Below are positions 1 through 64,000 of a stretch of 64,000 nt of DNA, one piece after another; the first letter of the stretch is position 1, and every line of letters begins with the position of its first letter. Made by a program: the position numbers and the translations under genes. Source of the stretch: an uncultured Gammaproteobacteria bacterium (GTDB taxonomy: Bacteria; Patescibacteriota; Microgenomatia; UBA8517); assembly GCA_964429215.1 (NCBI GenBank), contig CAYSAY010000001.1:118127-182126 (forward strand), written 5' to 3'. Under the pieces are notes generated by a model, which ran no database searches, was not told the origin of the DNA, and saw only the letters and a list, made by a program, of their open reading frames with translations.

Positions 1-1
1 A

Positions 2-1501
2 AAAAAAGAAATAGAGGATTTTTTAAACCCCAGAGATCCAAAAGACATTGATATATTAGAATTAGGTATTAAAAAGAGTGGTCTTCAAAGTGTACTTAAA
101 CGAATTGAATTAGCGAAAAAAAATAAAGAAAAGATAGTAATTTATGGTGATTATGATGCAGATGGGGTATGTGCTACTGCAATACTTTGGGAAGCAATGT
201 ATAAGTTGGGTTTTAATGTTATGCCTTTTATACCTGACAGATTTGAGGATGGGTATGGGCTAAAACCAAAAACTGTAATGAGATTAAAGGAAAAGGATAA
301 TGATTTAAAGTTAATTATTACGGTTGATAATGGAATAGTTGCCTATGATGGTATAGAGAAAGCCAAAGAAATGGGGATTGACGTTATCGTTGTTGACCAT
401 CATCAGGCCGGAAAACTAATCCCTAGTCCCTATACCCTTCACTCTACTTTTGTTTGTGGATCTGCTCTGGCATGGTTTTTATCAAGGGAGATAGGGGTGC
501 CAGATGGATTGGATCTTGTGTCCTTAGGTACTATAGCAGATCAGATGCCACTTCTAGGGGTTAATAGATCGTTAGTAAGATTTGGTTTACCAAAACTTTC
601 AAAGACAAAAAGAATTGGACTTCAAAAAATGTTTCAAGAATCTAAACTTGATAATATTGGTGTTTATGATGTAGGGTTTATGATTGCTCCAAGAATTAAT
701 GCGATGGGGAGGCTTGCATCAGCAACTGACTCACTTAGATTTTTATGTACAAGAGATCCTAAAAAAGCAGACGATTTAAATTCAATATTAAATAAAACTA
801 ATATAGAGAGGCAAAAAATTGTAGATGAAGTGTTAATTAAAACACTAGAAAAAGTAAGTACTGACAAAATCATAGTAATTTCCGGGGATTATCATGAAGG
901 TGTAATAGGTTTGGCATCTGGAAAGATTACTGAGAAGTTTTACAGGCCATCGATAGTACTTTCCGAAAATGGCGATGTTTCAAAAGCATCAGCAAGGTCA
1001 ATTGCGGGATTTAATATTATAGAAGCTATTAAGGAAACGGGATTTATTTTGGAAGGCGGAGGTCATCCTATGGCTGCAGGATTTTCTATTGAAACAAGTA
1101 AGATTTCAGATTTTAGAATTAAGATTAATGAATTAGCACAAAAAACACTTACACAAGAAATTTTAGAGAGAAATTTAAAAATTGATATGGAAATAAGTTT
1201 TGAACAAATTAATACTCAATTAATTGATGAATTAAAAAAATTTGAACCAGTAGGACAAGGGAATTATTCTCCAGTATTCACTAGTACTAGTGTGGAAATT
1301 AAAGAAGTAAAGCCTGTTGGAGTTGAAGGGAAACATTTGAAATTAAAGCTTTTACAAAATGGTATAGTAATTGACGCTATTTGGTTTAATACGCAGTACA
1401 AAGTACAAAGTACTAAGTACATAGATGTTGCATACTCAATAGAAGAAAATGTGTGGAATAGTAAAACTACTATTCAGTTGAAAGTGAAAGACCTTAAATA
1501 A
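2..1501 (+). CDS. recJ: Single-stranded-DNA-specific exonuclease RecJ (DHH/DHHA1), 5'-truncated at window edge
   Basis: Frame is open from nt 2 with no stop. Motifs IVIYGDYDADGVCATAIL and VIVVDHHQ (DHH), and the DHHA1-like GGGHPMAAG. The ORF-track Met at 197 is internal. Confidence 0.85.
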   Translation, partial: KKEIEDFLNPRDPKDIDILELGIKKSGLQSVLKRIELAKKNKEKIVIYGDYDADGVCATAILWEAMYKLGFNVMPFIPDRFEDGYGLKPKTVMRLKEKDNDLKLIITVDNGIVAYDGIEKAKEMGIDVIVVDHHQAGKLIPSPYTLHSTFVCGSALAWFLSREIGVPDGLDLVSLGTIADQMPLLGVNRSLVRFGLPKLSKTKRIGLQKMFQESKLDNIGVYDVGFMIAPRINAMGRLASATDSLRFLCTRDPKKADDLNSILNKTNIERQKIVDEVLIKTLEKVSTDKIIVISGDYHEGVIGLASGKITEKFYRPSIVLSENGDVSKASARSIAGFNIIEAIKETGFILEGGGHPMAAGFSIETSKISDFRIKINELAQKTLTQEILERNLKIDMEISFEQINTQLIDELKKFEPVGQGNYSPVFTSTSVEIKEVKPVGVEGKHLKLKLLQNGIVIDAIWFNTQYKVQSTKYIDVAYSIEENVWNSKTTIQLKVKDLK

Positions 1502-1739
1502 TTTTTTTCCCCTTATAAACACGTTTAACCATATCTCCTAAAGTATCAATTACTGCATTCCAATTTGGCTGACCGCTTGAACCTAATTGTTCAATTATTA
1601 CTTCTTGAATTCTATCGTGGCTAATTTGTCTTCCACACAACGCTGCGATACGTTTAGCGAGCACTGATTTGATATCATCTGGTGCATTATAACTATCTAC
1701 GATTTGATCTGTTTTTCCCGTTAATCTGTGTCTTTCCAT
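1494..1739 (-). CDS. hypothetical small protein (81 aa)
   Basis: Non-repetitive ORF with coding-like composition (GC higher than flanks). I do not recognise a family. It overlaps the recJ stop by 8 nt. Confidence 0.4.
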   Translation of the reverse strand: MERHRLTGKTDQIVDSYNAPDDIKSVLAKRIAALCGRQISHDRIQEVIIEQLGSSGQPNWNAVIDTLGDMVKRVYKGKKII

Positions 1740-1751
1740 ATTTTTTTAGAA

Positions 1752-1781
1752 CTAAAAAAAACCTCTTTTGTAAAAGAGGTT
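1752..1781 (-). terminator. Intrinsic-terminator-like hairpin (ACCTCTTTT/AAAAGAGGT) followed by a U-run on the minus strand
   Basis: 9-bp perfect inverted repeat at 1761-1780, with an A8 run immediately 5' on the plus strand (a U-run 3' on the minus strand). Orientation and target transcript are unclear. Confidence 0.35.
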
Positions 1782-1799
1782 TGTCAAACTAACCAGCAA

Positions 1800-2098
1800 G
1801 ACAAACCCCTTAGGTAAAGAGGTTAATTAATGTCTTGACTGATCTATTTAATTTCATTGTCCAAGTAGTTTAGGAAAATAGGTGCTACTTGTCAACCCTT
1901 AATTATAATGATATTATAATTTCCAATAGCATTGACGGTATTAACATACCTGAGCTGAAAGAAGAAATCTTTAAAAAGAAATTAGAACTTTCCGGAGTTG
2001 CCCGTTAAAGCAAATAAATGAAGTTATAAAACTGGGTGGCACCGCGAGATACCTCGCCCCTGTTTCGCAATATTTGCGGAATGGAGGCGAGGTTTTTG
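1800..2098 (+). promoter_or_regulatory. T-box riboswitch leader upstream of aspS (5' boundary approximate)
   Basis: Canonical T-box sequence AAACTGGGTGGCACCGCGAG at 2028-2048 (consensus AATTAGGGTGGNACCGCG). It is immediately followed by a terminator hairpin ACCTCGCC...GGCGAGGT (2051-2093) plus T5, directly 5' of the aspS ATG at 2114. The T-box bulge UGGC is complementary to 3'-GCCA of a G73 tRNA, and tRNA-Asp has G73. A GAC triplet followed by a purine is at 1934-1937 next to a GGTAT/ATACC hairpin. Confidence 0.55.
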
Positions 2099-2113
2099 GT
2101 GTAGAATAAATAT

Positions 2114-3904
2114 ATGAAAAGAACATTGGTTAAAGAAACAATAGAAAAAATTGATGAAACAATCAAGCTACAAGGCTGGGTTAGTACTATTCGTGACCAT
2201 GGAAAAATTACTTTTATTGATCTTAGAGACAGAACCGGAATTATACAATGTGTAGGAAGTAATTTAGAAAAAGTTTCTTTGGAAAGTGTTATTGAGATAG
2301 AAGGTAAAGTTGTCGGAAGACCTGAAAAATTAATAAATAGAGAAATTGAAACTGGCAAGGTCGAATTGCAAATTGAAAAAATGAATATAATTTCTTCTGC
2401 AGAAGAGTTACCTTTTGACATGAGCAAGGATGATTTAAATGTTGATTTGCCTGTTTTACTAGACAATAGAGCTTTAACATTAAGACATTCAAAAATTAAG
2501 GCAATATTTAAAGTTCAAGAAGTAGTAATCGATTCATTTAGAAAAGCTCTTCAGTCAAGAGATTTTACTGAATTTCAAGCTCCAAGCATTATTTCTTCCG
2601 CACCTGAAGGTGGTGCAGAAATATTTGAAGTAAAGTATTTTGGGCATAAGACTTATTTGGCTCAGAGCCCACAACTTTATAAATCTTTGCTTGTAAGTAT
2701 TTTTGAACGCGTCTTTTCTGTAAATAAAGTATTTCGAGCTGAACCATCAGTTACTACTCGTCATTTAACAGAGGTTGTAAGTTTAGATGCAGAGTTTGGA
2801 TTTATCGAAGATTATATGGAAGTCAAAGAAATGGCTGAATATACAATAAAATTTATTCTTGACGAAGTTTCTAAAAAGTGTGCAAAAGAATTAGAAATGT
2901 GGGGAGCTACAATTCCGTCTGTCTCTAAAAGTATACCAATTATTAAATTGAGAGATGCTCAAAAAATTATATTTGAAAGAACCGGAAGAGATTGTAGAGA
3001 AGAAAAGGACTTTGCTCCGGAAGATGAAAGAGAAATTTGTAGATGGTCAAAAGAAGTCCACGGTTCTGACCTTGTTTTTGTAAGTCACTATCCTACAAAG
3101 TATAGACCATTTTATACTTATCCTGATCCAGAAGATCCAGAATTTAACATGGGATTTGATTTAATTGGAAGAGGTACAGAGTGGATGACGGGCGGAAGAA
3201 GAATTCATGATTACAAAACACTTTTAGAACATGTTAAAGAATGGAACATCACTCCAGAAAATATTGAACTTTATTTGCAAGCATTTAAATATGGTACGCC
3301 TCCTCTTGGAGGATTTGCATTTGGTGCTGAAAGAATCACTATGCATATTTTAGGACTCAAAAATGTTCGCGAGGCTTCACTTTTCCCAAGAGATATGGAA
3401 AGAGTTGACATCAGATTATCTAAAACAGATAAAAAAGTAGAAGGGAATGATGTATATGGAAATATTTTGGAGTTGCTTGATGAAAATGAAATTGAATATC
3501 AAAAATATGAACATGAGCCAGTGTTTACAAGTGAGGAAGCTGCAAAGATAAGAGAAACAAGTATTCACCAAGGAGCTAAAGCTTTGGTTTTGCAGGCTGA
3601 CAAAGAATTTGTAATGTTAGTTTTGCCTGCTGATTTAAAAGCAGATTTGGATATATTTAAAAAGGCTAAATCTTTTAAGAAACTTGTAATGGCATCAAAA
3701 GAAAGTGTTAAAGCTAAAACTGGGCTAGAAGTTGGTTGCATTCCACCATTTGGATCATTGTTAGGATTAAAAACATTTGTAGATTCTAGATTGTCTGAAA
3801 ATGATGAGATTGCCTTTAACGCTGGGAGACATGATAAATCAGTTAAAATGAACTATAAAGATTATATAAAGGCAGAAAACCCTGAAGTTATTAACTTCAA
3901 CTAA
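2114..3904 (+). CDS. aspS: Aspartyl-tRNA synthetase (archaeal/short type, no GAD insertion) fused in-frame to a C-terminal YbaK/ProX-type aminoacyl-tRNA deacylase domain
   Basis: N-terminal OB fold. Class II motifs FRAE...R, GGFAFGAERITMHILG and the LFPRD tail, which ends the AspRS core near aa 435. Residues about 450-596 (NILELLDENEIEYQKYEHEP...KALVL...GCIPPFG) align with E. coli YbaK ([21 protein letters not shown]...KTLLV...GGISPLG). No in-frame stop or convincing internal start lies between the two parts. Confidence 0.8.
   Translation: MKRTLVKETIEKIDETIKLQGWVSTIRDHGKITFIDLRDRTGIIQCVGSNLEKVSLESVIEIEGKVVGRPEKLINREIETGKVELQIEKMNIISSAEELPFDMSKDDLNVDLPVLLDNRALTLRHSKIKAIFKVQEVVIDSFRKALQSRDFTEFQAPSIISSAPEGGAEIFEVKYFGHKTYLAQSPQLYKSLLVSIFERVFSVNKVFRAEPSVTTRHLTEVVSLDAEFGFIEDYMEVKEMAEYTIKFILDEVSKKCAKELEMWGATIPSVSKSIPIIKLRDAQKIIFERTGRDCREEKDFAPEDEREICRWSKEVHGSDLVFVSHYPTKYRPFYTYPDPEDPEFNMGFDLIGRGTEWMTGGRRIHDYKTLLEHVKEWNITPENIELYLQAFKYGTPPLGGFAFGAERITMHILGLKNVREASLFPRDMERVDIRLSKTDKKVEGNDVYGNILELLDENEIEYQKYEHEPVFTSEEAAKIRETSIHQGAKALVLQADKEFVMLVLPADLKADLDIFKKAKSFKKLVMASKESVKAKTGLEVGCIPPFGSLLGLKTFVDSRLSENDEIAFNAGRHDKSVKMNYKDYIKAENPEVINFN
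3461..3901 (+). other. YbaK/ProX-like trans-editing deacylase domain within the aspS ORF
   Basis: Alignment to YbaK over its whole length, including the YEHxP, KxLVL and G(C/G)I(P/S)P(F/L)G motifs. Confidence 0.7.
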
Positions 3905-3917
3905 TAGTTTACAGAAA

Positions 3918-4826
3918 ATGAAAATTAATCTTCTATATTTATCACTCTTATCTTTTGTGTTAATTTCAACAACTGCAATATCATTAAATAATGGATTTGA
4001 TGAAGTTGTGACATTTGTCTATCCTGAAAAAGTTGCTAAAGCTTACTCACCACTACCGATTTTAAAAGATGGAGCAAGATTTCCTATACTTTCGTCACAA
4101 TCTGTAATGGCTGTTGATTTAGTTTCTGGTGTGACTTTGTACGAGAAAGATCCAAATAAGGCGCTTTTGCCTGCTTCTACTACAAAAATTGTTACAGCAC
4201 TTGTAGCACTTGATACATACGAGCTTGACTCTGTTTTAAAAGTCGGAAGAGTAAATGTGGAAGGTCAAAAGATGGGGCTTGTTATGGGGGAGGAGATGAA
4301 ATTTATAGATCTTTTAAATGGACTTTTAATTTACTCGGCCAACGATGCAGCCGAGGTCTTGGCACAAAATCATCCAGGTGGAAGAGCTTTGTTTATAGGT
4401 TTAATGAATAAGAAAATAAAGGATTTGGGATTAACAAATACACATTTTACTAATCCTGTTGGACTTGATGATGGTGCGCAGTATTCTACTACTCGTGATT
4501 TGGTAGTGGTTTCAAAATTTGCAATGAAGAATCCTATTTTTTCTCAAATTGTTGGGACAAAGGATAAAACAGTAACGAGTGTTGATGGCCGAATTGTGCA
4601 TAAATTGACCAATATTAATAAATTATTAGGTGTTGTTCCGGGAGTAATGGGAGTTAAGACAGGATGGACCGAAAATGCTAGAGAGAATCTTGTAACTTAT
4701 ATAGAACGTGAAGATAAAAAGGTGATGATAGTTGTACTAGGAAGTTCAGATCGATTTGGGGAAACTAAAGAATTGATTGAATGGATATTTGATAGTTATT
4801 CTTGGCAAGAAGTAAAACCTGATTGA
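3918..4826 (+). CDS. D-alanyl-D-alanine carboxypeptidase (peptidase S11, PBP5/6-like) with N-terminal signal/anchor
   Basis: SxxK (ASTTK), SxN (YSAND) and KTG (VKTGWT) motifs. Hydrophobic N-terminus. Confidence 0.85.
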   Translation: MKINLLYLSLLSFVLISTTAISLNNGFDEVVTFVYPEKVAKAYSPLPILKDGARFPILSSQSVMAVDLVSGVTLYEKDPNKALLPASTTKIVTALVALDTYELDSVLKVGRVNVEGQKMGLVMGEEMKFIDLLNGLLIYSANDAAEVLAQNHPGGRALFIGLMNKKIKDLGLTNTHFTNPVGLDDGAQYSTTRDLVVVSKFAMKNPIFSQIVGTKDKTVTSVDGRIVHKLTNINKLLGVVPGVMGVKTGWTENARENLVTYIEREDKKVMIVVLGSSDRFGETKELIEWIFDSYSWQEVKPD

Positions 4827-4829
4827 TAA

Positions 4830-5876
4830 TTATTCCCCAATGAAATCATCAGTTACTGCTGGTACGTATCCTACAAAGTCTTTGTCTCCCGTAAATACGA
4901 ATATAGGTTGTAGGAATTCTGTGTAAATTCCTGCATCATAATAGGCAAGATAAATTTTTCTTATTTTTATATTATCTCCTTCAATTGTACTGCCTTGAGA
5001 AGCTGTAAAATATTTACCTTCTAAAAATTCTTTCCATGCATTGTCCGATGATTTAATTGGATAAGTTGCGAATTGAGTTTCATCTACAGGGAAATAATGA
5101 TATTCTCCTGCAATAATTTCTCTTCCTCTTTCTTTAATACCACTTACCATAAACCATATATTGGCTTCGCCTGGAGTGTCGGTTAATACTGGTAATTCAT
5201 CATAATTTTTTCTAAAAATATCAATTCTTACAAGGTTTGCATCAGATTGAGCTAAAGCTGGTATAAATCCTCCTGCCTGAGTTTTTAAGTACTTATGATC
5301 AATTGGGCCTGTTAAGTCTTCAGGTAATAATTCTGCTGACCCTAAATAACTTTTTATTGTTGAAAGCGCAAGTTCTGGTTGTGGAGGTCGAGTGGAAATA
5401 GGTGATGGATCAGCGTTTAAGTCATAACTAATTGAAAATGACCCTGTAACTATATTGGTTTCAAGTGTCGCTGGGTTATCTTTATTGTTAAATTTATAGA
5501 TAGACTCAGTTATTTGCTGTGCTTCTGGAACAAATCCAAGTTTTTTTGCTTTTTCGCTTGCAAAATCAAGAGAAAGTAAATTTGATGATATTTTTGGCAT
5601 AAAATAAACTTTAATTAAATTTGAAACAGTAGGAAGCGATCCGTCAGCAGTTTCAAGTAAAAAATTGATGTTTAAATTTGTTCTTTCTGGTAATTTTAAC
5701 TTTGGAAGTTTACCAAAGGCAACAGTTGCAGGTGTCGGTGGTGGAGGAAATATCTTTTTATATAATAAAACGCCACTATTAAACATAATCCTAAGCAATA
5801 CAAAACCTATAATACTGTAGATGATATATCTAACTGTTTTTCTTGATGTTATTGATGCTTCTGTAAGTGTGGCCAT
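4830..5876 (-). CDS. hypothetical membrane-anchored protein
   Basis: Long ORF with one N-terminal TM (IIYSIIGFVLLRIMF) followed by a polyproline stretch. The start is probably Met15 of the track ORF at 5876, because the 5918 start would sit within 25 nt of the gltX ATG. Confidence 0.5.
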   Translation of the reverse strand: MATLTEASITSRKTVRYIIYSIIGFVLLRIMFNSGVLLYKKIFPPPPTPATVAFGKLPKLKLPERTNLNINFLLETADGSLPTVSNLIKVYFMPKISSNLLSLDFASEKAKKLGFVPEAQQITESIYKFNNKDNPATLETNIVTGSFSISYDLNADPSPISTRPPQPELALSTIKSYLGSAELLPEDLTGPIDHKYLKTQAGGFIPALAQSDANLVRIDIFRKNYDELPVLTDTPGEANIWFMVSGIKERGREIIAGEYHYFPVDETQFATYPIKSSDNAWKEFLEGKYFTASQGSTIEGDNIKIRKIYLAYYDAGIYTEFLQPIFVFTGDKDFVGYVPAVTDDFIGE

Positions 5877-5924
5877 GATATGATATTTTAGCATCTGCGA
5901 TGCTATGAGATTCAGCATTCACAA

Positions 5925-5933
5925 TGCTATAAT
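5925..5933 (+). promoter_or_regulatory. Extended -10 promoter element (TGcTATAAT) for gltX; near-leaderless transcript
   Basis: TGCTATAAT at 5925-5933 lies 9 nt upstream of the gltX ATG (5943). There is no Shine-Dalgarno sequence. Confidence 0.4.
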
Positions 5934-5942
5934 AATTCTAAC

Positions 5943-7235
5943 ATGAGAACTAGATTTGCACCAAGCCCAACAGGATTCTTGCATATTGGAGGATTACGCA
6001 CAGCATTGTATGCATATGCGATGGCTAAACACGAGGGAGGAGAGTTTATACTTCGTATTGAAGATACTGATCAAAAAAGAGAAGTTGAAGGATCAACCGA
6101 TGCACTCCAAGTTACTTTGAAAAAATTTGGGATTGTATGGGATGAATTTTATATTCAATCTGAAAGGCATAAAAGTGGAATATATAAAAAAGCTGCAGAA
6201 AAACTTGTAGCTGAAGGTCACGCATTTTATTGTCAATGCAAACCTAAAAATGCGAAGGAAGAAGGTTTTTCTATTGAACTTCGTGATCCATGTAGAGATT
6301 TGAAATTAACTTCTGGAGCAATTAAGTTGAGAGTCCCTGATGGCGAGATGGTTAAATACACAGATTTTGTTCATAAAAAAGAAATATCTTGGAAAACAGA
6401 TACTGTATATGATGCAACACTTTTAAAATCGGACGGTTTTCCTACCTATCATTTAGCAGCAATGACAGATGATATTGATATGAAAATTACGCATATAATA
6501 AGGGGTCACGATTGGATGCCTTCAACTCCAATTCATCTTTTGGTATTTAAATATCTTGGTGGACCAACTCCTGAGATTGGTCATCCTACTGATATTTTGT
6601 CTGCTGAAACAGGAAAAAAATTATCAAAAAGAAGAGACTCTGTTTTTTGTGAACAATTTTTAGATGAAGGATATTTACCTGAAGCACTTTTAAATTTCAT
6701 TTTTCTTTTAGGTTGGGCTCCAAAAGATAACAGAGAACTTTATACATTGGAAGAAATGGTTAAGTTTTTTGATTCAAATGGATTTCAAGATGCAAACCCT
6801 AGATTTTTTAGAGAAAAACTAGATTGGTTTAATGGTCAATATATTCGTAAACTATCAGTCGACAATTTGTTGGAAAAATTAGGGATTGATAATAATCAAA
6901 AAAATAAATCAATAGTTGCCCTAATTCAAGATCGATTAGAAAAACTATCAGATTTTAAAGTACTTACTAAATTTTTCTATGAACAACCGGAAGTAGACGC
7001 TAGCGCGTGTGGAGAGAACTACAAAGAGCATCTAGTAAAGGCTATAGAGGGCATTAAAGATGATAAAGATTTGATGGAAGTTGTCAAAGAAAATAACTTT
7101 AAGACTGGCGACTTCTTTATGAGTTTGAGAGTCGCAATTACAGGTATGAAATTCACACCACCAATCAATGAATCAATTGTAATTTTGGGTAAAGAAGAAA
7201 CGCTTTCAAGGCTTCGCCTTGTAGTTAATAGTTAA
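5943..7235 (+). CDS. gltX: Glutamyl-tRNA synthetase
   Basis: HIGH motif (PSPTGFLHIGG) and KMSKS (KLSKR). Class I Glu/Gln-RS catalytic core, 430 aa. Confidence 0.85.
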   Translation: MRTRFAPSPTGFLHIGGLRTALYAYAMAKHEGGEFILRIEDTDQKREVEGSTDALQVTLKKFGIVWDEFYIQSERHKSGIYKKAAEKLVAEGHAFYCQCKPKNAKEEGFSIELRDPCRDLKLTSGAIKLRVPDGEMVKYTDFVHKKEISWKTDTVYDATLLKSDGFPTYHLAAMTDDIDMKITHIIRGHDWMPSTPIHLLVFKYLGGPTPEIGHPTDILSAETGKKLSKRRDSVFCEQFLDEGYLPEALLNFIFLLGWAPKDNRELYTLEEMVKFFDSNGFQDANPRFFREKLDWFNGQYIRKLSVDNLLEKLGIDNNQKNKSIVALIQDRLEKLSDFKVLTKFFYEQPEVDASACGENYKEHLVKAIEGIKDDKDLMEVVKENNFKTGDFFMSLRVAITGMKFTPPINESIVILGKEETLSRLRLVVNS

Positions 7236-7254
7236 AAATTAATAGTTAATAAAT

Positions 7255-8184
7255 ATGCAACAAACTGCTCAATCAACCTTTCGAGATAAACTAAAGTTAA
7301 AGAGCATAGAAACTCAAAATTCATTTAGAAAAAACTTTCCTGAAGCACATCAGTTCTTGCTTGAGAAAGGAATTGAGTTAAAAAGAATTAGACAACATTC
7401 TGCTAAGTTAATTTCGGCTGGTGCATTAACAGGAACTTTGTTGTTAACACCTCCAACTGGGGCAGGTTCATTACCTAGTCCTAATGAAATTGTACAAAGC
7501 TTTAATAATGATGAAAGTAATGAAGATAGATTGCCACAAAAGGAATTAATAGATTCTTTAAAAGTTATGCTTCCAGAAAATGTTAGATCTCTCTCAAGAG
7601 ATGAGGAAAAGAAAATAGAGCAAGTTTTTAAAGATACTGCAAATATTAACGCTAAAGCAACACTTGAAGGAGAGCATCTAAATACTACGTATGGATATAT
7701 TGGAGCTGAACAACATTTAAAAAGATATCCAGGAGATATTTTAGAAAATCACGGTCCTTATTACAAGGAAGGTATGGCGCCTGGACTTGGTGCATGGGGA
7801 TATTTTTCAAAATCAAGAGAAAGTTTAACAGATCAATTAATAGAAACAGAAAAATGGTATTCTGTTGTCCAAACTTTGTATTTACATGATTGGAATACAA
7901 GGCAACCTTATATGAAGAACTGGTATAAGCATAGAAAGCTTCTAATAGTAAATACAAAAAACGGGAATGCTGTTGTAACAGCAATTTCTGATGCTGGGCC
8001 AGCTGCTTTTACAGGGAAACATTTTGGAGGCAGTCCTGAAGTTATGGAGTATTTAGGTGGTTCTAGGTATAAAAAAGGTGCAGTTTTGGCATTTTTTATT
8101 GATGATCCTGAAAATAAAGTTAAATTAGGACCGGTAAAGTATAATGAGATTAATATAGCAAAGGAGAATTTAATACAAATATGA
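7255..8184 (+). CDS. hypothetical exported protein, possible RlpA-like double-psi beta-barrel (DPBB) C-terminal domain
   Basis: N-terminal hydrophobic segment. The C-terminal KLLIVNTKNGNAVVTAISDAGP...GGSPEVMEYLG resembles the RlpA/expansin DPBB pattern (V.V.N..NG.sV.v.I.DrGP). This is a weak call. Confidence 0.35.
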   Translation: MQQTAQSTFRDKLKLKSIETQNSFRKNFPEAHQFLLEKGIELKRIRQHSAKLISAGALTGTLLLTPPTGAGSLPSPNEIVQSFNNDESNEDRLPQKELIDSLKVMLPENVRSLSRDEEKKIEQVFKDTANINAKATLEGEHLNTTYGYIGAEQHLKRYPGDILENHGPYYKEGMAPGLGAWGYFSKSRESLTDQLIETEKWYSVVQTLYLHDWNTRQPYMKNWYKHRKLLIVNTKNGNAVVTAISDAGPAAFTGKHFGGSPEVMEYLGGSRYKKGAVLAFFIDDPENKVKLGPVKYNEINIAKENLIQI

Positions 8185-8203
8185 GATTCAATATAAAAAT
8201 ATT

Positions 8204-8530
8204 ATGAGCATTCTATTTTTCGACAAATTAATTGTTCTAGATAAATTGGATAATCATATCAAAAAAAGATATGAGTCAAATGAAGAGAGACAAGAAATTT
8301 GGCAAATTGTAGAGGAAATTTTGCATCATAAGGTAATGGGTTGTGTCTTAAATCATTTACCTAAAATTCACCATAATGAATTTTTAGAAAAATTTCATAA
8401 ACATCCATATGATGAAAGTATAATTGAATTTTTGAGTGAGAAATCAAAAAAAGATATGAAAAAAATAATTAAAGAGGAGATTAAGCTACTAACTAAGGAT
8501 CTCCTCCTTCTTGACTCTCACAAAGTGTAG
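8204..8530 (+). CDS. hypothetical protein (108 aa)
   Basis: ORF only. Charged, helical-looking. No recognised family. Confidence 0.3.
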   Translation: MSILFFDKLIVLDKLDNHIKKRYESNEERQEIWQIVEEILHHKVMGCVLNHLPKIHHNEFLEKFHKHPYDESIIEFLSEKSKKDMKKIIKEEIKLLTKDLLLLDSHKV

Positions 8531-10018
8531 CCAATCTTCAAGTATTTCAAGGAATGTTTTTAAGGGAGCTTCGATAATAAAGTCAAAAATGAAACTTAAA
8601 ATATTAATTTTACTTATTTGATTTGATAATAATTGGCCAATTTTTATGATTGGTAGAAAAATGTAGTCCATCAATGTTTCAAAAAATGATTCGTTATAAC
8701 TATCATGCAATTGATATTCTTTTGAAATTTCTCGTACTCGGAATGCAAAAAAGGAAACAACAGAAAGGAAAAACAAAAATATAATTTGGCTTATAAAACT
8801 GAATCCTAAAATTGTTAAAAACCAAAGTATCCCAAGTATCATTAAGATTGATGTAAACAAGAAAATGTAAAAAAATGTCTTGTCACTTTTCCCTAATATT
8901 TTATTTTCAACAATGTTTTCTGGGATATTCTTGTCACTATCTAGATATAACCAGTTATAAACCTGTTCAACCATGTCCTGAGTATTTCTTTTGCTAGGTA
9001 GTTTAACGGAAGAATTAAACAAGATCATTAATGATGGCGGGAATAAAATATTTATGGCAAGTACGACATAATTTAAATGGCTAAAAAGTATTTCAAATGG
9101 TATTTCAATGATTATTGCTAAAATCATTTTTGTAAGAAAAATATAGATTATGCTTCTCTTTGAGGCACGTATTACTTTATCCTTTGTTTGAGTATATTTT
9201 TCCTCAAGCAACTTTGTAGCTGCTAATTCAAGTTTGGTGTCGTCAGAAATTAGTTTTATAAATTCTGGATTTTCTTTTATTAAATCACGAATTAAGTTAA
9301 AAGGAGGTATTAATTGGTTGACCTTTCTTTTTATTAAATCTTTTAATGGGTGGTTTAGATGATTTTTTACAATTTCATATGTTTTTAGAAATTTATTAGG
9401 ATCGCTCCAATTAGGTAGTAAAACTTTTAAAAGTTTGTATGAGATAATATCGTCACTATTTTTTGCAAATGTTTTTTCTACCGCGATGTATATTTGAATA
9501 CTTTTAATTGTTTTGTCAGGTTCGTTGAAATCAATTTTATTAAAAATTGAAGAGGAAACATAATTAATTATAACTTGGTTTATTGGATTAAAATTTAAAT
9601 TGTCTTCAATTTCGCATGCACAAATAGTTATTATCTCTCTTGTATTTTTTGAATCGGATGTTTTGACCGCTTCTCTATATTTACTAATTATTTTTGAAAG
9701 TTGTTCAATTTTTTCATTTTCGACAACATTGTTTACTAAATATTTTGCCCATGATAGTTCTTTAATTAATAATTTAGCAATTTTTGAGTTGTCTTGATTT
9801 AAAAAAATTCTTCGTTTTAAAATTCTTTCAACAGCTGCAATCCTAACTAGGTTCTCATCTCTAAATTCGACTGCATTTCTAGCTTTTTCATAAATAAATG
9901 CTAAGTTAGAAGCAGTACTTGTTAAATTCTGAGATTTATTTGTTTTGTCTCCACTAAATTTTATAGCCAATTCAATATCTCTGACTAATTCCTTTGTTAC
10001 TTGGTTTATATTTGCCAT
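8489..10018 (-). CDS. hypothetical membrane protein (about 330 aa soluble N-terminal domain plus C-terminal multi-TM region)
   Basis: 509-aa ORF. The C-terminal third contains several hydrophobic helices. No recognised family. Confidence 0.5.
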   Translation of the reverse strand: MANINQVTKELVRDIELAIKFSGDKTNKSQNLTSTASNLAFIYEKARNAVEFRDENLVRIAAVERILKRRIFLNQDNSKIAKLLIKELSWAKYLVNNVVENEKIEQLSKIISKYREAVKTSDSKNTREIITICACEIEDNLNFNPINQVIINYVSSSIFNKIDFNEPDKTIKSIQIYIAVEKTFAKNSDDIISYKLLKVLLPNWSDPNKFLKTYEIVKNHLNHPLKDLIKRKVNQLIPPFNLIRDLIKENPEFIKLISDDTKLELAATKLLEEKYTQTKDKVIRASKRSIIYIFLTKMILAIIIEIPFEILFSHLNYVVLAINILFPPSLMILFNSSVKLPSKRNTQDMVEQVYNWLYLDSDKNIPENIVENKILGKSDKTFFYIFLFTSILMILGILWFLTILGFSFISQIIFLFFLSVVSFFAFRVREISKEYQLHDSYNESFFETLMDYIFLPIIKIGQLLSNQISKINILSFIFDFIIEAPLKTFLEILEDWLHFVRVKKEEILS

Positions 10019-10047
10019 GCTAATTTAAAAGACAGTATACTAGAAAT

Positions 10048-10374
10048 ATGGATAAAAACTATGGAGGAGTAATTTGGACGAATCATGCGATGCAGAGATT
10101 GTCAGAACGAGGTATAAAACAGGGAGATGCTTGGGCAACATGGAATAGACCAGAGCAGAGTAGATATGCTCAATCTCAGGGAGCATGGGTATACTATCGA
10201 ACTTATTATGACCAAAGAATTGAAGTTGTTGCAAAGCAGAATGAAAGAAAAGAATGGATTATATTATCAGTATGGTCAAAAACTATTAATTTAAGTACAA
10301 ACTCAAAAGTCAAAACAAAACCAGATTCGTTGTTGACAAGATTCTTTAAATTGTTTACATTTAATAATGGCTAA
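10048..10374 (+). CDS. DUF4258-like small protein (putative toxin-like domain)
   Basis: N-terminal WTNHAMQRLSERGI matches the characteristic (T/S)xHAxxRMxERGI start of DUF4258 proteins. Confidence 0.45.
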   Translation: MDKNYGGVIWTNHAMQRLSERGIKQGDAWATWNRPEQSRYAQSQGAWVYYRTYYDQRIEVVAKQNERKEWIILSVWSKTINLSTNSKVKTKPDSLLTRFFKLFTFNNG

Positions 10375-11191
10375 GATGAAACTCTTTCCAAAAAGAAACA
10401 AAAATTTACTTCCTTTATTAGCGGTTACGGTTTTAGTGCTTAGTTTAGCTTTAGTTAATTATTCTGAATTTTTATCTTCAACAGTTGAAAATACACAAAG
10501 TGTATTAAGTAAATCAGACGAAAACGAAGATGAAAATGATAATGATGATGAAAGCGCAACTTCATTAAAGACTGATGAACCCAAACCAGTGAATAGTCCA
10601 GAGTCGAAAGATGATAGAAAAGAAGAAAAAATAAAGAAAGAAGAAGCTAGAAAGCAAGAACTTAGGAAACAAGAGGCTAAAAAATTAGAAGCAAGAAAAG
10701 AAACAGAAAAGCCAAAATCTTCAGGAATAGTTAGAATTGAAGCGGAAGTTGAGAACGAAGAAGATGAAAATGAAGTAGAAAATGAATCTGAAAGCAGATT
10801 AGAAATTGAAAATGAATTTGAGCAAGAGTCAGAGACAGCTTCAGATGACGGTACAATTAATAAATTTAAATTAAAGATTAAAACAAGAACAGTTGCAGGG
10901 AAAACTATAATTGAAACTGCTTCTGGAGAAATGGAAGTAGAAAATAGTCCAACTGATGCAGTTAATAGCTTAGTAGATAATGATATTTTGGATACACCAA
11001 CTTCATTTGAAGCCAAAACTAATGATGATAATAAAGTTGAGTTTGAAGTTCAAGGCCTTGAAGTAAAAAAGTTACTTGGACTATTTTCTGTAAATTTACC
11101 TAAAAGTGTAACACTAGATGCTGATACTGGAGAGGTAATTGCTTCAAAACAAGGTGTTTGGACTCGATTCCTGAGTCTTTTGTCAATCTAA
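10367..11191 (+). CDS. hypothetical membrane-anchored, highly charged (E/K-rich) protein
   Basis: N-terminal TM, then KEEARKQELRKQEAKKLEARKE and acidic repeats. Its stop overlaps the next start (TAATG at 11189-11193). Confidence 0.5.
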   Translation: MAKMKLFPKRNKNLLPLLAVTVLVLSLALVNYSEFLSSTVENTQSVLSKSDENEDENDNDDESATSLKTDEPKPVNSPESKDDRKEEKIKKEEARKQELRKQEAKKLEARKETEKPKSSGIVRIEAEVENEEDENEVENESESRLEIENEFEQESETASDDGTINKFKLKIKTRTVAGKTIIETASGEMEVENSPTDAVNSLVDNDILDTPTSFEAKTNDDNKVEFEVQGLEVKKLLGLFSVNLPKSVTLDADTGEVIASKQGVWTRFLSLLSI

Positions 11192-12144
11192 TGATTGCTG
11201 ATTTTTTTAAGTGGTTAATATCAATTTTTATTGCTTTGTTTTCAGCTGCACCAGTAGCCGTCTCAACTTTTATGCCTTCAGCTGCACCAACAGAAATTGC
11301 CACAATGTCAGTTACTCAAATACCAGAAATTACTCCAACTCCGACACAAATTGCTACAGCTATACCTACATTAGCTCCAACACCTAAGCCAACCCCGATT
11401 CAATCGGGGCCAACAGTTAAACCGACAACTGCGCCAATTATTAATAATGTTCCTCCAAATACAGGTTTTGCAAAACAAAGTGTGCAAACTGATACAGGTG
11501 TTTTTAGTGTAAGTATAATTTCTGCAGATATAGGGAGTACAAGAGTAATTATTGATACTGCCTCTACCTCGGATTGTGGTTCAAATTGTCCAGCTTTATC
11601 GTTATCAGATTATATATCTCGTAATGGAGGCTTTGCTGGTGTTAATGGCACATATTTTTGCCCAAAAGATTACCCAAGCTGTGCAGGAAAAGAAAATACT
11701 TTTGATTTGCTTGTAATGAATAAAGGTAAATATTATTTTAATTCGGCAAATAATGTATACAGTACTAATCCTGCAGTAATTTTTGGAAGTGGGTATGTTC
11801 GTTTTGTTTCGGCCGGAAGTCAGTGGGGAAGGGATACAGGCGTGAATGGAGTATTGATGAATTATCCACTTTTAGTTTCAAGCGGAAACGTTAGTTTTGG
11901 AGGTGATTCTGATCCTAAAAAAGGAAGTGTCGGTAATAGAAGTTTTGTAGCTAATAGAGGAAATACTGTTTACATTGGTGTGGTTCATTCTGCGACTGTT
12001 GCAGAATCTGCAAGGGTAATGAAGGCCCTAAGTATGGATAATGCCTTAAATCTCGATAGTGGGGGTTCTACTGCCCTCTGGTACGGCGGATATAAGGTTG
12101 GACCTGGACGCGCAATTCCTAATGCAATTATTTTTGTAAGATAA
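11191..12144 (+). CDS. Phosphodiester glycosidase family protein (NAGPA/DUF2233-like), membrane-anchored with Pro/Thr-rich linker
   Basis: C-terminal ALNLDSGGSTALW matches the LNLDGGGS signature of PF09992. N-terminal TM and PT-rich linker. Start taken at the Met overlapping the upstream stop. Confidence 0.55.
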   Translation: MIADFFKWLISIFIALFSAAPVAVSTFMPSAAPTEIATMSVTQIPEITPTPTQIATAIPTLAPTPKPTPIQSGPTVKPTTAPIINNVPPNTGFAKQSVQTDTGVFSVSIISADIGSTRVIIDTASTSDCGSNCPALSLSDYISRNGGFAGVNGTYFCPKDYPSCAGKENTFDLLVMNKGKYYFNSANNVYSTNPAVIFGSGYVRFVSAGSQWGRDTGVNGVLMNYPLLVSSGNVSFGGDSDPKKGSVGNRSFVANRGNTVYIGVVHSATVAESARVMKALSMDNALNLDSGGSTALWYGGYKVGPGRAIPNAIIFVR

Positions 12145-12145
12145 A

Positions 12146-13363
12146 TTAGCTGGTGAAAGTTATAGCAACACCTTTTTTATCTGCTCTTCCAGTTCTACCA
12201 ATTCTATGAATATATGTGTCGTAACTTTCTGGTTGATCATAATTTATAACATGACTTACGTTTGGAATATCAATTCCACGAGAAGCTACGTCTGTAGCTA
12301 TTAAAATATTAATTTTATCTGATTTGAATTTATCTAGAGTTTTGATTCTTTGGCTTTGTCTTTTGTTTCCGTGGATACAATCTGCACGGAACCCTTTAGC
12401 GTATAAATCATCAGATAATTTTTGTACTCCATGTTTAGTTCTTAAAAATATCAAAACTTTTTCAAATTCTTTTTGGCTTAATAGCTCAAATAATTTATTA
12501 ATTTTTTGTCCTGCGTGTTCAACCTTCACTACTTCTTGGGAAACGTTTTCTGCAGTATCTCCTGTTTTAACTGATACCGTAACTGCACTTTCATTAACAA
12601 ATCGTTTTAATACCTTTCTAACTTTACCGTCAATTGTTGCTGAGAAAAATAGTGATTGTCTTCTTGAAGGTAGAAGCGAGATTAGTTGTTGTATATCTTT
12701 TAGGAAACCGATATCTACCATATGATCTGCTTCGTCCAAAACTACATTGCTAAATCTAGAAAGATTTAGATTTCTAGATTCAACATGATCCAAAAGCCTA
12801 CCAGGTGTTCCAATTACAAAATTAGGATTTCTTGAAAGATCTTGTCTTTGTTTATTCATATTTTCTCCTCCAATACATAGAGCAGAATAAATGTTTAAAC
12901 CACGTGAGACTGTAAATAATTCATCTTGGATTTGTTTTGCTAGCTCTCTTGTTGGGGCAACTATTAGCACTTTTTCGTCTTTATCTTTAATCATTTTATC
13001 CAATAACGGAATTAAAAAGGCTAAAGTTTTACCTGTACCAGTGTTTGCTATACCAATCAAGTCGTTTCCATTTAAAATTTCAGGAATTGATTGATCTTGT
13101 ATTGGTGTTGGGTTTATGTAATTTCTGTAAGCGATATTTTTCTTTAATCTGTCGTCAATTCTGAAACTGTTGAATGTATTTTTTGCAATATAATCTTCAC
13201 GAATAGTTTTTTCTTTGGAGTTCATTGTGTTAATTACAGTTGTAGGGTCAAAAGCTTTTACTGTTCTACCTCTACCGCCAGCACCAAAACGTCTACCCAT
13301 TGCACCATAATTTGTGCGAGCACGAAATCCACCACTAGATCCATTTTTAAAATTTTTATACAT
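12146..13363 (-). CDS. DEAD-box ATP-dependent RNA helicase with N-terminal RGG/Gly-Arg-rich tail
   Basis: Q motif, GTGKTLAF (motif I), DEAD, SAT and HRIGRTGRA (motif VI). Confidence 0.9.
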   Translation of the reverse strand: MYKNFKNGSSGGFRARTNYGAMGRRFGAGGRGRTVKAFDPTTVINTMNSKEKTIREDYIAKNTFNSFRIDDRLKKNIAYRNYINPTPIQDQSIPEILNGNDLIGIANTGTGKTLAFLIPLLDKMIKDKDEKVLIVAPTRELAKQIQDELFTVSRGLNIYSALCIGGENMNKQRQDLSRNPNFVIGTPGRLLDHVESRNLNLSRFSNVVLDEADHMVDIGFLKDIQQLISLLPSRRQSLFFSATIDGKVRKVLKRFVNESAVTVSVKTGDTAENVSQEVVKVEHAGQKINKLFELLSQKEFEKVLIFLRTKHGVQKLSDDLYAKGFRADCIHGNKRQSQRIKTLDKFKSDKINILIATDVASRGIDIPNVSHVINYDQPESYDTYIHRIGRTGRADKKGVAITFTS

Positions 13364-13463
13364 TTAATTTAAAACGATTGGGGAAAAACCGAAGAAGTAA
13401 ATAAATAATTACAACTAGTCTTTCAACACAATATAAGTATGATATCAGTAATGTCGCGAATTG

Positions 13464-13715
13464 TCAATCCCATAGTTTAATTAACTTTTCCTTATCTGTT
13501 TTGGTCATTTTTTTTATTTCTGCCTCTCTTTTCAGCGCAATACTTTTAGAATCACAGTTTTCTGTATATACCACTTCGAAGTTTTCAAATGAACGCATAT
13601 ATTTTGAAGACTTGGCACCTTTTGATTTGTGCTCACTTATTCGCTTTTCTAAATTGTTTGTAATTCCAGTATAAAGTGTGTTTTTTGAGGTTCTTAAGAT
13701 ATAAACTTTATACAT
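13464..13715 (-). CDS. GIY-YIG nuclease superfamily small protein (UPF0213/YhbQ-like)
   Basis: KVYILRTSKNTLYTGITNNLEKRISEH gives the GIY...YxG and R...E/H core. Confidence 0.7.
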   Translation of the reverse strand: MYKVYILRTSKNTLYTGITNNLEKRISEHKSKGAKSSKYMRSFENFEVVYTENCDSKSIALKREAEIKKMTKTDKEKLIKLWD

Positions 13716-14640
13716 GTTTAAGAATTTCTAGCGCTTCCTCAACTGTTTTGGTATTCATCATCTCTGCACGAAGTTTGCTTGCTCCTTCGAAATTATTGAC
13801 ATACATTTTATAAAACTTTTTGAGTTTGTCATAGTGCATGGTTTTGTCTGATAACTTTAAATGTTTAACTAGAACTTTTTTTGAATCCTTAAAATTGTGC
13901 TCAGTTATTTCCTTTTCAAAAACCCATGGGTTTGAAAAGATTCCGCGACCTATCATTACTCCATCCACTCCATAGATTTCGTGTTTTTGTAAAACATCAA
14001 TATAATTTTTGCAGTCACCGTTTCCAATAATAACTGTATTTGGTGAAATATTGCCCCTTAATTTAACAGCTTTTGAAATTTCTTCCCAATTTGCAGGAAC
14101 ATCAGACATTTGTCTGGCAGTTCTACCATGAACTGTGATTGCGTCCAATTTTTGTTCGAGTAAATAAGTAATCCAATCTTCCGTTTCAATATCTTTAAAT
14201 CCGATTCTAGTCTTAACACTTATGGGTAAATTATGTGAACCTTTCTTTGTAGCTTCAATTATCTCTTTTACTAAGGGTCTATTTTTAATAAGTGCTGAAC
14301 ATGCTCCAATTTTGACAACAGCTTTTACAGGACAACCCATATTAATGTCAATTCCATCAAATCCAAAGTCGAATGCAATTTTTGCAGATTTTTCAAAATT
14401 TTCTGGGTTTGTACCCCAAAGTTGAGCTACTATTGGTTTTTGATTATTACTAAATTTAAATCGATGAATTGTTTTTTCAAAGCCAATTGATGTTAGGGCA
14501 TCAGTATTAGTGAATTCTGTAAACAAAACGTCAGGTTTCGGTAATTCAGTTGCGACTATTTCTCTAAATGCAAAATTTGTAACATCTTCCATAGGGGCAA
14601 GGACTGTAAATGGTTTTGGTAGTTTTTGCCAGAAATTCAT
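13708..14640 (-). CDS. dus: tRNA-dihydrouridine synthase
   Basis: LAPMEDVTNFAFR and DINMGCP motifs. FMN-binding TIM barrel. Confidence 0.85.
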   Translation of the reverse strand: MNFWQKLPKPFTVLAPMEDVTNFAFREIVATELPKPDVLFTEFTNTDALTSIGFEKTIHRFKFSNNQKPIVAQLWGTNPENFEKSAKIAFDFGFDGIDINMGCPVKAVVKIGACSALIKNRPLVKEIIEATKKGSHNLPISVKTRIGFKDIETEDWITYLLEQKLDAITVHGRTARQMSDVPANWEEISKAVKLRGNISPNTVIIGNGDCKNYIDVLQKHEIYGVDGVMIGRGIFSNPWVFEKEITEHNFKDSKKVLVKHLKLSDKTMHYDKLKKFYKMYVNNFEGASKLRAEMMNTKTVEEALEILKHV

Positions 14641-14645
14641 AGTAT

Positions 14646-15614
14646 TTACAAGTATAGTTTAATATTTTCTTTGTGCTCTTCATAAGTTTTTGCACAGTGG
14701 ATTTGTTTGGTTGAGTCATGTAAATAAAAAATACAATCAGTCTCTTCAGGACTGATTGCTGCTTCTATAAAGTCAATATTTGGGCTGCATATTGGTGTAG
14801 GTGGCAAGCCTTCATTTCTGTAACTGTTATAAGGTGAATCTAATTGTTTTTGCTTTAGATCAATTGCGCCCCACCAGCTACCATTTGCATTTTTACCTAA
14901 TGTATATTGCATTGTGGCATCAATTTGAAGTCTCATGTCTGTATTTAATCTGTTCCAAATAATACCTGAGATTAATTTAGCATCTTCTCTTCCTGCAGCT
15001 TCTCTTGCTATAAGGGATGCAATTTTAACTCCTGTAGTCCATTTTATATTTGCTTCATAGAATTTATCAGTAAGTGGCGCCATTTTTTCGTTAAATCTAT
15101 TGATGAATCTTGTTGATATTTGTTTTACTGTTTCATCCTTAGGTATTAAATAGGTATCTGGGTAATAGACGCCTTCGAAATAGTCAGTATCAATATTTAA
15201 TTTATTCCATTCTGATAATTGGGTTTGATCCCATTTTAATATTTCTGCTAGTTTTTCTCCTACCTGTTCTTTTCTGGGACATGCGTAAATATTAACCCAA
15301 AATAAGTCTTGTTCATCAGTTATGTTTTTAATTATTTCCCAGGAATTCATAGATTTGGATAAGTTGTAGCCTCCTTCTTTAATGATTGTAGAAGAGGAAA
15401 AGTAATCAAATAATAATTCAAAACTTTTTTTATTCTTAATTAAATTGTTTGAATAAAGTTCATCGGCTAAATTAAATGATCCTTTGTTTTGTGGAACTAT
15501 AAATGTGATGTTATCACTGGAATTATTTACTGGACCTAAAAAGTTCCATGCTAGGAATAAGATAAATAAACTTAGCGAGATGAGTACGACAAACGTTTTC
15601 CAAATAGTAGACAT
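14646..15614 (-). CDS. mltG: Endolytic murein transglycosylase MltG (YceG-like)
   Basis: N-terminal TM and the YceG signature ...YNSYRNEGLPPTPICSP. Confidence 0.8.
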   Translation of the reverse strand: MSTIWKTFVVLISLSLFILFLAWNFLGPVNNSSDNITFIVPQNKGSFNLADELYSNNLIKNKKSFELLFDYFSSSTIIKEGGYNLSKSMNSWEIIKNITDEQDLFWVNIYACPRKEQVGEKLAEILKWDQTQLSEWNKLNIDTDYFEGVYYPDTYLIPKDETVKQISTRFINRFNEKMAPLTDKFYEANIKWTTGVKIASLIAREAAGREDAKLISGIIWNRLNTDMRLQIDATMQYTLGKNANGSWWGAIDLKQKQLDSPYNSYRNEGLPPTPICSPNIDFIEAAISPEETDCIFYLHDSTKQIHCAKTYEEHKENIKLYL

Positions 15615-15823
15615 AGGGCTATTATACCAAGAAACATCAAACTACTTATGCAAAATTGTCCAAAACTGGCTGGGCTTATCGCTACAAGCGTTATTCCAGA
15701 TAGCAAAGTACTGGTAGTTAAGACTGCTATATGTTTAATTTTTTGAGTTGATGGTGAAAAGGCAGAATAAATTGAATAAACAAGGCTAATTAAAGCTAAT
15801 ATGATGTGTGTTACTAAAATCAT
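15572..15823 (-). CDS. hypothetical small membrane protein (2 TM)
   Basis: ORF only, hydrophobic. It overlaps the mltG start and may be spurious. Confidence 0.2.
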   Translation of the reverse strand: MILVTHIILALISLVYSIYSAFSPSTQKIKHIAVLTTSTLLSGITLVAISPASFGQFCISSLMFLGIIALCLLFGKRLSYSSR

Positions 15824-16126
15824 TACTTAATAATAACAGAAAATCATTAAGAGGGGATTAATTATTTCCAAATATATCTGCTTAAAATAAAAAAGGGTCT
15901 CTGAGTGAAGATACAATTACTATTAAATATAAATTGAGGTATCTCTATCTTTCAAACTTTAGTTTAAATGGCAAAAACCGAGACTGTAAAGTCGTGGGGC
16001 TTTTATCTTAAAAACTTTAACTCTTAAAATGTAAGCAGATGTATCCGGAGACAATCAGCAATATAGGTATTATAACAGGTCTTTTCCAAATGTCAATACT
16101 ATGGGTGTTTTCAACCTAATAGATGA

Positions 16127-17098
16127 TTATTTTTGGATTACTCCTAAATTTTTGTATTTTAATTTAAATTCATCTAAAAAGTAACCGATGTTAGGTACTA
16201 TGCTCGAGAGTCTTTTAAGATTATCTTTAACTTTGACAAGTGGATCAACGCATCTAGGTTTATTTGGCCCAAAAAATTCTGCACTTTCCTTATCTGAATA
16301 AACAAATTCCTTATTTATTTCGAGTCTATTTAATAGTTTGTTTATTGCTACATTTTTGGTCGATTTTAATTTATTCATTAGTTGAATATCATCCGTAAAA
16401 AAGTCAGCTTCTGTTATGTATTTATTTTCAAGTGCAATTTTTAATGCTTTAGAAATTAAAAAGAATGATCCGTGCGATGTCGGGTCAAGCCAGATTAATC
16501 TAGAAAAACTAGAAAACAATATTGTATAAGTTGACGCAAGTCTAATATCTTTAAAATAAAGATTTTGTTTATCAAGATGAATATTTTTAATAAACTCATT
16601 AACTAAAACTTTTGGCAAATAATTCATCATGTATCCATCTCTCATAAAATAATCCCATCTGTCAAAAGATATGTCTGGTAAATTATTCTCAAGTAAGGGA
16701 AACTTTTCTAAATCTAGTACCTTTTCTAGACTTATTTTGTGTTTAATAAGAATCTTAGGAATATCGGATTTTAAAATAATTTTTTCAGTAAATTTTTCAT
16801 GGAAATCGTGGGCTTCACTTAGAAATACAAAGTCAATTACATGAGAAAACGCAGTATGGGGAACATCGTGCAATAAACATGCTATTTGCTCCTCAATCGG
16901 CCTCTTAAACAAGTAAGATAAATACCAAACTCCAACACTGTGTTCAAATCTGTTTACGTCTCTAATAGGTTGAATAAAATGAGGAGCCCCATCTTGACTT
17001 ATTTTTTTAAGCCGTTGTACAGGATTTGAAAGTATTAGTTCCTGAATTACTTTTTCTTTAACCTTTATTTTTCCATAAATTCTGTCTTTAATTATCAT
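16127..17098 (-). CDS. HD-domain phosphohydrolase (dNTP triphosphohydrolase-like)
   Basis: HSVGV...LLHDVPHTAFSH HD motif. The start is moved to the internal Met (MIIKDRIYG), because the track ORF's first 13 codons overlap tRNA-Gln. Confidence 0.7.
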   Translation of the reverse strand: MIIKDRIYGKIKVKEKVIQELILSNPVQRLKKISQDGAPHFIQPIRDVNRFEHSVGVWYLSYLFKRPIEEQIACLLHDVPHTAFSHVIDFVFLSEAHDFHEKFTEKIILKSDIPKILIKHKISLEKVLDLEKFPLLENNLPDISFDRWDYFMRDGYMMNYLPKVLVNEFIKNIHLDKQNLYFKDIRLASTYTILFSSFSRLIWLDPTSHGSFFLISKALKIALENKYITEADFFTDDIQLMNKLKSTKNVAINKLLNRLEINKEFVYSDKESAEFFGPNKPRCVDPLVKVKDNLKRLSSIVPNIGYFLDEFKLKYKNLGVIQK

Positions 17099-17106
17099 AT
17101 TTTTTG

Positions 17107-17177
17107 CTAGGGGACAGGGATTCGAACCCCGATTCAATGATCCAGAATCATTTTGCCTACCATTAGCAGATCCCCTA
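17107..17177 (-). tRNA. tRNA-Gln (anticodon CUG)
   Basis: Manual fold. Acceptor UAGGGGA/UCCCCUA has a U1:A72 pair, as in bacterial tRNA-Gln. D stem UGCU/GGCA. Anticodon stem AAUGA/UCAUU with loop UUCUGGA. T arm CGGGG-UUCGAAU-CCCUG. Discriminator G. No encoded CCA. Confidence 0.8.
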
Positions 17178-17194
17178 TTGTGGTTATGCCATGA

Positions 17195-17914
17195 TTATAA
17201 CAGAGGATACTTTCTAAAACTAATTAAATCCATAAATTCGTATGCTTCGATTTTTCTTCTAATTCTTACAGCATTAGTTCTTCTCTCTGGATGGAATCCA
17301 AGTTGCTTAATATTTGATTCTAAGAAATTTAATATTGAGATATTCATATTTGAAAAACTTAAATTGTATGTATATGTCTTTTTGTGAACTGAAAATGATG
17401 CTTCGGCTTCATATAGTCCTTTAATAAATGAAATGAGATTGGTTTTATTGTTTACTATCCAATCAGGTATGATAATGACCTTATCTTTTCTGGCGCCGAT
17501 AGGAATTCCTAGTCTTTCACTTAAATTATTTTGATAAATAGTGACATTAACACAATTGGCTATTTTTCTCTTATAAACACTTGGTTTTTTTGAAAATACT
17601 TTTTCGATAACTTTTGATGTGTATTTCCAAAGGTCGGGTTTGTCTGTTCCTAAAGTTATTCGTAGGCATTGAGTTCTTTCCATTTGATTAATATTACCGT
17701 CACCTAATGTAATACCAACCAAAAAGGATAAGTTAGAGTCCCTTTTGAGTTTTATCTGTGTGTTTGGAATAATACCTGATAATCTTGCATTGTGCCTCCA
17801 GTTTTTGAAATTATCAATTTTTAGTCTTTTGAATGTCTCTGAAATTTTTAGTACACTTTTGTCGTTAGACTTATTTTTACCCTTGTTCCAAGAACTCTTA
17901 ACCTCCATAATCAA
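17195..17914 (-). CDS. LAGLIDADG homing endonuclease (two-motif, free-standing)
   Basis: Two LAGLIDADG motifs, FLVGITLGDGNI and ISFIKGLYEAEASF, about 100 aa apart. 239 aa, AT-rich. It ends 17 nt upstream of tRNA-Gln on the same strand. Confidence 0.75.
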   Translation of the reverse strand: MIMEVKSSWNKGKNKSNDKSVLKISETFKRLKIDNFKNWRHNARLSGIIPNTQIKLKRDSNLSFLVGITLGDGNINQMERTQCLRITLGTDKPDLWKYTSKVIEKVFSKKPSVYKRKIANCVNVTIYQNNLSERLGIPIGARKDKVIIIPDWIVNNKTNLISFIKGLYEAEASFSVHKKTYTYNLSFSNMNISILNFLESNIKQLGFHPERRTNAVRIRRKIEAYEFMDLISFRKYPLL

Positions 17915-17950
17915 TTATATACCATTAGACGACGTAGTGTATAATAAATT

Positions 17951-18499
17951 ATGTTTAAGCTTCCTGAATTCAAATATAAATATGATGCACTTGAGCCGTT
18001 TATTGACGCTCAAACAATGGAAATTCACTATACGAAGCATCATCAGACTTATGTAGATAAATTAAATGCGTTAGTTGTTGCGAATCCAGATTTAAAAAAT
18101 AAAACGCTTGAAGAATTATGTCTACTTTCTGAAACTAAAAATATGGCCGGAGGCCACTCAAACCATACATTTTTCTGGGAAACATTGTCATCTCCAACTG
18201 GTGAAATAACTACGTCTTTGTTTGAGCCATTTAAAGAAGAATTTACAAACAAGGCACTTGGTCTTTTTGGTAGTGGCTGGGTTTGGCTTGCCAACAAAGA
18301 CGGAAAGAACGAAGTAATTGCTACACCTCTCCAAGATTCGCCTCTTGTTACAGGTTACACTCCAATTCTAGGAATTGATTTGTGGGAACACGCGTATTAC
18401 ATCAAGTTTCAGAATAGAAGAGCTGAATACATTGAGGCTTTTTGGAATATTGTAAATTGGAAAGTTGTTAGCGAAAATTTCAAGAAACTTAATTCTTAA
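17951..18499 (+). CDS. sodA: Fe/Mn superoxide dismutase
   Basis: FKLPEFKYKYDALEPFIDAQTMEIHYTKHHQTYV N-terminal signature, plus the DxWEHAYY metal-ligand motif (DLWEHAYY). Confidence 0.9.
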   Translation: MFKLPEFKYKYDALEPFIDAQTMEIHYTKHHQTYVDKLNALVVANPDLKNKTLEELCLLSETKNMAGGHSNHTFFWETLSSPTGEITTSLFEPFKEEFTNKALGLFGSGWVWLANKDGKNEVIATPLQDSPLVTGYTPILGIDLWEHAYYIKFQNRRAEYIEAFWNIVNWKVVSENFKKLNS

Positions 18500-18516
18500 G
18501 TTATAATACCTTCACG

Positions 18517-19191
18517 ATGATTAAAATGACTTCTAATGTTTTGCCTGATTTTCACTATTTTATAAAAGGGGATAATCCTAAACTTTTAATTCATTCTGGA
18601 ACTCATGGGGACGAATTTGAAGTAATTGAAGTGGTTCAAAAGTGTATCGAAAAATATGAAGATAAACTTCCAGATTTTATATTTGTCCCACAAGTTTCAC
18701 CCTCTGCAGTAAAGAAAAAAACTAGAGTGAATGGAAACGGGTTTGACATGAATAGAATATTTTTTTCAAACTCAAAAGAGTTAGAAGTAATTGAAAATAT
18801 AAAAGCAATTAAAGATTATAAATTTGATTTGATGGTGAGTTTTCATGAAGATCCAAAATTACCGTTTTATTATATTTATGATGAAGGCACTGATCCAATA
18901 GAAACTGAGTTAATACTTAAACATAATTTAAAACTACAAAATATGGGAGTAGACTTACTCAATGGAATTGATGATCCAGAAGACCCAATTTTAGGAATTG
19001 ATTTTACTAATGGATATCGTAAATTTATAATTTCTCCAGAATTTAAGAATAGTGGAATGATAACAAGTTGGGCGATAATTAATAATTTAGTAAATGATAC
19101 ATTAACACCGGAAATTCCTAGTAGCGCAGATATTTCTAAAAAAGAGATGATCGTTGATTCCTTCTTTAAAGACATTTTGTGTTATCATTAA
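18517..19191 (+). CDS. M14-family zinc carboxypeptidase-like protein (succinylglutamate desuccinylase/aspartoacylase superfamily)
   Basis: IHSGTHGDEFE (HxxE zinc motif) and the downstream SFHEDP candidate second His ligand. Confidence 0.45.
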   Translation: MIKMTSNVLPDFHYFIKGDNPKLLIHSGTHGDEFEVIEVVQKCIEKYEDKLPDFIFVPQVSPSAVKKKTRVNGNGFDMNRIFFSNSKELEVIENIKAIKDYKFDLMVSFHEDPKLPFYYIYDEGTDPIETELILKHNLKLQNMGVDLLNGIDDPEDPILGIDFTNGYRKFIISPEFKNSGMITSWAIINNLVNDTLTPEIPSSADISKKEMIVDSFFKDILCYH

Positions 19192-20338
19192 ACTAGTGAA
19201 AAGGTTAATTGGTATATTAATATTTTTTGTAATTATCGGAGGTTTAGGTTTCTATGTAATCAAAAAGTATTTACCTAATTTAGTACCTCCAAGCAAAAAC
19301 ATTAAACAATATTTACCTTTAAGTGGTGATACGCCTTCACCTATTAAGGTTCCACAAGGAGGAAAGCTTGATACTTTTTATGATTTAAAAGGAGAAATGC
19401 CCCGTGCTTTAGCCTTTGATGAAAGTGGTAATTTGTTTGTAAGTTTAACTTCTTCTGGTAAAGTGGCTGCAATTATTGATGAAAATAAAGATTTGAGAGC
19501 TGATAAAAAAATAGATATCTTGAAAGGTCTTAATAAACCTCACGGAATAGCGTTTGATAGTGGATATATTTATGTAGCTGAGTCTAATGGTGTTTCAAGG
19601 TATTTTTATAATGCAAGCGATAAGACTGCCACGGGGAAGGAGTTGTTATTATCTCTTCCTTCTGGTGGAAGGCATTTTACGAGAACAATAAGAATTTATA
19701 AGGACAAGCTTTATACTTCAGTAGGTTCATCTTGTGATGTCTGCGTTGAAAATAATGAATCAAGAGCTTCTATTATTGTTACGAATCTTGATGGAACTGA
19801 TAAAAAAATAGTTGCCACTGGTCTTCGCAATACTGTTTTTTTTGATTTTGATGATCAAGGTCAGATGTGGGGAACTGAGATGGGTAGAGATTTGTTGGGT
19901 GATAATTTACCACCAGATGAAATAAATAAAATTGATAGTACAAAGTTTGGAGTGGATTATGGCTGGCCATATTGCTACGGAAATAAAGTAAAGGATTTAA
20001 AGTTTAGCGATGATTCAAGTAAAACATGTTTTGATACTGTAGCACCTGTTTTTGAACTTCCAGCTCATTCAGCACCACTAGGGATCAGGTTTGATGGATC
20101 AGGTAATTTGATTGTTGCGTTGCATGGCTCTTGGAATTCGTCAACTAAGGTGGGTTACAAACTTGTTAAACTTAATATGTTTGCAGGTGAAGTTAGTGGG
20201 ATAGAGGATTATTTGTCAGGCTTTTTAGCTTTAAATGGAGATGTGCTAGGTAGACCTGTGGATTTACTCTTTGACAAAAATCATAATCTATTTATAAGTG
20301 ATGACAAAACAGGTTTGATTTATATATTATCAGAGTAA
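19154..20338 (+). CDS. PQQ-dependent sugar dehydrogenase (soluble glucose/sorbosone dehydrogenase family), N-terminal TM
   Basis: The beta-propeller motifs LNKPHGIAFD and DYGWPYCYG are typical of SGDH/PQQ-GDH-B. The start is uncertain, since it overlaps the upstream gene by 38 nt. Confidence 0.65.
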   Translation: MIPSLKTFCVIIKLVKRLIGILIFFVIIGGLGFYVIKKYLPNLVPPSKNIKQYLPLSGDTPSPIKVPQGGKLDTFYDLKGEMPRALAFDESGNLFVSLTSSGKVAAIIDENKDLRADKKIDILKGLNKPHGIAFDSGYIYVAESNGVSRYFYNASDKTATGKELLLSLPSGGRHFTRTIRIYKDKLYTSVGSSCDVCVENNESRASIIVTNLDGTDKKIVATGLRNTVFFDFDDQGQMWGTEMGRDLLGDNLPPDEINKIDSTKFGVDYGWPYCYGNKVKDLKFSDDSSKTCFDTVAPVFELPAHSAPLGIRFDGSGNLIVALHGSWNSSTKVGYKLVKLNMFAGEVSGIEDYLSGFLALNGDVLGRPVDLLFDKNHNLFISDDKTGLIYILSE

Positions 20339-20677
20339 TTTAGGTAGGAATAAACAAAGTCCAACGATTACTGACATGATTGCTCCTAAAAGTACTGTAC
20401 CTGCGGACATATCTTTAATTATTCTGGCTTCTTCTGAAATTTCAAGTGAATGTAAGTCTACTATTTTTTCGACAATTGTATTAACTAGTTCTAGAATTAT
20501 CACTGAAAATATAGTTAATATGAGTAGTGAAAATTCTAAAATTGTAAATTTTAAATAAATTGCAAATACTATTACAAAAAAAGATGCTAGAAAATGAATT
20601 CTTAAGTTAGGCTCAGATTTGAATGCATCTTTTATACCGTTTAGTGCGAATTTGAAACTTTTAAGTGTGACTAACAT
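20330..20677 (-). CDS. dgkA: Diacylglycerol kinase family protein
   Basis: 3-TM protein with the ELVNTIVEKIVD motif (the ELxNTAIE DgkA signature). Confidence 0.7.
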   Translation of the reverse strand: MLVTLKSFKFALNGIKDAFKSEPNLRIHFLASFFVIVFAIYLKFTILEFSLLILTIFSVIILELVNTIVEKIVDLHSLEISEEARIIKDMSAGTVLLGAIMSVIVGLCLFLPKLL

Positions 20678-20702
20678 TCTAATATTAGTATATCATTAAT
20701 AA

Positions 20703-21155
20703 ATGGTAACTTTTTTTGCAAGTGTTTTAATTTGGTTTATGTTTTTTGGCTTAATTGTTTTGTGGGTAATAGATGGAAAAATTAAGAAGGAAACAGTACT
20801 TCATGCTTTATTTTCAATGGTTATTGCTTGGGGTATTTCAGAAGCGATTAAATATATATTTCCCACACTTAGGCCGTTTCAAGTAGAGAATATAATTCCA
20901 CTTACATCGACAATTCCGGGGGATGGTGCATTTCCTTCATCTCATACTGCCGTTGGGTTTGCCCTTGCTGTCACAATTTTAAAACATGATAGAAAGGTGG
21001 GAATATTGTATTTAATTATGGCTGGTTTAGTTGGGGTTGCGAGAATTATTGCACATGTACATTATCCTATTGATATTGTTGGTGGTGCGATTTTAGGAAC
21101 AGTAATTTCATCATTGACATCTAGCAAACACTTTGTTAGACTGCTAAATCGATGA
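20703..21155 (+). CDS. PAP2-family phosphatase (undecaprenyl-diphosphatase-like)
   Basis: PSSHTA and ARIIAHVHYPIDIVGG (the PAP2 motifs PSGH and SRxxxxxHxxxD). Confidence 0.75.
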   Translation: MVTFFASVLIWFMFFGLIVLWVIDGKIKKETVLHALFSMVIAWGISEAIKYIFPTLRPFQVENIIPLTSTIPGDGAFPSSHTAVGFALAVTILKHDRKVGILYLIMAGLVGVARIIAHVHYPIDIVGGAILGTVISSLTSSKHFVRLLNR

Positions 21156-23500
21156 GAAGTGTACCGATAGTACCAATTAGGGGTTCAGTAGTTTTTCCAC
21201 ATACGGATACTCTACTTTCATTCGTAAGACCAAGATCTGTGACTGCGGCTGACGATGCTTTTGGAAAAGATAGATTAGTTGCAATTTTCACTCAAAAAGA
21301 TTCAAGAATAAATGATCCAGTAAAAGAAGATCTAAATGAAATTGGAACTCTTGCCACAATTACCCAGATGATGTCAGTTGAGGATGGCACCCACGCTTTG
21401 GTAAGGGGTCAAGTTAGAATTAAACTTTCAGAAATAGTTTCAAATAGTCCATTTATGGTTGGATCAGTTGAAGAACTCCCAGATTCCCCAGTTTATTCTA
21501 CAGAAGAGCTTGCACTTGCCAAAAATTTATCCGAAGCTTTTAAACGAGCTTTAACTTTAGGGAAAATGGTTGAAGTCATGTCAGTTGTAAAACTTATATC
21601 AGAGTCATCAAACCCTTCAGAACTTACAGATCAGATTTCAACTGTTTTGGATATTAAATTAAGTGAAAAACAAGATTTATTAGCAACATTTCCTCTTCTT
21701 GAGAGAATGAAGAAAGTGCAAATTTTGCTTTCAAAAGAAATTAATATTTTAGAGATTGAAAAAACTATTTCGTCAAAAACACAAGAGCAATTTGATGAGA
21801 TTATGAAAAAGAATATATTAAGAGAAAAGAAAAAGGCAATTGATAAAGAACTTGGTGAAGGTGGAGGAGAAGATGGAGAAGTAGCAACTGAGGAAATTAA
21901 GGAATACAAAAAGAAAATAATGGACAGTAAAATGCCTAAGGATGTTGAAGAAAAGGCATTAAAAGAACTTAATAAATTATCTAAAATGTCTTCATTTAAC
22001 CCTGAGTCAGGGTTTTTAAGAAATTATTTAGACTGGCTTTGTGATGTTCCATGGAGTGTCGTAACGCCCAATACTGTATCAATAACAAAAGCTGGTAAAA
22101 CAATGGAGAAAAGACATTATGGATTAAAGAAAACTAAAGAAAGAATATTGGAATATTTATCAGTTATGAAGCTTTTGGATGAAAGAAAGCAAAAAGGTAA
22201 AGAAAGTAAATTTCAACCAACTATATTATGTTTTATAGGACCTCCCGGAGTTGGAAAAACTTCTATAGGTAAAGCTATTGCTGAGGCAATGGGTAGAAAA
22301 TTTGCACGTATTTCTCTTGGTGGTATAAGAGATGAAGCTGAAATCAGAGGCCACAGAAGAACTTATGTTGGCGCATTACCTGGAAGAATAATTCAAGGTA
22401 TCAAAACTGCAGGTACAAGAAATCCTGTATTTATGCTTGATGAAATAGATAAAGTTGGAGCAGACTTTAGAGGAGATCCTAGTTCTGCTCTATTGGAAGC
22501 ATTGGATCCAGAACAAAACAAAGAATTTTCTGACCATTACCTAGAAGTTCCATTTGATTTGTCTGATGTATTTTTCATTGCAACTGGAAACGTTTTAGAT
22601 ACAATCCCTGCTGCACTTCGAGATAGGATGGAAGTAATACAATTTGCAGGTTATACAGAGGAAGAAAAATTTGAAATTGCAAAGACATTTATTTGGCCAA
22701 AACAATTACAAAATCATGGATTGGAAAATATCAAAATCTCAGATAGGGCATTAAAAGAAATTATTTCAAAATATACAAGAGAGTCTGGTGTAAGAAACTT
22801 GGAAAGAAATATCTCTACAGTACTACGTAAAATTGCAAGATTAGTAGCAGAAAAGAAAAAATATCCGAAAACTGTGAAAGATATACATGTTAGGCAGTAT
22901 TTAGGGGTAAATAAATATACATCATTAATTGCAGAAAAGAAAAATGAAGTAGGTATGGCAACTGGACTTGCGGTTACCTCAGTTGGAGGAGAAATATTAT
23001 TTATTGAAGTTTCATTAATGCCAGGACGTGGAAAACTTACTTTGACTGGGCAATTAGGAGAAGTAATGAAGGAGTCAGCACAGGCTGCATTTACTTGGGC
23101 CAGATCGAATTATAAATTATTAGGTTTGAAGGCTGACTTTTCATCAAAGCTTGATGTACATATTCATGTTCCTGATGGTGCAGTTCCAAAAGATGGACCA
23201 TCGGCAGGTACATCAATTACTACAGCACTTGTATCGGCGCTTACAAAGATTCCAACCAGAAGAGATACAGGAATGACAGGTGAAATAACTCTTCGAGGTA
23301 AGGTTACTGAAATAGGAGGACTTAAAGAAAAATCAATTGCAGGGCATAGAGCTGGGCTTAAAACTATAATTGCACCTAAGGATAATCAAAAAGATATGGA
23401 AGATATACCAGATAAAGTCAAAAAAGATATTAATTTTGTGTTTGCAGAAAAACTTGAAGATGTGTTGAAAGTCGCCCTTACCAAGTGGCCAATAGTATAA
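21152..23500 (+). CDS. lon: ATP-dependent Lon protease
   Basis: Lon N domain. AAA+ Walker A GPPGVGKTS. Protease Ser-Lys dyad region PKDGPSAGTS. ATGA overlap with the upstream gene. Confidence 0.95.
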   Translation: MRSVPIVPIRGSVVFPHTDTLLSFVRPRSVTAADDAFGKDRLVAIFTQKDSRINDPVKEDLNEIGTLATITQMMSVEDGTHALVRGQVRIKLSEIVSNSPFMVGSVEELPDSPVYSTEELALAKNLSEAFKRALTLGKMVEVMSVVKLISESSNPSELTDQISTVLDIKLSEKQDLLATFPLLERMKKVQILLSKEINILEIEKTISSKTQEQFDEIMKKNILREKKKAIDKELGEGGGEDGEVATEEIKEYKKKIMDSKMPKDVEEKALKELNKLSKMSSFNPESGFLRNYLDWLCDVPWSVVTPNTVSITKAGKTMEKRHYGLKKTKERILEYLSVMKLLDERKQKGKESKFQPTILCFIGPPGVGKTSIGKAIAEAMGRKFARISLGGIRDEAEIRGHRRTYVGALPGRIIQGIKTAGTRNPVFMLDEIDKVGADFRGDPSSALLEALDPEQNKEFSDHYLEVPFDLSDVFFIATGNVLDTIPAALRDRMEVIQFAGYTEEEKFEIAKTFIWPKQLQNHGLENIKISDRALKEIISKYTRESGVRNLERNISTVLRKIARLVAEKKKYPKTVKDIHVRQYLGVNKYTSLIAEKKNEVGMATGLAVTSVGGEILFIEVSLMPGRGKLTLTGQLGEVMKESAQAAFTWARSNYKLLGLKADFSSKLDVHIHVPDGAVPKDGPSAGTSITTALVSALTKIPTRRDTGMTGEITLRGKVTEIGGLKEKSIAGHRAGLKTIIAPKDNQKDMEDIPDKVKKDINFVFAEKLEDVLKVALTKWPIV

Positions 23501-23515
23501 TACTTTCTTCTTTTG

Positions 23516-23587
23516 TGACGCTTACGGGAATCGAACCCATATTTCTTGGATGAGAACCAAGTGTCCTAGCCGTTAGACGAAAGCGCC
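23516..23587 (-). tRNA. tRNA-Glu (anticodon CUC)
   Basis: Manual fold. Acceptor GGCGCUU/AAGCGUC. D stem GUCU/GGAC. Anticodon stem CUUGG/CCAAG with loop UUCUCAU. T arm AUGGG-UUCGAUU-CCCGU. Discriminator A. Confidence 0.75.
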
Positions 23588-23697
23588 GTAGTTTGTATTA
23601 TATAGCATCAGCTACAGAATCGCATTGCTCTGTAAAAGTAGATATCGTAAGTGAGCTTCAGAATATTTTTCTTGTTTCTGCTAAAATATGGCTAATT

Positions 23698-25173
23698 ATG
23701 GCAATTAGAAGAATACTTGATTACACAGAAGAACCTTTGCATAAATCAGCAGAGAAAGTTGTGGGGTTTGGAAAGGAAACTAAGACTATTGTATCTGACT
23801 TGATAGACACTTTGTATTCATCCACAGGCGTTGGTCTTGCTGCTCCTCAAATTGGTATAAATAAACAAATTTTTATATATGATCCAAAAAGAAAGCTTGA
23901 CGAAAAAATTTATAACTATAAAGTACTTATCAATCCAAAAGTAACAATATTAGGCAATGAAAAAAGACAATCAAAAGAAGGTTGCAAAAGTACGCCTGAT
24001 TTGTTTGTTAATTTAAGAAGATACTCAAAAATAGTTGTAGATGGATTTGATGAAAACGGAAACCCAGTTAAATTTGATTCAAAAGGTATTGAAGCACAAG
24101 TAATTCAACACGAAGTAGATCATCTGACAGGTAAATTAATATTTGAACATGAGTCAATAAATGACAAAGATAAAAGTTTATACAACGATTATGTTTCAGA
24201 CACAAAAAACATTCTCGACTCACTTAAATTTGCAAATGAAATTAAAGATGGTCAGATTTTGATAACTATTTCAAACAATAATACTATTCATTTATTCAAA
24301 GACGGAGATCAAATTCAAATGTATTTTTCAGACAAGGGTAAATTTAGTGGGATTATGTCTAGAATTGACATCAAGCACCCATTAAGACTAATTGGTATTT
24401 ATACGCAAGCAATGATGTTAAGTTTAGTTTTTTCAGATATTCCAGAGAAAGTATATTTAATTGGTTTTGGTGGAGGTCGAATTCCAATGATCTTTCATCA
24501 TTATTTTCATAAAACTGTTATTGAGAGTACTGAAATAGACAACGAGGTAATTGATATATCCAAAAAATATTTTGGCATATCTTTAGATGAAAGAATGATT
24601 GTAGAAAATACTGACGGTAGAAGCTATCTACAAAATCAAAATAGTGATAAAAAATACGATATCATAATTGTTGATACTTTCTCTGGATCAGGTGTACATC
24701 CTTTTCCGTTTTCTACTATTGAATTTTATGATTTGTGTAAAAATCATCTTTCTCAAAATGGAGTTGTTACAACTAACTTAGTTGAAACGGATCCGCTATT
24801 CCAACAAAAAGTAAAGACATTTATTGAATCTTTCAGGTATGTTTATGAGTTTTTGTATGAAGGAACTCATGTATATTTTGGAAGTGAGTCCGTAAATATA
24901 AAAATTGAAGATTTTGTAAAGAAAGCCAAACAAATTGATAAATTTTATAATTTTAGGTTTCCTTTAGATTGGCTAGCCAAAAAAGTTAATATTGTCAAAA
25001 AATCAGATAGTGCAAGCAATGATATCGTAAATGAAGAATTGCTAAGTGACAAATCAAATCCTTCTGAAAAAATAAATATATTTTCTGGAGTTTCCAGAAA
25101 TGATCTTTGTCCATGTGGTTCAGGCAAAAAATTTAAACGCTGCCATCTTTTAAAAATAATTGATATAGTCTGA
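23698..25173 (+). CDS. def: Peptide deformylase fused to a spermidine-synthase-like class I methyltransferase-fold domain and a C-terminal SEC-C zinc-binding motif
   Basis: PDF motifs GVGLAAPQIG, EGC and QHEVDHLTG at aa about 1-160. A GFGGGRIP...E.D...DGR...YDIIIVD Rossmann/SpeE-like region follows. The final residues are DLCPCGSGKKFKRCH (SEC-C). The start is chosen at the Met (MAIRRILDY), because the track start at 23593 is 6 nt from the tRNA. Confidence 0.75.
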   Translation: MAIRRILDYTEEPLHKSAEKVVGFGKETKTIVSDLIDTLYSSTGVGLAAPQIGINKQIFIYDPKRKLDEKIYNYKVLINPKVTILGNEKRQSKEGCKSTPDLFVNLRRYSKIVVDGFDENGNPVKFDSKGIEAQVIQHEVDHLTGKLIFEHESINDKDKSLYNDYVSDTKNILDSLKFANEIKDGQILITISNNNTIHLFKDGDQIQMYFSDKGKFSGIMSRIDIKHPLRLIGIYTQAMMLSLVFSDIPEKVYLIGFGGGRIPMIFHHYFHKTVIESTEIDNEVIDISKKYFGISLDERMIVENTDGRSYLQNQNSDKKYDIIIVDTFSGSGVHPFPFSTIEFYDLCKNHLSQNGVVTTNLVETDPLFQQKVKTFIESFRYVYEFLYEGTHVYFGSESVNIKIEDFVKKAKQIDKFYNFRFPLDWLAKKVNIVKKSDSASNDIVNEELLSDKSNPSEKINIFSGVSRNDLCPCGSGKKFKRCHLLKIIDIV

Positions 25174-25177
25174 TTTC

Positions 25178-25206
25178 TTGACAATGACCTGTCTGGGGTT
25201 TAAAAT
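25178..25206 (+). promoter_or_regulatory. Near-consensus sigma70 promoter (TTGACA-17 nt-TAAAAT) upstream of greA
   Basis: TTGACA at 25178-25183, a 17-nt spacer, then TAAAAT at 25201-25206. It sits directly after the def-fusion stop and about 150 nt upstream of the greA ATG. Confidence 0.6.
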
Positions 25207-25354
25207 CAGAATCGTATTTATTAATTTATGTCAATTTTTTCCAACAAATTTATTAGATTGAGCCTGATTAAGGCCAATTAATTTGTTGGGGGAAATTTAG
25301 TTAAATTAATCTCTCCCAAATACAAAGTAGGAGGGATATTTTTTTTAGAAAACT

Positions 25355-25837
25355 ATGTTAAATAAAATACAATTAACAGCAAATGGACTTGAAGCTTTAA
25401 AAAAGGAGCTTGATGCTTTGTTGACTAAAACAAGGCCAGCATTAATAGATAGGTTAAGTAATGCTAGGTCTCAAGGCGATTTGTCTGAAAATAGTGATTA
25501 TCAGAATTCTAAAGAAGAACTTGAATTTTTAGAAGGTAAAATTGCAGAACTTGAATCTGTTATTAAAAATGCCAAAGTTGTTGCAGATTCAGGAAATGGC
25601 AATAATGTTGGTGTTGGTACAAAAGTTACAGTTCGTGTTAATGGTATTAAAACCACCTTTGAAATAGTAGGCGAATGGGAAGCTGATTTAACAAAAAAGA
25701 AAATTAGTCACACCTCTCCGCTTGGATCATCTCTTGTTGGTAAAAAAGTTGGAGAAAAAATAGAAGTTCAAGCACCTGTTGGAAAAATTGTTTACGAAAT
25801 AGTAGATATTGATTCTAAGGAAAAGACAATCTCTTAG
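25355..25837 (+). CDS. greA: Transcription elongation factor GreA
   Basis: N-terminal coiled coil (LTANGLEALKKELDAL...GDLSENSDY) and C-terminal FKBP-like domain. 160 aa. Confidence 0.9.
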   Translation: MLNKIQLTANGLEALKKELDALLTKTRPALIDRLSNARSQGDLSENSDYQNSKEELEFLEGKIAELESVIKNAKVVADSGNGNNVGVGTKVTVRVNGIKTTFEIVGEWEADLTKKKISHTSPLGSSLVGKKVGEKIEVQAPVGKIVYEIVDIDSKEKTIS

Positions 25838-25861
25838 GGATTTGTCATATCTTTTAATGGC

Positions 25862-25885
25862 AACCTCCCACAAGGAGGTTTTTTA
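25862..25885 (+). terminator. Rho-independent terminator after greA
   Basis: AACCTCC-cacaa-GGAGGTT followed by TTTTTT. Confidence 0.7.
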
Positions 25886-25903
25886 GTATAAAATAACAAA
25901 TAT

Positions 25904-27487
25904 ATGCATTGGGCGGACAAAGTAGCAAACGAAATTGTAAAATCAGGTAAATATTTGCCTTATTGGGTTGATGATATGAAAACCCCTTCAGGGTATGCTC
26001 ATATTGGTTCTATGTTGGGACCTGTTGTACATAGTGCAATTTATAGAGCACTTAAAGATTTAAAGAAAGACGCCGTGCTAACTTATGTGTTTAATGACTT
26101 TGATCCAGCAGATGAGTTTCCATCAATTTTAAAAGAAGCACTTGATGGTCATCAAGGTAAAGCTTTGAAAATGTGTCCTTCTCCATCACCAGAATTTGAA
26201 AATCTAGCAGATTTTTTGGCGGATGATCTTAAAAAATCAATTGAGTATTTAGGATTTGAAGCAAAATATGTTTCAAGTTGGGATTTGTATAAAGCAGGCA
26301 AATTTGACGAAGTTATTAAAATTGCACTTGATAACTCTGAGAAGATTCAAGATATTTACCAAAAAGTTTCTGGAAGTCAGAAAAAGATAAGTGGTTGGCT
26401 TCCGTTTCAAACAATATGTGAGAAATGCGGAAAATTGGGAACAACAAAAGTTTATGAATGGGATGGTGAAAAAGTTAGTTACAGATGCGAACAAAATCTT
26501 GTAACCTGGGCCACAGGGTGTGGCTATGAAGGGAAGGTGACTCCATTTGGCGGTACAGGTAAGTTACCATGGAAAATTGATTGGGCTGCTCATTGGGCCG
26601 TAATTGGGGTAACAATTGAAGGTGCGGGGAAAGACCATGCCAGTAAAGGTGGAAGTTATGATATTGCAATGGCAATTTGTAAAGAAGTGTTTAAATATCC
26701 AATGCCTTATAAACTTCCAATTGAATTTTTATTAATTGGAGGCAAGAAAATGTCATCTTCAAAAGGTATCGGGTTAAAAGCTCATGATCTTGTAAAGATA
26801 CTTCCTGCAGAAGTGGCAAGGTTTTTATTTATAGATAAAGACATAAATAAACAAAGTAATTTTGATCCATATGGAACTATGGCAATTCCTGATTTGTTTG
26901 ATGAATATGATAAATGTTGGGAAAGTTATACTAAAAACGGAGATGAGGATCTGTCAAGGAATTTTGTTTTATCTCAAATTAATTATGGCTTTTTACCAGA
27001 AAAGGAGAAAGGTTTTTTTGCTCCAAGATTTAAAGATATCGCAAATTATTTATCACAAGGACTAACTGATTCAGAAGTATTAAATAAAATTTCGGAAATT
27101 AAAGAAGGAAAACTAGATGATAGTGAGATTTCAGTTTTTGAAGAAAGATTAAAATATGCAAAAATTTGGCTATCTGATTTTGCACCAAGTGAATATAGGT
27201 TTGATTTAACTGAAGAAATACCAGCTGAAGTGTCTAAATTTACTGATTTACAAAAGCAATATATAAGTAAAATAAAAGAAATATATAATGATGATGAAAC
27301 AGCTGAATCATTGCAAATTTCATTATATGAACTTACAAAAAGTTTAAATATTCCTACAAAAGAGGGATTTAGTGCAATATACACATCATTAATTGGAAAA
27401 ACTCATGGCCCAAGAGCAGGGATGTTGCTCATTAATATTGGAAAAGAAAAAGTCTTGGAAAGATTTGAAGAAGTTTCAAAACTTTAA
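25904..27487 (+). CDS. Lysyl-tRNA synthetase, class I (archaeal type)
   Basis: Class I architecture with an HIGH-region variant (SGYAHIGS) and KMSKS (KMSSSKG). The length of 527 aa and the N-terminal MHWADxxA are typical of LysRS-I. Confidence 0.8.
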   Translation: MHWADKVANEIVKSGKYLPYWVDDMKTPSGYAHIGSMLGPVVHSAIYRALKDLKKDAVLTYVFNDFDPADEFPSILKEALDGHQGKALKMCPSPSPEFENLADFLADDLKKSIEYLGFEAKYVSSWDLYKAGKFDEVIKIALDNSEKIQDIYQKVSGSQKKISGWLPFQTICEKCGKLGTTKVYEWDGEKVSYRCEQNLVTWATGCGYEGKVTPFGGTGKLPWKIDWAAHWAVIGVTIEGAGKDHASKGGSYDIAMAICKEVFKYPMPYKLPIEFLLIGGKKMSSSKGIGLKAHDLVKILPAEVARFLFIDKDINKQSNFDPYGTMAIPDLFDEYDKCWESYTKNGDEDLSRNFVLSQINYGFLPEKEKGFFAPRFKDIANYLSQGLTDSEVLNKISEIKEGKLDDSEISVFEERLKYAKIWLSDFAPSEYRFDLTEEIPAEVSKFTDLQKQYISKIKEIYNDDETAESLQISLYELTKSLNIPTKEGFSAIYTSLIGKTHGPRAGMLLINIGKEKVLERFEEVSKL

Positions 27488-27534
27488 AATTAGTCCTTTA
27501 CTTTGGAAAAAAAAGGTAGTAAATTACAAACATA

Positions 27535-27882
27535 ATGGCAAAAGTATCAAAAAAGGCAGTTAAAAAAGCTACAACAAAGGTTGCTGTCACAAAAGTTGCA
27601 GTTGTTTTAACAACTGAACAAATTAAAGATAGAATTTCAGAATTAAGAATGGAAATGACTCATTATATTAACGAGTCAACTTCAGTTTCAATTTTAGCAT
27701 TACTTTTATTTATTGGTGCACCATCAGTTTTTCCTGAAATAATTAATCCATATTTGCCATCATCTCTAAAAATTATGCAGGCATTTGTTGCAGTGCCATC
27801 ACTTTTCTGGATAATAACAATTTTTGGAAACATGGTTCGTTACTTTAAAATATTAAGCCTTCAAGACAAACTTTCTAAGTAA
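27535..27882 (+). CDS. hypothetical small membrane protein
   Basis: Lys-rich N-terminus followed by two hydrophobic helices. Confidence 0.35.
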   Translation: MAKVSKKAVKKATTKVAVTKVAVVLTTEQIKDRISELRMEMTHYINESTSVSILALLLFIGAPSVFPEIINPYLPSSLKIMQAFVAVPSLFWIITIFGNMVRYFKILSLQDKLSK

Positions 27883-28481
27883 TGATATCTAGGGAAGAAG
27901 CATTCAAATTAGTTACCACTTGGACAGAGAATAAGCAAAGCTTGCCACTTCGTGGTAACAATCTAGTTAAACACATGTTATGTGTTGAGTCGGCTATGGG
28001 TGGTCTAGCTAAACATTTTGGCGAGGACGAAAACTTATGGAAAATCATTGGTTTACTTCATGATGGTGATTATGATAAATATCCTGACAAACATCCACAA
28101 GTTTTGATTGATGAGTTGGAAAAAAACCCGCCTTCGTCCGACTCAGTCGAGGCAGGGAAAATAATAGATGCAATTAGAGCTCATGCTTTTGGTTATAATG
28201 ATTTTAATGTGGAACCGAAGAATAATCTTGAATGGAGTCTTTATTGTTGTGATGAATTAACAGGATTAATTGTTGCAGTTGCATTAATCAGGCCTGAAAA
28301 AAGTTTGTCTGTTGTAACTGTCGATAATGTGTTGTCCAAATGGAATAAAAAAGATTTTGCAAAAGGGGTAGAGAGAAAAAATATTGAATTGTGTGAAGAA
28401 AAATTGGGAATTAAATTAAATGATTTTATTCAAATTGTTTTGACTTCAATGCAAGGAATTTCTAAAGATTTAGGATTATAA
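27882..28481 (+). CDS. HD-domain phosphohydrolase
   Basis: H...HD...D pattern (LLHDGDYDKYPDKH). Confidence 0.6.
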   Translation: MISREEAFKLVTTWTENKQSLPLRGNNLVKHMLCVESAMGGLAKHFGEDENLWKIIGLLHDGDYDKYPDKHPQVLIDELEKNPPSSDSVEAGKIIDAIRAHAFGYNDFNVEPKNNLEWSLYCCDELTGLIVAVALIRPEKSLSVVTVDNVLSKWNKKDFAKGVERKNIELCEEKLGIKLNDFIQIVLTSMQGISKDLGL

Positions 28482-28490
28482 TTATTTTTT

Positions 28491-29114
28491 ATGGTAAAAG
28501 ATGATACTACAGAATATGAAGCTAAGTTTTATCCTGTGATTAAGGATGATTATAGAAAAAAACTTTTATCAATTGGTGCAAGACTACTTAGAGCTGAAAG
28601 GAAAATGATAAGGGTAATTGCAGATAGTAAAGTTAACGACGTAATTCCTAAGATGGAGTACTTAAGAGTGAGAGATGAAGGCCATTTAATAAGATTAAGC
28701 TACAAAACAACCGCAGGAAATGATGGAAAACTATCTGATCAAAAAGAAATAGATGTTGATGTAAGTGATTTTGATAAAACAGTAAAAATTATTGAGGCGT
28801 TGGGAATTAAATTTAATAGGAGACAAGAAACATTAAGAGAAGAATGGTCGTATAAAGGAGCAGAGATTACAATTGATACTTGGCCAGGACTAGATACTTA
28901 TTCTGAAATCGAAACACATTCGGAAGAAGAGGTAAAAGAAATTGCAGAGGAACTAGGATTTGATTGGAATAAAAAAGTAATTACTGCTGATCCGGAAATC
29001 TATGAAAGAGTTTACAAAATCGATATTGAAAAGGCCCTTGATATGACTACAAATATATCCTTTGAGAACAATCCCTTTGAAGGTTTAGAAAAACACGAAT
29101 TGGAGTATAATTAG
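28491..29114 (+). CDS. CYTH-domain protein (triphosphate tunnel metalloenzyme / class IV adenylyl cyclase-like)
   Basis: N-terminal EYEAKF (the ExExK CYTH signature) and beta-barrel-type alternating pattern. Confidence 0.6.
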   Translation: MVKDDTTEYEAKFYPVIKDDYRKKLLSIGARLLRAERKMIRVIADSKVNDVIPKMEYLRVRDEGHLIRLSYKTTAGNDGKLSDQKEIDVDVSDFDKTVKIIEALGIKFNRRQETLREEWSYKGAEITIDTWPGLDTYSEIETHSEEEVKEIAEELGFDWNKKVITADPEIYERVYKIDIEKALDMTTNISFENNPFEGLEKHELEYN

Positions 29115-29117
29115 GAT

Positions 29118-30353
29118 ATGTTAGATATCAAATTCATCAGAGATAATGCAGAGTTTGTAAAAACTGCTACCAAAAACAAAGGTTTTGACGAAACTGTTGT
29201 CGATAAACTTCTTGTAGTGGATGCAGAAAGAAGAAAATTAATAGGAGATACAGAAGAAATACGTGCGAAAAAGAACAAATTGGGTCGTGATGATGTTGAA
29301 GAAGGAAAAAAATTAAAAGTATCACTCAAAGAAGTTGAAGAGAAATTAAAGACTTCAGAATTTGAATTTAATGAATTGATGTTGAAAGTTCCAAATATAA
29401 CTGCTTCGGATGTAAAGGTTGGGACTGAAGAAGATAATGAAGTAATTAAAAAAGTTGGAACTCCTAAAGAATTTTCATTCAATGTTAGAGATCATGTTGA
29501 TATTGGATTATTAACTGACACAATTGATCTGGAAAGAGGTGCTAAAGTTGCTCAATCAGGTTTTTATTATTTTAAAAATGATCTAGTTCTTTTAGAGCTT
29601 GCATTAGAGTTATATTCATTTGAAAAATTAATAACAAAAGGATTTGTACCTGTTATTACCCCAAATGTTGCCAAAGAAAGAAATATTGTAGGTTGTGGAT
29701 TTCAAGCTAGAAGTGATAAAGAGAGACAAATTTATCATTTGGATGGAGAAGACCTTGATTTAATTGCGACAGCTGAAATTACTTTAATGGGGCTTCATGC
29801 TGATGAAGTATTGGATTTTAAAAAGTTGCCATTAAAGTACGTAGGTTTATCTAGTTGTTATAGAAAAGAGATTGGAAGTTATGGAAAAGATGTGCGTGGA
29901 ATTTTAAGAGTCCATGAATTTAAAAAGGTTGAAATGGTTATTTTATGTTCTCCAACTGAATCTGAACGAATTCATGAGGAAATGCTTGCAATAGAAGAGG
30001 AAATATATCAGGAATTAGATATTCCATATCAAGTTATTAAAATGGCAACTGGAGATTTGGGTAATGCAGCAAGTAAAAAATATGATCTTGAAGCATGGAT
30101 GCCATCACAAAATAAATATCGAGAAATTACTTCAACTAGTAATACTACTGATTTTCAAGCACGAAGATTAAATATAAAAACTAAAATAGAAAATGATAAC
30201 GTTTACGTTCATAGTTTGAACGGAACAATAATGACAACATCAAGAACAGTAATAGCAATTTTGGAAAATTATCAAAATGAAGATGGTTCAGTTAATATTC
30301 CTCTAGTTCTTCAAAAATGGATGGGTAAAGAAATTATTAATGTTTCTAAATGA
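29118..30353 (+). CDS. serS: Seryl-tRNA synthetase
   Basis: MLDIKFIRDNAEFV N-terminal coiled-coil arm. Class II motifs with C-terminal GSxxxxxR. Confidence 0.9.
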   Translation: MLDIKFIRDNAEFVKTATKNKGFDETVVDKLLVVDAERRKLIGDTEEIRAKKNKLGRDDVEEGKKLKVSLKEVEEKLKTSEFEFNELMLKVPNITASDVKVGTEEDNEVIKKVGTPKEFSFNVRDHVDIGLLTDTIDLERGAKVAQSGFYYFKNDLVLLELALELYSFEKLITKGFVPVITPNVAKERNIVGCGFQARSDKERQIYHLDGEDLDLIATAEITLMGLHADEVLDFKKLPLKYVGLSSCYRKEIGSYGKDVRGILRVHEFKKVEMVILCSPTESERIHEEMLAIEEEIYQELDIPYQVIKMATGDLGNAASKKYDLEAWMPSQNKYREITSTSNTTDFQARRLNIKTKIENDNVYVHSLNGTIMTTSRTVIAILENYQNEDGSVNIPLVLQKWMGKEIINVSK

Positions 30354-32143
30354 AATTTTTAAAATCAGATTTTCTACGAACTTTTGCAGTTACTAAATGG
30401 GTAGTTTCTATATATTTTAAAAATTACCCTTTATATACTTCAATATATATTTTGACAGAGTTAATTTTAACTATGTCTAATTTATTAAATGCTTATATTT
30501 TAGCTTTGGTAACTGATAAAGCCATTCAAGTTGCTACAGTTGGAATAACAGACATCTTTGATTTTGCTCCGATTATATTATTAATTATTGGATCGTCTTT
30601 ATTTTTCGGATTTATGGGGATAATTAATACTTATGTATGGAGAATGATTACTTATCAAGATAGTTTTATGCTTCGTTCAATGCTTGCTGAAAGACTTGCA
30701 TTTTTAGGAATACAAAACTTAGAAAACCCTGAAATTACGAACAAATCTCAACGATTTAATGAAGAAATAGGAAATATTTCAGGGAATCTTGAAATGGCTA
30801 TAGATATCTTTTCAGGTTTTGTGTTGTTTGTAAGTACTGGGTTAGTATTAATTAATACAGTCCCACTTGTTGCATTATTGTTTGCTTTTGTAATGGTATT
30901 TCAATTTGTTGTAAATCAAAAATTTATTAGAGAACTTTGGGTAGTGAATAGAGATACTACAGAAGATAGGAGAAAATATAATAACTCCTTAGGATTATTG
31001 TCTGAACCAGCACCACTTAAAGAATTAATTTTATCTCATGGAAGGAATTATTTATCGAGTAAGGTAAACATATATATGCAATTCATGATACAAAAAGTAA
31101 AACAAATTAGAATTAATTGGTCGTGGTGGCAAGTAGCTACAAAATTAGCTGATTCAGCAGCTTTTGGATATGGAATAATTGTTATATTACAGAGATTAGT
31201 AGAAAAAGTTATTAGTATTGGTGTGTTAACTTTTGAAGTTAGATCATTAAGAATTTTTGCAGATTCTTTTAGTAATTTTACTGGTAACGTTGTTTCGTTA
31301 AGGGAAAATGCAATAAGGATTGGTGATGTCCAAGAGTTATTTACAAAATATGAGGCAGAAGGGGATGGGAATATAAGTTTAGATAGAGGTACCCCAAAAA
31401 TAGAGCTTACAAATATTTCATTTAAATATCCAAATGCTAGTAAATTAATTTTTAAAGGAATAGATTTGACTATTAATTCAGGTGAAAAAATAGCAATTGT
31501 TGGAGAAAATGGTGCTGGTAAAACAACATTGGTAAAACTACTTTGTAGAATTTATAAAGTAACAGATGGACAAATTAAAGTAAACAATATTGATTTAAAT
31601 AAAATTAAAATTAGTTCGTGGTACAAGAAACTTGCGATTTTATTTCAGGATTACACTATGTATACACATCTAACAGTTAAAGAGAATATAGAAATTGATA
31701 GTTCTGATGTAAGTACTACAAATGAATCTATTTTAAATTCGTTGAAAAAAGCGAATGCTTTATTTGTTATGAAATATAAAAATGGAATTGATCAAATTTT
31801 AAGTGAAAGATATAAAGGTGGAATTAGGCCTTCCACTGGCCAATGGCAGAAAATTGCTATTGCAAGAGTGTTTCATAGAAATTCTCCAGTATTAATTCTT
31901 GATGAGCCAACAGCTTCAATTGATGCAGTCGCAGAAGCAACGATATTTGATAACATCTACAAGTTCGCAAAAAATAAAACAGTAATTATTATTTCTCATA
32001 GGTTTTCAACTGTAAGAAATGCAGATCGAATAATTGTACTTGATAAAGGCAAAATTATTGAGCAAGGAAGTCATGAAGAATTATTAAATAACAATGGAAA
32101 ATATGCAAAAGCGTTTAAACTTCAGGCAAAGGGATACCAATAG
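30350..32143 (+). CDS. ABC exporter, fused permease/ATPase (MsbA-like)
   Basis: Six TM helices, Walker A GENGAGKTT, degenerate signature PSTGQWQ, and Walker B ILDEPTASID. Confidence 0.85.
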   Translation: MKFLKSDFLRTFAVTKWVVSIYFKNYPLYTSIYILTELILTMSNLLNAYILALVTDKAIQVATVGITDIFDFAPIILLIIGSSLFFGFMGIINTYVWRMITYQDSFMLRSMLAERLAFLGIQNLENPEITNKSQRFNEEIGNISGNLEMAIDIFSGFVLFVSTGLVLINTVPLVALLFAFVMVFQFVVNQKFIRELWVVNRDTTEDRRKYNNSLGLLSEPAPLKELILSHGRNYLSSKVNIYMQFMIQKVKQIRINWSWWQVATKLADSAAFGYGIIVILQRLVEKVISIGVLTFEVRSLRIFADSFSNFTGNVVSLRENAIRIGDVQELFTKYEAEGDGNISLDRGTPKIELTNISFKYPNASKLIFKGIDLTINSGEKIAIVGENGAGKTTLVKLLCRIYKVTDGQIKVNNIDLNKIKISSWYKKLAILFQDYTMYTHLTVKENIEIDSSDVSTTNESILNSLKKANALFVMKYKNGIDQILSERYKGGIRPSTGQWQKIAIARVFHRNSPVLILDEPTASIDAVAEATIFDNIYKFAKNKTVIIISHRFSTVRNADRIIVLDKGKIIEQGSHEELLNNNGKYAKAFKLQAKGYQ

Positions 32144-32145
32144 TA

Positions 32146-33285
32146 TTAATTTTCGTAATACTTTTTGCCTTTTAATTTAACTGGCAAGAAACTTTCATTG
32201 TTGTACATTTTGTAATCTTTTCCATATCCTGTATCTTTCATTAATTTAGTAGTGGGATTTCTTATTTTTAATGGAATTGGAAGGTTTCCAAAATTATCAA
32301 TATCCTTTAATGCCGATTCTATGGCATTGTATGCGGATCTGTTTTTCTTTGCAGTGGCGAGATAGATTACTCCGTGGGCAAGATTAATTCTACATTCTGG
32401 AAGTCCTATTATTTGGCATGCCTTAAATACTTCGTTTGCTACAACTAATGCAGTAGGTTGTGCCATTCCAATATCCTCTGATGCAAAAATTACCATACGC
32501 CTTGCAATATATAAAGGATCTTGACCAGCAGAAATCATTCTGGCTAAATAATAAATTGCCGCATCAGGGTCTGACGACCTCATCGATTTAATAAAGGCAG
32601 AAATTGTGTCGTAGAAATTATCACCATTTTTATCAAAAGATAGGGCTCGTTTTTGTAATGCTTGTTCAATATCTTTTGTTAACAATAGTTGATTGTTTGC
32701 AAGTTGAGATGCAATTTCTAAAGTGTTTATCAAAATTCTTGCATCACCGTTACTAGACGCAACTAAAAATTCAAGTGCTGTTTTATCAATTTTAATTTTA
32801 AGATGTTTGGTAACTTTTTTTGAAATATTTAATAGATTATTTTCGTCTAATTGTTTTAAAATTAAAATACGACACCTTGAAAGAAGTGGAGAAATGACTT
32901 CAAACGATGGATTTTCTGTAGTTGCTCCAATTAAAATTATATCTCCGTTTTCTACATGAGGAAGCAGTTTGTCTTGCTGAGCTTTATTAAACCTGTGAAT
33001 TTCATCTAAGAAAATAATTGGTTTCTCATTTATAACTGCTTCAATATCTTTAATTTTTGTATTAACTGCAGAAAATTCATAAAATTTTCTATTAAGCTCT
33101 TTTGCTATTATTCTTGCAAGTGTAGTTTTACCTACTCCAGAAGGACCCCAGAGGATCAAGGATGGAAGATTAGTTACTTGATTAGATAGAAGTTTTGTAA
33201 TAATTCCGTTTACTCCAACTAAGTGTTCTTGGCCAATAAAATCTGATAATTTAGAAGGTCTTAATATTTCTGCTAGTGGTTGCAT
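32146..33285 (-). CDS. rarA: Replication-associated recombination protein A (RarA/MgsA AAA+ ATPase)
   Basis: LRPSKLSDFIGQEHL...LILWGPSGVGKTTLARIIA. Walker B FLDEIHRFNKAQQD. Confidence 0.9.
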   Translation of the reverse strand: MQPLAEILRPSKLSDFIGQEHLVGVNGIITKLLSNQVTNLPSLILWGPSGVGKTTLARIIAKELNRKFYEFSAVNTKIKDIEAVINEKPIIFLDEIHRFNKAQQDKLLPHVENGDIILIGATTENPSFEVISPLLSRCRILILKQLDENNLLNISKKVTKHLKIKIDKTALEFLVASSNGDARILINTLEIASQLANNQLLLTKDIEQALQKRALSFDKNGDNFYDTISAFIKSMRSSDPDAAIYYLARMISAGQDPLYIARRMVIFASEDIGMAQPTALVVANEVFKACQIIGLPECRINLAHGVIYLATAKKNRSAYNAIESALKDIDNFGNLPIPLKIRNPTTKLMKDTGYGKDYKMYNNESFLPVKLKGKKYYEN

Positions 33286-33344
33286 ATAATTAAGTATAGT
33301 CCGAACATTAAACGAAGTAAAGGAAAATATAGTACAATTTCAGT

Positions 33345-33950
33345 ATGTTGGGAACTACGATATTGGAAGAGAGAGAATCGAAATTTAATGGCCACCTCCG
33401 TGTTTTTAAAACTTGGGGGATGGGTACATATATTCAAGCAGGGGGACTTACGCAATCTGGTGGAATTGTGGAATCTATATGGCGAAGCACGCTTCGCCAG
33501 ATAAAGAGTGCAGAGTACATAGTACAAAATATATTAATACTTGGGCTTGGAGGAGGAACACTTGCTAAGTTACTTCGAAAGAAATATCCTAACGCGAAAA
33601 TTACAGGGGTAGAAATTGATCCAATAATGATTGAACTTGGCAAAAAATATTTAGATTTAGACAAATACAATATTGATATAAAGATTCAGGATGCAAGAAA
33701 ATTTAAGTTTGGTAAATATGATTTAGTGATTGTTGATATGTATAACGGAGATAATTTTCCAAAAGAATTTGAAAGTGATGAGTTTTTAAAAAAACTTACA
33801 AAATTTAAACTGACAATAATTAATAGACTCTATTTTGGAGATAAAAGACCAGATACTGTAAGGTTTGGAAATAGATTAGAAAAAATTTTCAAAAATGTGA
33901 ATTGGTTTTATCCAGAAGCAAATTTGATGCTCATCTGTTACAATAGTTAG
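33345..33950 (+). CDS. Spermidine-synthase-like class I methyltransferase-fold protein
   Basis: ILILGLGGGTL...ITGVEIDPIMIELGKKY...YDLVIVDMY. It is paralogous to the C-terminal domain of the def fusion at 23698-25173. Confidence 0.55.
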   Translation: MLGTTILEERESKFNGHLRVFKTWGMGTYIQAGGLTQSGGIVESIWRSTLRQIKSAEYIVQNILILGLGGGTLAKLLRKKYPNAKITGVEIDPIMIELGKKYLDLDKYNIDIKIQDARKFKFGKYDLVIVDMYNGDNFPKEFESDEFLKKLTKFKLTIINRLYFGDKRPDTVRFGNRLEKIFKNVNWFYPEANLMLICYNS

Positions 33951-33958
33951 GCTTTATT

Positions 33959-36595
33959 ATGTTTAAAAATTTATTCAAATTCTTAGATCTAAACCAAAAA
34001 GACGTTGACAGATTGAGTAAAACTGTAGCTTTGATAAATGCTTCTGAAAGTAAATACAAAAAAACTAAACTTGAGGATTTAATAAAAGAATCTGAAAAAC
34101 TTAAAAAACTAATTGCTAGTGGCCAACAGCTAACAGCTGTATTACCTTTCGCTTTTGCACTAGCTAGAGAAACTTCATTTAGAATGTTGGGTCAGAGACA
34201 TTATGATGTTCAATTAATGGCGGCAACTGCACTTTTTGAAGGTAAGATAGTAGAACAAAAAACAGGTGAAGGTAAAACATTATCAGCTGTTCCAGCACTT
34301 TATTTGAGAGCATTGACTGGAAAAGGAGTTCATTTGGTTACGGTTAATGATTTTTTGGCACGTCTTGGTGCAGGTTGGAATGCCCCAATATTTGAAAAGT
34401 TAGGTTTAACAGTTGGAGTTATAGTTCAAGAAAATAAGTCATATGTTTATGATGCAAAATTTACAGATAATACTCATGGAGATGAAAGACTTTCTCATTT
34501 AAGACCATGCTCCAGAAAAGAAGCGTATGCAGCGGATATAACTTATGGAACGAATAATGAATTTGGTTTTGATTATCTTCGAGATAACATGGTTCAAAGT
34601 TTGGACGAGATGGTACAAAGGGAACATTATTTTGCAATTGTTGATGAGGTTGATTCTATTTTAATTGATGAAGCTAGAACTCCACTTATTATATCTGCAC
34701 CTGATTCTGAACCTACACAGAAATATTATCAGTTTGCCCAAATAATTGATAAGTTGCAACTTGATACTGATTTTAAAATTGATGAGAAGAGTAAAAGTGC
34801 ATCGTTAACTGAACAAGGAATTTCAAAAGTAGAAAAAGTATTAGGAATTGATAATTTATATGAAAAAGATTTTGAAAGTATTCATCATATTGAAAATGCG
34901 CTTCGGGCCAGAAGTTTATATCTAAAAGATAAAGATTATGTCGTTAAGGATAACCAAGTAATTATCGTTGATGAGTTTACAGGGCGACTAATGAACGGTA
35001 GAAGGTGGTCTGATGGATTACATCAAGCAGTTGAAGCAAAAGAAGGAGTTGTTATTCAACAGGAGAGTAAAACCTTAGCAACTATTTCATTTCAAAATTA
35101 TTTTAGAATGTATGATCATTTGTCAGGTATGACAGGTACAGCAGTGACTGAGGCTGAAGAATTTAAAAAGATATATAAACTTGAAGTTGTTGCAATACCA
35201 ACACATAGAGATATGGTTAGGGTTGATCAGGGGGATGTAATTTATAAAACTTTATCAGGTAAATATAGCGCAATTGCCGATGAAATTGCTGAAAAATATC
35301 AAAGTGGACAGCCAGTGCTTGTTGGAACGACTTCTATAGAAAAGAATGAAATAATTAGCAATTTATTAAAGAGGAGAAAAATTCCACATAACGTATTGAA
35401 TGCTAAAAATCATGAAAAAGAAGCAGAAATAATTTCCAATGCTGGAAAACTTAAAGCAGTTACAGTTGCTACTAATATGGCAGGAAGAGGAGTCGATATC
35501 ATTTTGGGTGGTGCTAAACCAGAACTTAAAAGGGACATATCTAAATGGGAGAAAAATCATCAGGAAGTAATTGAAACAGGTGGACTTCATGTTATTGGAA
35601 CAGAAAGACATGAATCAAGAAGAATAGATAATCAGTTAAGAGGAAGAGCTGGAAGACAGGGCGATAAAGGATCGTCAAAGTTTTATCTTTCTTTGGAAGA
35701 CGATTTAATGAGGATTTTTGGTGGTGAACAAATAAAATCGTTAATGGACAGGCTAAATATTCCAGATGATCAACCAATAGAAAATCCTTTAGTTAGTCGT
35801 GCAATTGAACAGTCTCAGGTGAAAGTTGAAGGTTTTCATTTTGATACTAGGAAAAGACTTGTTGAATTTGACGATGTTGCTAATCAACAAAGAGAAATAA
35901 TTTACAAACTTAGGAGAAAAGTTTTGGAAAGTGAGAATTTGAAAGATGAAGTTTTGGAGAAATTAGGAAAGCATGCTGGAAGAATTTCTCAAAGTGAAGT
36001 GGATGTAATTGACTATGATATGGTTGTTGCAGGATTTTTAGAAGTTGTTCCGTTTGATGAAAATTCAACTAAAGCATTTAGGAAAGAATTAGAAAAAAGA
36101 GAATCTCCACAAGCAGTTGAAGAATTTATTGAAGCTGTTTTTGCTGATGTTCATAAAAATAGGGAAACTCAGGTAGGGGATGTTACTATGCGCCAAATTG
36201 AAAAATATTCATATCTTGGGGCGATTGATCATCACTGGATAGAGCATATAGATACAATTGATGATCTACGTGAAGCTATTGGACTTCGTGCATATGGACA
36301 GCGTGATCCATTGGTTGAGTTTAAAGGCGAGGCATATAACATGTTTGAGAGCTTGCAAAACAAAATTGATGAAGAAGTGGTGAGAAGGTTGTTTAGAATT
36401 GGAGTTAATCAACAGCCACAAGAAATTCCTACAAACTTAGTTGAAAATGTTGATACTAAAGATGGTACTGGATTAAAACAGAGTAAATCAATAAATCAGT
36501 CATCCAATAATTCAGTAAAACTGGGTCGCAATGATCCATGTTGGTGTAAAAGCGGCAAAAAATGGAAAAAATGTCACTTTCCAAAAGTTGGATAA
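33959..36595 (+). CDS. secA: Preprotein translocase ATPase SecA
   Basis: DEAD motor motifs, preprotein cross-linking domain, and the C-terminal SEC-C zinc motif CWCKSGKKWKKCH. Confidence 0.95.
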   Translation: MFKNLFKFLDLNQKDVDRLSKTVALINASESKYKKTKLEDLIKESEKLKKLIASGQQLTAVLPFAFALARETSFRMLGQRHYDVQLMAATALFEGKIVEQKTGEGKTLSAVPALYLRALTGKGVHLVTVNDFLARLGAGWNAPIFEKLGLTVGVIVQENKSYVYDAKFTDNTHGDERLSHLRPCSRKEAYAADITYGTNNEFGFDYLRDNMVQSLDEMVQREHYFAIVDEVDSILIDEARTPLIISAPDSEPTQKYYQFAQIIDKLQLDTDFKIDEKSKSASLTEQGISKVEKVLGIDNLYEKDFESIHHIENALRARSLYLKDKDYVVKDNQVIIVDEFTGRLMNGRRWSDGLHQAVEAKEGVVIQQESKTLATISFQNYFRMYDHLSGMTGTAVTEAEEFKKIYKLEVVAIPTHRDMVRVDQGDVIYKTLSGKYSAIADEIAEKYQSGQPVLVGTTSIEKNEIISNLLKRRKIPHNVLNAKNHEKEAEIISNAGKLKAVTVATNMAGRGVDIILGGAKPELKRDISKWEKNHQEVIETGGLHVIGTERHESRRIDNQLRGRAGRQGDKGSSKFYLSLEDDLMRIFGGEQIKSLMDRLNIPDDQPIENPLVSRAIEQSQVKVEGFHFDTRKRLVEFDDVANQQREIIYKLRRKVLESENLKDEVLEKLGKHAGRISQSEVDVIDYDMVVAGFLEVVPFDENSTKAFRKELEKRESPQAVEEFIEAVFADVHKNRETQVGDVTMRQIEKYSYLGAIDHHWIEHIDTIDDLREAIGLRAYGQRDPLVEFKGEAYNMFESLQNKIDEEVVRRLFRIGVNQQPQEIPTNLVENVDTKDGTGLKQSKSINQSSNNSVKLGRNDPCWCKSGKKWKKCHFPKVG

Positions 36596-36598
36596 AAC

Positions 36599-37060
36599 AT
36601 GAGTGAAGAAACAGCAACTAATAATACAAAAGATAGTTTGGAAAAAATTCATGGACCATTTGAATCAGTATGGATTCGATTTATCAATTTAAATCCAAAT
36701 ATAAACGATAATAAAGATGCGTATACTGATATATTCATAGTTGAAAATCCTGATGATGAAGTTTCAATTTTGAGGGTGAATGAAGTAAAAGGTCAAAAAT
36801 GTAGAATTATGCCATTTAGTGCAATTCCTGATGGTGTGTTAAAGTTTTTGTTAAATAAACATGCTAGTGGATCACAAATTCCATGTCGAGAAGGTGCATC
36901 TGAAGCAACTATAAATTTTGAGGAGGTAGATGTATTAGAATCTAATAGATTTGAATATCCGATGGTAGAAAAATTAGAAGTTTTACCTGTTATGATAACC
37001 ACAACTGCCGATCCTGATTTTTTAGGCAAATTATCTGAAATTACGCAAATTTATAGTTAG
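36599..37060 (+). CDS. hypothetical protein
   Basis: ORF only. No recognised family. Confidence 0.35.
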   Translation: MSEETATNNTKDSLEKIHGPFESVWIRFINLNPNINDNKDAYTDIFIVENPDDEVSILRVNEVKGQKCRIMPFSAIPDGVLKFLLNKHASGSQIPCREGASEATINFEEVDVLESNRFEYPMVEKLEVLPVMITTTADPDFLGKLSEITQIYS

Positions 37061-37095
37061 TTGACTTCGGGGATGATTCGTATTATTGTTAATAT

Positions 37096-37902
37096 ATGAC
37101 TGATACTCAAATAGCATTATTTAGAAATAAAGGGATACGAAAAACTATGTATAAAGGCGATTGGTATTTTGTGATAGTTGATATAATTTCTGCATTAACT
37201 GATTCAATTCAACCTTCAGGATATATTAAAGATATGCGAAGGCGTGATCCAGAACTTTCTAAAGGGTGGGGGCAAATTGCCACCCCCCTTTTGATAAATA
37301 CTGTAGGTGGGAAGCAAAAAATGAACTGTGCCTCGACAGAGAATATCTTAAGGATTATCCAGTCCGTACCATCACCTAAAGCAGAACCGATGAAGAGATG
37401 GTTGGCCAAAACTGGTTTTGAAAGAATTCAAGAAATTGAAGATCCGGAACTTGCAACAAAAAGAACTAGGTATTTATATAAAGCAAAAGGATATCCAGAT
37501 TCTTGGATTGAAAAAAGAATGCGTGGTATTGTAATTCGAGAAGAGCTTACAAATGAATGGAAAAACAGAGGAATTGAAAAAGATTTAGATTACAAAATAT
37601 TAACTGCTGAAATTTCGAAAGCTACATTTGATGTAACTCCATTTCAATACAAAAAGCTGAAAGGCTTGAGAAGACAAAATTTGAGAGATCATATGGATGA
37701 TTTCGAATTAATTTTTACTATGCTTGGAGAAAGGTCGACAACAGAAATTCATAAAGTTGAAAACTCGCGAGGTTTTACAAAACTTAAAAAAGATGCAGAA
37801 GAAGGTGGTGAAATTGCAGGTGTTGCCAGAAGGAAATTAGAAAAGAGAATAAAAAGATCAATTGTAAGTGGTAAAAACTTTCTTTCTGATAAGATTAAAT
37901 AA
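37096..37902 (+). CDS. Bro-N domain protein (phage antirepressor / DinD-like)
   Basis: The N-terminal IALFRNKGIRKTMYKGDWYFVIVDIISAL matches the Bro-N pattern (F.F....IR.....Ge.WF.a.DVa..L), followed by a basic C-terminal helical region. Confidence 0.5.
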   Translation: MTDTQIALFRNKGIRKTMYKGDWYFVIVDIISALTDSIQPSGYIKDMRRRDPELSKGWGQIATPLLINTVGGKQKMNCASTENILRIIQSVPSPKAEPMKRWLAKTGFERIQEIEDPELATKRTRYLYKAKGYPDSWIEKRMRGIVIREELTNEWKNRGIEKDLDYKILTAEISKATFDVTPFQYKKLKGLRRQNLRDHMDDFELIFTMLGERSTTEIHKVENSRGFTKLKKDAEEGGEIAGVARRKLEKRIKRSIVSGKNFLSDKIK

Positions 37903-38708
37903 TGAAAGTAGTAATTGTATTGGTAATTATAGTTATAGTGGTTTTGGTTGGAATATGGATTTATGGTTTTAATGAGGCCAATGATTTAAAAGTAGACTCA
38001 AAGAATATTTCAGAATATAAAGATATAAAAAAAGTTTTAATTATTTTTCCCCATCCTGATGATGAGGCAAATTCACTTAGTGGAACTATTACACAATTTG
38101 TAAAATATAAAATACCAGTAGATTGGGTTATCTTAAGTAAAGGTGAAAGAGGAACGAGTGATGCTAGTTTGGATGAAAATTTAAAAGAAGTCCGTTCTAA
38201 GGAAGCAGAAAAAGTTTCTCATATTCTTGGAGTTAACAAATTAGTAGTAAAGGATTATCCTGATAATGGAATTAGTGAATTTAAAGATAAATTATTTAAT
38301 GATCTTAAAAATATAATTTTTGAATCAAATCCTGATTTAATTATTACTTATGACGAATCTGGTGGTTATGGTCATCCTGATCACATTATTGTTTCACAAG
38401 TAGTTACTAATTTAGTTAAAAATGATTTTAAAAATATTTCGCTTTGGTATACATCTACGCCTGAAAAATTGTTTAAAAAGCTTTCTCTTCCTGAGCAAAT
38501 GGCGACTGACGCTAATTTTAAATCTTCTAGAAAATCTCCAAATTTTAAAATATGGGTAGGGTTAGATGGATTGGCTAATAAAATAAAAGCTGTTTATACA
38601 TATCAAAGTCAATTTAATTCATTTGTAAAATCAGTTCCTATAAAACAAATTCCTATGTGGTTTTATGTTTCGTTAACACCATATGAATATTTTTATGAAG
38701 TAGAATGA
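37902..38708 (+). CDS. PIG-L/LmbE-family N-acetylglucosaminyl deacetylase, N-terminal TM
   Basis: LIIFPHPDDE signature and the downstream HPDH. Confidence 0.75.
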   Translation: MKVVIVLVIIVIVVLVGIWIYGFNEANDLKVDSKNISEYKDIKKVLIIFPHPDDEANSLSGTITQFVKYKIPVDWVILSKGERGTSDASLDENLKEVRSKEAEKVSHILGVNKLVVKDYPDNGISEFKDKLFNDLKNIIFESNPDLIITYDESGGYGHPDHIIVSQVVTNLVKNDFKNISLWYTSTPEKLFKKLSLPEQMATDANFKSSRKSPNFKIWVGLDGLANKIKAVYTYQSQFNSFVKSVPIKQIPMWFYVSLTPYEYFYEVE

Positions 38709-38715
38709 TTAAAAT

Positions 38716-39141
38716 ATGAAAATGAAATTTGGACATGTTGCCATAAGAATTAAGGATCTTGATAAAATGCTTGATTTTTATTGTGATAAATTAGGACTAG
38801 ATGAAGCATTTAGAATTAATAATGAGGATGGAACACTTCGAATAGTTTATATTCACATCTCAGATTTCCAGTATTTAGAACTTTGTTTGGGTGGAAATAA
38901 AAGGAATGATTTTGATGATAAAAATGATCAAGGTGTACGACATATTTCATTTACGGTAGATAACATTAATGAAACTAGAAAAGATTTAGAACAAAAGAGA
39001 GTAAAGTTTGAAACTGAAATCTTAAAACTTAGGGATAACAATTTGACAATGTTTTTGTTTGATCCAGAGGGGAACAAAATTGAAATAGTTGAGACACAGA
39101 AAGATTCACCCCATTTTTTATTTGAGAATAGAATAAAATAG
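38716..39141 (+). CDS. VOC/glyoxalase-bleomycin-resistance family protein
   Basis: MKFGHVAIRIKDLDKMLDFYCDKLGL is the typical glyoxalase-fold N-terminus. Confidence 0.65.
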   Translation: MKMKFGHVAIRIKDLDKMLDFYCDKLGLDEAFRINNEDGTLRIVYIHISDFQYLELCLGGNKRNDFDDKNDQGVRHISFTVDNINETRKDLEQKRVKFETEILKLRDNNLTMFLFDPEGNKIEIVETQKDSPHFLFENRIK

Positions 39142-39145
39142 TTGT

Positions 39146-39769
39146 ATGAATATATATTTTGTAAGACATGGTGAAAGTACTGAAAATGCACTCCAGATTT
39201 ATAATTGGATGAATTCTCCATTAACTGATTTGGGAATAAAGCAATCTCAAAAAGTTGCAGAAAGATTTAAAGATATAAAAATAGATGTTATTTATCATAG
39301 TGATATGGTCAGGGCAAAAATGACTGCGAATGAAATCAATAAATTACAAAATGCAGAGTTAATCGAATCACATCTAATTCGAGAACAACTTCCACCATCT
39401 GAGCTTTTAGGTTTAAATGAAAATGACCAAAAATCTAAAGATGTTATGAAATTGTTACAACAGAATGAACACAATCAAGATTATCGTTATTCAGACGAAG
39501 AAAATTTTGAAGATTTTAAAACAAGGGTTTTTAAGTTTTTTAAGGAGCTAGAAAATCTTAATTTAGATAATATTATGGTAATTGGTCACGGGTATGTTTT
39601 AAGGACATTGATTGGATACATACTTTATGGAGATAATTTTAACTCACATGATTTTGTTAACTTAAAGCGAAGTTTAAAAACAATCAATACAGGGGTAACG
39701 GTGTGTGATGTAAACAATAAAAAATGGACTTTGGTAACATGGAATGATTATTCACATCTACTGCAATAG
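39146..39769 (+). CDS. Histidine phosphatase family protein (phosphoglycerate-mutase-like)
   Basis: IYFVRHGES (the RHG catalytic motif). Confidence 0.7.
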   Translation: MNIYFVRHGESTENALQIYNWMNSPLTDLGIKQSQKVAERFKDIKIDVIYHSDMVRAKMTANEINKLQNAELIESHLIREQLPPSELLGLNENDQKSKDVMKLLQQNEHNQDYRYSDEENFEDFKTRVFKFFKELENLNLDNIMVIGHGYVLRTLIGYILYGDNFNSHDFVNLKRSLKTINTGVTVCDVNNKKWTLVTWNDYSHLLQ

Positions 39770-39771
39770 CT

Positions 39772-40335
39772 ATGGTTAAATTTGTATTTTTTGATGTTGG
39801 TGGAGTAGTGATTCAAGATTTTACTGGTAGAAATTATGGTGAGGAATTTGCAAGCAGAATTAAATTAGGTAAATATGGAAATTTATATACTTTTTGGAAT
39901 GAGTTTTTAAAAATTTCAAGTTTTAAATTTCCAAAGTTGTATAAAAAATTTATTGAGTGGAAAGTAAAAAGATTAGGTGAGAACGAATTTATTTGGCCAG
40001 TAATAAATCAGATACATAAAACTTCAAAAGTTGGATTGCTTACAAATATGTATGTGAATCTTTTTGGTGAAATTAAAAATTCTGAATTGTTCAGTGATGT
40101 TAATTGGGACGTGATCGTTGATTCAAGTAAAGTTGGTATTGAAAAACCAAATCCTAGAATTTATAAAATAGCTGAGGAGATGTCAGGATTTAAAGGAGGC
40201 GAAATTCTGTTTATTGATAATACTAATCAAAATATTGATGCGGCAATAAAGTTCGGATGGAATGGATTTTTATATAATCCAAAAAATTGTGAAACATCAA
40301 GTCAGGATTTACTTAATTATTTTGAGTCCTTATGA
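39772..40335 (+). CDS. HAD-superfamily hydrolase
   Basis: N-terminal FFDVGGVV (the DxG/D motif I). Confidence 0.6.
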   Translation: MVKFVFFDVGGVVIQDFTGRNYGEEFASRIKLGKYGNLYTFWNEFLKISSFKFPKLYKKFIEWKVKRLGENEFIWPVINQIHKTSKVGLLTNMYVNLFGEIKNSELFSDVNWDVIVDSSKVGIEKPNPRIYKIAEEMSGFKGGEILFIDNTNQNIDAAIKFGWNGFLYNPKNCETSSQDLLNYFESL

Positions 40336-40343
40336 TAATTTGA

Positions 40344-40382
40344 TAAAAAAATAACCTTGATTTCTCAAAGTTATTTTTTTTA
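40344..40382. terminator. Bidirectional intrinsic terminator between convergent genes
   Basis: A-run, hairpin ATAACCTTGA-tttc-TCAAAGTTAT (9 of 10 bp), then T8 run. Confidence 0.6.
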
Positions 40383-40396
40383 GAATATAATTAATT

Positions 40397-40996
40397 TTAT
40401 TTAATTATTTCTATTTTCGTAAGTGTTACGGAACCATCAGAGTTTTTAAACCCTTTATATTCAGCTTTTTGTCCAACCATAATTGATGTTTGATAATTTA
40501 ATTTAATTATTGTTGAATTGTCGTAATGAGCAACTAAATTATTTATAACCAATTCATTATTTGATGTGTTGTTTATAATTCCCTTGCCTTCTACTTTTAC
40601 TTTTGTAACTGTGTATGATAGTGGTGCTGGATTACAAACGCCACTATTGCATCCATACGCGCATAAGTGAACACTGTTCATAAACGAACCAGTTGTAGTA
40701 TCTACGCAGGAAAATTCAGATACGTGTGTTCCTGTTGTTCCTTCAATCCATGCGACTGTTGTTTCGCCGTTTGTGATTGTTGTTTCAAGGTTTAAGCAAG
40801 AATCGTTTCTGGTTTCTGGTAAAGCTGGCGAACTTATTTCTACTGTTCCAAAAGTGTTTATATTTATTCCACCATCTGAATCAATACATGCTAAGTTTGC
40901 TGCGGAAACTGTTTTTGTGACTGAATTATAACCAAGTAAAACTGATAATGCAAAAATTGCAATAACAGCTATCGTGTTGATTGTTTTAATTTTCAT
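40397..40996 (-). CDS. hypothetical secreted protein (signal peptide)
   Basis: N-terminal KIKTINTIAVIAIFALSVLLG signal. Cys-rich mature region. Confidence 0.5.
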   Translation of the reverse strand: MKIKTINTIAVIAIFALSVLLGYNSVTKTVSAANLACIDSDGGININTFGTVEISSPALPETRNDSCLNLETTITNGETTVAWIEGTTGTHVSEFSCVDTTTGSFMNSVHLCAYGCNSGVCNPAPLSYTVTKVKVEGKGIINNTSNNELVINNLVAHYDNSTIIKLNYQTSIMVGQKAEYKGFKNSDGSVTLTKIEIIK

Positions 40997-41095
40997 ATTT
41001 TTAATTCACCTCCATTCTTTTGAACTGTTTAGATGTTACTAAATTAATTATTAAGAGAGGATTAAGAATTTATATAAATTATTGTAGAATGATTA

Positions 41096-41356
41096 ATGGT
41101 TGCTAAAACTCATAATGCTATTGCCTTTGCCTCACTTGTTACTGTTGCTGCTTTTTATCCTCCTGAATCAGTTAATCTTGCAACATTTATTGCAGTCATA
41201 ATAGGGAATAATATTGGAGGTTTAATTCCTGATATGGATACCTCTGGTAATTATCTTTGGGGTTTGCTTCCTCAAGGACAAGTTTTGGGAAAGTTTTTGA
41301 GAAAAATTTTTTATATCAGGATTCAAAAATGCTATTTGATTTATCAAATTGCCTGA
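41096..41356 (+). CDS. orphan small ORF (possible gene remnant)
   Basis: 86-aa hydrophobic ORF in an otherwise 580-bp non-coding gap. Low confidence. Confidence 0.15.
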   Translation: MVAKTHNAIAFASLVTVAAFYPPESVNLATFIAVIIGNNIGGLIPDMDTSGNYLWGLLPQGQVLGKFLRKIFYIRIQKCYLIYQIA

Positions 41357-41578
41357 ATTGAACCCTGATATGTCATTTTCGAAGAAAATGCCATAAACAT
41401 AGAACAATTTGTTAGATTAATTTTGGTATTCCACCGATTAGAAAATTAAGAATTAAAACAGGGAGGTGGTTTGAAAATATAATTGTTTTTCCTGGTGTTT
41501 GGATATATTTATTCTGGTTTGTTCATACAAATCAACAAGTATTTTTACAAATTCTAAAGAATATAAAGTAAATACTAC

Positions 41579-42166
41579 GTGTTAATTAAATTTTGTGGTA
41601 CTATGGTAGACATGCAAGAAGATAATTTGTCATCAGGAAAATTTAACGCTTTGAGTTTTTTGGGTTACCTTGCGCTTATAGGTATTGCTACGCTTTCGAT
41701 TATTTTTGTTTTAAATTATACTGGTAAGGGAACTAATGATCCTAATACAGCACCAACTTCAAAAGAAGTAGTTGCAGAACCAACCCCAATAGTGGAAAAT
41801 AGTCCTAAGGCAAAAAAAAGTATGGAAAATAATGTAACGGAATTAAAAATTGAAGATACAAAGGTCGGAACTGGAGCAGAAGCCGTAGCAGGTAAACTTA
41901 TAACAGTTAATTACACGGGAACATTGACTGATGGTACAAAATTTGATTCATCATTAAATCCCGGAAGAACTCCATTCGAATTTACTTTGGGAGCAGGAGA
42001 AGTAATTCAAGGATGGGATCAAGGATTTGCTGGTATGAAGGTTGGGGGGAAAAGAAAATTAACAATTCCATCTTCTCTTGGATATGGTGAAGCTGGTACT
42101 CCTGGTGGACCAATTCCTCCAAATGCCACACTTATTTTTGAAGTCGAACTTCTTGGTGTTAAGTAA
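41579..42166 (+). CDS. FKBP-type peptidyl-prolyl cis-trans isomerase, membrane-anchored
   Basis: C-terminal FKBP domain: [16 protein letters not shown]...[26 protein letters not shown]. The start is uncertain, as an internal promoter-like TGgTACTAT lies near 41596. Confidence 0.8.
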
Positions 42167-42191
42167 TATTAGAGTGTGCTATTATTAGTAT

Positions 42192-42890
42192 ATGCCTAAG
42201 GATATAAAAGACGAGCCAAAGAAAAAAATGGTTGTAGTTGAGGAAGTTGAAGTTGATGAACCAAAAGTTAAGTCTCATGAAATTGAAGAAAGTGAAGAAG
42301 TAAAAGAAGAAAAAGATGTTAAGGAAGTAACTCAACCTGAAGAAACCAAAAAGGAAGATGAAACCCCTGTTCAGTATATTTCAGAAAATAATGATGAATA
42401 TGAAGATAAGCCAAATTATTTATGGATTATTATTCCAACTGCATTATTAGTCGGAGCTTTGGTTGGTGGGTTGATCACTTATTTTTCTGGATTATCAAAA
42501 TTAACAACTCCAGTTGCAACCGCAACACCTGTTGAAACTTCTGCTCCTGTTGCTACTGCAACACCTGTGGCATCACAACCAAAAACTGATGTTAAGAGAG
42601 ATACAATAAAGCTTCAGGTTTTAAATGGTAGTGGAACAGCAGGTTTTGCTGGAAAAGCAAAAACATATCTTGAAGGATTAGGCTATGTTGATGTTGTGGC
42701 AGGGAACGCACCAACATCTGATTTTGAAGATACTGTAATTGCAGTCAAAGAATCTAAAAAAGATTTACTTGATATAGTTAAAGCTGATCTTTCTAAAAAT
42801 TATCAGGTTAATAACGAGACTGAGGTTTTGGCTGCCTCTTCAAAATATGATTTTGTTATAACCTTAGGTAAGCCAAGCTTGGCTAGATAG
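42192..42890 (+). CDS. LytR_C-domain (LytR/CpsA/Psr C-terminal) protein, membrane-anchored
   Basis: Acidic N-terminus, TM, PVATATPV repeats, then IKLQVLNGSGTAGFAGKAKTYLEGLGY (LytR_C signature). Confidence 0.6.
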   Translation: MPKDIKDEPKKKMVVVEEVEVDEPKVKSHEIEESEEVKEEKDVKEVTQPEETKKEDETPVQYISENNDEYEDKPNYLWIIIPTALLVGALVGGLITYFSGLSKLTTPVATATPVETSAPVATATPVASQPKTDVKRDTIKLQVLNGSGTAGFAGKAKTYLEGLGYVDVVAGNAPTSDFEDTVIAVKESKKDLLDIVKADLSKNYQVNNETEVLAASSKYDFVITLGKPSLAR

Positions 42891-42898
42891 CTAAAGAA

Positions 42899-43939
42899 AT
42901 GAAATTTCCCCCTTTCCCAGTTTTTTTTCCTGATGCAACTCGAGGTTTGATTAAATCTTTGGATACAGAAGATATCGAGAACACTAAAACTAATGGGATA
43001 CTTGTAAATACTTATCACTTATTTAAAGATCTAGGACTTGAATATTTAGCTGCTCGTGGTGGTATCAAAAAATTTATGAATTGGGATGGTTTTGTAATTT
43101 CTGATTCTGGTGGATTTCAAGTAGGAAGTCTAATTAAAATGAATCCAACAGAAGGGTTTGTAAATGACAGTGGCGCAACATTTAAACCAGTTGGGGAAAA
43201 AGTTGTTAAGTTAACTCCAGAAAAATCTATTGAATTTCAAATGGGATTAGGTGTCGATATGATTGTCGCACTTGATGATTTTACTGATCCGAAAGCAACA
43301 TATGATGAAGCAAAGCAATCAGTTGAAAGGACAATTCTTTGGGCAAAGAGAAGTAAAGAAGAGTATGAAAAACATTGTAAGGTTAAGAAACTTACAGATG
43401 TAGATCGACCATTAATTTTAGGTGTTGTACAAGGTGGATACTTTCAGGACTTGAGAAAATATTGTGCTGAAGAACTTATAAAAATTGGTTTTGACGGATT
43501 TGGCTATGGTGGTTGGCCAATGACTGAAGAAGGAGTGTTTGATTTAGAATCAGCAAAAACAATTGCGGAAAATACTCCACAAGGCTACCTTCTTTATGGT
43601 TTAGGTATAGGAAAACCGGAAGATATTATTGCACTATTTAAGCTTGGATATAATATTTTTGATTGTGTGCTCCCGACAAGAGATGCAAGACATGGTAGGG
43701 CATATGTTTATACAGGTGATGATTTTCAGTATGAATACGTAGATTTAACAAAAGGTAAAATGCTTCAGGACGATAGTTCACTTAGTGCTTTTTGCGATTG
43801 TTTAACTTGTAGAAGATATACCAGAAGCTATCTTTCTCATTTGTTTAAGACTGGAGACTCTATTGCAGGAAGATTATTGACAATACATAACCTTCGTTTT
43901 TATTCAATGCTTACGGAAAAACTTCGTACAAGGGGTTAA
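42899..43939 (+). CDS. tgt: Queuine tRNA-ribosyltransferase
   Basis: DSGGFQ and LDDF motifs, and the zinc site CDCLTCRRYTRSYLSHL. Confidence 0.9.
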   Translation: MKFPPFPVFFPDATRGLIKSLDTEDIENTKTNGILVNTYHLFKDLGLEYLAARGGIKKFMNWDGFVISDSGGFQVGSLIKMNPTEGFVNDSGATFKPVGEKVVKLTPEKSIEFQMGLGVDMIVALDDFTDPKATYDEAKQSVERTILWAKRSKEEYEKHCKVKKLTDVDRPLILGVVQGGYFQDLRKYCAEELIKIGFDGFGYGGWPMTEEGVFDLESAKTIAENTPQGYLLYGLGIGKPEDIIALFKLGYNIFDCVLPTRDARHGRAYVYTGDDFQYEYVDLTKGKMLQDDSSLSAFCDCLTCRRYTRSYLSHLFKTGDSIAGRLLTIHNLRFYSMLTEKLRTRG

Positions 43940-43956
43940 ATCCAATTAAGTCGGGG

Positions 43957-44640
43957 TTGACAAACACCTATAACTTTAGGTATACTCGGCCGACGACAAT
44001 GGAAGATCAAATAACACAAAATGAAGTAGCACAACAGGGTCCACCTCAGGCCTCAAGCTATTCACCACAACCAAAACAAAAATCTTCAAGTTCAAAATGG
44101 TTACTTATTTTTGTAGGACTTTTAATTTTAGGTGGAGCTGGAATATTTTTTTTCACCAAGTCTGGAAGTACACCAATTCCAACACCTACACCTACTTTTA
44201 AAGTTGAACCAATTCAAACACCTACTGTAACTACAACACCTACATCTTCACCAGTTGCGGTTAAAAAAGAAGAAATAACAATTGAAATTCAAAATGGTAC
44301 AGGAATTACAGGGGAAGCAAAATTATTACAAGATAAATTGAAGGCATTGGGATATTCTGATATTAGTGTTGGAAATGCAAGTTCAACAGACAATACTGAT
44401 ACAACAGTTACATTTTTAAAGACTTTATCAACAACCGTTCAAGATGAAATTAAAAAAGAGTTAGAAAAAATGTACAAAACTGTAACTGTAAAAACTTCTA
44501 CAACTCAGAAATCTGATATTTTAGTTCTTACGGGATTAAGAAGTGGGTCAACATCAACAAGTACTACAAAAGCATCAGCAACAGCTACTGCTAAATCTAC
44601 AAGTTCAGCTTCTCCATCTGCTACACCTAAAGCACAGTAA
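43957..44640 (+). CDS. LytR_C-domain protein, membrane-anchored (paralog of 42192..42890)
   Basis: TM, PT-rich linker, then ITIEIQNGTGITGEAKLLQDKLKALGY. Confidence 0.6.
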   Translation: MTNTYNFRYTRPTTMEDQITQNEVAQQGPPQASSYSPQPKQKSSSSKWLLIFVGLLILGGAGIFFFTKSGSTPIPTPTPTFKVEPIQTPTVTTTPTSSPVAVKKEEITIEIQNGTGITGEAKLLQDKLKALGYSDISVGNASSTDNTDTTVTFLKTLSTTVQDEIKKELEKMYKTVTVKTSTTQKSDILVLTGLRSGSTSTSTTKASATATAKSTSSASPSATPKAQ

Positions 44641-44676
44641 TTCCTTGATTTATTCAAACTAGTATATAATTAGTGT

Positions 44677-45111
44677 ATGGAATTTTTAAGTGGTTTGGTC
44701 GAAAAAATAACCGCCTTTTTTTTAAGTTTTACTGTTGCTCCTACTTATATCCAGGCTGGAGCAATTGTTTTATTGATTTTCCTACTTATTTTAAGTTTAG
44801 CTCAGTTTAGACAGCATTTTGTCAAATGGTCATTTAAGGGAGGGTTGGTTGGATTATTCTTTGGGATATTATTAACCTTAATAATAGAAGGGTTTTTCCT
44901 TGTAAATGGACATACTGCTTTAACTACTGTTTTAGGTTGGAAAAGTGCGCCTAAACCAATAAGCACAGCTCTTGATATAGGAAAAGGTAAGCTTACGAAT
45001 GTTTTAGGAGATGGAACTGAAAATGCAACGTCGAAAGATGCAATAAACTTGATTCAAAGTCTAAATCCTGGTGAAATAGCCAAAATAAAGACTATAATAT
45101 GCACTCCGTAA
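44677..45111 (+). CDS. hypothetical membrane protein
   Basis: Three predicted TM helices. No recognised family. Confidence 0.4.
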   Translation: MEFLSGLVEKITAFFLSFTVAPTYIQAGAIVLLIFLLILSLAQFRQHFVKWSFKGGLVGLFFGILLTLIIEGFFLVNGHTALTTVLGWKSAPKPISTALDIGKGKLTNVLGDGTENATSKDAINLIQSLNPGEIAKIKTIICTP

Positions 45112-45127
45112 TACAGAATGCAAAAAT

Positions 45128-46183
45128 ATGAATAATGACCCAATAAATATCGAGGATTTAAATCAAAAATTAGCAAAGCTTAAAGAAGTTTTAGATATTT
45201 CTAAAAAAGAAGAAGAATTAAAACAACTTGAAAGTCAGTCTCTTGATCCAAAACTTTGGGATGACCAGAATAATGCAAAATCAGTACTCCAAAATCTATC
45301 AAATTTAAAAGATGAGTTAGACGAAATTAAAGATGTTTCAGAGACTCTAGAAATTTTAAATGAAGTACAAGATGAGGAAGAACTTAAAAAACTTTCAAAA
45401 TCAATTGCAAAACTTGAGCTTAAATCTTATCTGTCTGGGACTTATGATAATAAAAATACGATTGTAACAATTCATGCAGGGCAAGGTGGAACTGAAGCAA
45501 TGGACTGGACTTCTATGTTGTTCCGTATGTATATCAGGTATTGTGAGAGAAAAGGATTTGTCACAGAAACTATTGATTCTACACAGGGAGAAGAGGCTGG
45601 TTTAAAGAGTGTCACCTTTGAAATAAAAGGAAGATATGCTTATGGGTATATTAAAGGAGAAGCAGGTACACATAGATTAGTTCGTCAATCCCCTTTTAAT
45701 GCTAATGATTTAAGACAAACTTCTTTTGCATTGGTCGAGGTTCTGCCAGATTTAGAAGCTTCTGATCTTCCTGATATTCAGATTAAAGATGAGGAACTTG
45801 ATTGGCAGTTTACAAGAGCTGGTGGTCATGGAGGTCAGAATGTTAATAAAGTATCAACTGCAGTTAGGCTTACACATTTACCTACTGGGATAGTAATTAA
45901 TGCAAGAACGGAAAGATTTCAGGAACAAAATAGAAAAATTGCATTAGGCTTACTTCGTGCAAAATTGTGGATTAGACAACAAGAGATGGAAAAGAATCAG
46001 CTTAAAGATATTAAGGGAGATTATAAACCAGCAAGCTGGGGTAACCAGATACGTTCTTACGTCCTTCATCCGTATAAGATGGTCAAGGACCTTAGAACTG
46101 AGGTAGAATCAGGAAATCCTGATAGTGTTTTGGATGGAGAATTGGATGAATTTATAGAGGCGGAATTGAAATTAAAATTATAA
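45128..46183 (+). CDS. prfB: Peptide chain release factor 2
   Basis: SPF tripeptide (RQSPF) and GGQ (GGHGGQNVNKV). Single uninterrupted ORF with no programmed frameshift. Confidence 0.9.
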   Translation: MNNDPINIEDLNQKLAKLKEVLDISKKEEELKQLESQSLDPKLWDDQNNAKSVLQNLSNLKDELDEIKDVSETLEILNEVQDEEELKKLSKSIAKLELKSYLSGTYDNKNTIVTIHAGQGGTEAMDWTSMLFRMYIRYCERKGFVTETIDSTQGEEAGLKSVTFEIKGRYAYGYIKGEAGTHRLVRQSPFNANDLRQTSFALVEVLPDLEASDLPDIQIKDEELDWQFTRAGGHGGQNVNKVSTAVRLTHLPTGIVINARTERFQEQNRKIALGLLRAKLWIRQQEMEKNQLKDIKGDYKPASWGNQIRSYVLHPYKMVKDLRTEVESGNPDSVLDGELDEFIEAELKLKL

Positions 46184-46240
46184 AGTCTTCAGGTTAATCT
46201 CTCTCTTGTTTGAAAGTACATATTATGGTAATTTTAATAC

Positions 46241-46732
46241 ATGAAATCCAACGATACCGTTATGGAAAATGTACTAAATCCACAAACTCCAACAGTTGTT
46301 CGTAAATTTGGAAATTCTAGTCCTTCACTTATGAAAAATAATCTAATATTAGGGGTAGTTTCAGTAGTTGTAGTGTTGGCTGGTGTAGCCTTAGGATATG
46401 TACTTTCAGGTGTAGGAAAGAAGACAACTGGAGTTACTGGTACTAATACAAATAACGTTGTGGCTACTCAAAATGAAGCTGGAATTGAAGATGAATCAAA
46501 GTTTTCTACAACTGCAGATGGTGTTCTTGAAGAAGGCGGAATTGGTGGAGAAGGAACTTATCACTTAGTAAGAGGTTCAGGACCTTCACAATATGCTTAT
46601 TTGACTTCAAGTGTAGTAGATTTAAGTGTCTTTGTAGGTAAAAAAGTTGAAGTTTGGGGAGATACAATGTCAGGAAAGAAAGCTGGATGGTTGATTGATG
46701 TTGGTAAAATTAAGGTTGTGGAGGGCGAATGA
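46241..46732 (+). CDS. hypothetical membrane-anchored protein
   Basis: ORF with an N-terminal TM. First gene of the ftsEX cluster. ATGA overlap with ftsE. Confidence 0.4.
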   Translation: MKSNDTVMENVLNPQTPTVVRKFGNSSPSLMKNNLILGVVSVVVVLAGVALGYVLSGVGKKTTGVTGTNTNNVVATQNEAGIEDESKFSTTADGVLEEGGIGGEGTYHLVRGSGPSQYAYLTSSVVDLSVFVGKKVEVWGDTMSGKKAGWLIDVGKIKVVEGE

Positions 46733-47382
46733 TTGCATTTGAAAATGTCACAAAAAACTTCGGATCTATCAATGCACTTGATAAAGTAACGTTTACAATT
46801 GAATCTGGTGAATTTGTCTTTTTGACTGGTCCCTCCGGCGCTGGTAAGACTACTATTTTAAAAATGATCCTTCGTGAGACACTTCCTGATACTGGTAGAG
46901 TACTTTTTGATAAAAATGACATTTCAGAAATAAAAAATAAAGATGTTCCTTATTTAAGGCAACAAATGGGGATTGTTTTTCAAGACTTTAAAGTACTTCC
47001 AGAAAGAACTGTTAAGGAAAATGTTGAAGTTGCCTTGGCAGTCGCTGATGTACCTGAAGAAGAATGGGGAAAGCGCGTAGGACATGTACTAAAACTAGTT
47101 GGCCTAAGTAGCCGTTCAAACCTTTTTCCATCACAACTTTCAGGAGGGGAACTTCAAAGAGTATCTCTTGCACGAGCATTGGTAATTAATCCCAAATTAA
47201 TTCTTGCAGATGAACCAACTGGTAATTTGGATTGGAAAACAGCTGAGGGAATAATGGAATTGTTTGAAAAAATAAATAAGGAAGGAAAAACAATAATTAT
47301 GGCTACTCATCATGAGGGAATAATTAAACATGGAAAGCATAGAGTGATAGAATTAATAGACGGAAAGGTTACAAAACAATGA
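46729..47382 (+). CDS. ftsE: Cell-division ABC ATPase FtsE
   Basis: Walker A GPSGAGKTT, LSGGELQRV, and Walker B LILADEPTGNLD. Confidence 0.9.
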   Translation: MIAFENVTKNFGSINALDKVTFTIESGEFVFLTGPSGAGKTTILKMILRETLPDTGRVLFDKNDISEIKNKDVPYLRQQMGIVFQDFKVLPERTVKENVEVALAVADVPEEEWGKRVGHVLKLVGLSSRSNLFPSQLSGGELQRVSLARALVINPKLILADEPTGNLDWKTAEGIMELFEKINKEGKTIIMATHHEGIIKHGKHRVIELIDGKVTKQ

Positions 47383-48296
47383 GTATTCATACAAGAACAG
47401 CACTTGATGCAATAAAAAGGTCACCGTTTCAAGCAGTGTCAGCTATTTTTGTTTTGTCCTTAACTTTTTTTGTAGCAACAACAGTTTCTATATTAGTTTT
47501 CAGTTCGAATGAACTCCTATCTTATTTTGAAACAAGACCTCAAATAATTTCTTTTTTAAAGAGCGAAGCTGATGCAAACGCGCTACAGGCATTTCAAAAC
47601 AAATTAGCAAGTGATAATAGGATAAAAGATATTAAATATGTTTCAAAGGAAGAAGCATTAGATATTTACAAAAAGGCAACAGAAGATAACCCACTTTTGG
47701 CAGAGCTTGTAAACCCGTCTATTTTTCCAGCTTCTCTTGAATTTTCAGTTAATGATATAAACCTTGCTGAAGTTGTTATAGATGAGGTTAAACAGGAGGC
47801 TGTTGTTGATCAAGTTGGATTTACTGCAAATATTGGAGGAGAGAAATCTTTGGGGGGTGTTGTTGAAAGACTTAAAAATATATCAAAATATGTGAGAATT
47901 GGTGGAGTAGTTTTTGTTGGTGCGTTAGCCATAACTTCATTTTTGGTCCTGCTCGTAATTATTAGTATGAGGCTAACTGCAAGAAAAGGTGAAATAGAAA
48001 TATTAAGTTTAATTGGAGCAACACCTGCTTTTGTAAGAAGCCCGATTGTAATTGAAGGAATCATATATGCAGTAGTTGGAGTTATTGTCGGTTGGATGTT
48101 GTCGTTAATAATGTGGTTGTATGTTTCCCCTAGTTTATTAACTTATTTTAATGGAATACCTGTAATTCCTAAGGATCCAGGAACTTTTTTCATATTATTC
48201 TTAAGTATTTTAGGAGCTGAATTATTAATTGGATTTACCATTGCTCTTACCGGAAGTTTGATAGCAGTTAAAAGATCACTTAAAAATGCAAAATGA
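47379..48296 (+). CDS. ftsX: Cell-division permease FtsX
   Basis: Four-TM topology with a large periplasmic loop. Overlaps ftsE by 4 nt. Confidence 0.85.
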   Translation: MSIHTRTALDAIKRSPFQAVSAIFVLSLTFFVATTVSILVFSSNELLSYFETRPQIISFLKSEADANALQAFQNKLASDNRIKDIKYVSKEEALDIYKKATEDNPLLAELVNPSIFPASLEFSVNDINLAEVVIDEVKQEAVVDQVGFTANIGGEKSLGGVVERLKNISKYVRIGGVVFVGALAITSFLVLLVIISMRLTARKGEIEILSLIGATPAFVRSPIVIEGIIYAVVGVIVGWMLSLIMWLYVSPSLLTYFNGIPVIPKDPGTFFILFLSILGAELLIGFTIALTGSLIAVKRSLKNAK

Positions 48297-49390
48297 AGTC
48301 AATAATTTTAGCAATTGTTGTTTCTTTAATACTGGTTTTTGCACTTCCTGTTAACGCCCAAGAATGTGGTGGAGATGTAAACCAAAGAATTCAATGCTAC
48401 GAGAGTAATATTATAAAACTTAAAGATTCAGGAAAGACATTATCTAATCAAATATTACAATTTGATTCTTCAATGAAACTTACAGAGTTAAAAATTGCTC
48501 AAACAGAAGAACAAGTTGGATTGTTAGTTGGAAGGATTGATCAGCTTGAAGGTTCTCTTGATTCGCTTTCAATTGCATTTTCAGAAAGGGTAGTTGAAAC
48601 CTATAAAATGGCAAGAGTTGGTGATCCATTTCTTTTGTTACTTTCCTCAGACAACTTAAATGAGGTTTTTAATAGATTTTCATATCTTAAGAAAATTCAG
48701 GATGGGGATAGAACATTACTTCAAAGACTTCAGAAAGCACAAGATACTTATAAAGAAGAAAAGGTAGATCAAGAAGAATTACAAAAAAAATTAGAAACAC
48801 AAAAATCACAATTAAATACTCAAAAATTAGCAAAGAAAGCGTTACTTGATCAAACGAAGAATGATGAAAAAAAGTATCAAACATTGTTAAATCAGGCACA
48901 AGCAGAAAAAGCTGCAATCGAAAAAGCTTTGGTCTCTGGTACTAAAGTAGGACCTGTTAAAGCTGGGGATCCGATTGCATTAGTAGGAAATTCTGGATAT
49001 CCAGGTTGTTCTACTGGAAAGCATCTTCATTTTGAAGTCAGAAAAAATAATACATGGGTTGATCCTGCGCCATATTTACAGAGTAAGTCAATTCAAGATG
49101 AAGAAAAAGGAGTGACTGCAAATATTGGTTCTGGTGGTTGGCAATGGCCACTGTCTGATACTATCAGAATGACACAGCATTTTGGTCATACTCCATGGTC
49201 TTGGAGATATTCATATTCAGGTGGAATTCATACTGGCTTTGATATGGTTTCAACAGGAAGTGACGTAATTAAAGCTCCAGCAGACGGAAATTTATTTAAG
49301 TCGTCTGAATCTTGTGGAAGTAGTAAAATAAATATAGTTTACATTGAACATGCAGACAATGTCATAAGTTTTTACTTACATGTCCAGTAG
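48293..49390 (+). CDS. M23 peptidase with N-terminal coiled coil (EnvC-like murein hydrolase/activator)
   Basis: Signal peptide, long coiled coil, and M23 motifs GNSGYPGCSTGKHLHFEV and HTGFD. Confidence 0.8.
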   Translation: MKSIILAIVVSLILVFALPVNAQECGGDVNQRIQCYESNIIKLKDSGKTLSNQILQFDSSMKLTELKIAQTEEQVGLLVGRIDQLEGSLDSLSIAFSERVVETYKMARVGDPFLLLLSSDNLNEVFNRFSYLKKIQDGDRTLLQRLQKAQDTYKEEKVDQEELQKKLETQKSQLNTQKLAKKALLDQTKNDEKKYQTLLNQAQAEKAAIEKALVSGTKVGPVKAGDPIALVGNSGYPGCSTGKHLHFEVRKNNTWVDPAPYLQSKSIQDEEKGVTANIGSGGWQWPLSDTIRMTQHFGHTPWSWRYSYSGGIHTGFDMVSTGSDVIKAPADGNLFKSSESCGSSKINIVYIEHADNVISFYLHVQ

Positions 49391-50231
49391 CATATTAATG
49401 CGATATAAAAAAAGAATATATATTGTACTAACATTATTATTTTTAATTCTTCCAAGGGGGGTTACTGCTTCAATCTTAATAAATGAGATATCTCCATCAA
49501 CTGATACTGAGTGGGTTGAATTATATAATGACAGTAGTTCTGAAGTTGATCTTTCAGGTTATTTACTAGAAGACGGAAATTCAAGCCGTAACGACGATAT
49601 CAACTTAAGTGGTATTATTTCAGGGAATGGATTTGTTGTTTTTACCCATGTTGAAGGTTGGTTAAATAATGGCGGAGATACAATAAAGCTTTACAATAAC
49701 GCGTCTCCATCGGCAATCATTGATCAATATACTTATGGTGGTGTTGATTCATCAAAAAGTATTGCAAGGATTCCAAATGGTAGTGAAAATTGGCAAACTA
49801 CAACAAACATAACAAATAATTCATCGAATCCATCGCCAACAACATCACCTACTCAAGATCCTACAAATACACCTACTGCAACACCTACGAAAACTGCAAC
49901 TCCAACTCCTATTGGGACACCAAAACCAACTCCAACAAAGACACCAACTGCAAAACCTACAACGACTTCAACACCTTCTGAAGAGCCTGAAGCGACAGAA
50001 AAACCAAGTATAAATTTAGAATTTGGTACAGGTAATGTAGTTGATGATCAAAGCACCCCTACTTCGATGGTAGCAGGTAGTTCAACAGAGAAAAAATCTC
50101 CTGTTTTGGCTATTATTTTTATATTTTCAGGAGTTTGTTTTCTTGGATATGGTGGCTATATGCTATATAATAAGAATCATCCGAATGATCAAAAACGCAG
50201 TTTACAGACAGAAAATATTCAAAATTCTTAA
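49380..50231 (+). CDS. Lamin-tail-domain (LTD) surface protein with Pro/Thr-rich linker and C-terminal TM
   Basis: ILINEISPSTDTEWVELYNDSSSEVDLSGYLLED is the LTD signature. A PT-rich segment follows, and the C-terminus is hydrophobic. Confidence 0.65.
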   Translation: MSSSILMRYKKRIYIVLTLLFLILPRGVTASILINEISPSTDTEWVELYNDSSSEVDLSGYLLEDGNSSRNDDINLSGIISGNGFVVFTHVEGWLNNGGDTIKLYNNASPSAIIDQYTYGGVDSSKSIARIPNGSENWQTTTNITNNSSNPSPTTSPTQDPTNTPTATPTKTATPTPIGTPKPTPTKTPTAKPTTTSTPSEEPEATEKPSINLEFGTGNVVDDQSTPTSMVAGSSTEKKSPVLAIIFIFSGVCFLGYGGYMLYNKNHPNDQKRSLQTENIQNS

Positions 50232-50631
50232 TTTTTGGTTACCTCCTATTCTTTGGGCAAGTGCTATATTTACTGTCTCTTCTTTTTCAGTTGGTAGTTC
50301 TAGTGAATTTTATTGGAAAGATTTTGTTATTAAAAAAACAGCACATATAATCGAGTATGGAATTCTTGCCACATTGGTTTACAGAGCCTTGGTGAATTAT
50401 GGAGTATTGAAAAGAAAGGCAATGATTTATGCTTGTTTAGTTGCACTTCTATATGGTGCCACTGACGAATTCCATCAGTCTTTTACTCCTGGACGAGGAC
50501 CTAAAGTAACTGATGTCGCAATTGATACTGCTGGGGCAAGTATTTTTATTTTTGGTATAATTGGAAGACTAAACAAAATGCCGGTATTTGTCCAAGATGT
50601 TTACAAAAAGTTAGAAATTATAACAGTTTAA
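50185..50631 (+). CDS. VanZ-like family membrane protein
   Basis: DEFHQSFTPGRGPKVTDVAIDTAGA VanZ motif. Start moved to an internal Met to limit overlap. Confidence 0.6.
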   Translation: MIKNAVYRQKIFKILNFWLPPILWASAIFTVSSFSVGSSSEFYWKDFVIKKTAHIIEYGILATLVYRALVNYGVLKRKAMIYACLVALLYGATDEFHQSFTPGRGPKVTDVAIDTAGASIFIFGIIGRLNKMPVFVQDVYKKLEIITV

Positions 50632-50640
50632 AATAAATAT

Positions 50641-51618
50641 ATGAAAATTTTGATTACAGGTGGAGCAGGTTACATTGGTAGTTTCATGGTTAGAAAATTG
50701 AAAGATGAAGGTCATGAAGTCATCATTCTTGATAATCTTTCAAATGGACATACTGAAGCTGTTAGCGAATTTCGATTAGAAAATATTGATCTTGTAACAG
50801 AAAAACAAAAGTTAGAAGCACTTTTTCAAGCTGAGAAATTTGATGCAGTTATTCATATGGCATCTTTTATTCAAATGGGAGAAAGTTTTAAAAATCCGTC
50901 TAAGTATTATATTAATAATGTGCTTGGATTTATTAATTTACTTGATGTGATGGTTATTAATAACTGCAAAAAATTAATAATCTCTTCTTCTGCAGGAGTT
51001 TATGGAAATCCAGTAAGACTCCCAATTAAAGAAGATGATCCAAAGAATCCACTTAACCCATATGGAGAAACAAAATATATGATTGAAAGAATCGCAGATG
51101 ATTATGATTTGGTTTATGATTTAAAATATATAACTTTTAGATATTTTAATGCTGCTGGAGCTGCACTTGATGGTTCAATTGGAGAAGCACATATAGAAGA
51201 AAGCCATTTGATACCAAATGTAATTGCAAAGATGGCTAAGAATGAGGAATTTGAACTTTTTGGAAGTGATTATGAAACTGCTGATGGTACATGTGTAAGA
51301 GATTATATTCACGTGTTAGACCTTGTTGATTCTCACGCTTTAGGATTAAAGGCATTAGAAGAAGGTGCTATGAGTAATAATTATAATATTGGTATCGGCA
51401 AGGGATATTCCAATATGGAAGTTATTAAAATGATTGAAGAAAAGTCAGGGATGAGAGTTAATATAAAATTTGGACCAAGAAGACAAGGGGATGCAAATGC
51501 ATTGTATGCATCAAATAAAAAGATATTTGATGAACTTGGTTGGACTCCTAAATATGATTTAGACATTATTGTCGAATCTGCTCTTAAGTGGCACAAATCA
51601 CATCCGGAAGGTTATTAA
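50641..51618 (+). CDS. galE: UDP-glucose 4-epimerase
   Basis: GGAGYIGS Rossmann motif, the YxxxK pair YGETK, and GalE-like length and C-terminus. Confidence 0.85.
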   Translation: MKILITGGAGYIGSFMVRKLKDEGHEVIILDNLSNGHTEAVSEFRLENIDLVTEKQKLEALFQAEKFDAVIHMASFIQMGESFKNPSKYYINNVLGFINLLDVMVINNCKKLIISSSAGVYGNPVRLPIKEDDPKNPLNPYGETKYMIERIADDYDLVYDLKYITFRYFNAAGAALDGSIGEAHIEESHLIPNVIAKMAKNEEFELFGSDYETADGTCVRDYIHVLDLVDSHALGLKALEEGAMSNNYNIGIGKGYSNMEVIKMIEEKSGMRVNIKFGPRRQGDANALYASNKKIFDELGWTPKYDLDIIVESALKWHKSHPEGY

Positions 51619-52256
51619 CAATCTTCTAATTTTTGAATATTCTCTATTATAAATTTTTTACCTTTGTGGAAAATTAATTTTTTAGTTCTCAACTTTTCTA
51701 TAGAAATGGAAGTTGTTTCTCTCGATATACCTGCAAAATTTGCAATGTCTTGATGGGTTAGGTCTATATCTATTTCTATATTGTTGTCGTCATTAATATG
51801 TCCGAATCTTTTTGCTAGCATTGCTATTATAATTGCAACTTTTTTAGTTGAATTTGATTTAATAACATTCTTAGTAGTATGAATTAGACCGTCTAGGCTG
51901 ATTAATAAGCGTGTTGCTAAATCCTTAAATATTTTTGGATTAGATTCCAAAAAAGCTACAACATCTTCTTTTGGTGCCCTATATACTACAATGTTTGACA
52001 TTGCTTTATAAAAATAAACGTTTTCTACTTCTGCAAGTGCCCAAGTCATTGGAAAAAATGATTCTGGTTTAAAGATATTAAATGCAATTTCTGTACCATT
52101 TTCATATATCGAGCTCATTTTGATGTATCCACTTTTTATAAAATATACACCATTGGGAGTGTCGTCTCCACGTATGACGATATCCCCTTTTGAATAGCAT
52201 ATTTTTCGATAGTTACTAAAAAAAGCCATTAGTTTGATTCTTAGATCGATGTTCAT
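51615..52256 (-). CDS. Crp/Fnr-family transcriptional regulator
   Basis: N-terminal cNMP-binding beta-roll and C-terminal HTH (QDIANFAGISRETTSISIEKL). Divergent from the glycosyltransferase operon. Confidence 0.75.
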   Translation of the reverse strand: MNIDLRIKLMAFFSNYRKICYSKGDIVIRGDDTPNGVYFIKSGYIKMSSIYENGTEIAFNIFKPESFFPMTWALAEVENVYFYKAMSNIVVYRAPKEDVVAFLESNPKIFKDLATRLLISLDGLIHTTKNVIKSNSTKKVAIIIAMLAKRFGHINDDNNIEIDIDLTHQDIANFAGISRETTSISIEKLRTKKLIFHKGKKFIIENIQKLEDC

Positions 52257-52372
52257 GTGAAAGTGTGAGAATTATAACAGACTTATAGTAAAAAATCTAA
52301 CTGAATAGATGTTTTGGTTCAATTACTATATACAAACGAATCTGCATTTATATGTGGATTCTTTTTTTAGAC

Positions 52373-53070
52373 ATGAAAAAGCTAGATATTATAATCCCAG
52401 TACTGAATGAGGCTGATAATCTTCAGCCGCTAGTTACGCAAATAGATAAAGTTTTAGGTGCAAAAAAAATCAGTTATAGGTTAATTATTGTTGATGATCA
52501 TTCCAGTGATGGAACTTCAGAATTGATAAAAAAGTTAAGTATTAAATATCCAATCATTTTTAAATTAAAGGAAGGAAGCAGGGGCAAGGCATATTCGATA
52601 TTGGAAGGAGTAAGTTTCGCAGAATCTGAATTTGTGGCGATGATTGATGGAGATTTACAATATTCACCATCTTATATTCCAGAGTTATATGAAAAGGCTG
52701 TATCAGAAAACCTTGGAGTGGTTGTTGCTAATCGGGTTAAACATAAAGAAGGAATGTTACGAAAGATTGGGTCAAAAGTAGTTAAATTTATAGCGTGTAG
52801 CTTAATGGGCCAAAGTGTTGATTTTCAATCAGGGCTTAAAATATTTAAGCGGGAAGTTGTTAATCATTTAGATAAATCAAATATTAAGCCTTGGGCTTTT
52901 GATATACCTCTTATTCACACTGCTTTGGAGTTAGGAGAAAAGATTGGAACAGTTGATATAACCTTTGAACCGCGACTACATGGTAAATCAAAGTTTAACT
53001 TTATGACAAGTTTAGTAGGTGTAACTGAAGTAATGGTCGGGCTTTTAAAATTAAAACTTAAACCTACTAG
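52373..53070 (+). other. Domain 1: GT2, polyprenol-phosphate hexosyltransferase-like (DPM1/GtrB/ArnC type)
   Basis: IIIPVLNEADNL...IIVDDHSSDGT...DGD. Confidence 0.7.
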
Positions 53071-56000
53071 AGTATTTCATTTAAAGCCAACAGAAAATTT
53101 AACAATGAAGGGGGCGGGAATTGTGTATAAAAGAAATAAATTTTTAACTCATACAACGCTTAATCATAACAATTCTGCAATAGTAACTTTTACCCGTGGG
53201 CAGATTTCAGTTATTTTTATGATTTTATCTGCTTTTGGGGTTGGGCTTATATTATCAACCCAAACTACATTAATAGTTTTTGTGGCAATTCTATCTTTTG
53301 TTTATTTTGCAGATGTGTTTTTTAATCTTTATTTAGTTTTAAAAAGTCTTCATTTTCCACCTGAATTAATGTTTGAAGATAATGATTTGGTAAATATCAA
53401 AGAAAGTTCGTTGCCTTTATATACAATTTTGTGTCCACTTTATCACGAATCCGGAATTTTACCTCAATTTGTAGATTCAATTAATAAAATGGATTATCCA
53501 AAAAATAAGCTTGAAGTATTACTTCTCTTGGAAGAAGATGATACAAAGACAATCGAAAGTGCTAGAAGTTTAAAATTACAAAAGCATTTTAAAATAATTG
53601 TTGTTCCTCATTCACTACCAAAAACTAAACCCAAAGCTTGTAACTATGGATTGGCACATGCCAAAGGTGAATTTGTAGTTATATATGATGCAGAGGATAT
53701 TCCAGATCCATTTCAGCTTAAAAAAGCAGTTTTAGGATTTAATAAGTTAGGTAAAAGTTATTCTTGTCTCCAAGCAAAACTTAACTATCATAATCCAAAT
53801 CAGAATTTACTCACAAGACTTTTTACATCTGAATATAGTTTATGGTTTGACATTATGCTGCCTGCGTTACAAACAATTAATACAACAATACCATTAGGTG
53901 GAACAAGCAATCATTTTAGAAGAGAAGACCTTAACAAATTTGAAGGATGGGATCCATTTAATGTTACTGAAGATGCTGATCTTGGAATTAGACTTTTTAA
54001 AGCTGGTGGAAAAACTGCAATTATAGATTCCGTAACTTTAGAAGAAGCAAATAGTAATTTAAAAAATTGGATAAGACAAAGGTCAAGGTGGATTAAGGGT
54101 TATATGCAAACATACTTTGTGCATATGAGAAACCCTTGGCAGTTTGCTAAGGATCATGGAAGACATTGGTTAGTTTTTCAACTTGTTTCAGGGCTTCGTA
54201 TTTCTTTTATGTTAATTAATCCAATTTTATGGGGGTTAACATTTTCTTATTTTTTACTATATAAATTTGTAGGACCACAAATTGAAAGTTTGTATCCATC
54301 TGCAGTTTTTTATATGGCTATAACGTCAGCTGTATTTGGAAACTTTTTGTATATCTACTACTACATGATAGGAACTGCAAAGCATGGACAATATCAATTA
54401 ATTAAATATGTATTTTTAATTCCTATTTATTGGGTATTTACTAGTATTGCAGCAACTGTTGCTTTTTGGCAGTTACTCGTAAAACCTCATTATTGGGAGA
54501 AAACAATTCATGGATTAACTAAAGAAGAGAAAAAGAAAATATTATTCAAGTTTGAGTTTGCAGGTCTTAAAGAGTTTGGATTTAGTAGTTTTAATAAGAT
54601 TAAAAGTTTTTCAAAAAGTTCGTTAGCTAGTGGTGCATTCTTAATATTTGCTTCAATGTTTGCAAATGTAATGAACTTTTTGTATAACGCCTATTTAGGG
54701 AGAAAGTTAGATTTAGATGATTTTGGATTAATAAGTTTAGTTGGAAGTTTTATCTTTTTGTCACAAGTACCACTTTCTGCACTTTCGAGAACTGTTACAC
54801 ACAGAAGTGCCTTTTTGTTTGGTAGGTATGGTACTGCAGTCACAAATTTTTGGAAAAATACTCGATCAAAGTCGGTAAAAATATCATTTTTGTTTACAGC
54901 TGTTTGGATTTTACTTACACCTTATTTAATGAATCTATTTAAAACAGATCAATTTTTGCCATTTTTGATATTTGCACCAACATGGATAATTGGATTTGCT
55001 GAAGCTGTTGATGGAGGGTTTATAAAAGGTAATCTAAACTTTTATGTTTCAGGAGTCACGGTGATTACTGAAGCTGTTACTAAGCTTCTGCTGGCAATTT
55101 TAATAGTAACATTAGGTTTTGATCATTGGGTTTATTTGTCAATTCCACTTTCTATGTTTTCGGCCTTCCTGATAAGTTGGCATTTTGCTAGAAAAATTAA
55201 ACAGAATGTTGAAGTAGAAATTGAAGTTGAAAATTATTTTCCAAGAGCATTTTATTCAACATCAATTTTGACTAAAATATCATCAATTGCGTTTCTAAGT
55301 TTGGATTTAATTCTTGCTAAAATTTATTTAAGTCCAACGGACGCGGGTCTTTATTCATTACTTTCTTTAGCTGGGAAAATGGTTTATATGTTTGGAACAC
55401 AGTTTTCTCAATTCATATTGCCAATAGTAAGTAAGAATGAAGGAGAGGGCAGAGATTCTTTGAAGTCATTTTACAAACTTTTTTTGATGACCACTGTAAT
55501 TAGTTTGTTAGGTTTTTTGGTTATCGGAATTTTTGGATATGTAACAGTTCCATTATTATTTGGAAATAGGGTGCTACCAATTGTTACATATCTACCTTAT
55601 TTTGCTTTTGCAATGGCAATACAAGTTTTGTCACAGGCAATTGTAAACTATTATCAATCAAAAAATAATCAAATATTTCCTGTTGTTAATTTTGTAGTCT
55701 CATTCTTTACTATTTTTAGTGTCATATTTATACATAATAGTATCACTTCAATTGTAAACATTATGTTTATATCTTCCCTGGTCAGTTTTACAGTAATGCT
55801 TGTTATGCATATATTTGTAAAGCAAATCAATATATTAAAAAGCAATTTATTAGATTTGTCAGGGGTATTTAAAAAGTTGCCTTTAACTAATATAAATGTG
55901 GATTCTAATTTAAATATATTAATATTTAACTGGAGAGATACAAAACATGTATGGGCTGGAGGAGCTGAAGTTTATGTACATGAAATTGCGAAGAGGTGGG

Positions 56001-57070
56001 TAAAAGCTGGTCACTTAGTTACTGTATTTTGTGGAAATGACAGAAAATCTCCAAGGAATGAAGTAATCGATGGTGTGCAAATGGTTAGGAGAGGTGGATT
56101 TTATACTGTGTATTTTTGGGCGTTTCTTTATTATATATTAAGATTTCGAGGTAAGTATGATGTTGTCATTGATAATGAAAATGGTATACCATTTTTTGCC
56201 CCCCTTTATGTAAAGGAACCAGTAATTGGACTTGTTCATCATGTTCATCAAGAAGTGATATTAAAGAAATTAAAATTGCCGAAGTATCTTATTCCAGTAG
56301 GTTTGATTGCAGTGTTTATTGAACGATATTTAATGCCAATAATATATAAAAATACTCAAATGATTACTGTGTCAGAATCATCAAAAATTGATATGGAGAA
56401 AATTGGTCTGGGTAAAATTAAGCCAATATTGATTGTAAATCCAGGAGTTGATCTGTCTTTGGTTAAACGATTTAAGAAAACAACCGCACCAAGCCTTCTT
56501 TTTGTAGGAAGAATAAAGGCATATAAATCAATAGATACTTTGATAAAAGTAGTATTTGTAATCAAAAATGATATTCCAAATATAAAATTAAATATTGCGG
56601 GATATGGAGAAGAACAAAAAAACTTAGAAGTTTTAGTTGCTAAGTTGGGTATTCAGGATAATGTAAATTTTTTGGGTAAAATTTCAGATTTAGAGAAATA
56701 TGAATTAATGTCTAAATCTTGGGTATTTGTTTATCCGTCTACATTTGAAGGTTGGGGCATTTCTGCAATAGAAGCGAATGCCTCTGGTACTCCCGTAGTT
56801 GCTTCAGATGTGGCAGGACTGCGTGATTCAGTAAATGATGGTGTCTCGGGTATGTTAGTTGAAGCAAAGAATGTAGATCAATTTACATCAAAAATATCGG
56901 AAATAATTAATAATAAAAAATTAAGAAACAGTCTCTCTAGAGGTGGCATAAAATGGGCAAGTAATTTTGATTGGTCTAATAGTTCCCACTTATTTATTGC
57001 CTATATCTATAATTATTTGAACGCAAGTAAAAATTATAAATTATCAAATTCAGATTACGATTTAACATGA
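52373..57070 (+). CDS. Giant multidomain glycan-synthesis protein: GT2 (DPM1/GtrB-like), processive GT2 (QxxRW) with TM bundle, Wzx/MOP-flippase-like 12-TM domain, and GT4
   Basis: Single uninterrupted 1565-aa ORF (1572 aa from the track start). Domain-defining motifs are listed in the four domain features that follow. Confidence 0.8.
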   Translation: MKKLDIIIPVLNEADNLQPLVTQIDKVLGAKKISYRLIIVDDHSSDGTSELIKKLSIKYPIIFKLKEGSRGKAYSILEGVSFAESEFVAMIDGDLQYSPSYIPELYEKAVSENLGVVVANRVKHKEGMLRKIGSKVVKFIACSLMGQSVDFQSGLKIFKREVVNHLDKSNIKPWAFDIPLIHTALELGEKIGTVDITFEPRLHGKSKFNFMTSLVGVTEVMVGLLKLKLKPTRVFHLKPTENLTMKGAGIVYKRNKFLTHTTLNHNNSAIVTFTRGQISVIFMILSAFGVGLILSTQTTLIVFVAILSFVYFADVFFNLYLVLKSLHFPPELMFEDNDLVNIKESSLPLYTILCPLYHESGILPQFVDSINKMDYPKNKLEVLLLLEEDDTKTIESARSLKLQKHFKIIVVPHSLPKTKPKACNYGLAHAKGEFVVIYDAEDIPDPFQLKKAVLGFNKLGKSYSCLQAKLNYHNPNQNLLTRLFTSEYSLWFDIMLPALQTINTTIPLGGTSNHFRREDLNKFEGWDPFNVTEDADLGIRLFKAGGKTAIIDSVTLEEANSNLKNWIRQRSRWIKGYMQTYFVHMRNPWQFAKDHGRHWLVFQLVSGLRISFMLINPILWGLTFSYFLLYKFVGPQIESLYPSAVFYMAITSAVFGNFLYIYYYMIGTAKHGQYQLIKYVFLIPIYWVFTSIAATVAFWQLLVKPHYWEKTIHGLTKEEKKKILFKFEFAGLKEFGFSSFNKIKSFSKSSLASGAFLIFASMFANVMNFLYNAYLGRKLDLDDFGLISLVGSFIFLSQVPLSALSRTVTHRSAFLFGRYGTAVTNFWKNTRSKSVKISFLFTAVWILLTPYLMNLFKTDQFLPFLIFAPTWIIGFAEAVDGGFIKGNLNFYVSGVTVITEAVTKLLLAILIVTLGFDHWVYLSIPLSMFSAFLISWHFARKIKQNVEVEIEVENYFPRAFYSTSILTKISSIAFLSLDLILAKIYLSPTDAGLYSLLSLAGKMVYMFGTQFSQFILPIVSKNEGEGRDSLKSFYKLFLMTTVISLLGFLVIGIFGYVTVPLLFGNRVLPIVTYLPYFAFAMAIQVLSQAIVNYYQSKNNQIFPVVNFVVSFFTIFSVIFIHNSITSIVNIMFISSLVSFTVMLVMHIFVKQINILKSNLLDLSGVFKKLPLTNINVDSNLNILIFNWRDTKHVWAGGAEVYVHEIAKRWVKAGHLVTVFCGNDRKSPRNEVIDGVQMVRRGGFYTVYFWAFLYYILRFRGKYDVVIDNENGIPFFAPLYVKEPVIGLVHHVHQEVILKKLKLPKYLIPVGLIAVFIERYLMPIIYKNTQMITVSESSKIDMEKIGLGKIKPILIVNPGVDLSLVKRFKKTTAPSLLFVGRIKAYKSIDTLIKVVFVIKNDIPNIKLNIAGYGEEQKNLEVLVAKLGIQDNVNFLGKISDLEKYELMSKSWVFVYPSTFEGWGISAIEANASGTPVVASDVAGLRDSVNDGVSGMLVEAKNVDQFTSKISEIINNKKLRNSLSRGGIKWASNFDWSNSSHLFIAYIYNYLNASKNYKLSNSDYDLT
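53400..54500 (+). other. Domain 2: processive GT2 (cellulose/hyaluronan/NodC/PgaC-like) with C-terminal TM helices
   Basis: YDAED, TED and QRSRW, flanked by hydrophobic helices on both sides. Confidence 0.7.
54600..55830 (+). other. Domain 3: MOP-superfamily (Wzx/polysaccharide-transporter-like) multi-TM domain
   Basis: SLASGAFLIFASMFANVMNFLYNAYLGRKLDLDDFGLISLVGSFIFL resembles the Wzx/PST N-terminal signature. About 12 hydrophobic helices. Confidence 0.55.
55905..57067 (+). other. Domain 4: GT4 (group-1 glycosyltransferase)
   Basis: LLFVGR, and EGWGISAIEANASGTPVVASDVAGLRDSV (the E-x7-E GT4 motif). Confidence 0.75.
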
Positions 57071-57855
57071 GAAAATACAAATTAATTAAATTATTATCAA
57101 AAAATCAAAAATATACTATTGGACTCTATTCAGATCGAGATGGTAATAAATTTGTCATAAAATCTATTGCAGGAGATGGTAGTATTATTACTCGTAAATT
57201 ATTGCTAAATGAATTTACAATGGTAAATATTTTGTCTCAAAAATATAATAAAATATTACATTTTCCAAAAGTAAAAGAATTTATTAAGAATGATAAATCT
57301 ATGTATATTGTGTATGAATATATTAAAGGCAAAGTATTAACTAAACATGACAATAATTACCAGTTAAAAGTTATTAATAAATTGCTTTTGGAGTTGAAAA
57401 GTATGACCAATTTATTAAACGATGAAGATAGAAAAAAAATTAAAATACATAATAAACTATTTTATATGTCTTCTTTACCTATATTATATTTTTTTGCAAT
57501 TCTAAATAATTACAAACATATAAATATTATTACTTTAGCATTTAAAAAATGTATATTTTCTTTTAAAGAACTTGTTAAAAGTCCGTTGACTTTAACACAT
57601 CGTGATATTAAACCAGATAACATAATTATTAAAAACAAAGAAATATATTTATTAGATTGCGAACAAATGGTCTTAACTTATAGCGAGTACGATATAAACA
57701 AAATCTATTTAGATCACAATGGAATGCATATTAATTCTCACACATTAAACGTAGTTTTAATGAATTACATTTGTTTAAGTTATTGTTCATCTTTTGGAAA
57801 GAGAAGTTTATATTCGAATAAATATATCAAAATGTTGTACAAAATAAATAATTAA
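57067..57855 (+). CDS. Protein-kinase-like fold small kinase (APH/LPS-kinase/Kdo-kinase-like), putative sugar kinase
   Basis: Catalytic-loop-like LTHRDIKPDNIII and the DFG-equivalent LLDCEQ. Extremely AT-rich. ATGA overlap with the upstream gene. Confidence 0.5.
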   Translation: MRKYKLIKLLSKNQKYTIGLYSDRDGNKFVIKSIAGDGSIITRKLLLNEFTMVNILSQKYNKILHFPKVKEFIKNDKSMYIVYEYIKGKVLTKHDNNYQLKVINKLLLELKSMTNLLNDEDRKKIKIHNKLFYMSSLPILYFFAILNNYKHINIITLAFKKCIFSFKELVKSPLTLTHRDIKPDNIIIKNKEIYLLDCEQMVLTYSEYDINKIYLDHNGMHINSHTLNVVLMNYICLSYCSSFGKRSLYSNKYIKMLYKINN

Positions 57856-57856
57856 T

Positions 57857-59071
57857 ATGAAATTATTAATAGCACCATTACATTACGTTGCGGATAAGTA
57901 TGAAGGTAGCGAATATACACGGGCTTATGACTATCTAGAATATTTATCTAGACAAAAAGATATCAATGGTGATGTGCTAGTTGGATATTGCAGTGAAAAG
58001 AAGATGGGCAACTTAAAAATAATATCTATGTTTAAGAGAAAGCCAACTTATATTTCTAACATTATCAGATTACAGTTTGTTGTTTGGATCTTCATCAAGT
58101 GGCTACTGTTGAAACTTAGAAATAACTATGATGTTATTTGGCACAATGGTCCGTTTTCTCTAAATGAGACGTTTTCACTTGTAGCAATTTTAAATAAATC
58201 CACGCCATTTATAATTGGGCCAATAGTTACGCCACATCAATATGTGAGCGAAGACGAGTCTCGTTCAATGGGTAAGAAAATATTTAAAAGAAACTTGTTG
58301 CAAATCGTTTTAAAAAAGATTGATCACTTGACATATCCATTGTCGAAAGTTTTTAGGTATTTGTCATATCTAACGTTAAGGAAAAGTAAGCTAGTTTTGG
58401 TGAAAGAAACTGATTGTTTAAAGTTAATAAATAAATATGATTTTAGAAATATAATAGTACATAATATGGGATTAAATTTAAAAGAATTTGGTTTCAATCA
58501 TGCTAAATATATCAATGCTAATGTTGTAAATATTATTACAGTTAGTTATTTAGTGAAGCGGAAAGGTGTAACAGACCTTGTTGATATTATGAATTATTTG
58601 ATTAAATCTAGAAAAAGAACAAATTATCGATTAAAAATAGTTGGTAGTGGGCCTGAATTTGATAATATAAAAAGAAAAATAAAAGAGTTGAATTTAAGTA
58701 AGTATATAAAACTTGTTGGATTTGTCACTAAGAAATTAATACATAAATACTATGAGAATTCTGACTTATTTGTTACCACAACATTGTCAGACTCAATGCC
58801 TGCCATGTACTTTGAGGCTATGGCATCTGGGTTACTGGTCATTAGTTACGATAACCCAAGTGTTAGAGAGCTTAAATTAAAAGGAGCTAAGATAGTAACC
58901 TCAGAAGTTGGTAATATATCAAATTATGCTAAATGTATTATGGATAATACAAAAGATAGTAATAAATTAATGGCATTAGGTAAGGCAAATTATAAATTAT
59001 CTAAAGAAGAATTTAGTTTTGAGAAAAAAATGGAGATGTTTACAAGTTATTTAGAAAAGTTAAAAAAATGA
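57857..59071 (+). CDS. GT4-family glycosyltransferase
   Basis: C-terminal FVTTTLSDSMPAMYFEAMASGLLVISYD (the E-x7-E motif) and the Rossmann-like ITVSYLVKRKG. Confidence 0.7.
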   Translation: MKLLIAPLHYVADKYEGSEYTRAYDYLEYLSRQKDINGDVLVGYCSEKKMGNLKIISMFKRKPTYISNIIRLQFVVWIFIKWLLLKLRNNYDVIWHNGPFSLNETFSLVAILNKSTPFIIGPIVTPHQYVSEDESRSMGKKIFKRNLLQIVLKKIDHLTYPLSKVFRYLSYLTLRKSKLVLVKETDCLKLINKYDFRNIIVHNMGLNLKEFGFNHAKYINANVVNIITVSYLVKRKGVTDLVDIMNYLIKSRKRTNYRLKIVGSGPEFDNIKRKIKELNLSKYIKLVGFVTKKLIHKYYENSDLFVTTTLSDSMPAMYFEAMASGLLVISYDNPSVRELKLKGAKIVTSEVGNISNYAKCIMDNTKDSNKLMALGKANYKLSKEEFSFEKKMEMFTSYLEKLKK

Positions 59072-60582
59072 AATACAACATTTTAAGTAAATTAGGAAAC
59101 GTAATAATATTATTTTTTGTTATTATTGTGGTAACTATAACAATCAAGGGTTCAAGTGATATTAAATATTATCAAAATAATATTGATACGAGAATGTTTG
59201 GACCATTTGAGACTTCAAATAATTCATCAAGATTTGCTTTAACGGAAGCTATTGTTAAAAATAAAAGCCTGTTTTTATCTGATGAATTAGCTTCTGTTGC
59301 TTCGCCAGATCTTACAAAAATTAATGGTAAATTTATAACAATATTTACTCCGGGTATTTCTTTTATGGGACTTCCATTTTACTACTTAGGTTATAAATTT
59401 GGTTATCCACAAATTAGCACTTATTTGTTAAGTTCTTTTATTTCAATTATCAATATATATTTGATAGCAAACATATTGCTAAAACTTAAAATGAATAAAT
59501 GGATAAGTATATTCTGTGGATTAATATATTTATTTGCCACAAATTCGTTATCATATTCAAATTCATTTAATCAGCATCAAGTAAGTACGTTTTTGTTGTT
59601 ACTTTCAATTCTGTTGTCAATAAAACCGATTACTTATCTAAATAATTTGATATTTGGAATTATTTATGGGATTGCCATATTGGTTGACATACCAAATGCG
59701 CTTTTACTACTCCCGATATTAACATACCAAGCATGTAGAAATGTAAGAGTAATTCCTGAAAAGAAAATATATTCTTTAAAAATAAATACATCAATATTGC
59801 TTATTGTTATGGGCTTATTACCTTCAATGTTTCTTTTTGGGTGGTATAACCGTAGTGTTACGGGAGATTATTTAAAATTAGGACAAGTTTATGGTAGATA
59901 TATCTATACCAATACTAGGATAGAGGATGTTGTTGAAATATCAAAAAAGAAAGACAAAAGTGAATTTAAACAATTTGATTCAAGACGATTATTAAGTGGC
60001 CTTACCGTATTGTTATTTAGTCGCGACCGAGGAATAGTTGTGTATTCTCCAATATTTATATTCGGTATTGTGGGTATGATAATTGCTAGTAAAAGAAAAA
60101 ACAATTATTTAAATATTATTTTACTATCTACTGTGATTATGAATTTAATTGTCTACTCGTTGTTTAATGATCCTTGGGGAGGTTGGGCTTTTGGTCCGAG
60201 GTACTTGATACCGTCGAATGCAATTTTGTCATTACTAATTGCATTTACTATAAATAAATATTATAAGAATTTACTGTTTATTTCTATCTTAGGGATAGTA
60301 CTTATATATTCGGTATCAATAAATGTATTAGGAGCATTGACAACACAATTAGTTCCTTCAAGTGTACAACTTCCTTTTTTAACAGGAAAGGTATCTGACA
60401 CTTTTCTTTATAATTATTCATTTTTGAAATCTAACATGAGTAGCTCGTTGTTTTACAATTTGTTATTGGCTGATCATATTAATTTTGCTAATTTTGTAGC
60501 AATTGTGGTTATTGCAATGATTATATTTTTTGGGGTGATATATTTATTAATTTTAAAAGATAAAAACAAATCCCATGAATGA
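59068..60582 (+). CDS. GT-C fold membrane glycosyltransferase (PMT/ArnT-like, GT39/GT83-type)
   Basis: At least 10 TM helices. The first extracytoplasmic loop carries an acidic motif (RFALTEAIVKNKSLF) in the position of the GT-C DE/DD motif. Confidence 0.55.
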   Translation: MKYNILSKLGNVIILFFVIIVVTITIKGSSDIKYYQNNIDTRMFGPFETSNNSSRFALTEAIVKNKSLFLSDELASVASPDLTKINGKFITIFTPGISFMGLPFYYLGYKFGYPQISTYLLSSFISIINIYLIANILLKLKMNKWISIFCGLIYLFATNSLSYSNSFNQHQVSTFLLLLSILLSIKPITYLNNLIFGIIYGIAILVDIPNALLLLPILTYQACRNVRVIPEKKIYSLKINTSILLIVMGLLPSMFLFGWYNRSVTGDYLKLGQVYGRYIYTNTRIEDVVEISKKKDKSEFKQFDSRRLLSGLTVLLFSRDRGIVVYSPIFIFGIVGMIIASKRKNNYLNIILLSTVIMNLIVYSLFNDPWGGWAFGPRYLIPSNAILSLLIAFTINKYYKNLLFISILGIVLIYSVSINVLGALTTQLVPSSVQLPFLTGKVSDTFLYNYSFLKSNMSSSLFYNLLLADHINFANFVAIVVIAMIIFFGVIYLLILKDKNKSHE

Positions 60583-62191
60583 AATTAATTTAAAGATAAG
60601 CAAAAAATTTGTAGAAAAAGCAAAAAGTTTTTTTGATTTGTATAATTTATCTATAATTGTTATTTTGCTTGTTTTGGTGTCAATCAGTTTTTTTTATTTT
60701 TACCTAAATAATAAATTAGGACTCTCCTATAACGATGCTAGATCACACTTAGATATTGGTAGAAGAGTTGTTGAAAGTCTAAAGCCTGGAATTGCACAGC
60801 TTGGATCTGTTTGGTTACCGTTAAACCACGTGTTAATGATTCCTTTGATTTGGAATGATTGGGCATGGCACTCTGGTTTTGCTGGTGCGGTTTGGAACAT
60901 GATTTCATTTGTTGGTACAGGAGTATTGATTTATAAAATTTTAGAGATTTTTAATGTCAAATTAATTGGGAAGTTGTTTGGTGTCTTGGTTTTTGCAGCG
61001 AACCTGAATGTTTTGTATTTGCAGTCTACTGCGATGACTGAACCGCTTCTTTTGGCTACCATGACTGCTGGTTGTTACTACTTACTACTTTGGGCGAAGG
61101 ACGAAAGAGTAATTAATTTAGTTAAATCTTCGTTTTGGGTTATGATGGCAACACTTGTACGATACGATGGATGGTTTTTGCTATTGTTTTCTGTAGCTGT
61201 TGTTGCAATCTTAATGTTTGTTAAGCGAGGATACCGTGTATCTGAAGGACTGGTTGTGATGTTTGCGACGATGGGTGGGTTTGGTATATTTTTATGGTTT
61301 GTCTGGAATTGGGTTATATTTTCAGACCCTCTTTACTTTATACTTGGACCTTTTTCTGCTCATGCACAGCAGTTGGTAATGGAGGAAGCAGGTGCATTAC
61401 CAACAAAATATAACTTGTTATTATCCACTCAAGTTTATTTGTATTCCGTATTTTATAATTCTATAACTACAACTGCATTACTTGGTTTTTTTGGGGGGGT
61501 AATAATGTTGTTTGATAAGAAAATAAAACCTGAACTTAGGTTTGCGAGTATTGCTTTGATGTCACCTTTATTTTTTAATATTGCATCTTTATTCTTTGGA
61601 TTTTCTGTTATTTTTATTCAAGGGATTTCTGGAGATACTTGGTTTAATGTTCGATATGGAGTTATGTTAATGCCAACCTTTGCTGTATTTATTGGATACT
61701 TGATTAACAGATTCTCAAATTTGAAATGGGTAATTATTGGAACATTTTTATTTGTAACGTTTTTTGCCTTTGCAAATAATGATTCTGTGGCAATGGACGA
61801 TGCTCGCGTTGGATCTTCACAAAAAAATGTTGCTGAAGTATCTGGTTGGTTGGAAAAAAATACAAAGGACAAAAAAGGTTTTATATTAATTTCTGCTGCT
61901 TCTCATGATGCTATTATATTTTCTAGCAATCTTCCTATGAAGAAGTTTATACATGAAGGAACAGGTAAGTATTGGGAATCTGCAACTACAACACCTGATA
62001 GATGGGCAAGATGGATAGTTCTTAGAACCTATGATAAGAATGATTTATCTTATCAAGCTGTTGGAGATTTAACTAGTTTTAAGACAATGTATAATTTAGT
62101 TGATTCCTATCCATTTGCTGACATTTATGAATTAAAAGAAGAATATTTAAATAATTTAAATACGGAAGCAAATCTTGGAAAGCAAAAGTAA
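60575..62191 (+). CDS. GT-C fold membrane glycosyltransferase (PMT/ArnT-like), second paralog with C-terminal soluble domain
   Basis: Multi-TM protein. The loop motif SYNDARSHLDIGRRV lies in the first external loop. C-terminal soluble domain of about 130 aa. Confidence 0.55.
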   Translation: MNEINLKISKKFVEKAKSFFDLYNLSIIVILLVLVSISFFYFYLNNKLGLSYNDARSHLDIGRRVVESLKPGIAQLGSVWLPLNHVLMIPLIWNDWAWHSGFAGAVWNMISFVGTGVLIYKILEIFNVKLIGKLFGVLVFAANLNVLYLQSTAMTEPLLLATMTAGCYYLLLWAKDERVINLVKSSFWVMMATLVRYDGWFLLLFSVAVVAILMFVKRGYRVSEGLVVMFATMGGFGIFLWFVWNWVIFSDPLYFILGPFSAHAQQLVMEEAGALPTKYNLLLSTQVYLYSVFYNSITTTALLGFFGGVIMLFDKKIKPELRFASIALMSPLFFNIASLFFGFSVIFIQGISGDTWFNVRYGVMLMPTFAVFIGYLINRFSNLKWVIIGTFLFVTFFAFANNDSVAMDDARVGSSQKNVAEVSGWLEKNTKDKKGFILISAASHDAIIFSSNLPMKKFIHEGTGKYWESATTTPDRWARWIVLRTYDKNDLSYQAVGDLTSFKTMYNLVDSYPFADIYELKEEYLNNLNTEANLGKQK

Positions 62192-62196
62192 CTAAT

Positions 62197-63168
62197 ATGA
62201 AATTAAAAATTATAATAGTTTTATTAATAATATCTATCTCTGCTTTTGCATATATTAAATTGTCAAAATCAGAAAAAATTATAATTCCTGAAAAAAGATG
62301 GAAAGTAACTTCCATTGATACTGTTAAATATTCAAGAGATTTGGCAAGAGAAAAAGAAAATAATGAAGAATTTTTAAACACAATTGATAAACAAGTTAAG
62401 GTAATTGCAGAAACAGGTGCTACTCATATATCAATTGGAACTCCGTATGATGAAGAATTTATTCCATTTCTAACAAAGTGGGTAAAGTCGGCACGTACGT
62501 ATGGATTAAAAGTATGGTTTAGAGGAAATTTTTCAGGGTGGGAAAAATGGTTTGGGTATCCAAGAATAGATAGAGATGAACATAAAAAATTAGTTGCAGA
62601 ATTTATTAATAAAAATGGTGAATTATTTGAAGACGGTGACATATTTACTAGTTGTCCTGAATGCGAAAATGGTGGTCCTGGAGATCCACGTCAGAATAGT
62701 GATCTAGAAGGTCATAGACGATTTTTAATTGATGAATATGCAATAACAAAAAATGAATTTAGATCAGTTGGCAAGAATGTAACTACTAATTATTTCCCAA
62801 TGAACGGTGATGTAGCAAGGCTTGTAATGGATATGGAAACAACAAGAAATTTAGGTGGAATTGTGACCGTAGATCATTATGTACGTGATCCTGAAAAATT
62901 AAATAATGATTTGACAGAACTTGCCTTGTTATCTGGTGGGAAAATAGTACTTGGTGAATTTGGTGCACCAATTCCTGATATACATGGTCAAATGACAGAG
63001 GGTGAACAATCTGATTGGGTGGGTAAAACAATGGAATTGTTAAGTGGTAATAGTAATGTTATTGGTATTAATTATTGGACGAATAAAGGAGGATCAACTG
63101 AAATATGGAATAAAGATTATTCCCCAAAAAAGACAGTTGAAGTACTAACAAGATATTTTAAAATGTAA
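62197..63168 (+). CDS. Putative clan GH-A (TIM-barrel) glycoside hydrolase, signal-anchored
   Basis: N-terminal TM. Candidate acid/base ...CENGGPGDP and nucleophile ...IVLGEFGAP, which resemble the GH5/GH113 NEP and TEFG positions. This is a weak call. Confidence 0.35.
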   Translation: MKLKIIIVLLIISISAFAYIKLSKSEKIIIPEKRWKVTSIDTVKYSRDLAREKENNEEFLNTIDKQVKVIAETGATHISIGTPYDEEFIPFLTKWVKSARTYGLKVWFRGNFSGWEKWFGYPRIDRDEHKKLVAEFINKNGELFEDGDIFTSCPECENGGPGDPRQNSDLEGHRRFLIDEYAITKNEFRSVGKNVTTNYFPMNGDVARLVMDMETTRNLGGIVTVDHYVRDPEKLNNDLTELALLSGGKIVLGEFGAPIPDIHGQMTEGEQSDWVGKTMELLSGNSNVIGINYWTNKGGSTEIWNKDYSPKKTVEVLTRYFKM

Positions 63169-63169
63169 G

Positions 63170-63838
63170 TTACATGTATCCTTCAGGATACATTGTGTAT
63201 TCTTCTTCTCTGTTTGTTGATTTTGTTATAGCAATAATTTTTTCTGTGACTTCATCAACTGTTAAATATTTTTTACCAAGTCTTTCTAATTCCTTTCTTT
63301 TATCTATTCCACCAGTACCAAAAGGAGTCATAATACTTCCAAGTGTGAACAAGCAGACATCAATATGTTTTGGTTTTAGTTCCCTGTGTAGTGAAAGACT
63401 TAACCCTCTTAGTGCAAACTTTGATGAACAGTATGATGATCTGTCTGCTGCACTAATTACTCCCATTCCTGAACCAATATTAAAAATCAATGGGTTTTCT
63501 GAAGACCGCATATTACTGGATAAATATTTTGAAAAGATAAATGGTGCTGTTACATTTATTGCAAATGCAGTTTCCCATTCTTCTACACTTAAGTCTTCTA
63601 TGTTTTTATATATGCCAATACCTGCTATATTGTATAAATAATCGATGTTTGGAAATTTGGCTTTTAACGTTTCAGCTAATTTTATAACATCTTGAGGTTT
63701 TCTAAAATCACAACTATATTCTTGTTCTAAATCAATAGATACGCATTTAACGCCACACTCATTTAGTTTTTTAACTAGTACGCTTCCTATTGCTCCGTTT
63801 GCACCAGTTATGACTGCGATTTTTCCCTTAATGTCCAT
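63170..63838 (-). CDS. Short-chain dehydrogenase/reductase (SDR) family oxidoreductase
   Basis: TGANGAIGS cofactor motif. NIGSG and the YxxxK active-site motif (SYCSSKFA). Confidence 0.8.
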   Translation of the reverse strand: MDIKGKIAVITGANGAIGSVLVKKLNECGVKCVSIDLEQEYSCDFRKPQDVIKLAETLKAKFPNIDYLYNIAGIGIYKNIEDLSVEEWETAFAINVTAPFIFSKYLSSNMRSSENPLIFNIGSGMGVISAADRSSYCSSKFALRGLSLSLHRELKPKHIDVCLFTLGSIMTPFGTGGIDKRKELERLGKKYLTVDEVTEKIIAITKSTNREEEYTMYPEGYM

Positions 63839-64000
63839 TAGTAATTATACCATATAATCGGTTTAATCCGTTGACTTATACACAATAAAATTGTATACTA
63901 AACGATAATAATTACTGCTCCAATTATTAACAATATTAATTGATTTTAATGAGAATTTCATTAAGTTTATTTATCGCTTTAATATTATTACTTACTAATT

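Follow-up and report, generated by a model that had tools for sequence, protein, structure and literature searches.

A four-module fusion of two GT2 domains, a MOP-type domain and a GT4 domain as a candidate hub for envelope-glycan assembly in a CPR bacterium

Can a single polypeptide hold a complete line for the synthesis and export of a glycan? The question is raised by one gene in the stretch of DNA analysed here (the window, 64,000 nucleotides), which belongs to an uncultured, ultra-small CPR/Patescibacteria bacterium. The first-pass annotation, made from the letters of the window, had described a single ORF of about 4.7 kb without internal stops, had divided its product into four modules and had read the whole as a self-contained synthesis-and-export machine. 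In the present study, the ORF was recovered as described, and the four modules were found in the same order from the N- to the C-terminus: a GtrB/ArnC/DPMS-type GT2 (module i), a synthase-type GT2 (module ii), a MOP domain (module iii) and a GT4 (module iv). This order was supported by Pfam, NCBIfam, PDB sequence matches and AF2 models searched with Foldseek (Table 1). The claim of self-containment did not hold, as the gene has conserved cluster partners, several of which are fused to the modules in other lineages.

Table 1. Coordinates of the fused gene, its parts and its neighbours in the window
Feature	Position	Strand	Evidence or remark
Whole fused gene	52352..57070	+	Single ORF, 1572 aa counted from first ATG
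Module i, aa 8-236, GT-A domain, polyprenyl-phosphate glycosyltransferase type (GtrB/ArnC/DPMS-like)	52373..53059	+	Pfam, NCBIfam, PDB sequence, Foldseek
Two TM helices, aa 282-301 and 303-334	53195..53353	+	Hydrophobicity scan; AF2 helices, pLDDT ~90
Module ii catalytic GT-A domain, aa 335-602	53354..54157	+	Pfam, NCBIfam, PDB sequence, invariant columns
Module ii C-terminal membrane helices, aa 603-722 (604-643, 650-677, 681-710)	54158..54517	+	AF2 model
Linker, aa 723-745, lysine-rich, variable, disordered	54518..54586	+	pLDDT ~40; low column conservation, frequent gaps
Module iii, aa 746-1172, 12-TM MOP-superfamily domain, PST/Wzx type, N-in and C-in (predicted)	54587..55867	+	Homologue Pfam matches, AF2, Foldseek, loop charges
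Module iv, aa 1190-1572, retaining GT-B glycosyltransferase, GT4	55919..57067	+	Pfam, PDB sequence, invariant columns
GalE, UDP-glucose 4-epimerase	50641..51618	+	NCBIfam TIGR01179 galE 389.6 bits, cut-off 262.3
Crp/FNR-type regulator (cNMP-binding domain + HTH), divergent, just upstream of fusion	51615..52256	-	PF00027 + PF13545
APH/protein-kinase-like phosphotransferase, 262 aa	57067..57855	+	Pfam Pkinase/APH, weak on this protein
Second, separate GT4, 404 aa	57857..59071	+	PF00534 at 1.6e-23
Multi-pass membrane protein, 504 aa	59068..60582	+	NCBIfam LA_3751/LA_3752 putative glycosyltransferase family, E = 1.5e-13, under cut-off
Multi-pass membrane protein, 538 aa, extracytoplasmic C-terminal domain	60575..62191	+	Homologue matches to PF13231 PMT_2
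Secreted protein, 323 aa	62197..63168	+	Fused homologues, family profile, invariant columns

At a G+C content of about 31%, the chance of a stop-free run of 1572 codons is extremely small (ln P about -128). Translation probably starts at Met8 (nt 52373, MKKLDIIIPV), giving 1565 aa, because the consensus of the homologues begins there; the same start had been given earlier. Each of the quoted motifs occurs once in the fused protein, namely LNEADNL (residues 18-24), DDHSSDGT (48-55), DGD (99-101), YDAED (445-449, nt 53684-53698), TED (539-541, nt 53966-53974) and QRSRW (576-580, nt 54077-54091), and so do the strings quoted for the N-terminus of the MOP domain (759-800) and for the GT4 (1466-1494). 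The proposed search for the same domain order in CPR returned at least 120 full-length homologues, with 48-70% identity, in Microgenomates and other CPR lineages and in many independent assemblies; the catalytic motifs of the modules are invariant across 120 of them. Hence, the fusion is genuine and conserved, and it is not an assembly artefact. That separate genes were joined here by mis-assembly or masked frameshifts has almost no probability left, as nothing in its favour was found, the homologues are uninterrupted and come from independent samples and assemblers, an identical fused protein is present on two contigs, and full fusions are found also in distant CPR lineages. The architecture had been called undescribed; no paper on the four-module fusion was found in the searchable literature, but public databases have many entries of the protein, labelled only 'glycosyltransferase'. 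The component modules are of known kinds, and their four-way fusion appears to be undescribed in the papers that could be searched.

Module i proved to be the DPM1/GtrB/ArnC-like GT2 that had been proposed. PF00535 covers residues 13-140, the NCBIfam ArnC model spans residues 7-228, and among PDB sequences the best match was DPMS (5mlz, 4.5e-18), followed by ArnC and GtrB. In the Foldseek search with the AF2 model, ArnC 9bhe was superposed with an rmsd of 2.3 A over 230 columns, and the ArnC, DPMS and GtrB structures together gave 2.3-3.2 A. Among the homologues, D49, D99-x-D101, R128 and K163 are invariant and R208 is nearly so. Two or three TM helices had been described after this module, and the AF2 model shows two. 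Since their position fits both the C-terminal TM pair of GtrB-type enzymes and the N-terminal TM pair of PgaC-type enzymes, the pair is probably common to modules i and ii.

Again as first described, module ii is a GT2 of the PgaC/BcsA/HAS type that carries the D,D,(T)ED,QRSRW set and has its own membrane helices. PF13641/PF13632 cover residues 357-635, and the NCBIfam PgaC_IcaA model spans residues 315-711 (positions 3-393 of the 407-position model, E = 4.2e-27); BcsA 7lby was matched among PDB sequences at 7.5e-11, and there was a marginal GT21 match (PF13506, 23.4 bits). As the PgaC score is 95 bits against an equivalog cut-off of 422 bits, module ii is not a PgaC orthologue. D446, E448, D449, E540, D541 and Q576-R-S-R-W580 are invariant in the 120 sequences, and no other part of the fused protein is as well conserved as this catalytic domain, which has QRSRW on an interface helix. 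In the AF2 model it is followed by three long helices and interface helices (aa 570-710). N623-P624 is invariant within the first long helix, and the conserved motif KPHYWEKTIHG comes after the last one, which by loop charges is flanked by positively charged loops on both sides. Foldseek aligned about 449 columns with Chlorella virus hyaluronan synthase 9yq5 and with BcsA 5ej1, the membrane part included. The linker that separates this helix bundle from the MOP domain averages 7.3 K/R across 120 homologues and is predicted to lie on the cytoplasmic side.

The MOP/Wzx-like fold of module iii, which had been suggested as a Wzx/PST-like domain of about 12 TM helices, was confirmed through homologues and predicted structure. 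The domain itself is sub-threshold for PF01943 (Polysacc_synt; E = 0.034-0.04, spanning 3-271 of 274 profile positions), and 7 of 19 diverse homologues match this profile, with the best E = 6.6e-11. In the AF2 model of aa 1-1190, the domain has 12 TM helices with short extra helices. For a model of the MOP domain alone (pLDDT 90.3, pTM 0.88), all 50 PDB matches listed by Foldseek were MATE, MurJ or WzxE, and the comparison with WzxE 9g9m gave TM scores of 0.72/0.77. The loop charges alternate as a 12-TM topology with both termini inside predicts, D985 is invariant, and R784, K911 and K990 are nearly invariant. Candidate cargoes are a polyprenyl-P-monosaccharide, a lipid-linked oligosaccharide and a polymer. 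The assignment of module iv to GT4 was also sustained, by PF13439 (residues 1203-1369), PF00534 (1374-1535, 150 bits), an invariant EX7E motif (E1466-x7-E1474, from nt 56747) and matches to MshA, TarM, PimA and BshA among PDB sequences. The predicted topology of the fusion agrees with the positive-inside rule, and the three catalytic domains all lie on its cytoplasmic side.

In a conserved cluster headed by the fused gene, the gene of a kinase-like protein is followed by those of a second GT4, two GT-C-like proteins and a GH-A hydrolase; GalE is encoded upstream. Several of these partners accompany the modules across phyla. The first nucleotides of the kinase-like gene overlap the stop codon of the fused gene; homologues of the kinase-like protein match APH at about 5e-9, and elsewhere this domain is joined to the MOP domain or follows the four modules as a C-terminal extension, as in a five-module form of 1818 aa (P0112, kinase-like domain at residues 1587-1748). 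Among NCBIfam models the second GT4 matched EpsE, BshA and alpha-monoglucosyl-diacylglycerol synthase, all under the curated cut-offs. Neither the 504-aa nor the 538-aa protein itself has a significant Pfam match. The gene of the former is kept in three other loci (L003, L005, L009), and its L009 homologue matches PMT_2 at 4.5e-5, under the Pfam cut-off. In the family of the latter, 5 of 10 members match PF13231 PMT_2 (best 1.7e-5) and 2 of 10 match PMT; no other neighbour stays with module ii so constantly across phyla, and this protein directly follows the synthase in L008, L010, L011 and L012 (Moranbacteria-, Chloroflexia- and other MAG loci). From these sub-threshold or transitive matches, the 504-aa protein is probably a GT-C-fold glycosyltransferase and the 538-aa protein probably a PMT_2/ArnT-like GT-C.

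The secreted 323-aa protein is probably a glycoside hydrolase of clan GH-A (GH5/GH113-like). Its GT-C-fused homologues match PF00150 Cellulase at 1.1e-16, one homologue matches Glyco_hydro_cc, and the family profile weakly matches beta-1,4-mannanase 5ylh (4.8e-4) and GH5 endoglucanases in the PDB, with E157 (ECENGG) and E254 (GEFG) invariant in the family. GalE, which is encoded close to the fusion in loci L003 and L004 too, likely supplies sugar-nucleotide donors. No priming phosphoglycosyl transferase was found among the conserved neighbours of the fusion, and PilZ or other c-di-GMP modules and PgaD-, BcsB- or PgaB-like genes were not detected.

How the modules are coupled can be judged from the lineages in which they come apart. 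Each junction occurs split in some lineage (a Rosetta-stone pattern): module i is separate from a fusion of ii, iii and iv in L006, i and ii are fused in L008, and L021 has separate genes for ii, iii, GT2, GT4, GT2, GT-C, GT-C and GH. Among the best 150 representatives of the MOP subfamily, MOP with GT4 is the commonest fused form (39-40), MOP with a soluble GT2 accounts for 12, the full four-module fusion for 8-10 and MOP with the kinase-like domain for 5-7. By these fusion statistics, the MOP domain is linked to GT4 and not to module i, and module ii, by its neighbours, to the GT-C-like protein. Because of these two ties, we read the fusion as a hub at which two coupled routes meet, and not as a single line; we consider this reading reasonably probable. 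The fusion would join four inner-membrane components of envelope-glycan synthesis that other lineages encode separately; the modules themselves were identified, and the flow between them is our proposal.

In the route through module ii, this processive GT2 would polymerise a beta-linked backbone from nucleotide sugar and extrude it via its own helix bundle, and the secreted GH-A hydrolase would trim or release the polymer; BcsZ and CcsZ trim or release cellulose. In the other route, module iv, the separate GT4 and the kinase-like enzyme would build or modify a lipid-linked glycan on the cytoplasmic face, to be flipped by the Wzx-type MOP domain, while module i would produce a polyprenyl-phosphate-sugar that, once externalised, would be the donor for the two GT-C-like enzymes. 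Their acceptor, to be decorated or lengthened, may be the extruded polymer or the flipped glycan. There is precedent in glycosylation systems made of a GT-A enzyme, a Wzx-type flippase (GacK) and a GT-C enzyme (PMC8035078), and in a GT4 enzyme acting with the membrane protein PelG (PMC7112168). Since the packing between domains is not confidently predicted (pLDDT 85 and pTM 0.59 for the AF2 model of aa 1-1190, with a disordered linker), physical coupling of the two routes is something that we infer. The fusion would maintain the stoichiometry and proximity of the steps in very small cells. It may also be cleaved into separate proteins after translation.

The linear machine of the first-pass annotation, in which module i charges the carrier, ii polymerises, iii exports and iv elongates one polysaccharide with no other proteins, agrees with the fixed order of the four modules in one polypeptide, with their invariant catalytic motifs and with the retention of the fusion across CPR lineages. 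We consider it unlikely. A single polymer that leaves through the channel of the GT2 synthase itself would not need a MOP flippase as a second way out; to our knowledge, polyprenyl-P-monosaccharides do not prime QxxRW synthases. Rather, they serve outside-facing GT-C enzymes as donors (PMC8035078). In addition, module ii stands alone in many Alphaproteobacteria, and the implied chain of charging, polymerising, flipping and elongating is at odds with the fusion statistics and with the two GT-C-like proteins, the hydrolase, the kinase-like protein and the second GT4 that co-occur with the modules or are fused to them elsewhere. It is likewise improbable that the protein joins two independent synthases, with MOP and GT4 making and exporting an alpha-linked polymer as PelG and PelF do, module ii making a second, beta-linked one and module i serving decoration sugars only. 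The prevalence of the MOP+GT4 form speaks for it, as does the Pel model, in which the GT4 PelF polymerises and PelG is among the proposed exporters (PMC7112168). Against it, the MOP domain matches the Wzx/PST-type Polysacc_synt profile and no PelG-family Pfam entry, PelD-, PelE- or PelA-like genes were not detected in the cluster, and the fusions of this subfamily to soluble GT2 and kinase-like domains are easier to explain if the domain flips lipid-linked intermediates than if it is dedicated to the export of polymer.

A further reading is a lipoglycan pathway built on the lines of mycobacterial lipomannan synthesis or of the eukaryotic ER. In it, the GT4 (PimA/Alg-like) would glycosylate a membrane lipid at the cytoplasmic face, the MOP domain (Rft1/Wzx-like) would flip it, module i (Ppm1/DPM1-like) would supply polyprenyl-P-hexose and GT-C enzymes would extend the chain outside, with module ii making a glycolipid or lipid-primed chain and not a free polymer. 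Several resemblances point this way: the Dol-P-Man synthase as best PDB match of module i, PimA among the matches of module iv, the glycolipid-synthase models matched by the second GT4 under cut-offs, the PMT_2-type partners, the mannanase as best, though weak, catalytic-domain match of the hydrolase profile, the cluster without a priming enzyme and the marginal GT21 match. The reading is nevertheless doubtful, as the similarities of the GT4, the hydrolase and the GT-C-like proteins are either generic or weak, GalE suggests Glc/Gal-type donors and not mannose, and module ii spans nearly the full PgaC model and matches BcsA/HAS including the membrane helices, which favours a translocating polymer synthase.

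With the hub for two routes as the preferred reading, the closest known systems each share a part. In two-sided assembly in the eukaryotic ER (Alg GT4 enzymes, Rft1, DPM1, luminal GT-C enzymes) and in mycobacterial PIM/lipomannan synthesis (PimA, Ppm1, GT-C mannosyltransferases), the components are separate proteins, and we know of no QxxRW synthase in either; the joint presence of a cytoplasmic GT4, a MOP-type flippase, a DPM1-type synthase and outside-facing GT-C enzymes is a likeness with homology at superfamily level only. Like PgaC/IcaA, BcsA, class I hyaluronan synthase and NodC, module ii carries D,D,(T)ED,QxxRW on a GT-A domain with two N-terminal and several C-terminal membrane helices and interface helices, and the hydrolase of the cluster recalls BcsZ of the cellulose system. 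Unlike in these synthase-dependent systems, its constant partner is a GT-C-like protein, and it is embedded in a four-module polypeptide.

PelG is MOP-like. The pairing of a cytoplasmic GT4 with a multi-pass membrane protein, here directly fused, resembles the Pel core of PelF and PelG (PMC7112168), from which the locus differs also in showing no sign of c-di-GMP control. Gram-positive transmembrane glycosylation combines a GT-A C55-P-sugar synthase (GtrB/CsbB/GacI), a flippase (GtrA-type GtcA or Wzx-type GacK) and a GT-C (YfhO/GacL) (PMC8035078). The same three-part logic appears here in the GtrB-type GT2, the Wzx-type MOP domain and the two downstream GT-C-like proteins; in contrast to those systems, GT-A and flippase are covalently joined, a processive synthase and a GT4 are added, and the flippase is tied to the GT4 instead of the GtrB-like module. 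A cytoplasmic synthase is also joined to a translocator in MprF, described in a preprint as a lipid-modifying synthase fused to the flippase of its own lipid product (bioRxiv 10.1101/2022.03.11.483950), but the folds and the chemistry are unrelated, aminoacyl-phosphatidylglycerol there and glycans here. Finally, the divergent Crp/FNR-type gene is, by its position, a candidate regulator of the cluster.

In the present study, the four-module gene was found to be a single ORF at 52352-57070 on the forward strand, encoding 1572 aa from the first ATG. In a random frame at about 31% G+C a stop codon is met roughly every 13 codons, and the ln P of a stop-free run of 1572 codons is about -128. The first-pass annotation began the protein at 52373, which is Met8 of this ORF. 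Since the consensus of 120 homologues starts at the same residue ('MxxLDIIVPVxNE'), 52373 is probably the true start. No obvious Shine-Dalgarno-like purine run was seen before either candidate start (52352 or 52373) in the inspected stretch 52240-52375. Between this gene and the divergent Crp-type gene lie 95 nt of intergenic DNA with a very high A+T content.

A protein search gave at least 120 full-length relatives at 48-70% identity, which come from many samples and assemblers and, apart from one of 1818 aa, measure 1513-1600 aa. Those with a name are annotated as 'glycosyltransferase' from Microgenomates, Woesebacteria, Gottesmanbacteria, Beckwithbacteria or the Patescibacteria group. The identical protein sequence is present on two contigs, and full fusions were also found at 39-47% identity in MAGs labelled Saccharibacteria and Parcubacteria. 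The domain order thus recurs in other CPR proteomes, and the explanation that assembly had joined separate genes was rejected on the number and diverse origin of the full-length relatives and on the sequence found twice. The motifs quoted in the first-pass annotation occur exactly once each, at the expected place, and domain matches, homologues and predicted structures confirm that four modules lie in one ORF. The same annotation had called the architecture undescribed. This holds for the literature searched, as no description of the architecture was found by looking for it or for glycan synthesis in these lineages (most subscription-journal papers fell outside the search); in public databases the sequences are plentiful, though filed under a generic name. 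The protein is an apparently undescribed but common Rosetta-stone fusion joining parts of two polysaccharide pathways that are normally separate, and its four functions are hidden behind the current annotation 'glycosyltransferase'. Each module is of a known kind, with membership at the level of family or superfamily and not by orthology to any characterised enzyme.

Module i (aa 8-236) matches Pfam Glycos_transf_2, and the NCBIfam ArnC model aligned over residues 7-228, below the equivalog cut-off. The seven best PDB sequence matches are all polyprenyl-phosphate glycosyltransferases (DPMS, ArnC and GtrB, 4.5e-18 to 1.6e-12), headed by the Pyrococcus Dol-P-Man synthase 5mlz at 4.5e-18. By Foldseek, its rmsd to this family was 2.3-3.2 A over about 230 columns, with ArnC superposed on the AF2 model at 2.3 A over 230 columns. 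The invariant residues are D49, D99-x-D101, R128 and K163; R208 is nearly invariant. Module i is accordingly described here as a GT-A domain with a predicted DxD metal site and similarity to the GtrB/ArnC/DPMS family; the PDB matches and the ArnC superposition agree with its first reading as a DPM1/GtrB/ArnC-like GT2. Its predicted activity is to charge polyprenyl monophosphate with a single sugar taken from a nucleotide sugar. Enzymes of this family are anchored by TM helices placed after the GT-A domain, and juxtamembrane helices hold the lipid phosphate; the AF2 model has candidates for these in a helix at 217-236 and two TM helices at 282-334. At the other end of the protein, module iv (aa 1190-1572) was recognised as a GT4 by PF13439 (57 bits), PF00534 (150 bits) and an invariant C-terminal EX7E motif (E1466 and E1474), in line with the first-pass annotation. 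MshA, TarM, PimA and BshA were among its PDB sequence matches, and it is a standard retaining GT4 enzyme of GT-B type with two Rossmann-like domains.

The catalytic stretch of module ii (aa ~282-722) is the best conserved region of the whole protein, and D446-A-E-D449, E540-D541 (TED) and Q576-R-S-R-W580 are invariant in the 120 homologues. It matches BcsA by sequence in the PDB, and by Foldseek its fold matches hyaluronan synthase 9yq5 and BcsA 5ej1 over about 449 columns with the membrane helices included (282-334 and 570-710 in the AF2 model). The NCBIfam PgaC/IcaA model aligned over positions 3-393 of 407 with E = 4.2e-27; its score of 95 bits against the 422-bit equivalog cut-off led us to reject PgaC orthology. 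A marginal GT21 match was also given by Pfam, and QxxRW is also found in non-polymerising lipid glycosyltransferases. On its motifs and modelled fold, module ii carries the D, D, D, QxxRW signature together with its own membrane and interface helices, as in the BcsA/PgaC/HAS/NodC synthases. The earlier assignment as a processive-type GT2 with its own TM helices is upheld by the invariant motifs and the HAS/BcsA fold match, and processive polymerisation coupled to translocation is its predicted activity. Two further segments are strictly conserved, KPHYWEKTIHG (window 54482-54514, aa 711-721) directly after the last membrane helix of the module, and LINPILW (window 54212-54232, aa 621-627), with invariant N623-P624-W627 within a 40-residue helix.

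Module iii (aa 746-1172) was the weak point in the domain matches: PF01943 (Polysacc_synt) was covered over the whole profile at E = 0.034-0.04 and 13.8-14 bits against a cut-off of 28.2. The segment alone gave no match in NCBIfam, and a 19-sequence profile found nothing in a PDB sequence search. Among 19 diverse homologues of the module, 7 match PF01943 (best 6.6e-11), and several full-length homologues carry a precomputed match. Membership is therefore by transitive homology and not by the curated threshold. As the 50 top Foldseek matches for the model of aa 1-1190 were to GT2 proteins alone, a model of the MOP domain by itself was needed (pLDDT 90.3, pTM 0.88). All 50 PDB matches listed for it are MATE, MurJ or WzxE structures over about 420-450 columns, with TM-scores of roughly 0.6-0.77 except for inward-facing WzxE entries; WzxE (0.72/0.77) is among the highest target-normalised scores. 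Loop charges alternate as expected for N-in/C-in, with a K/R-rich central loop. Module iii is thus modelled as a 12-TM MOP fold of two 6-helix bundles, N-in and C-in. The Wzx-like fold claimed in the first-pass annotation is borne out by the homologue matches and the AF2/Foldseek results; with this fold and the QRSRW motif of module ii both found, the evidence on modules i-iv removes the two doubts raised in advance, a missing MOP fold and a missing QxxRW GT2. Within the helices D985 is invariant and R784, K911 and K990 are nearly invariant, which are candidate substrate-binding residues. The predicted role is flipping of polyprenyl-(di)phosphate-linked glycans.

The structure prediction was run with 47 sequences, and the model of aa 1-1190 had a mean pLDDT of 85 and a pTM of 0.59. 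In this model, a disordered segment at aa 721-745 lies between the helix bundle of the synthase and the MOP domain. Across the 120 homologues this linker is variable and lysine-rich, with a mean of 7.3 K/R. A single channel shared by the two helix bundles was rejected, as they are joined by the disordered 25-residue linker and their packing in the model is not confident at this pTM. The prediction points to two separate membrane modules. Loop charges fit a cytoplasmic position of all three catalytic domains, and helix 681-710 may be membrane-associated rather than spanning, since it sits between two positively charged loops.

The fusion gene lies in a cluster with conserved partners, and the genes downstream of it overlap or abut.

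Genes of the cluster around the fusion gene (positions in the window)
Gene product	Position	Strand	Basis of assignment
GalE	50641-51618	+	above curated cut-off
Crp/FNR-type regulator, divergent	51615-52256	-	domain matches
APH/protein-kinase-like protein, 262 aa	57067-57855	+	weak Pfam matches, homologues
Second GT4	57857-59071	+	Pfam, NCBIfam
Multi-pass membrane protein, 504 aa	59068-60582	+	homologue match, NCBIfam
Multi-pass membrane protein, 538 aa	60575-62191	+	family members' PMT_2/PMT matches
Secreted protein, 323 aa	62197-63168	+	homologue domain matches, invariant columns, profile PDB matches

Assignments of the partners are transitive or below curated cut-offs. In the family of the 538-aa protein, PMT_2 was matched by 5 of 10 members (best 1.7e-5) and PMT by 2 of 10, all below curated cut-offs; a PDB sequence search with the family profile gave no meaningful match, and the family is regarded as GT-C-like. 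The 504-aa protein matched the LA_3751/LA_3752 putative glycosyltransferase model at 1.5e-13, and one of its homologues matched PMT_2 at 4.5e-5, both again below curated cut-offs. The 323-aa protein looks like a clan GH-A hydrolase: its family has two invariant glutamates, in NE-like and GEFG motifs, its profile gave weak PDB matches to beta-1,4-mannanases and GH5 endoglucanases, and its homologues fused to a GT-C-like protein match GH5 Cellulase at 1.1e-16. Such fusions of about 885 aa were seen at L005:19733-22384 and L010:13043-15703 of the related loci compared, joining members of the 538-aa and 323-aa families. They are a second Rosetta-stone link in the same cluster. GalE suggests donors of Glc/Gal type. 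A priming phosphoglycosyl transferase was not detected in the cluster, and an all-against-all neighbour comparison of CPR loci gave no conserved one. Within its family, the window copy of the kinase-like gene diverges most (homologues at 27-30% identity, weak Pfam matches), and over this gene, within 57000-57999, the G+C falls to 0.20-0.25 against 0.28-0.34 in flanking genes.

When ORFs of 28 related loci were compared by local BLAST, every module junction was open in some lineage. Module i is separate from a fused ii+iii+iv in L006; i+ii are fused and followed by a GT-C-like gene in L008; and in L021 eight genes stand apart without any fusion, the order being kept: synthase, MOP, GT2, GT4, GT2, GT-C, GT-C, GH. 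In four loci (L008, L010, L011, L012), a homologue of the 538-aa protein is the next gene after module ii. A search with the MOP-module profile against 1.84 billion representative proteins gave 5246 relatives (487 at E <= 1e-30), and architectures were counted in the best 150. Full-length stand-alone MOP proteins of 400-500 aa, shorter fragments left out, made up about 45 of these, MOP + GT4 39-40, MOP + soluble GT2 12 (GT2 of about 320 aa), ii+iii+iv 11-12, all four modules 8-10, and MOP + kinase-like domain 5-7. The GT2 and kinase-like fusions, from other lineages, are among P0146-P0239 (e.g. P0149, 737 aa) and P0138, P0142 and P0154. A kinase-like domain is added as a fifth module in the 1818-aa P0112. 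Flippases of this MOP subfamily seem to be habitually tethered to a cytoplasmic enzyme. The split and fused architectures therefore show two evolutionary ties: the flippase goes with enzymes of the cytoplasm (GT4, GT2, kinase-like), the synthase with a GT-C-like protein and a hydrolase. Module ii also stands alone at 38-54% identity in MAGs labelled Moranbacteria, Chloroflexia, Bathyarchaeota, Rickettsiales and Hyphomicrobiales. Among loci L010-L029, such single homologues, which keep the membrane helices (35-54% identity; e.g. L017:9446-11314 and L012:9782-11488), were seen in MAGs labelled Rickettsiales, Hyphomicrobiales, Chloroflexia, Gammaproteobacteria and Bathyarchaeota, a spread unusually wide for such high identity. 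Around them, the Rickettsiales, Hyphomicrobiales, Chloroflexia, Moranbacteria and Bathyarchaeota loci carry genes of housekeeping or unrelated function with no clue to the product, those in the alphaproteobacterial loci being unrelated.

Among known systems, the published Pel model pairs a GT4 enzyme with PelG, a membrane protein (PMC7112168). Neither the MOP region nor its homologues matched a PelG-family Pfam model, the PelF model was absent among the 25 best NCBIfam matches of the fusion, and no PelD/E/A-like genes were found among the cluster neighbours. Membership of a Pel system was rejected for the lack of a PelG-family match and of PelD/E/A genes. In the group A carbohydrate, GacI, GacK and GacL are a documented combination of GT-A, Wzx-type flippase and GT-C (PMC8035078, review).

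From the module identities and their conserved association, we infer two routes between the modules. In the synthase route, module ii would polymerise a beta-linked backbone and extrude it through its own helices, and the GH-A hydrolase would trim it. In the lipid-linked route, the GT4 module, the second GT4 and the kinase-like enzyme would work at the cytoplasmic face, where their acceptor is lipid-linked, and the fused Wzx-type domain would flip the product of this GT4 stage. Module i would supply polyprenyl-P-sugar, the donor type used by outside-facing GT-C enzymes, and the GT-C-like enzymes of the cluster may then add to the glycan, extruded or flipped, as decoration or extension. The first-pass annotation saw a self-contained machine, by implication one that charges, polymerises, flips and elongates in linear order. 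The first part is not supported in view of the conserved partners (kinase-like protein, second GT4, two GT-C-like proteins and GH-A hydrolase), nor is the order in view of the fusions, which tie MOP to GT4, GT2 or kinase-like domains, and of the link of module ii to GT-C-like protein and hydrolase. An unlikely further reading is that the fusion forms the core of one hybrid pathway in which synthase extrusion is physically coupled to Wzx/GT-C lipid-linked glycosylation, with the polymer decorated or extended on emerging from the module ii channel by sugars delivered in cis from module i and the MOP domain, and that the product is a principal wall glycopolymer of many CPR bacteria.

The fusion is real and widespread and, although its parts are familiar, it is informative on both CPR envelopes and flippase-glycosyltransferase coupling. 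Together, the fused and split forms serve as a Rosetta stone for the cooperation of a GtrB-type synthase, a QxxRW synthase, a Wzx-type flippase, a GT4, a kinase-like and GT-C-like enzymes. The handover of substrate from glycosyltransferases to Wzx-type flippases is hard to approach with separate proteins, and one polypeptide in which the flippase is joined covalently to the enzymes presumed to be its partners is a promising subject for cryo-EM and reconstitution. CPR bacteria are a large, mostly uncultured share of bacterial diversity, and to our knowledge their envelope chemistry has essentially not been described; the conserved cluster is a concrete candidate for a major CPR surface glycan. 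As a separate observation on the same window, five consecutive genes at 46729-50631 (+), immediately before GalE and the glycan cluster, encode an FtsE-like ABC ATPase, an FtsX-like permease, an M23 peptidase, a Lamin-Tail-Domain protein and VanZ. Further upstream, a tRNA-guanine transglycosylase gene (42899-43939) lies between the genes of two proteins with a LytR_C domain (42192-42890 and 43957-44640, +).
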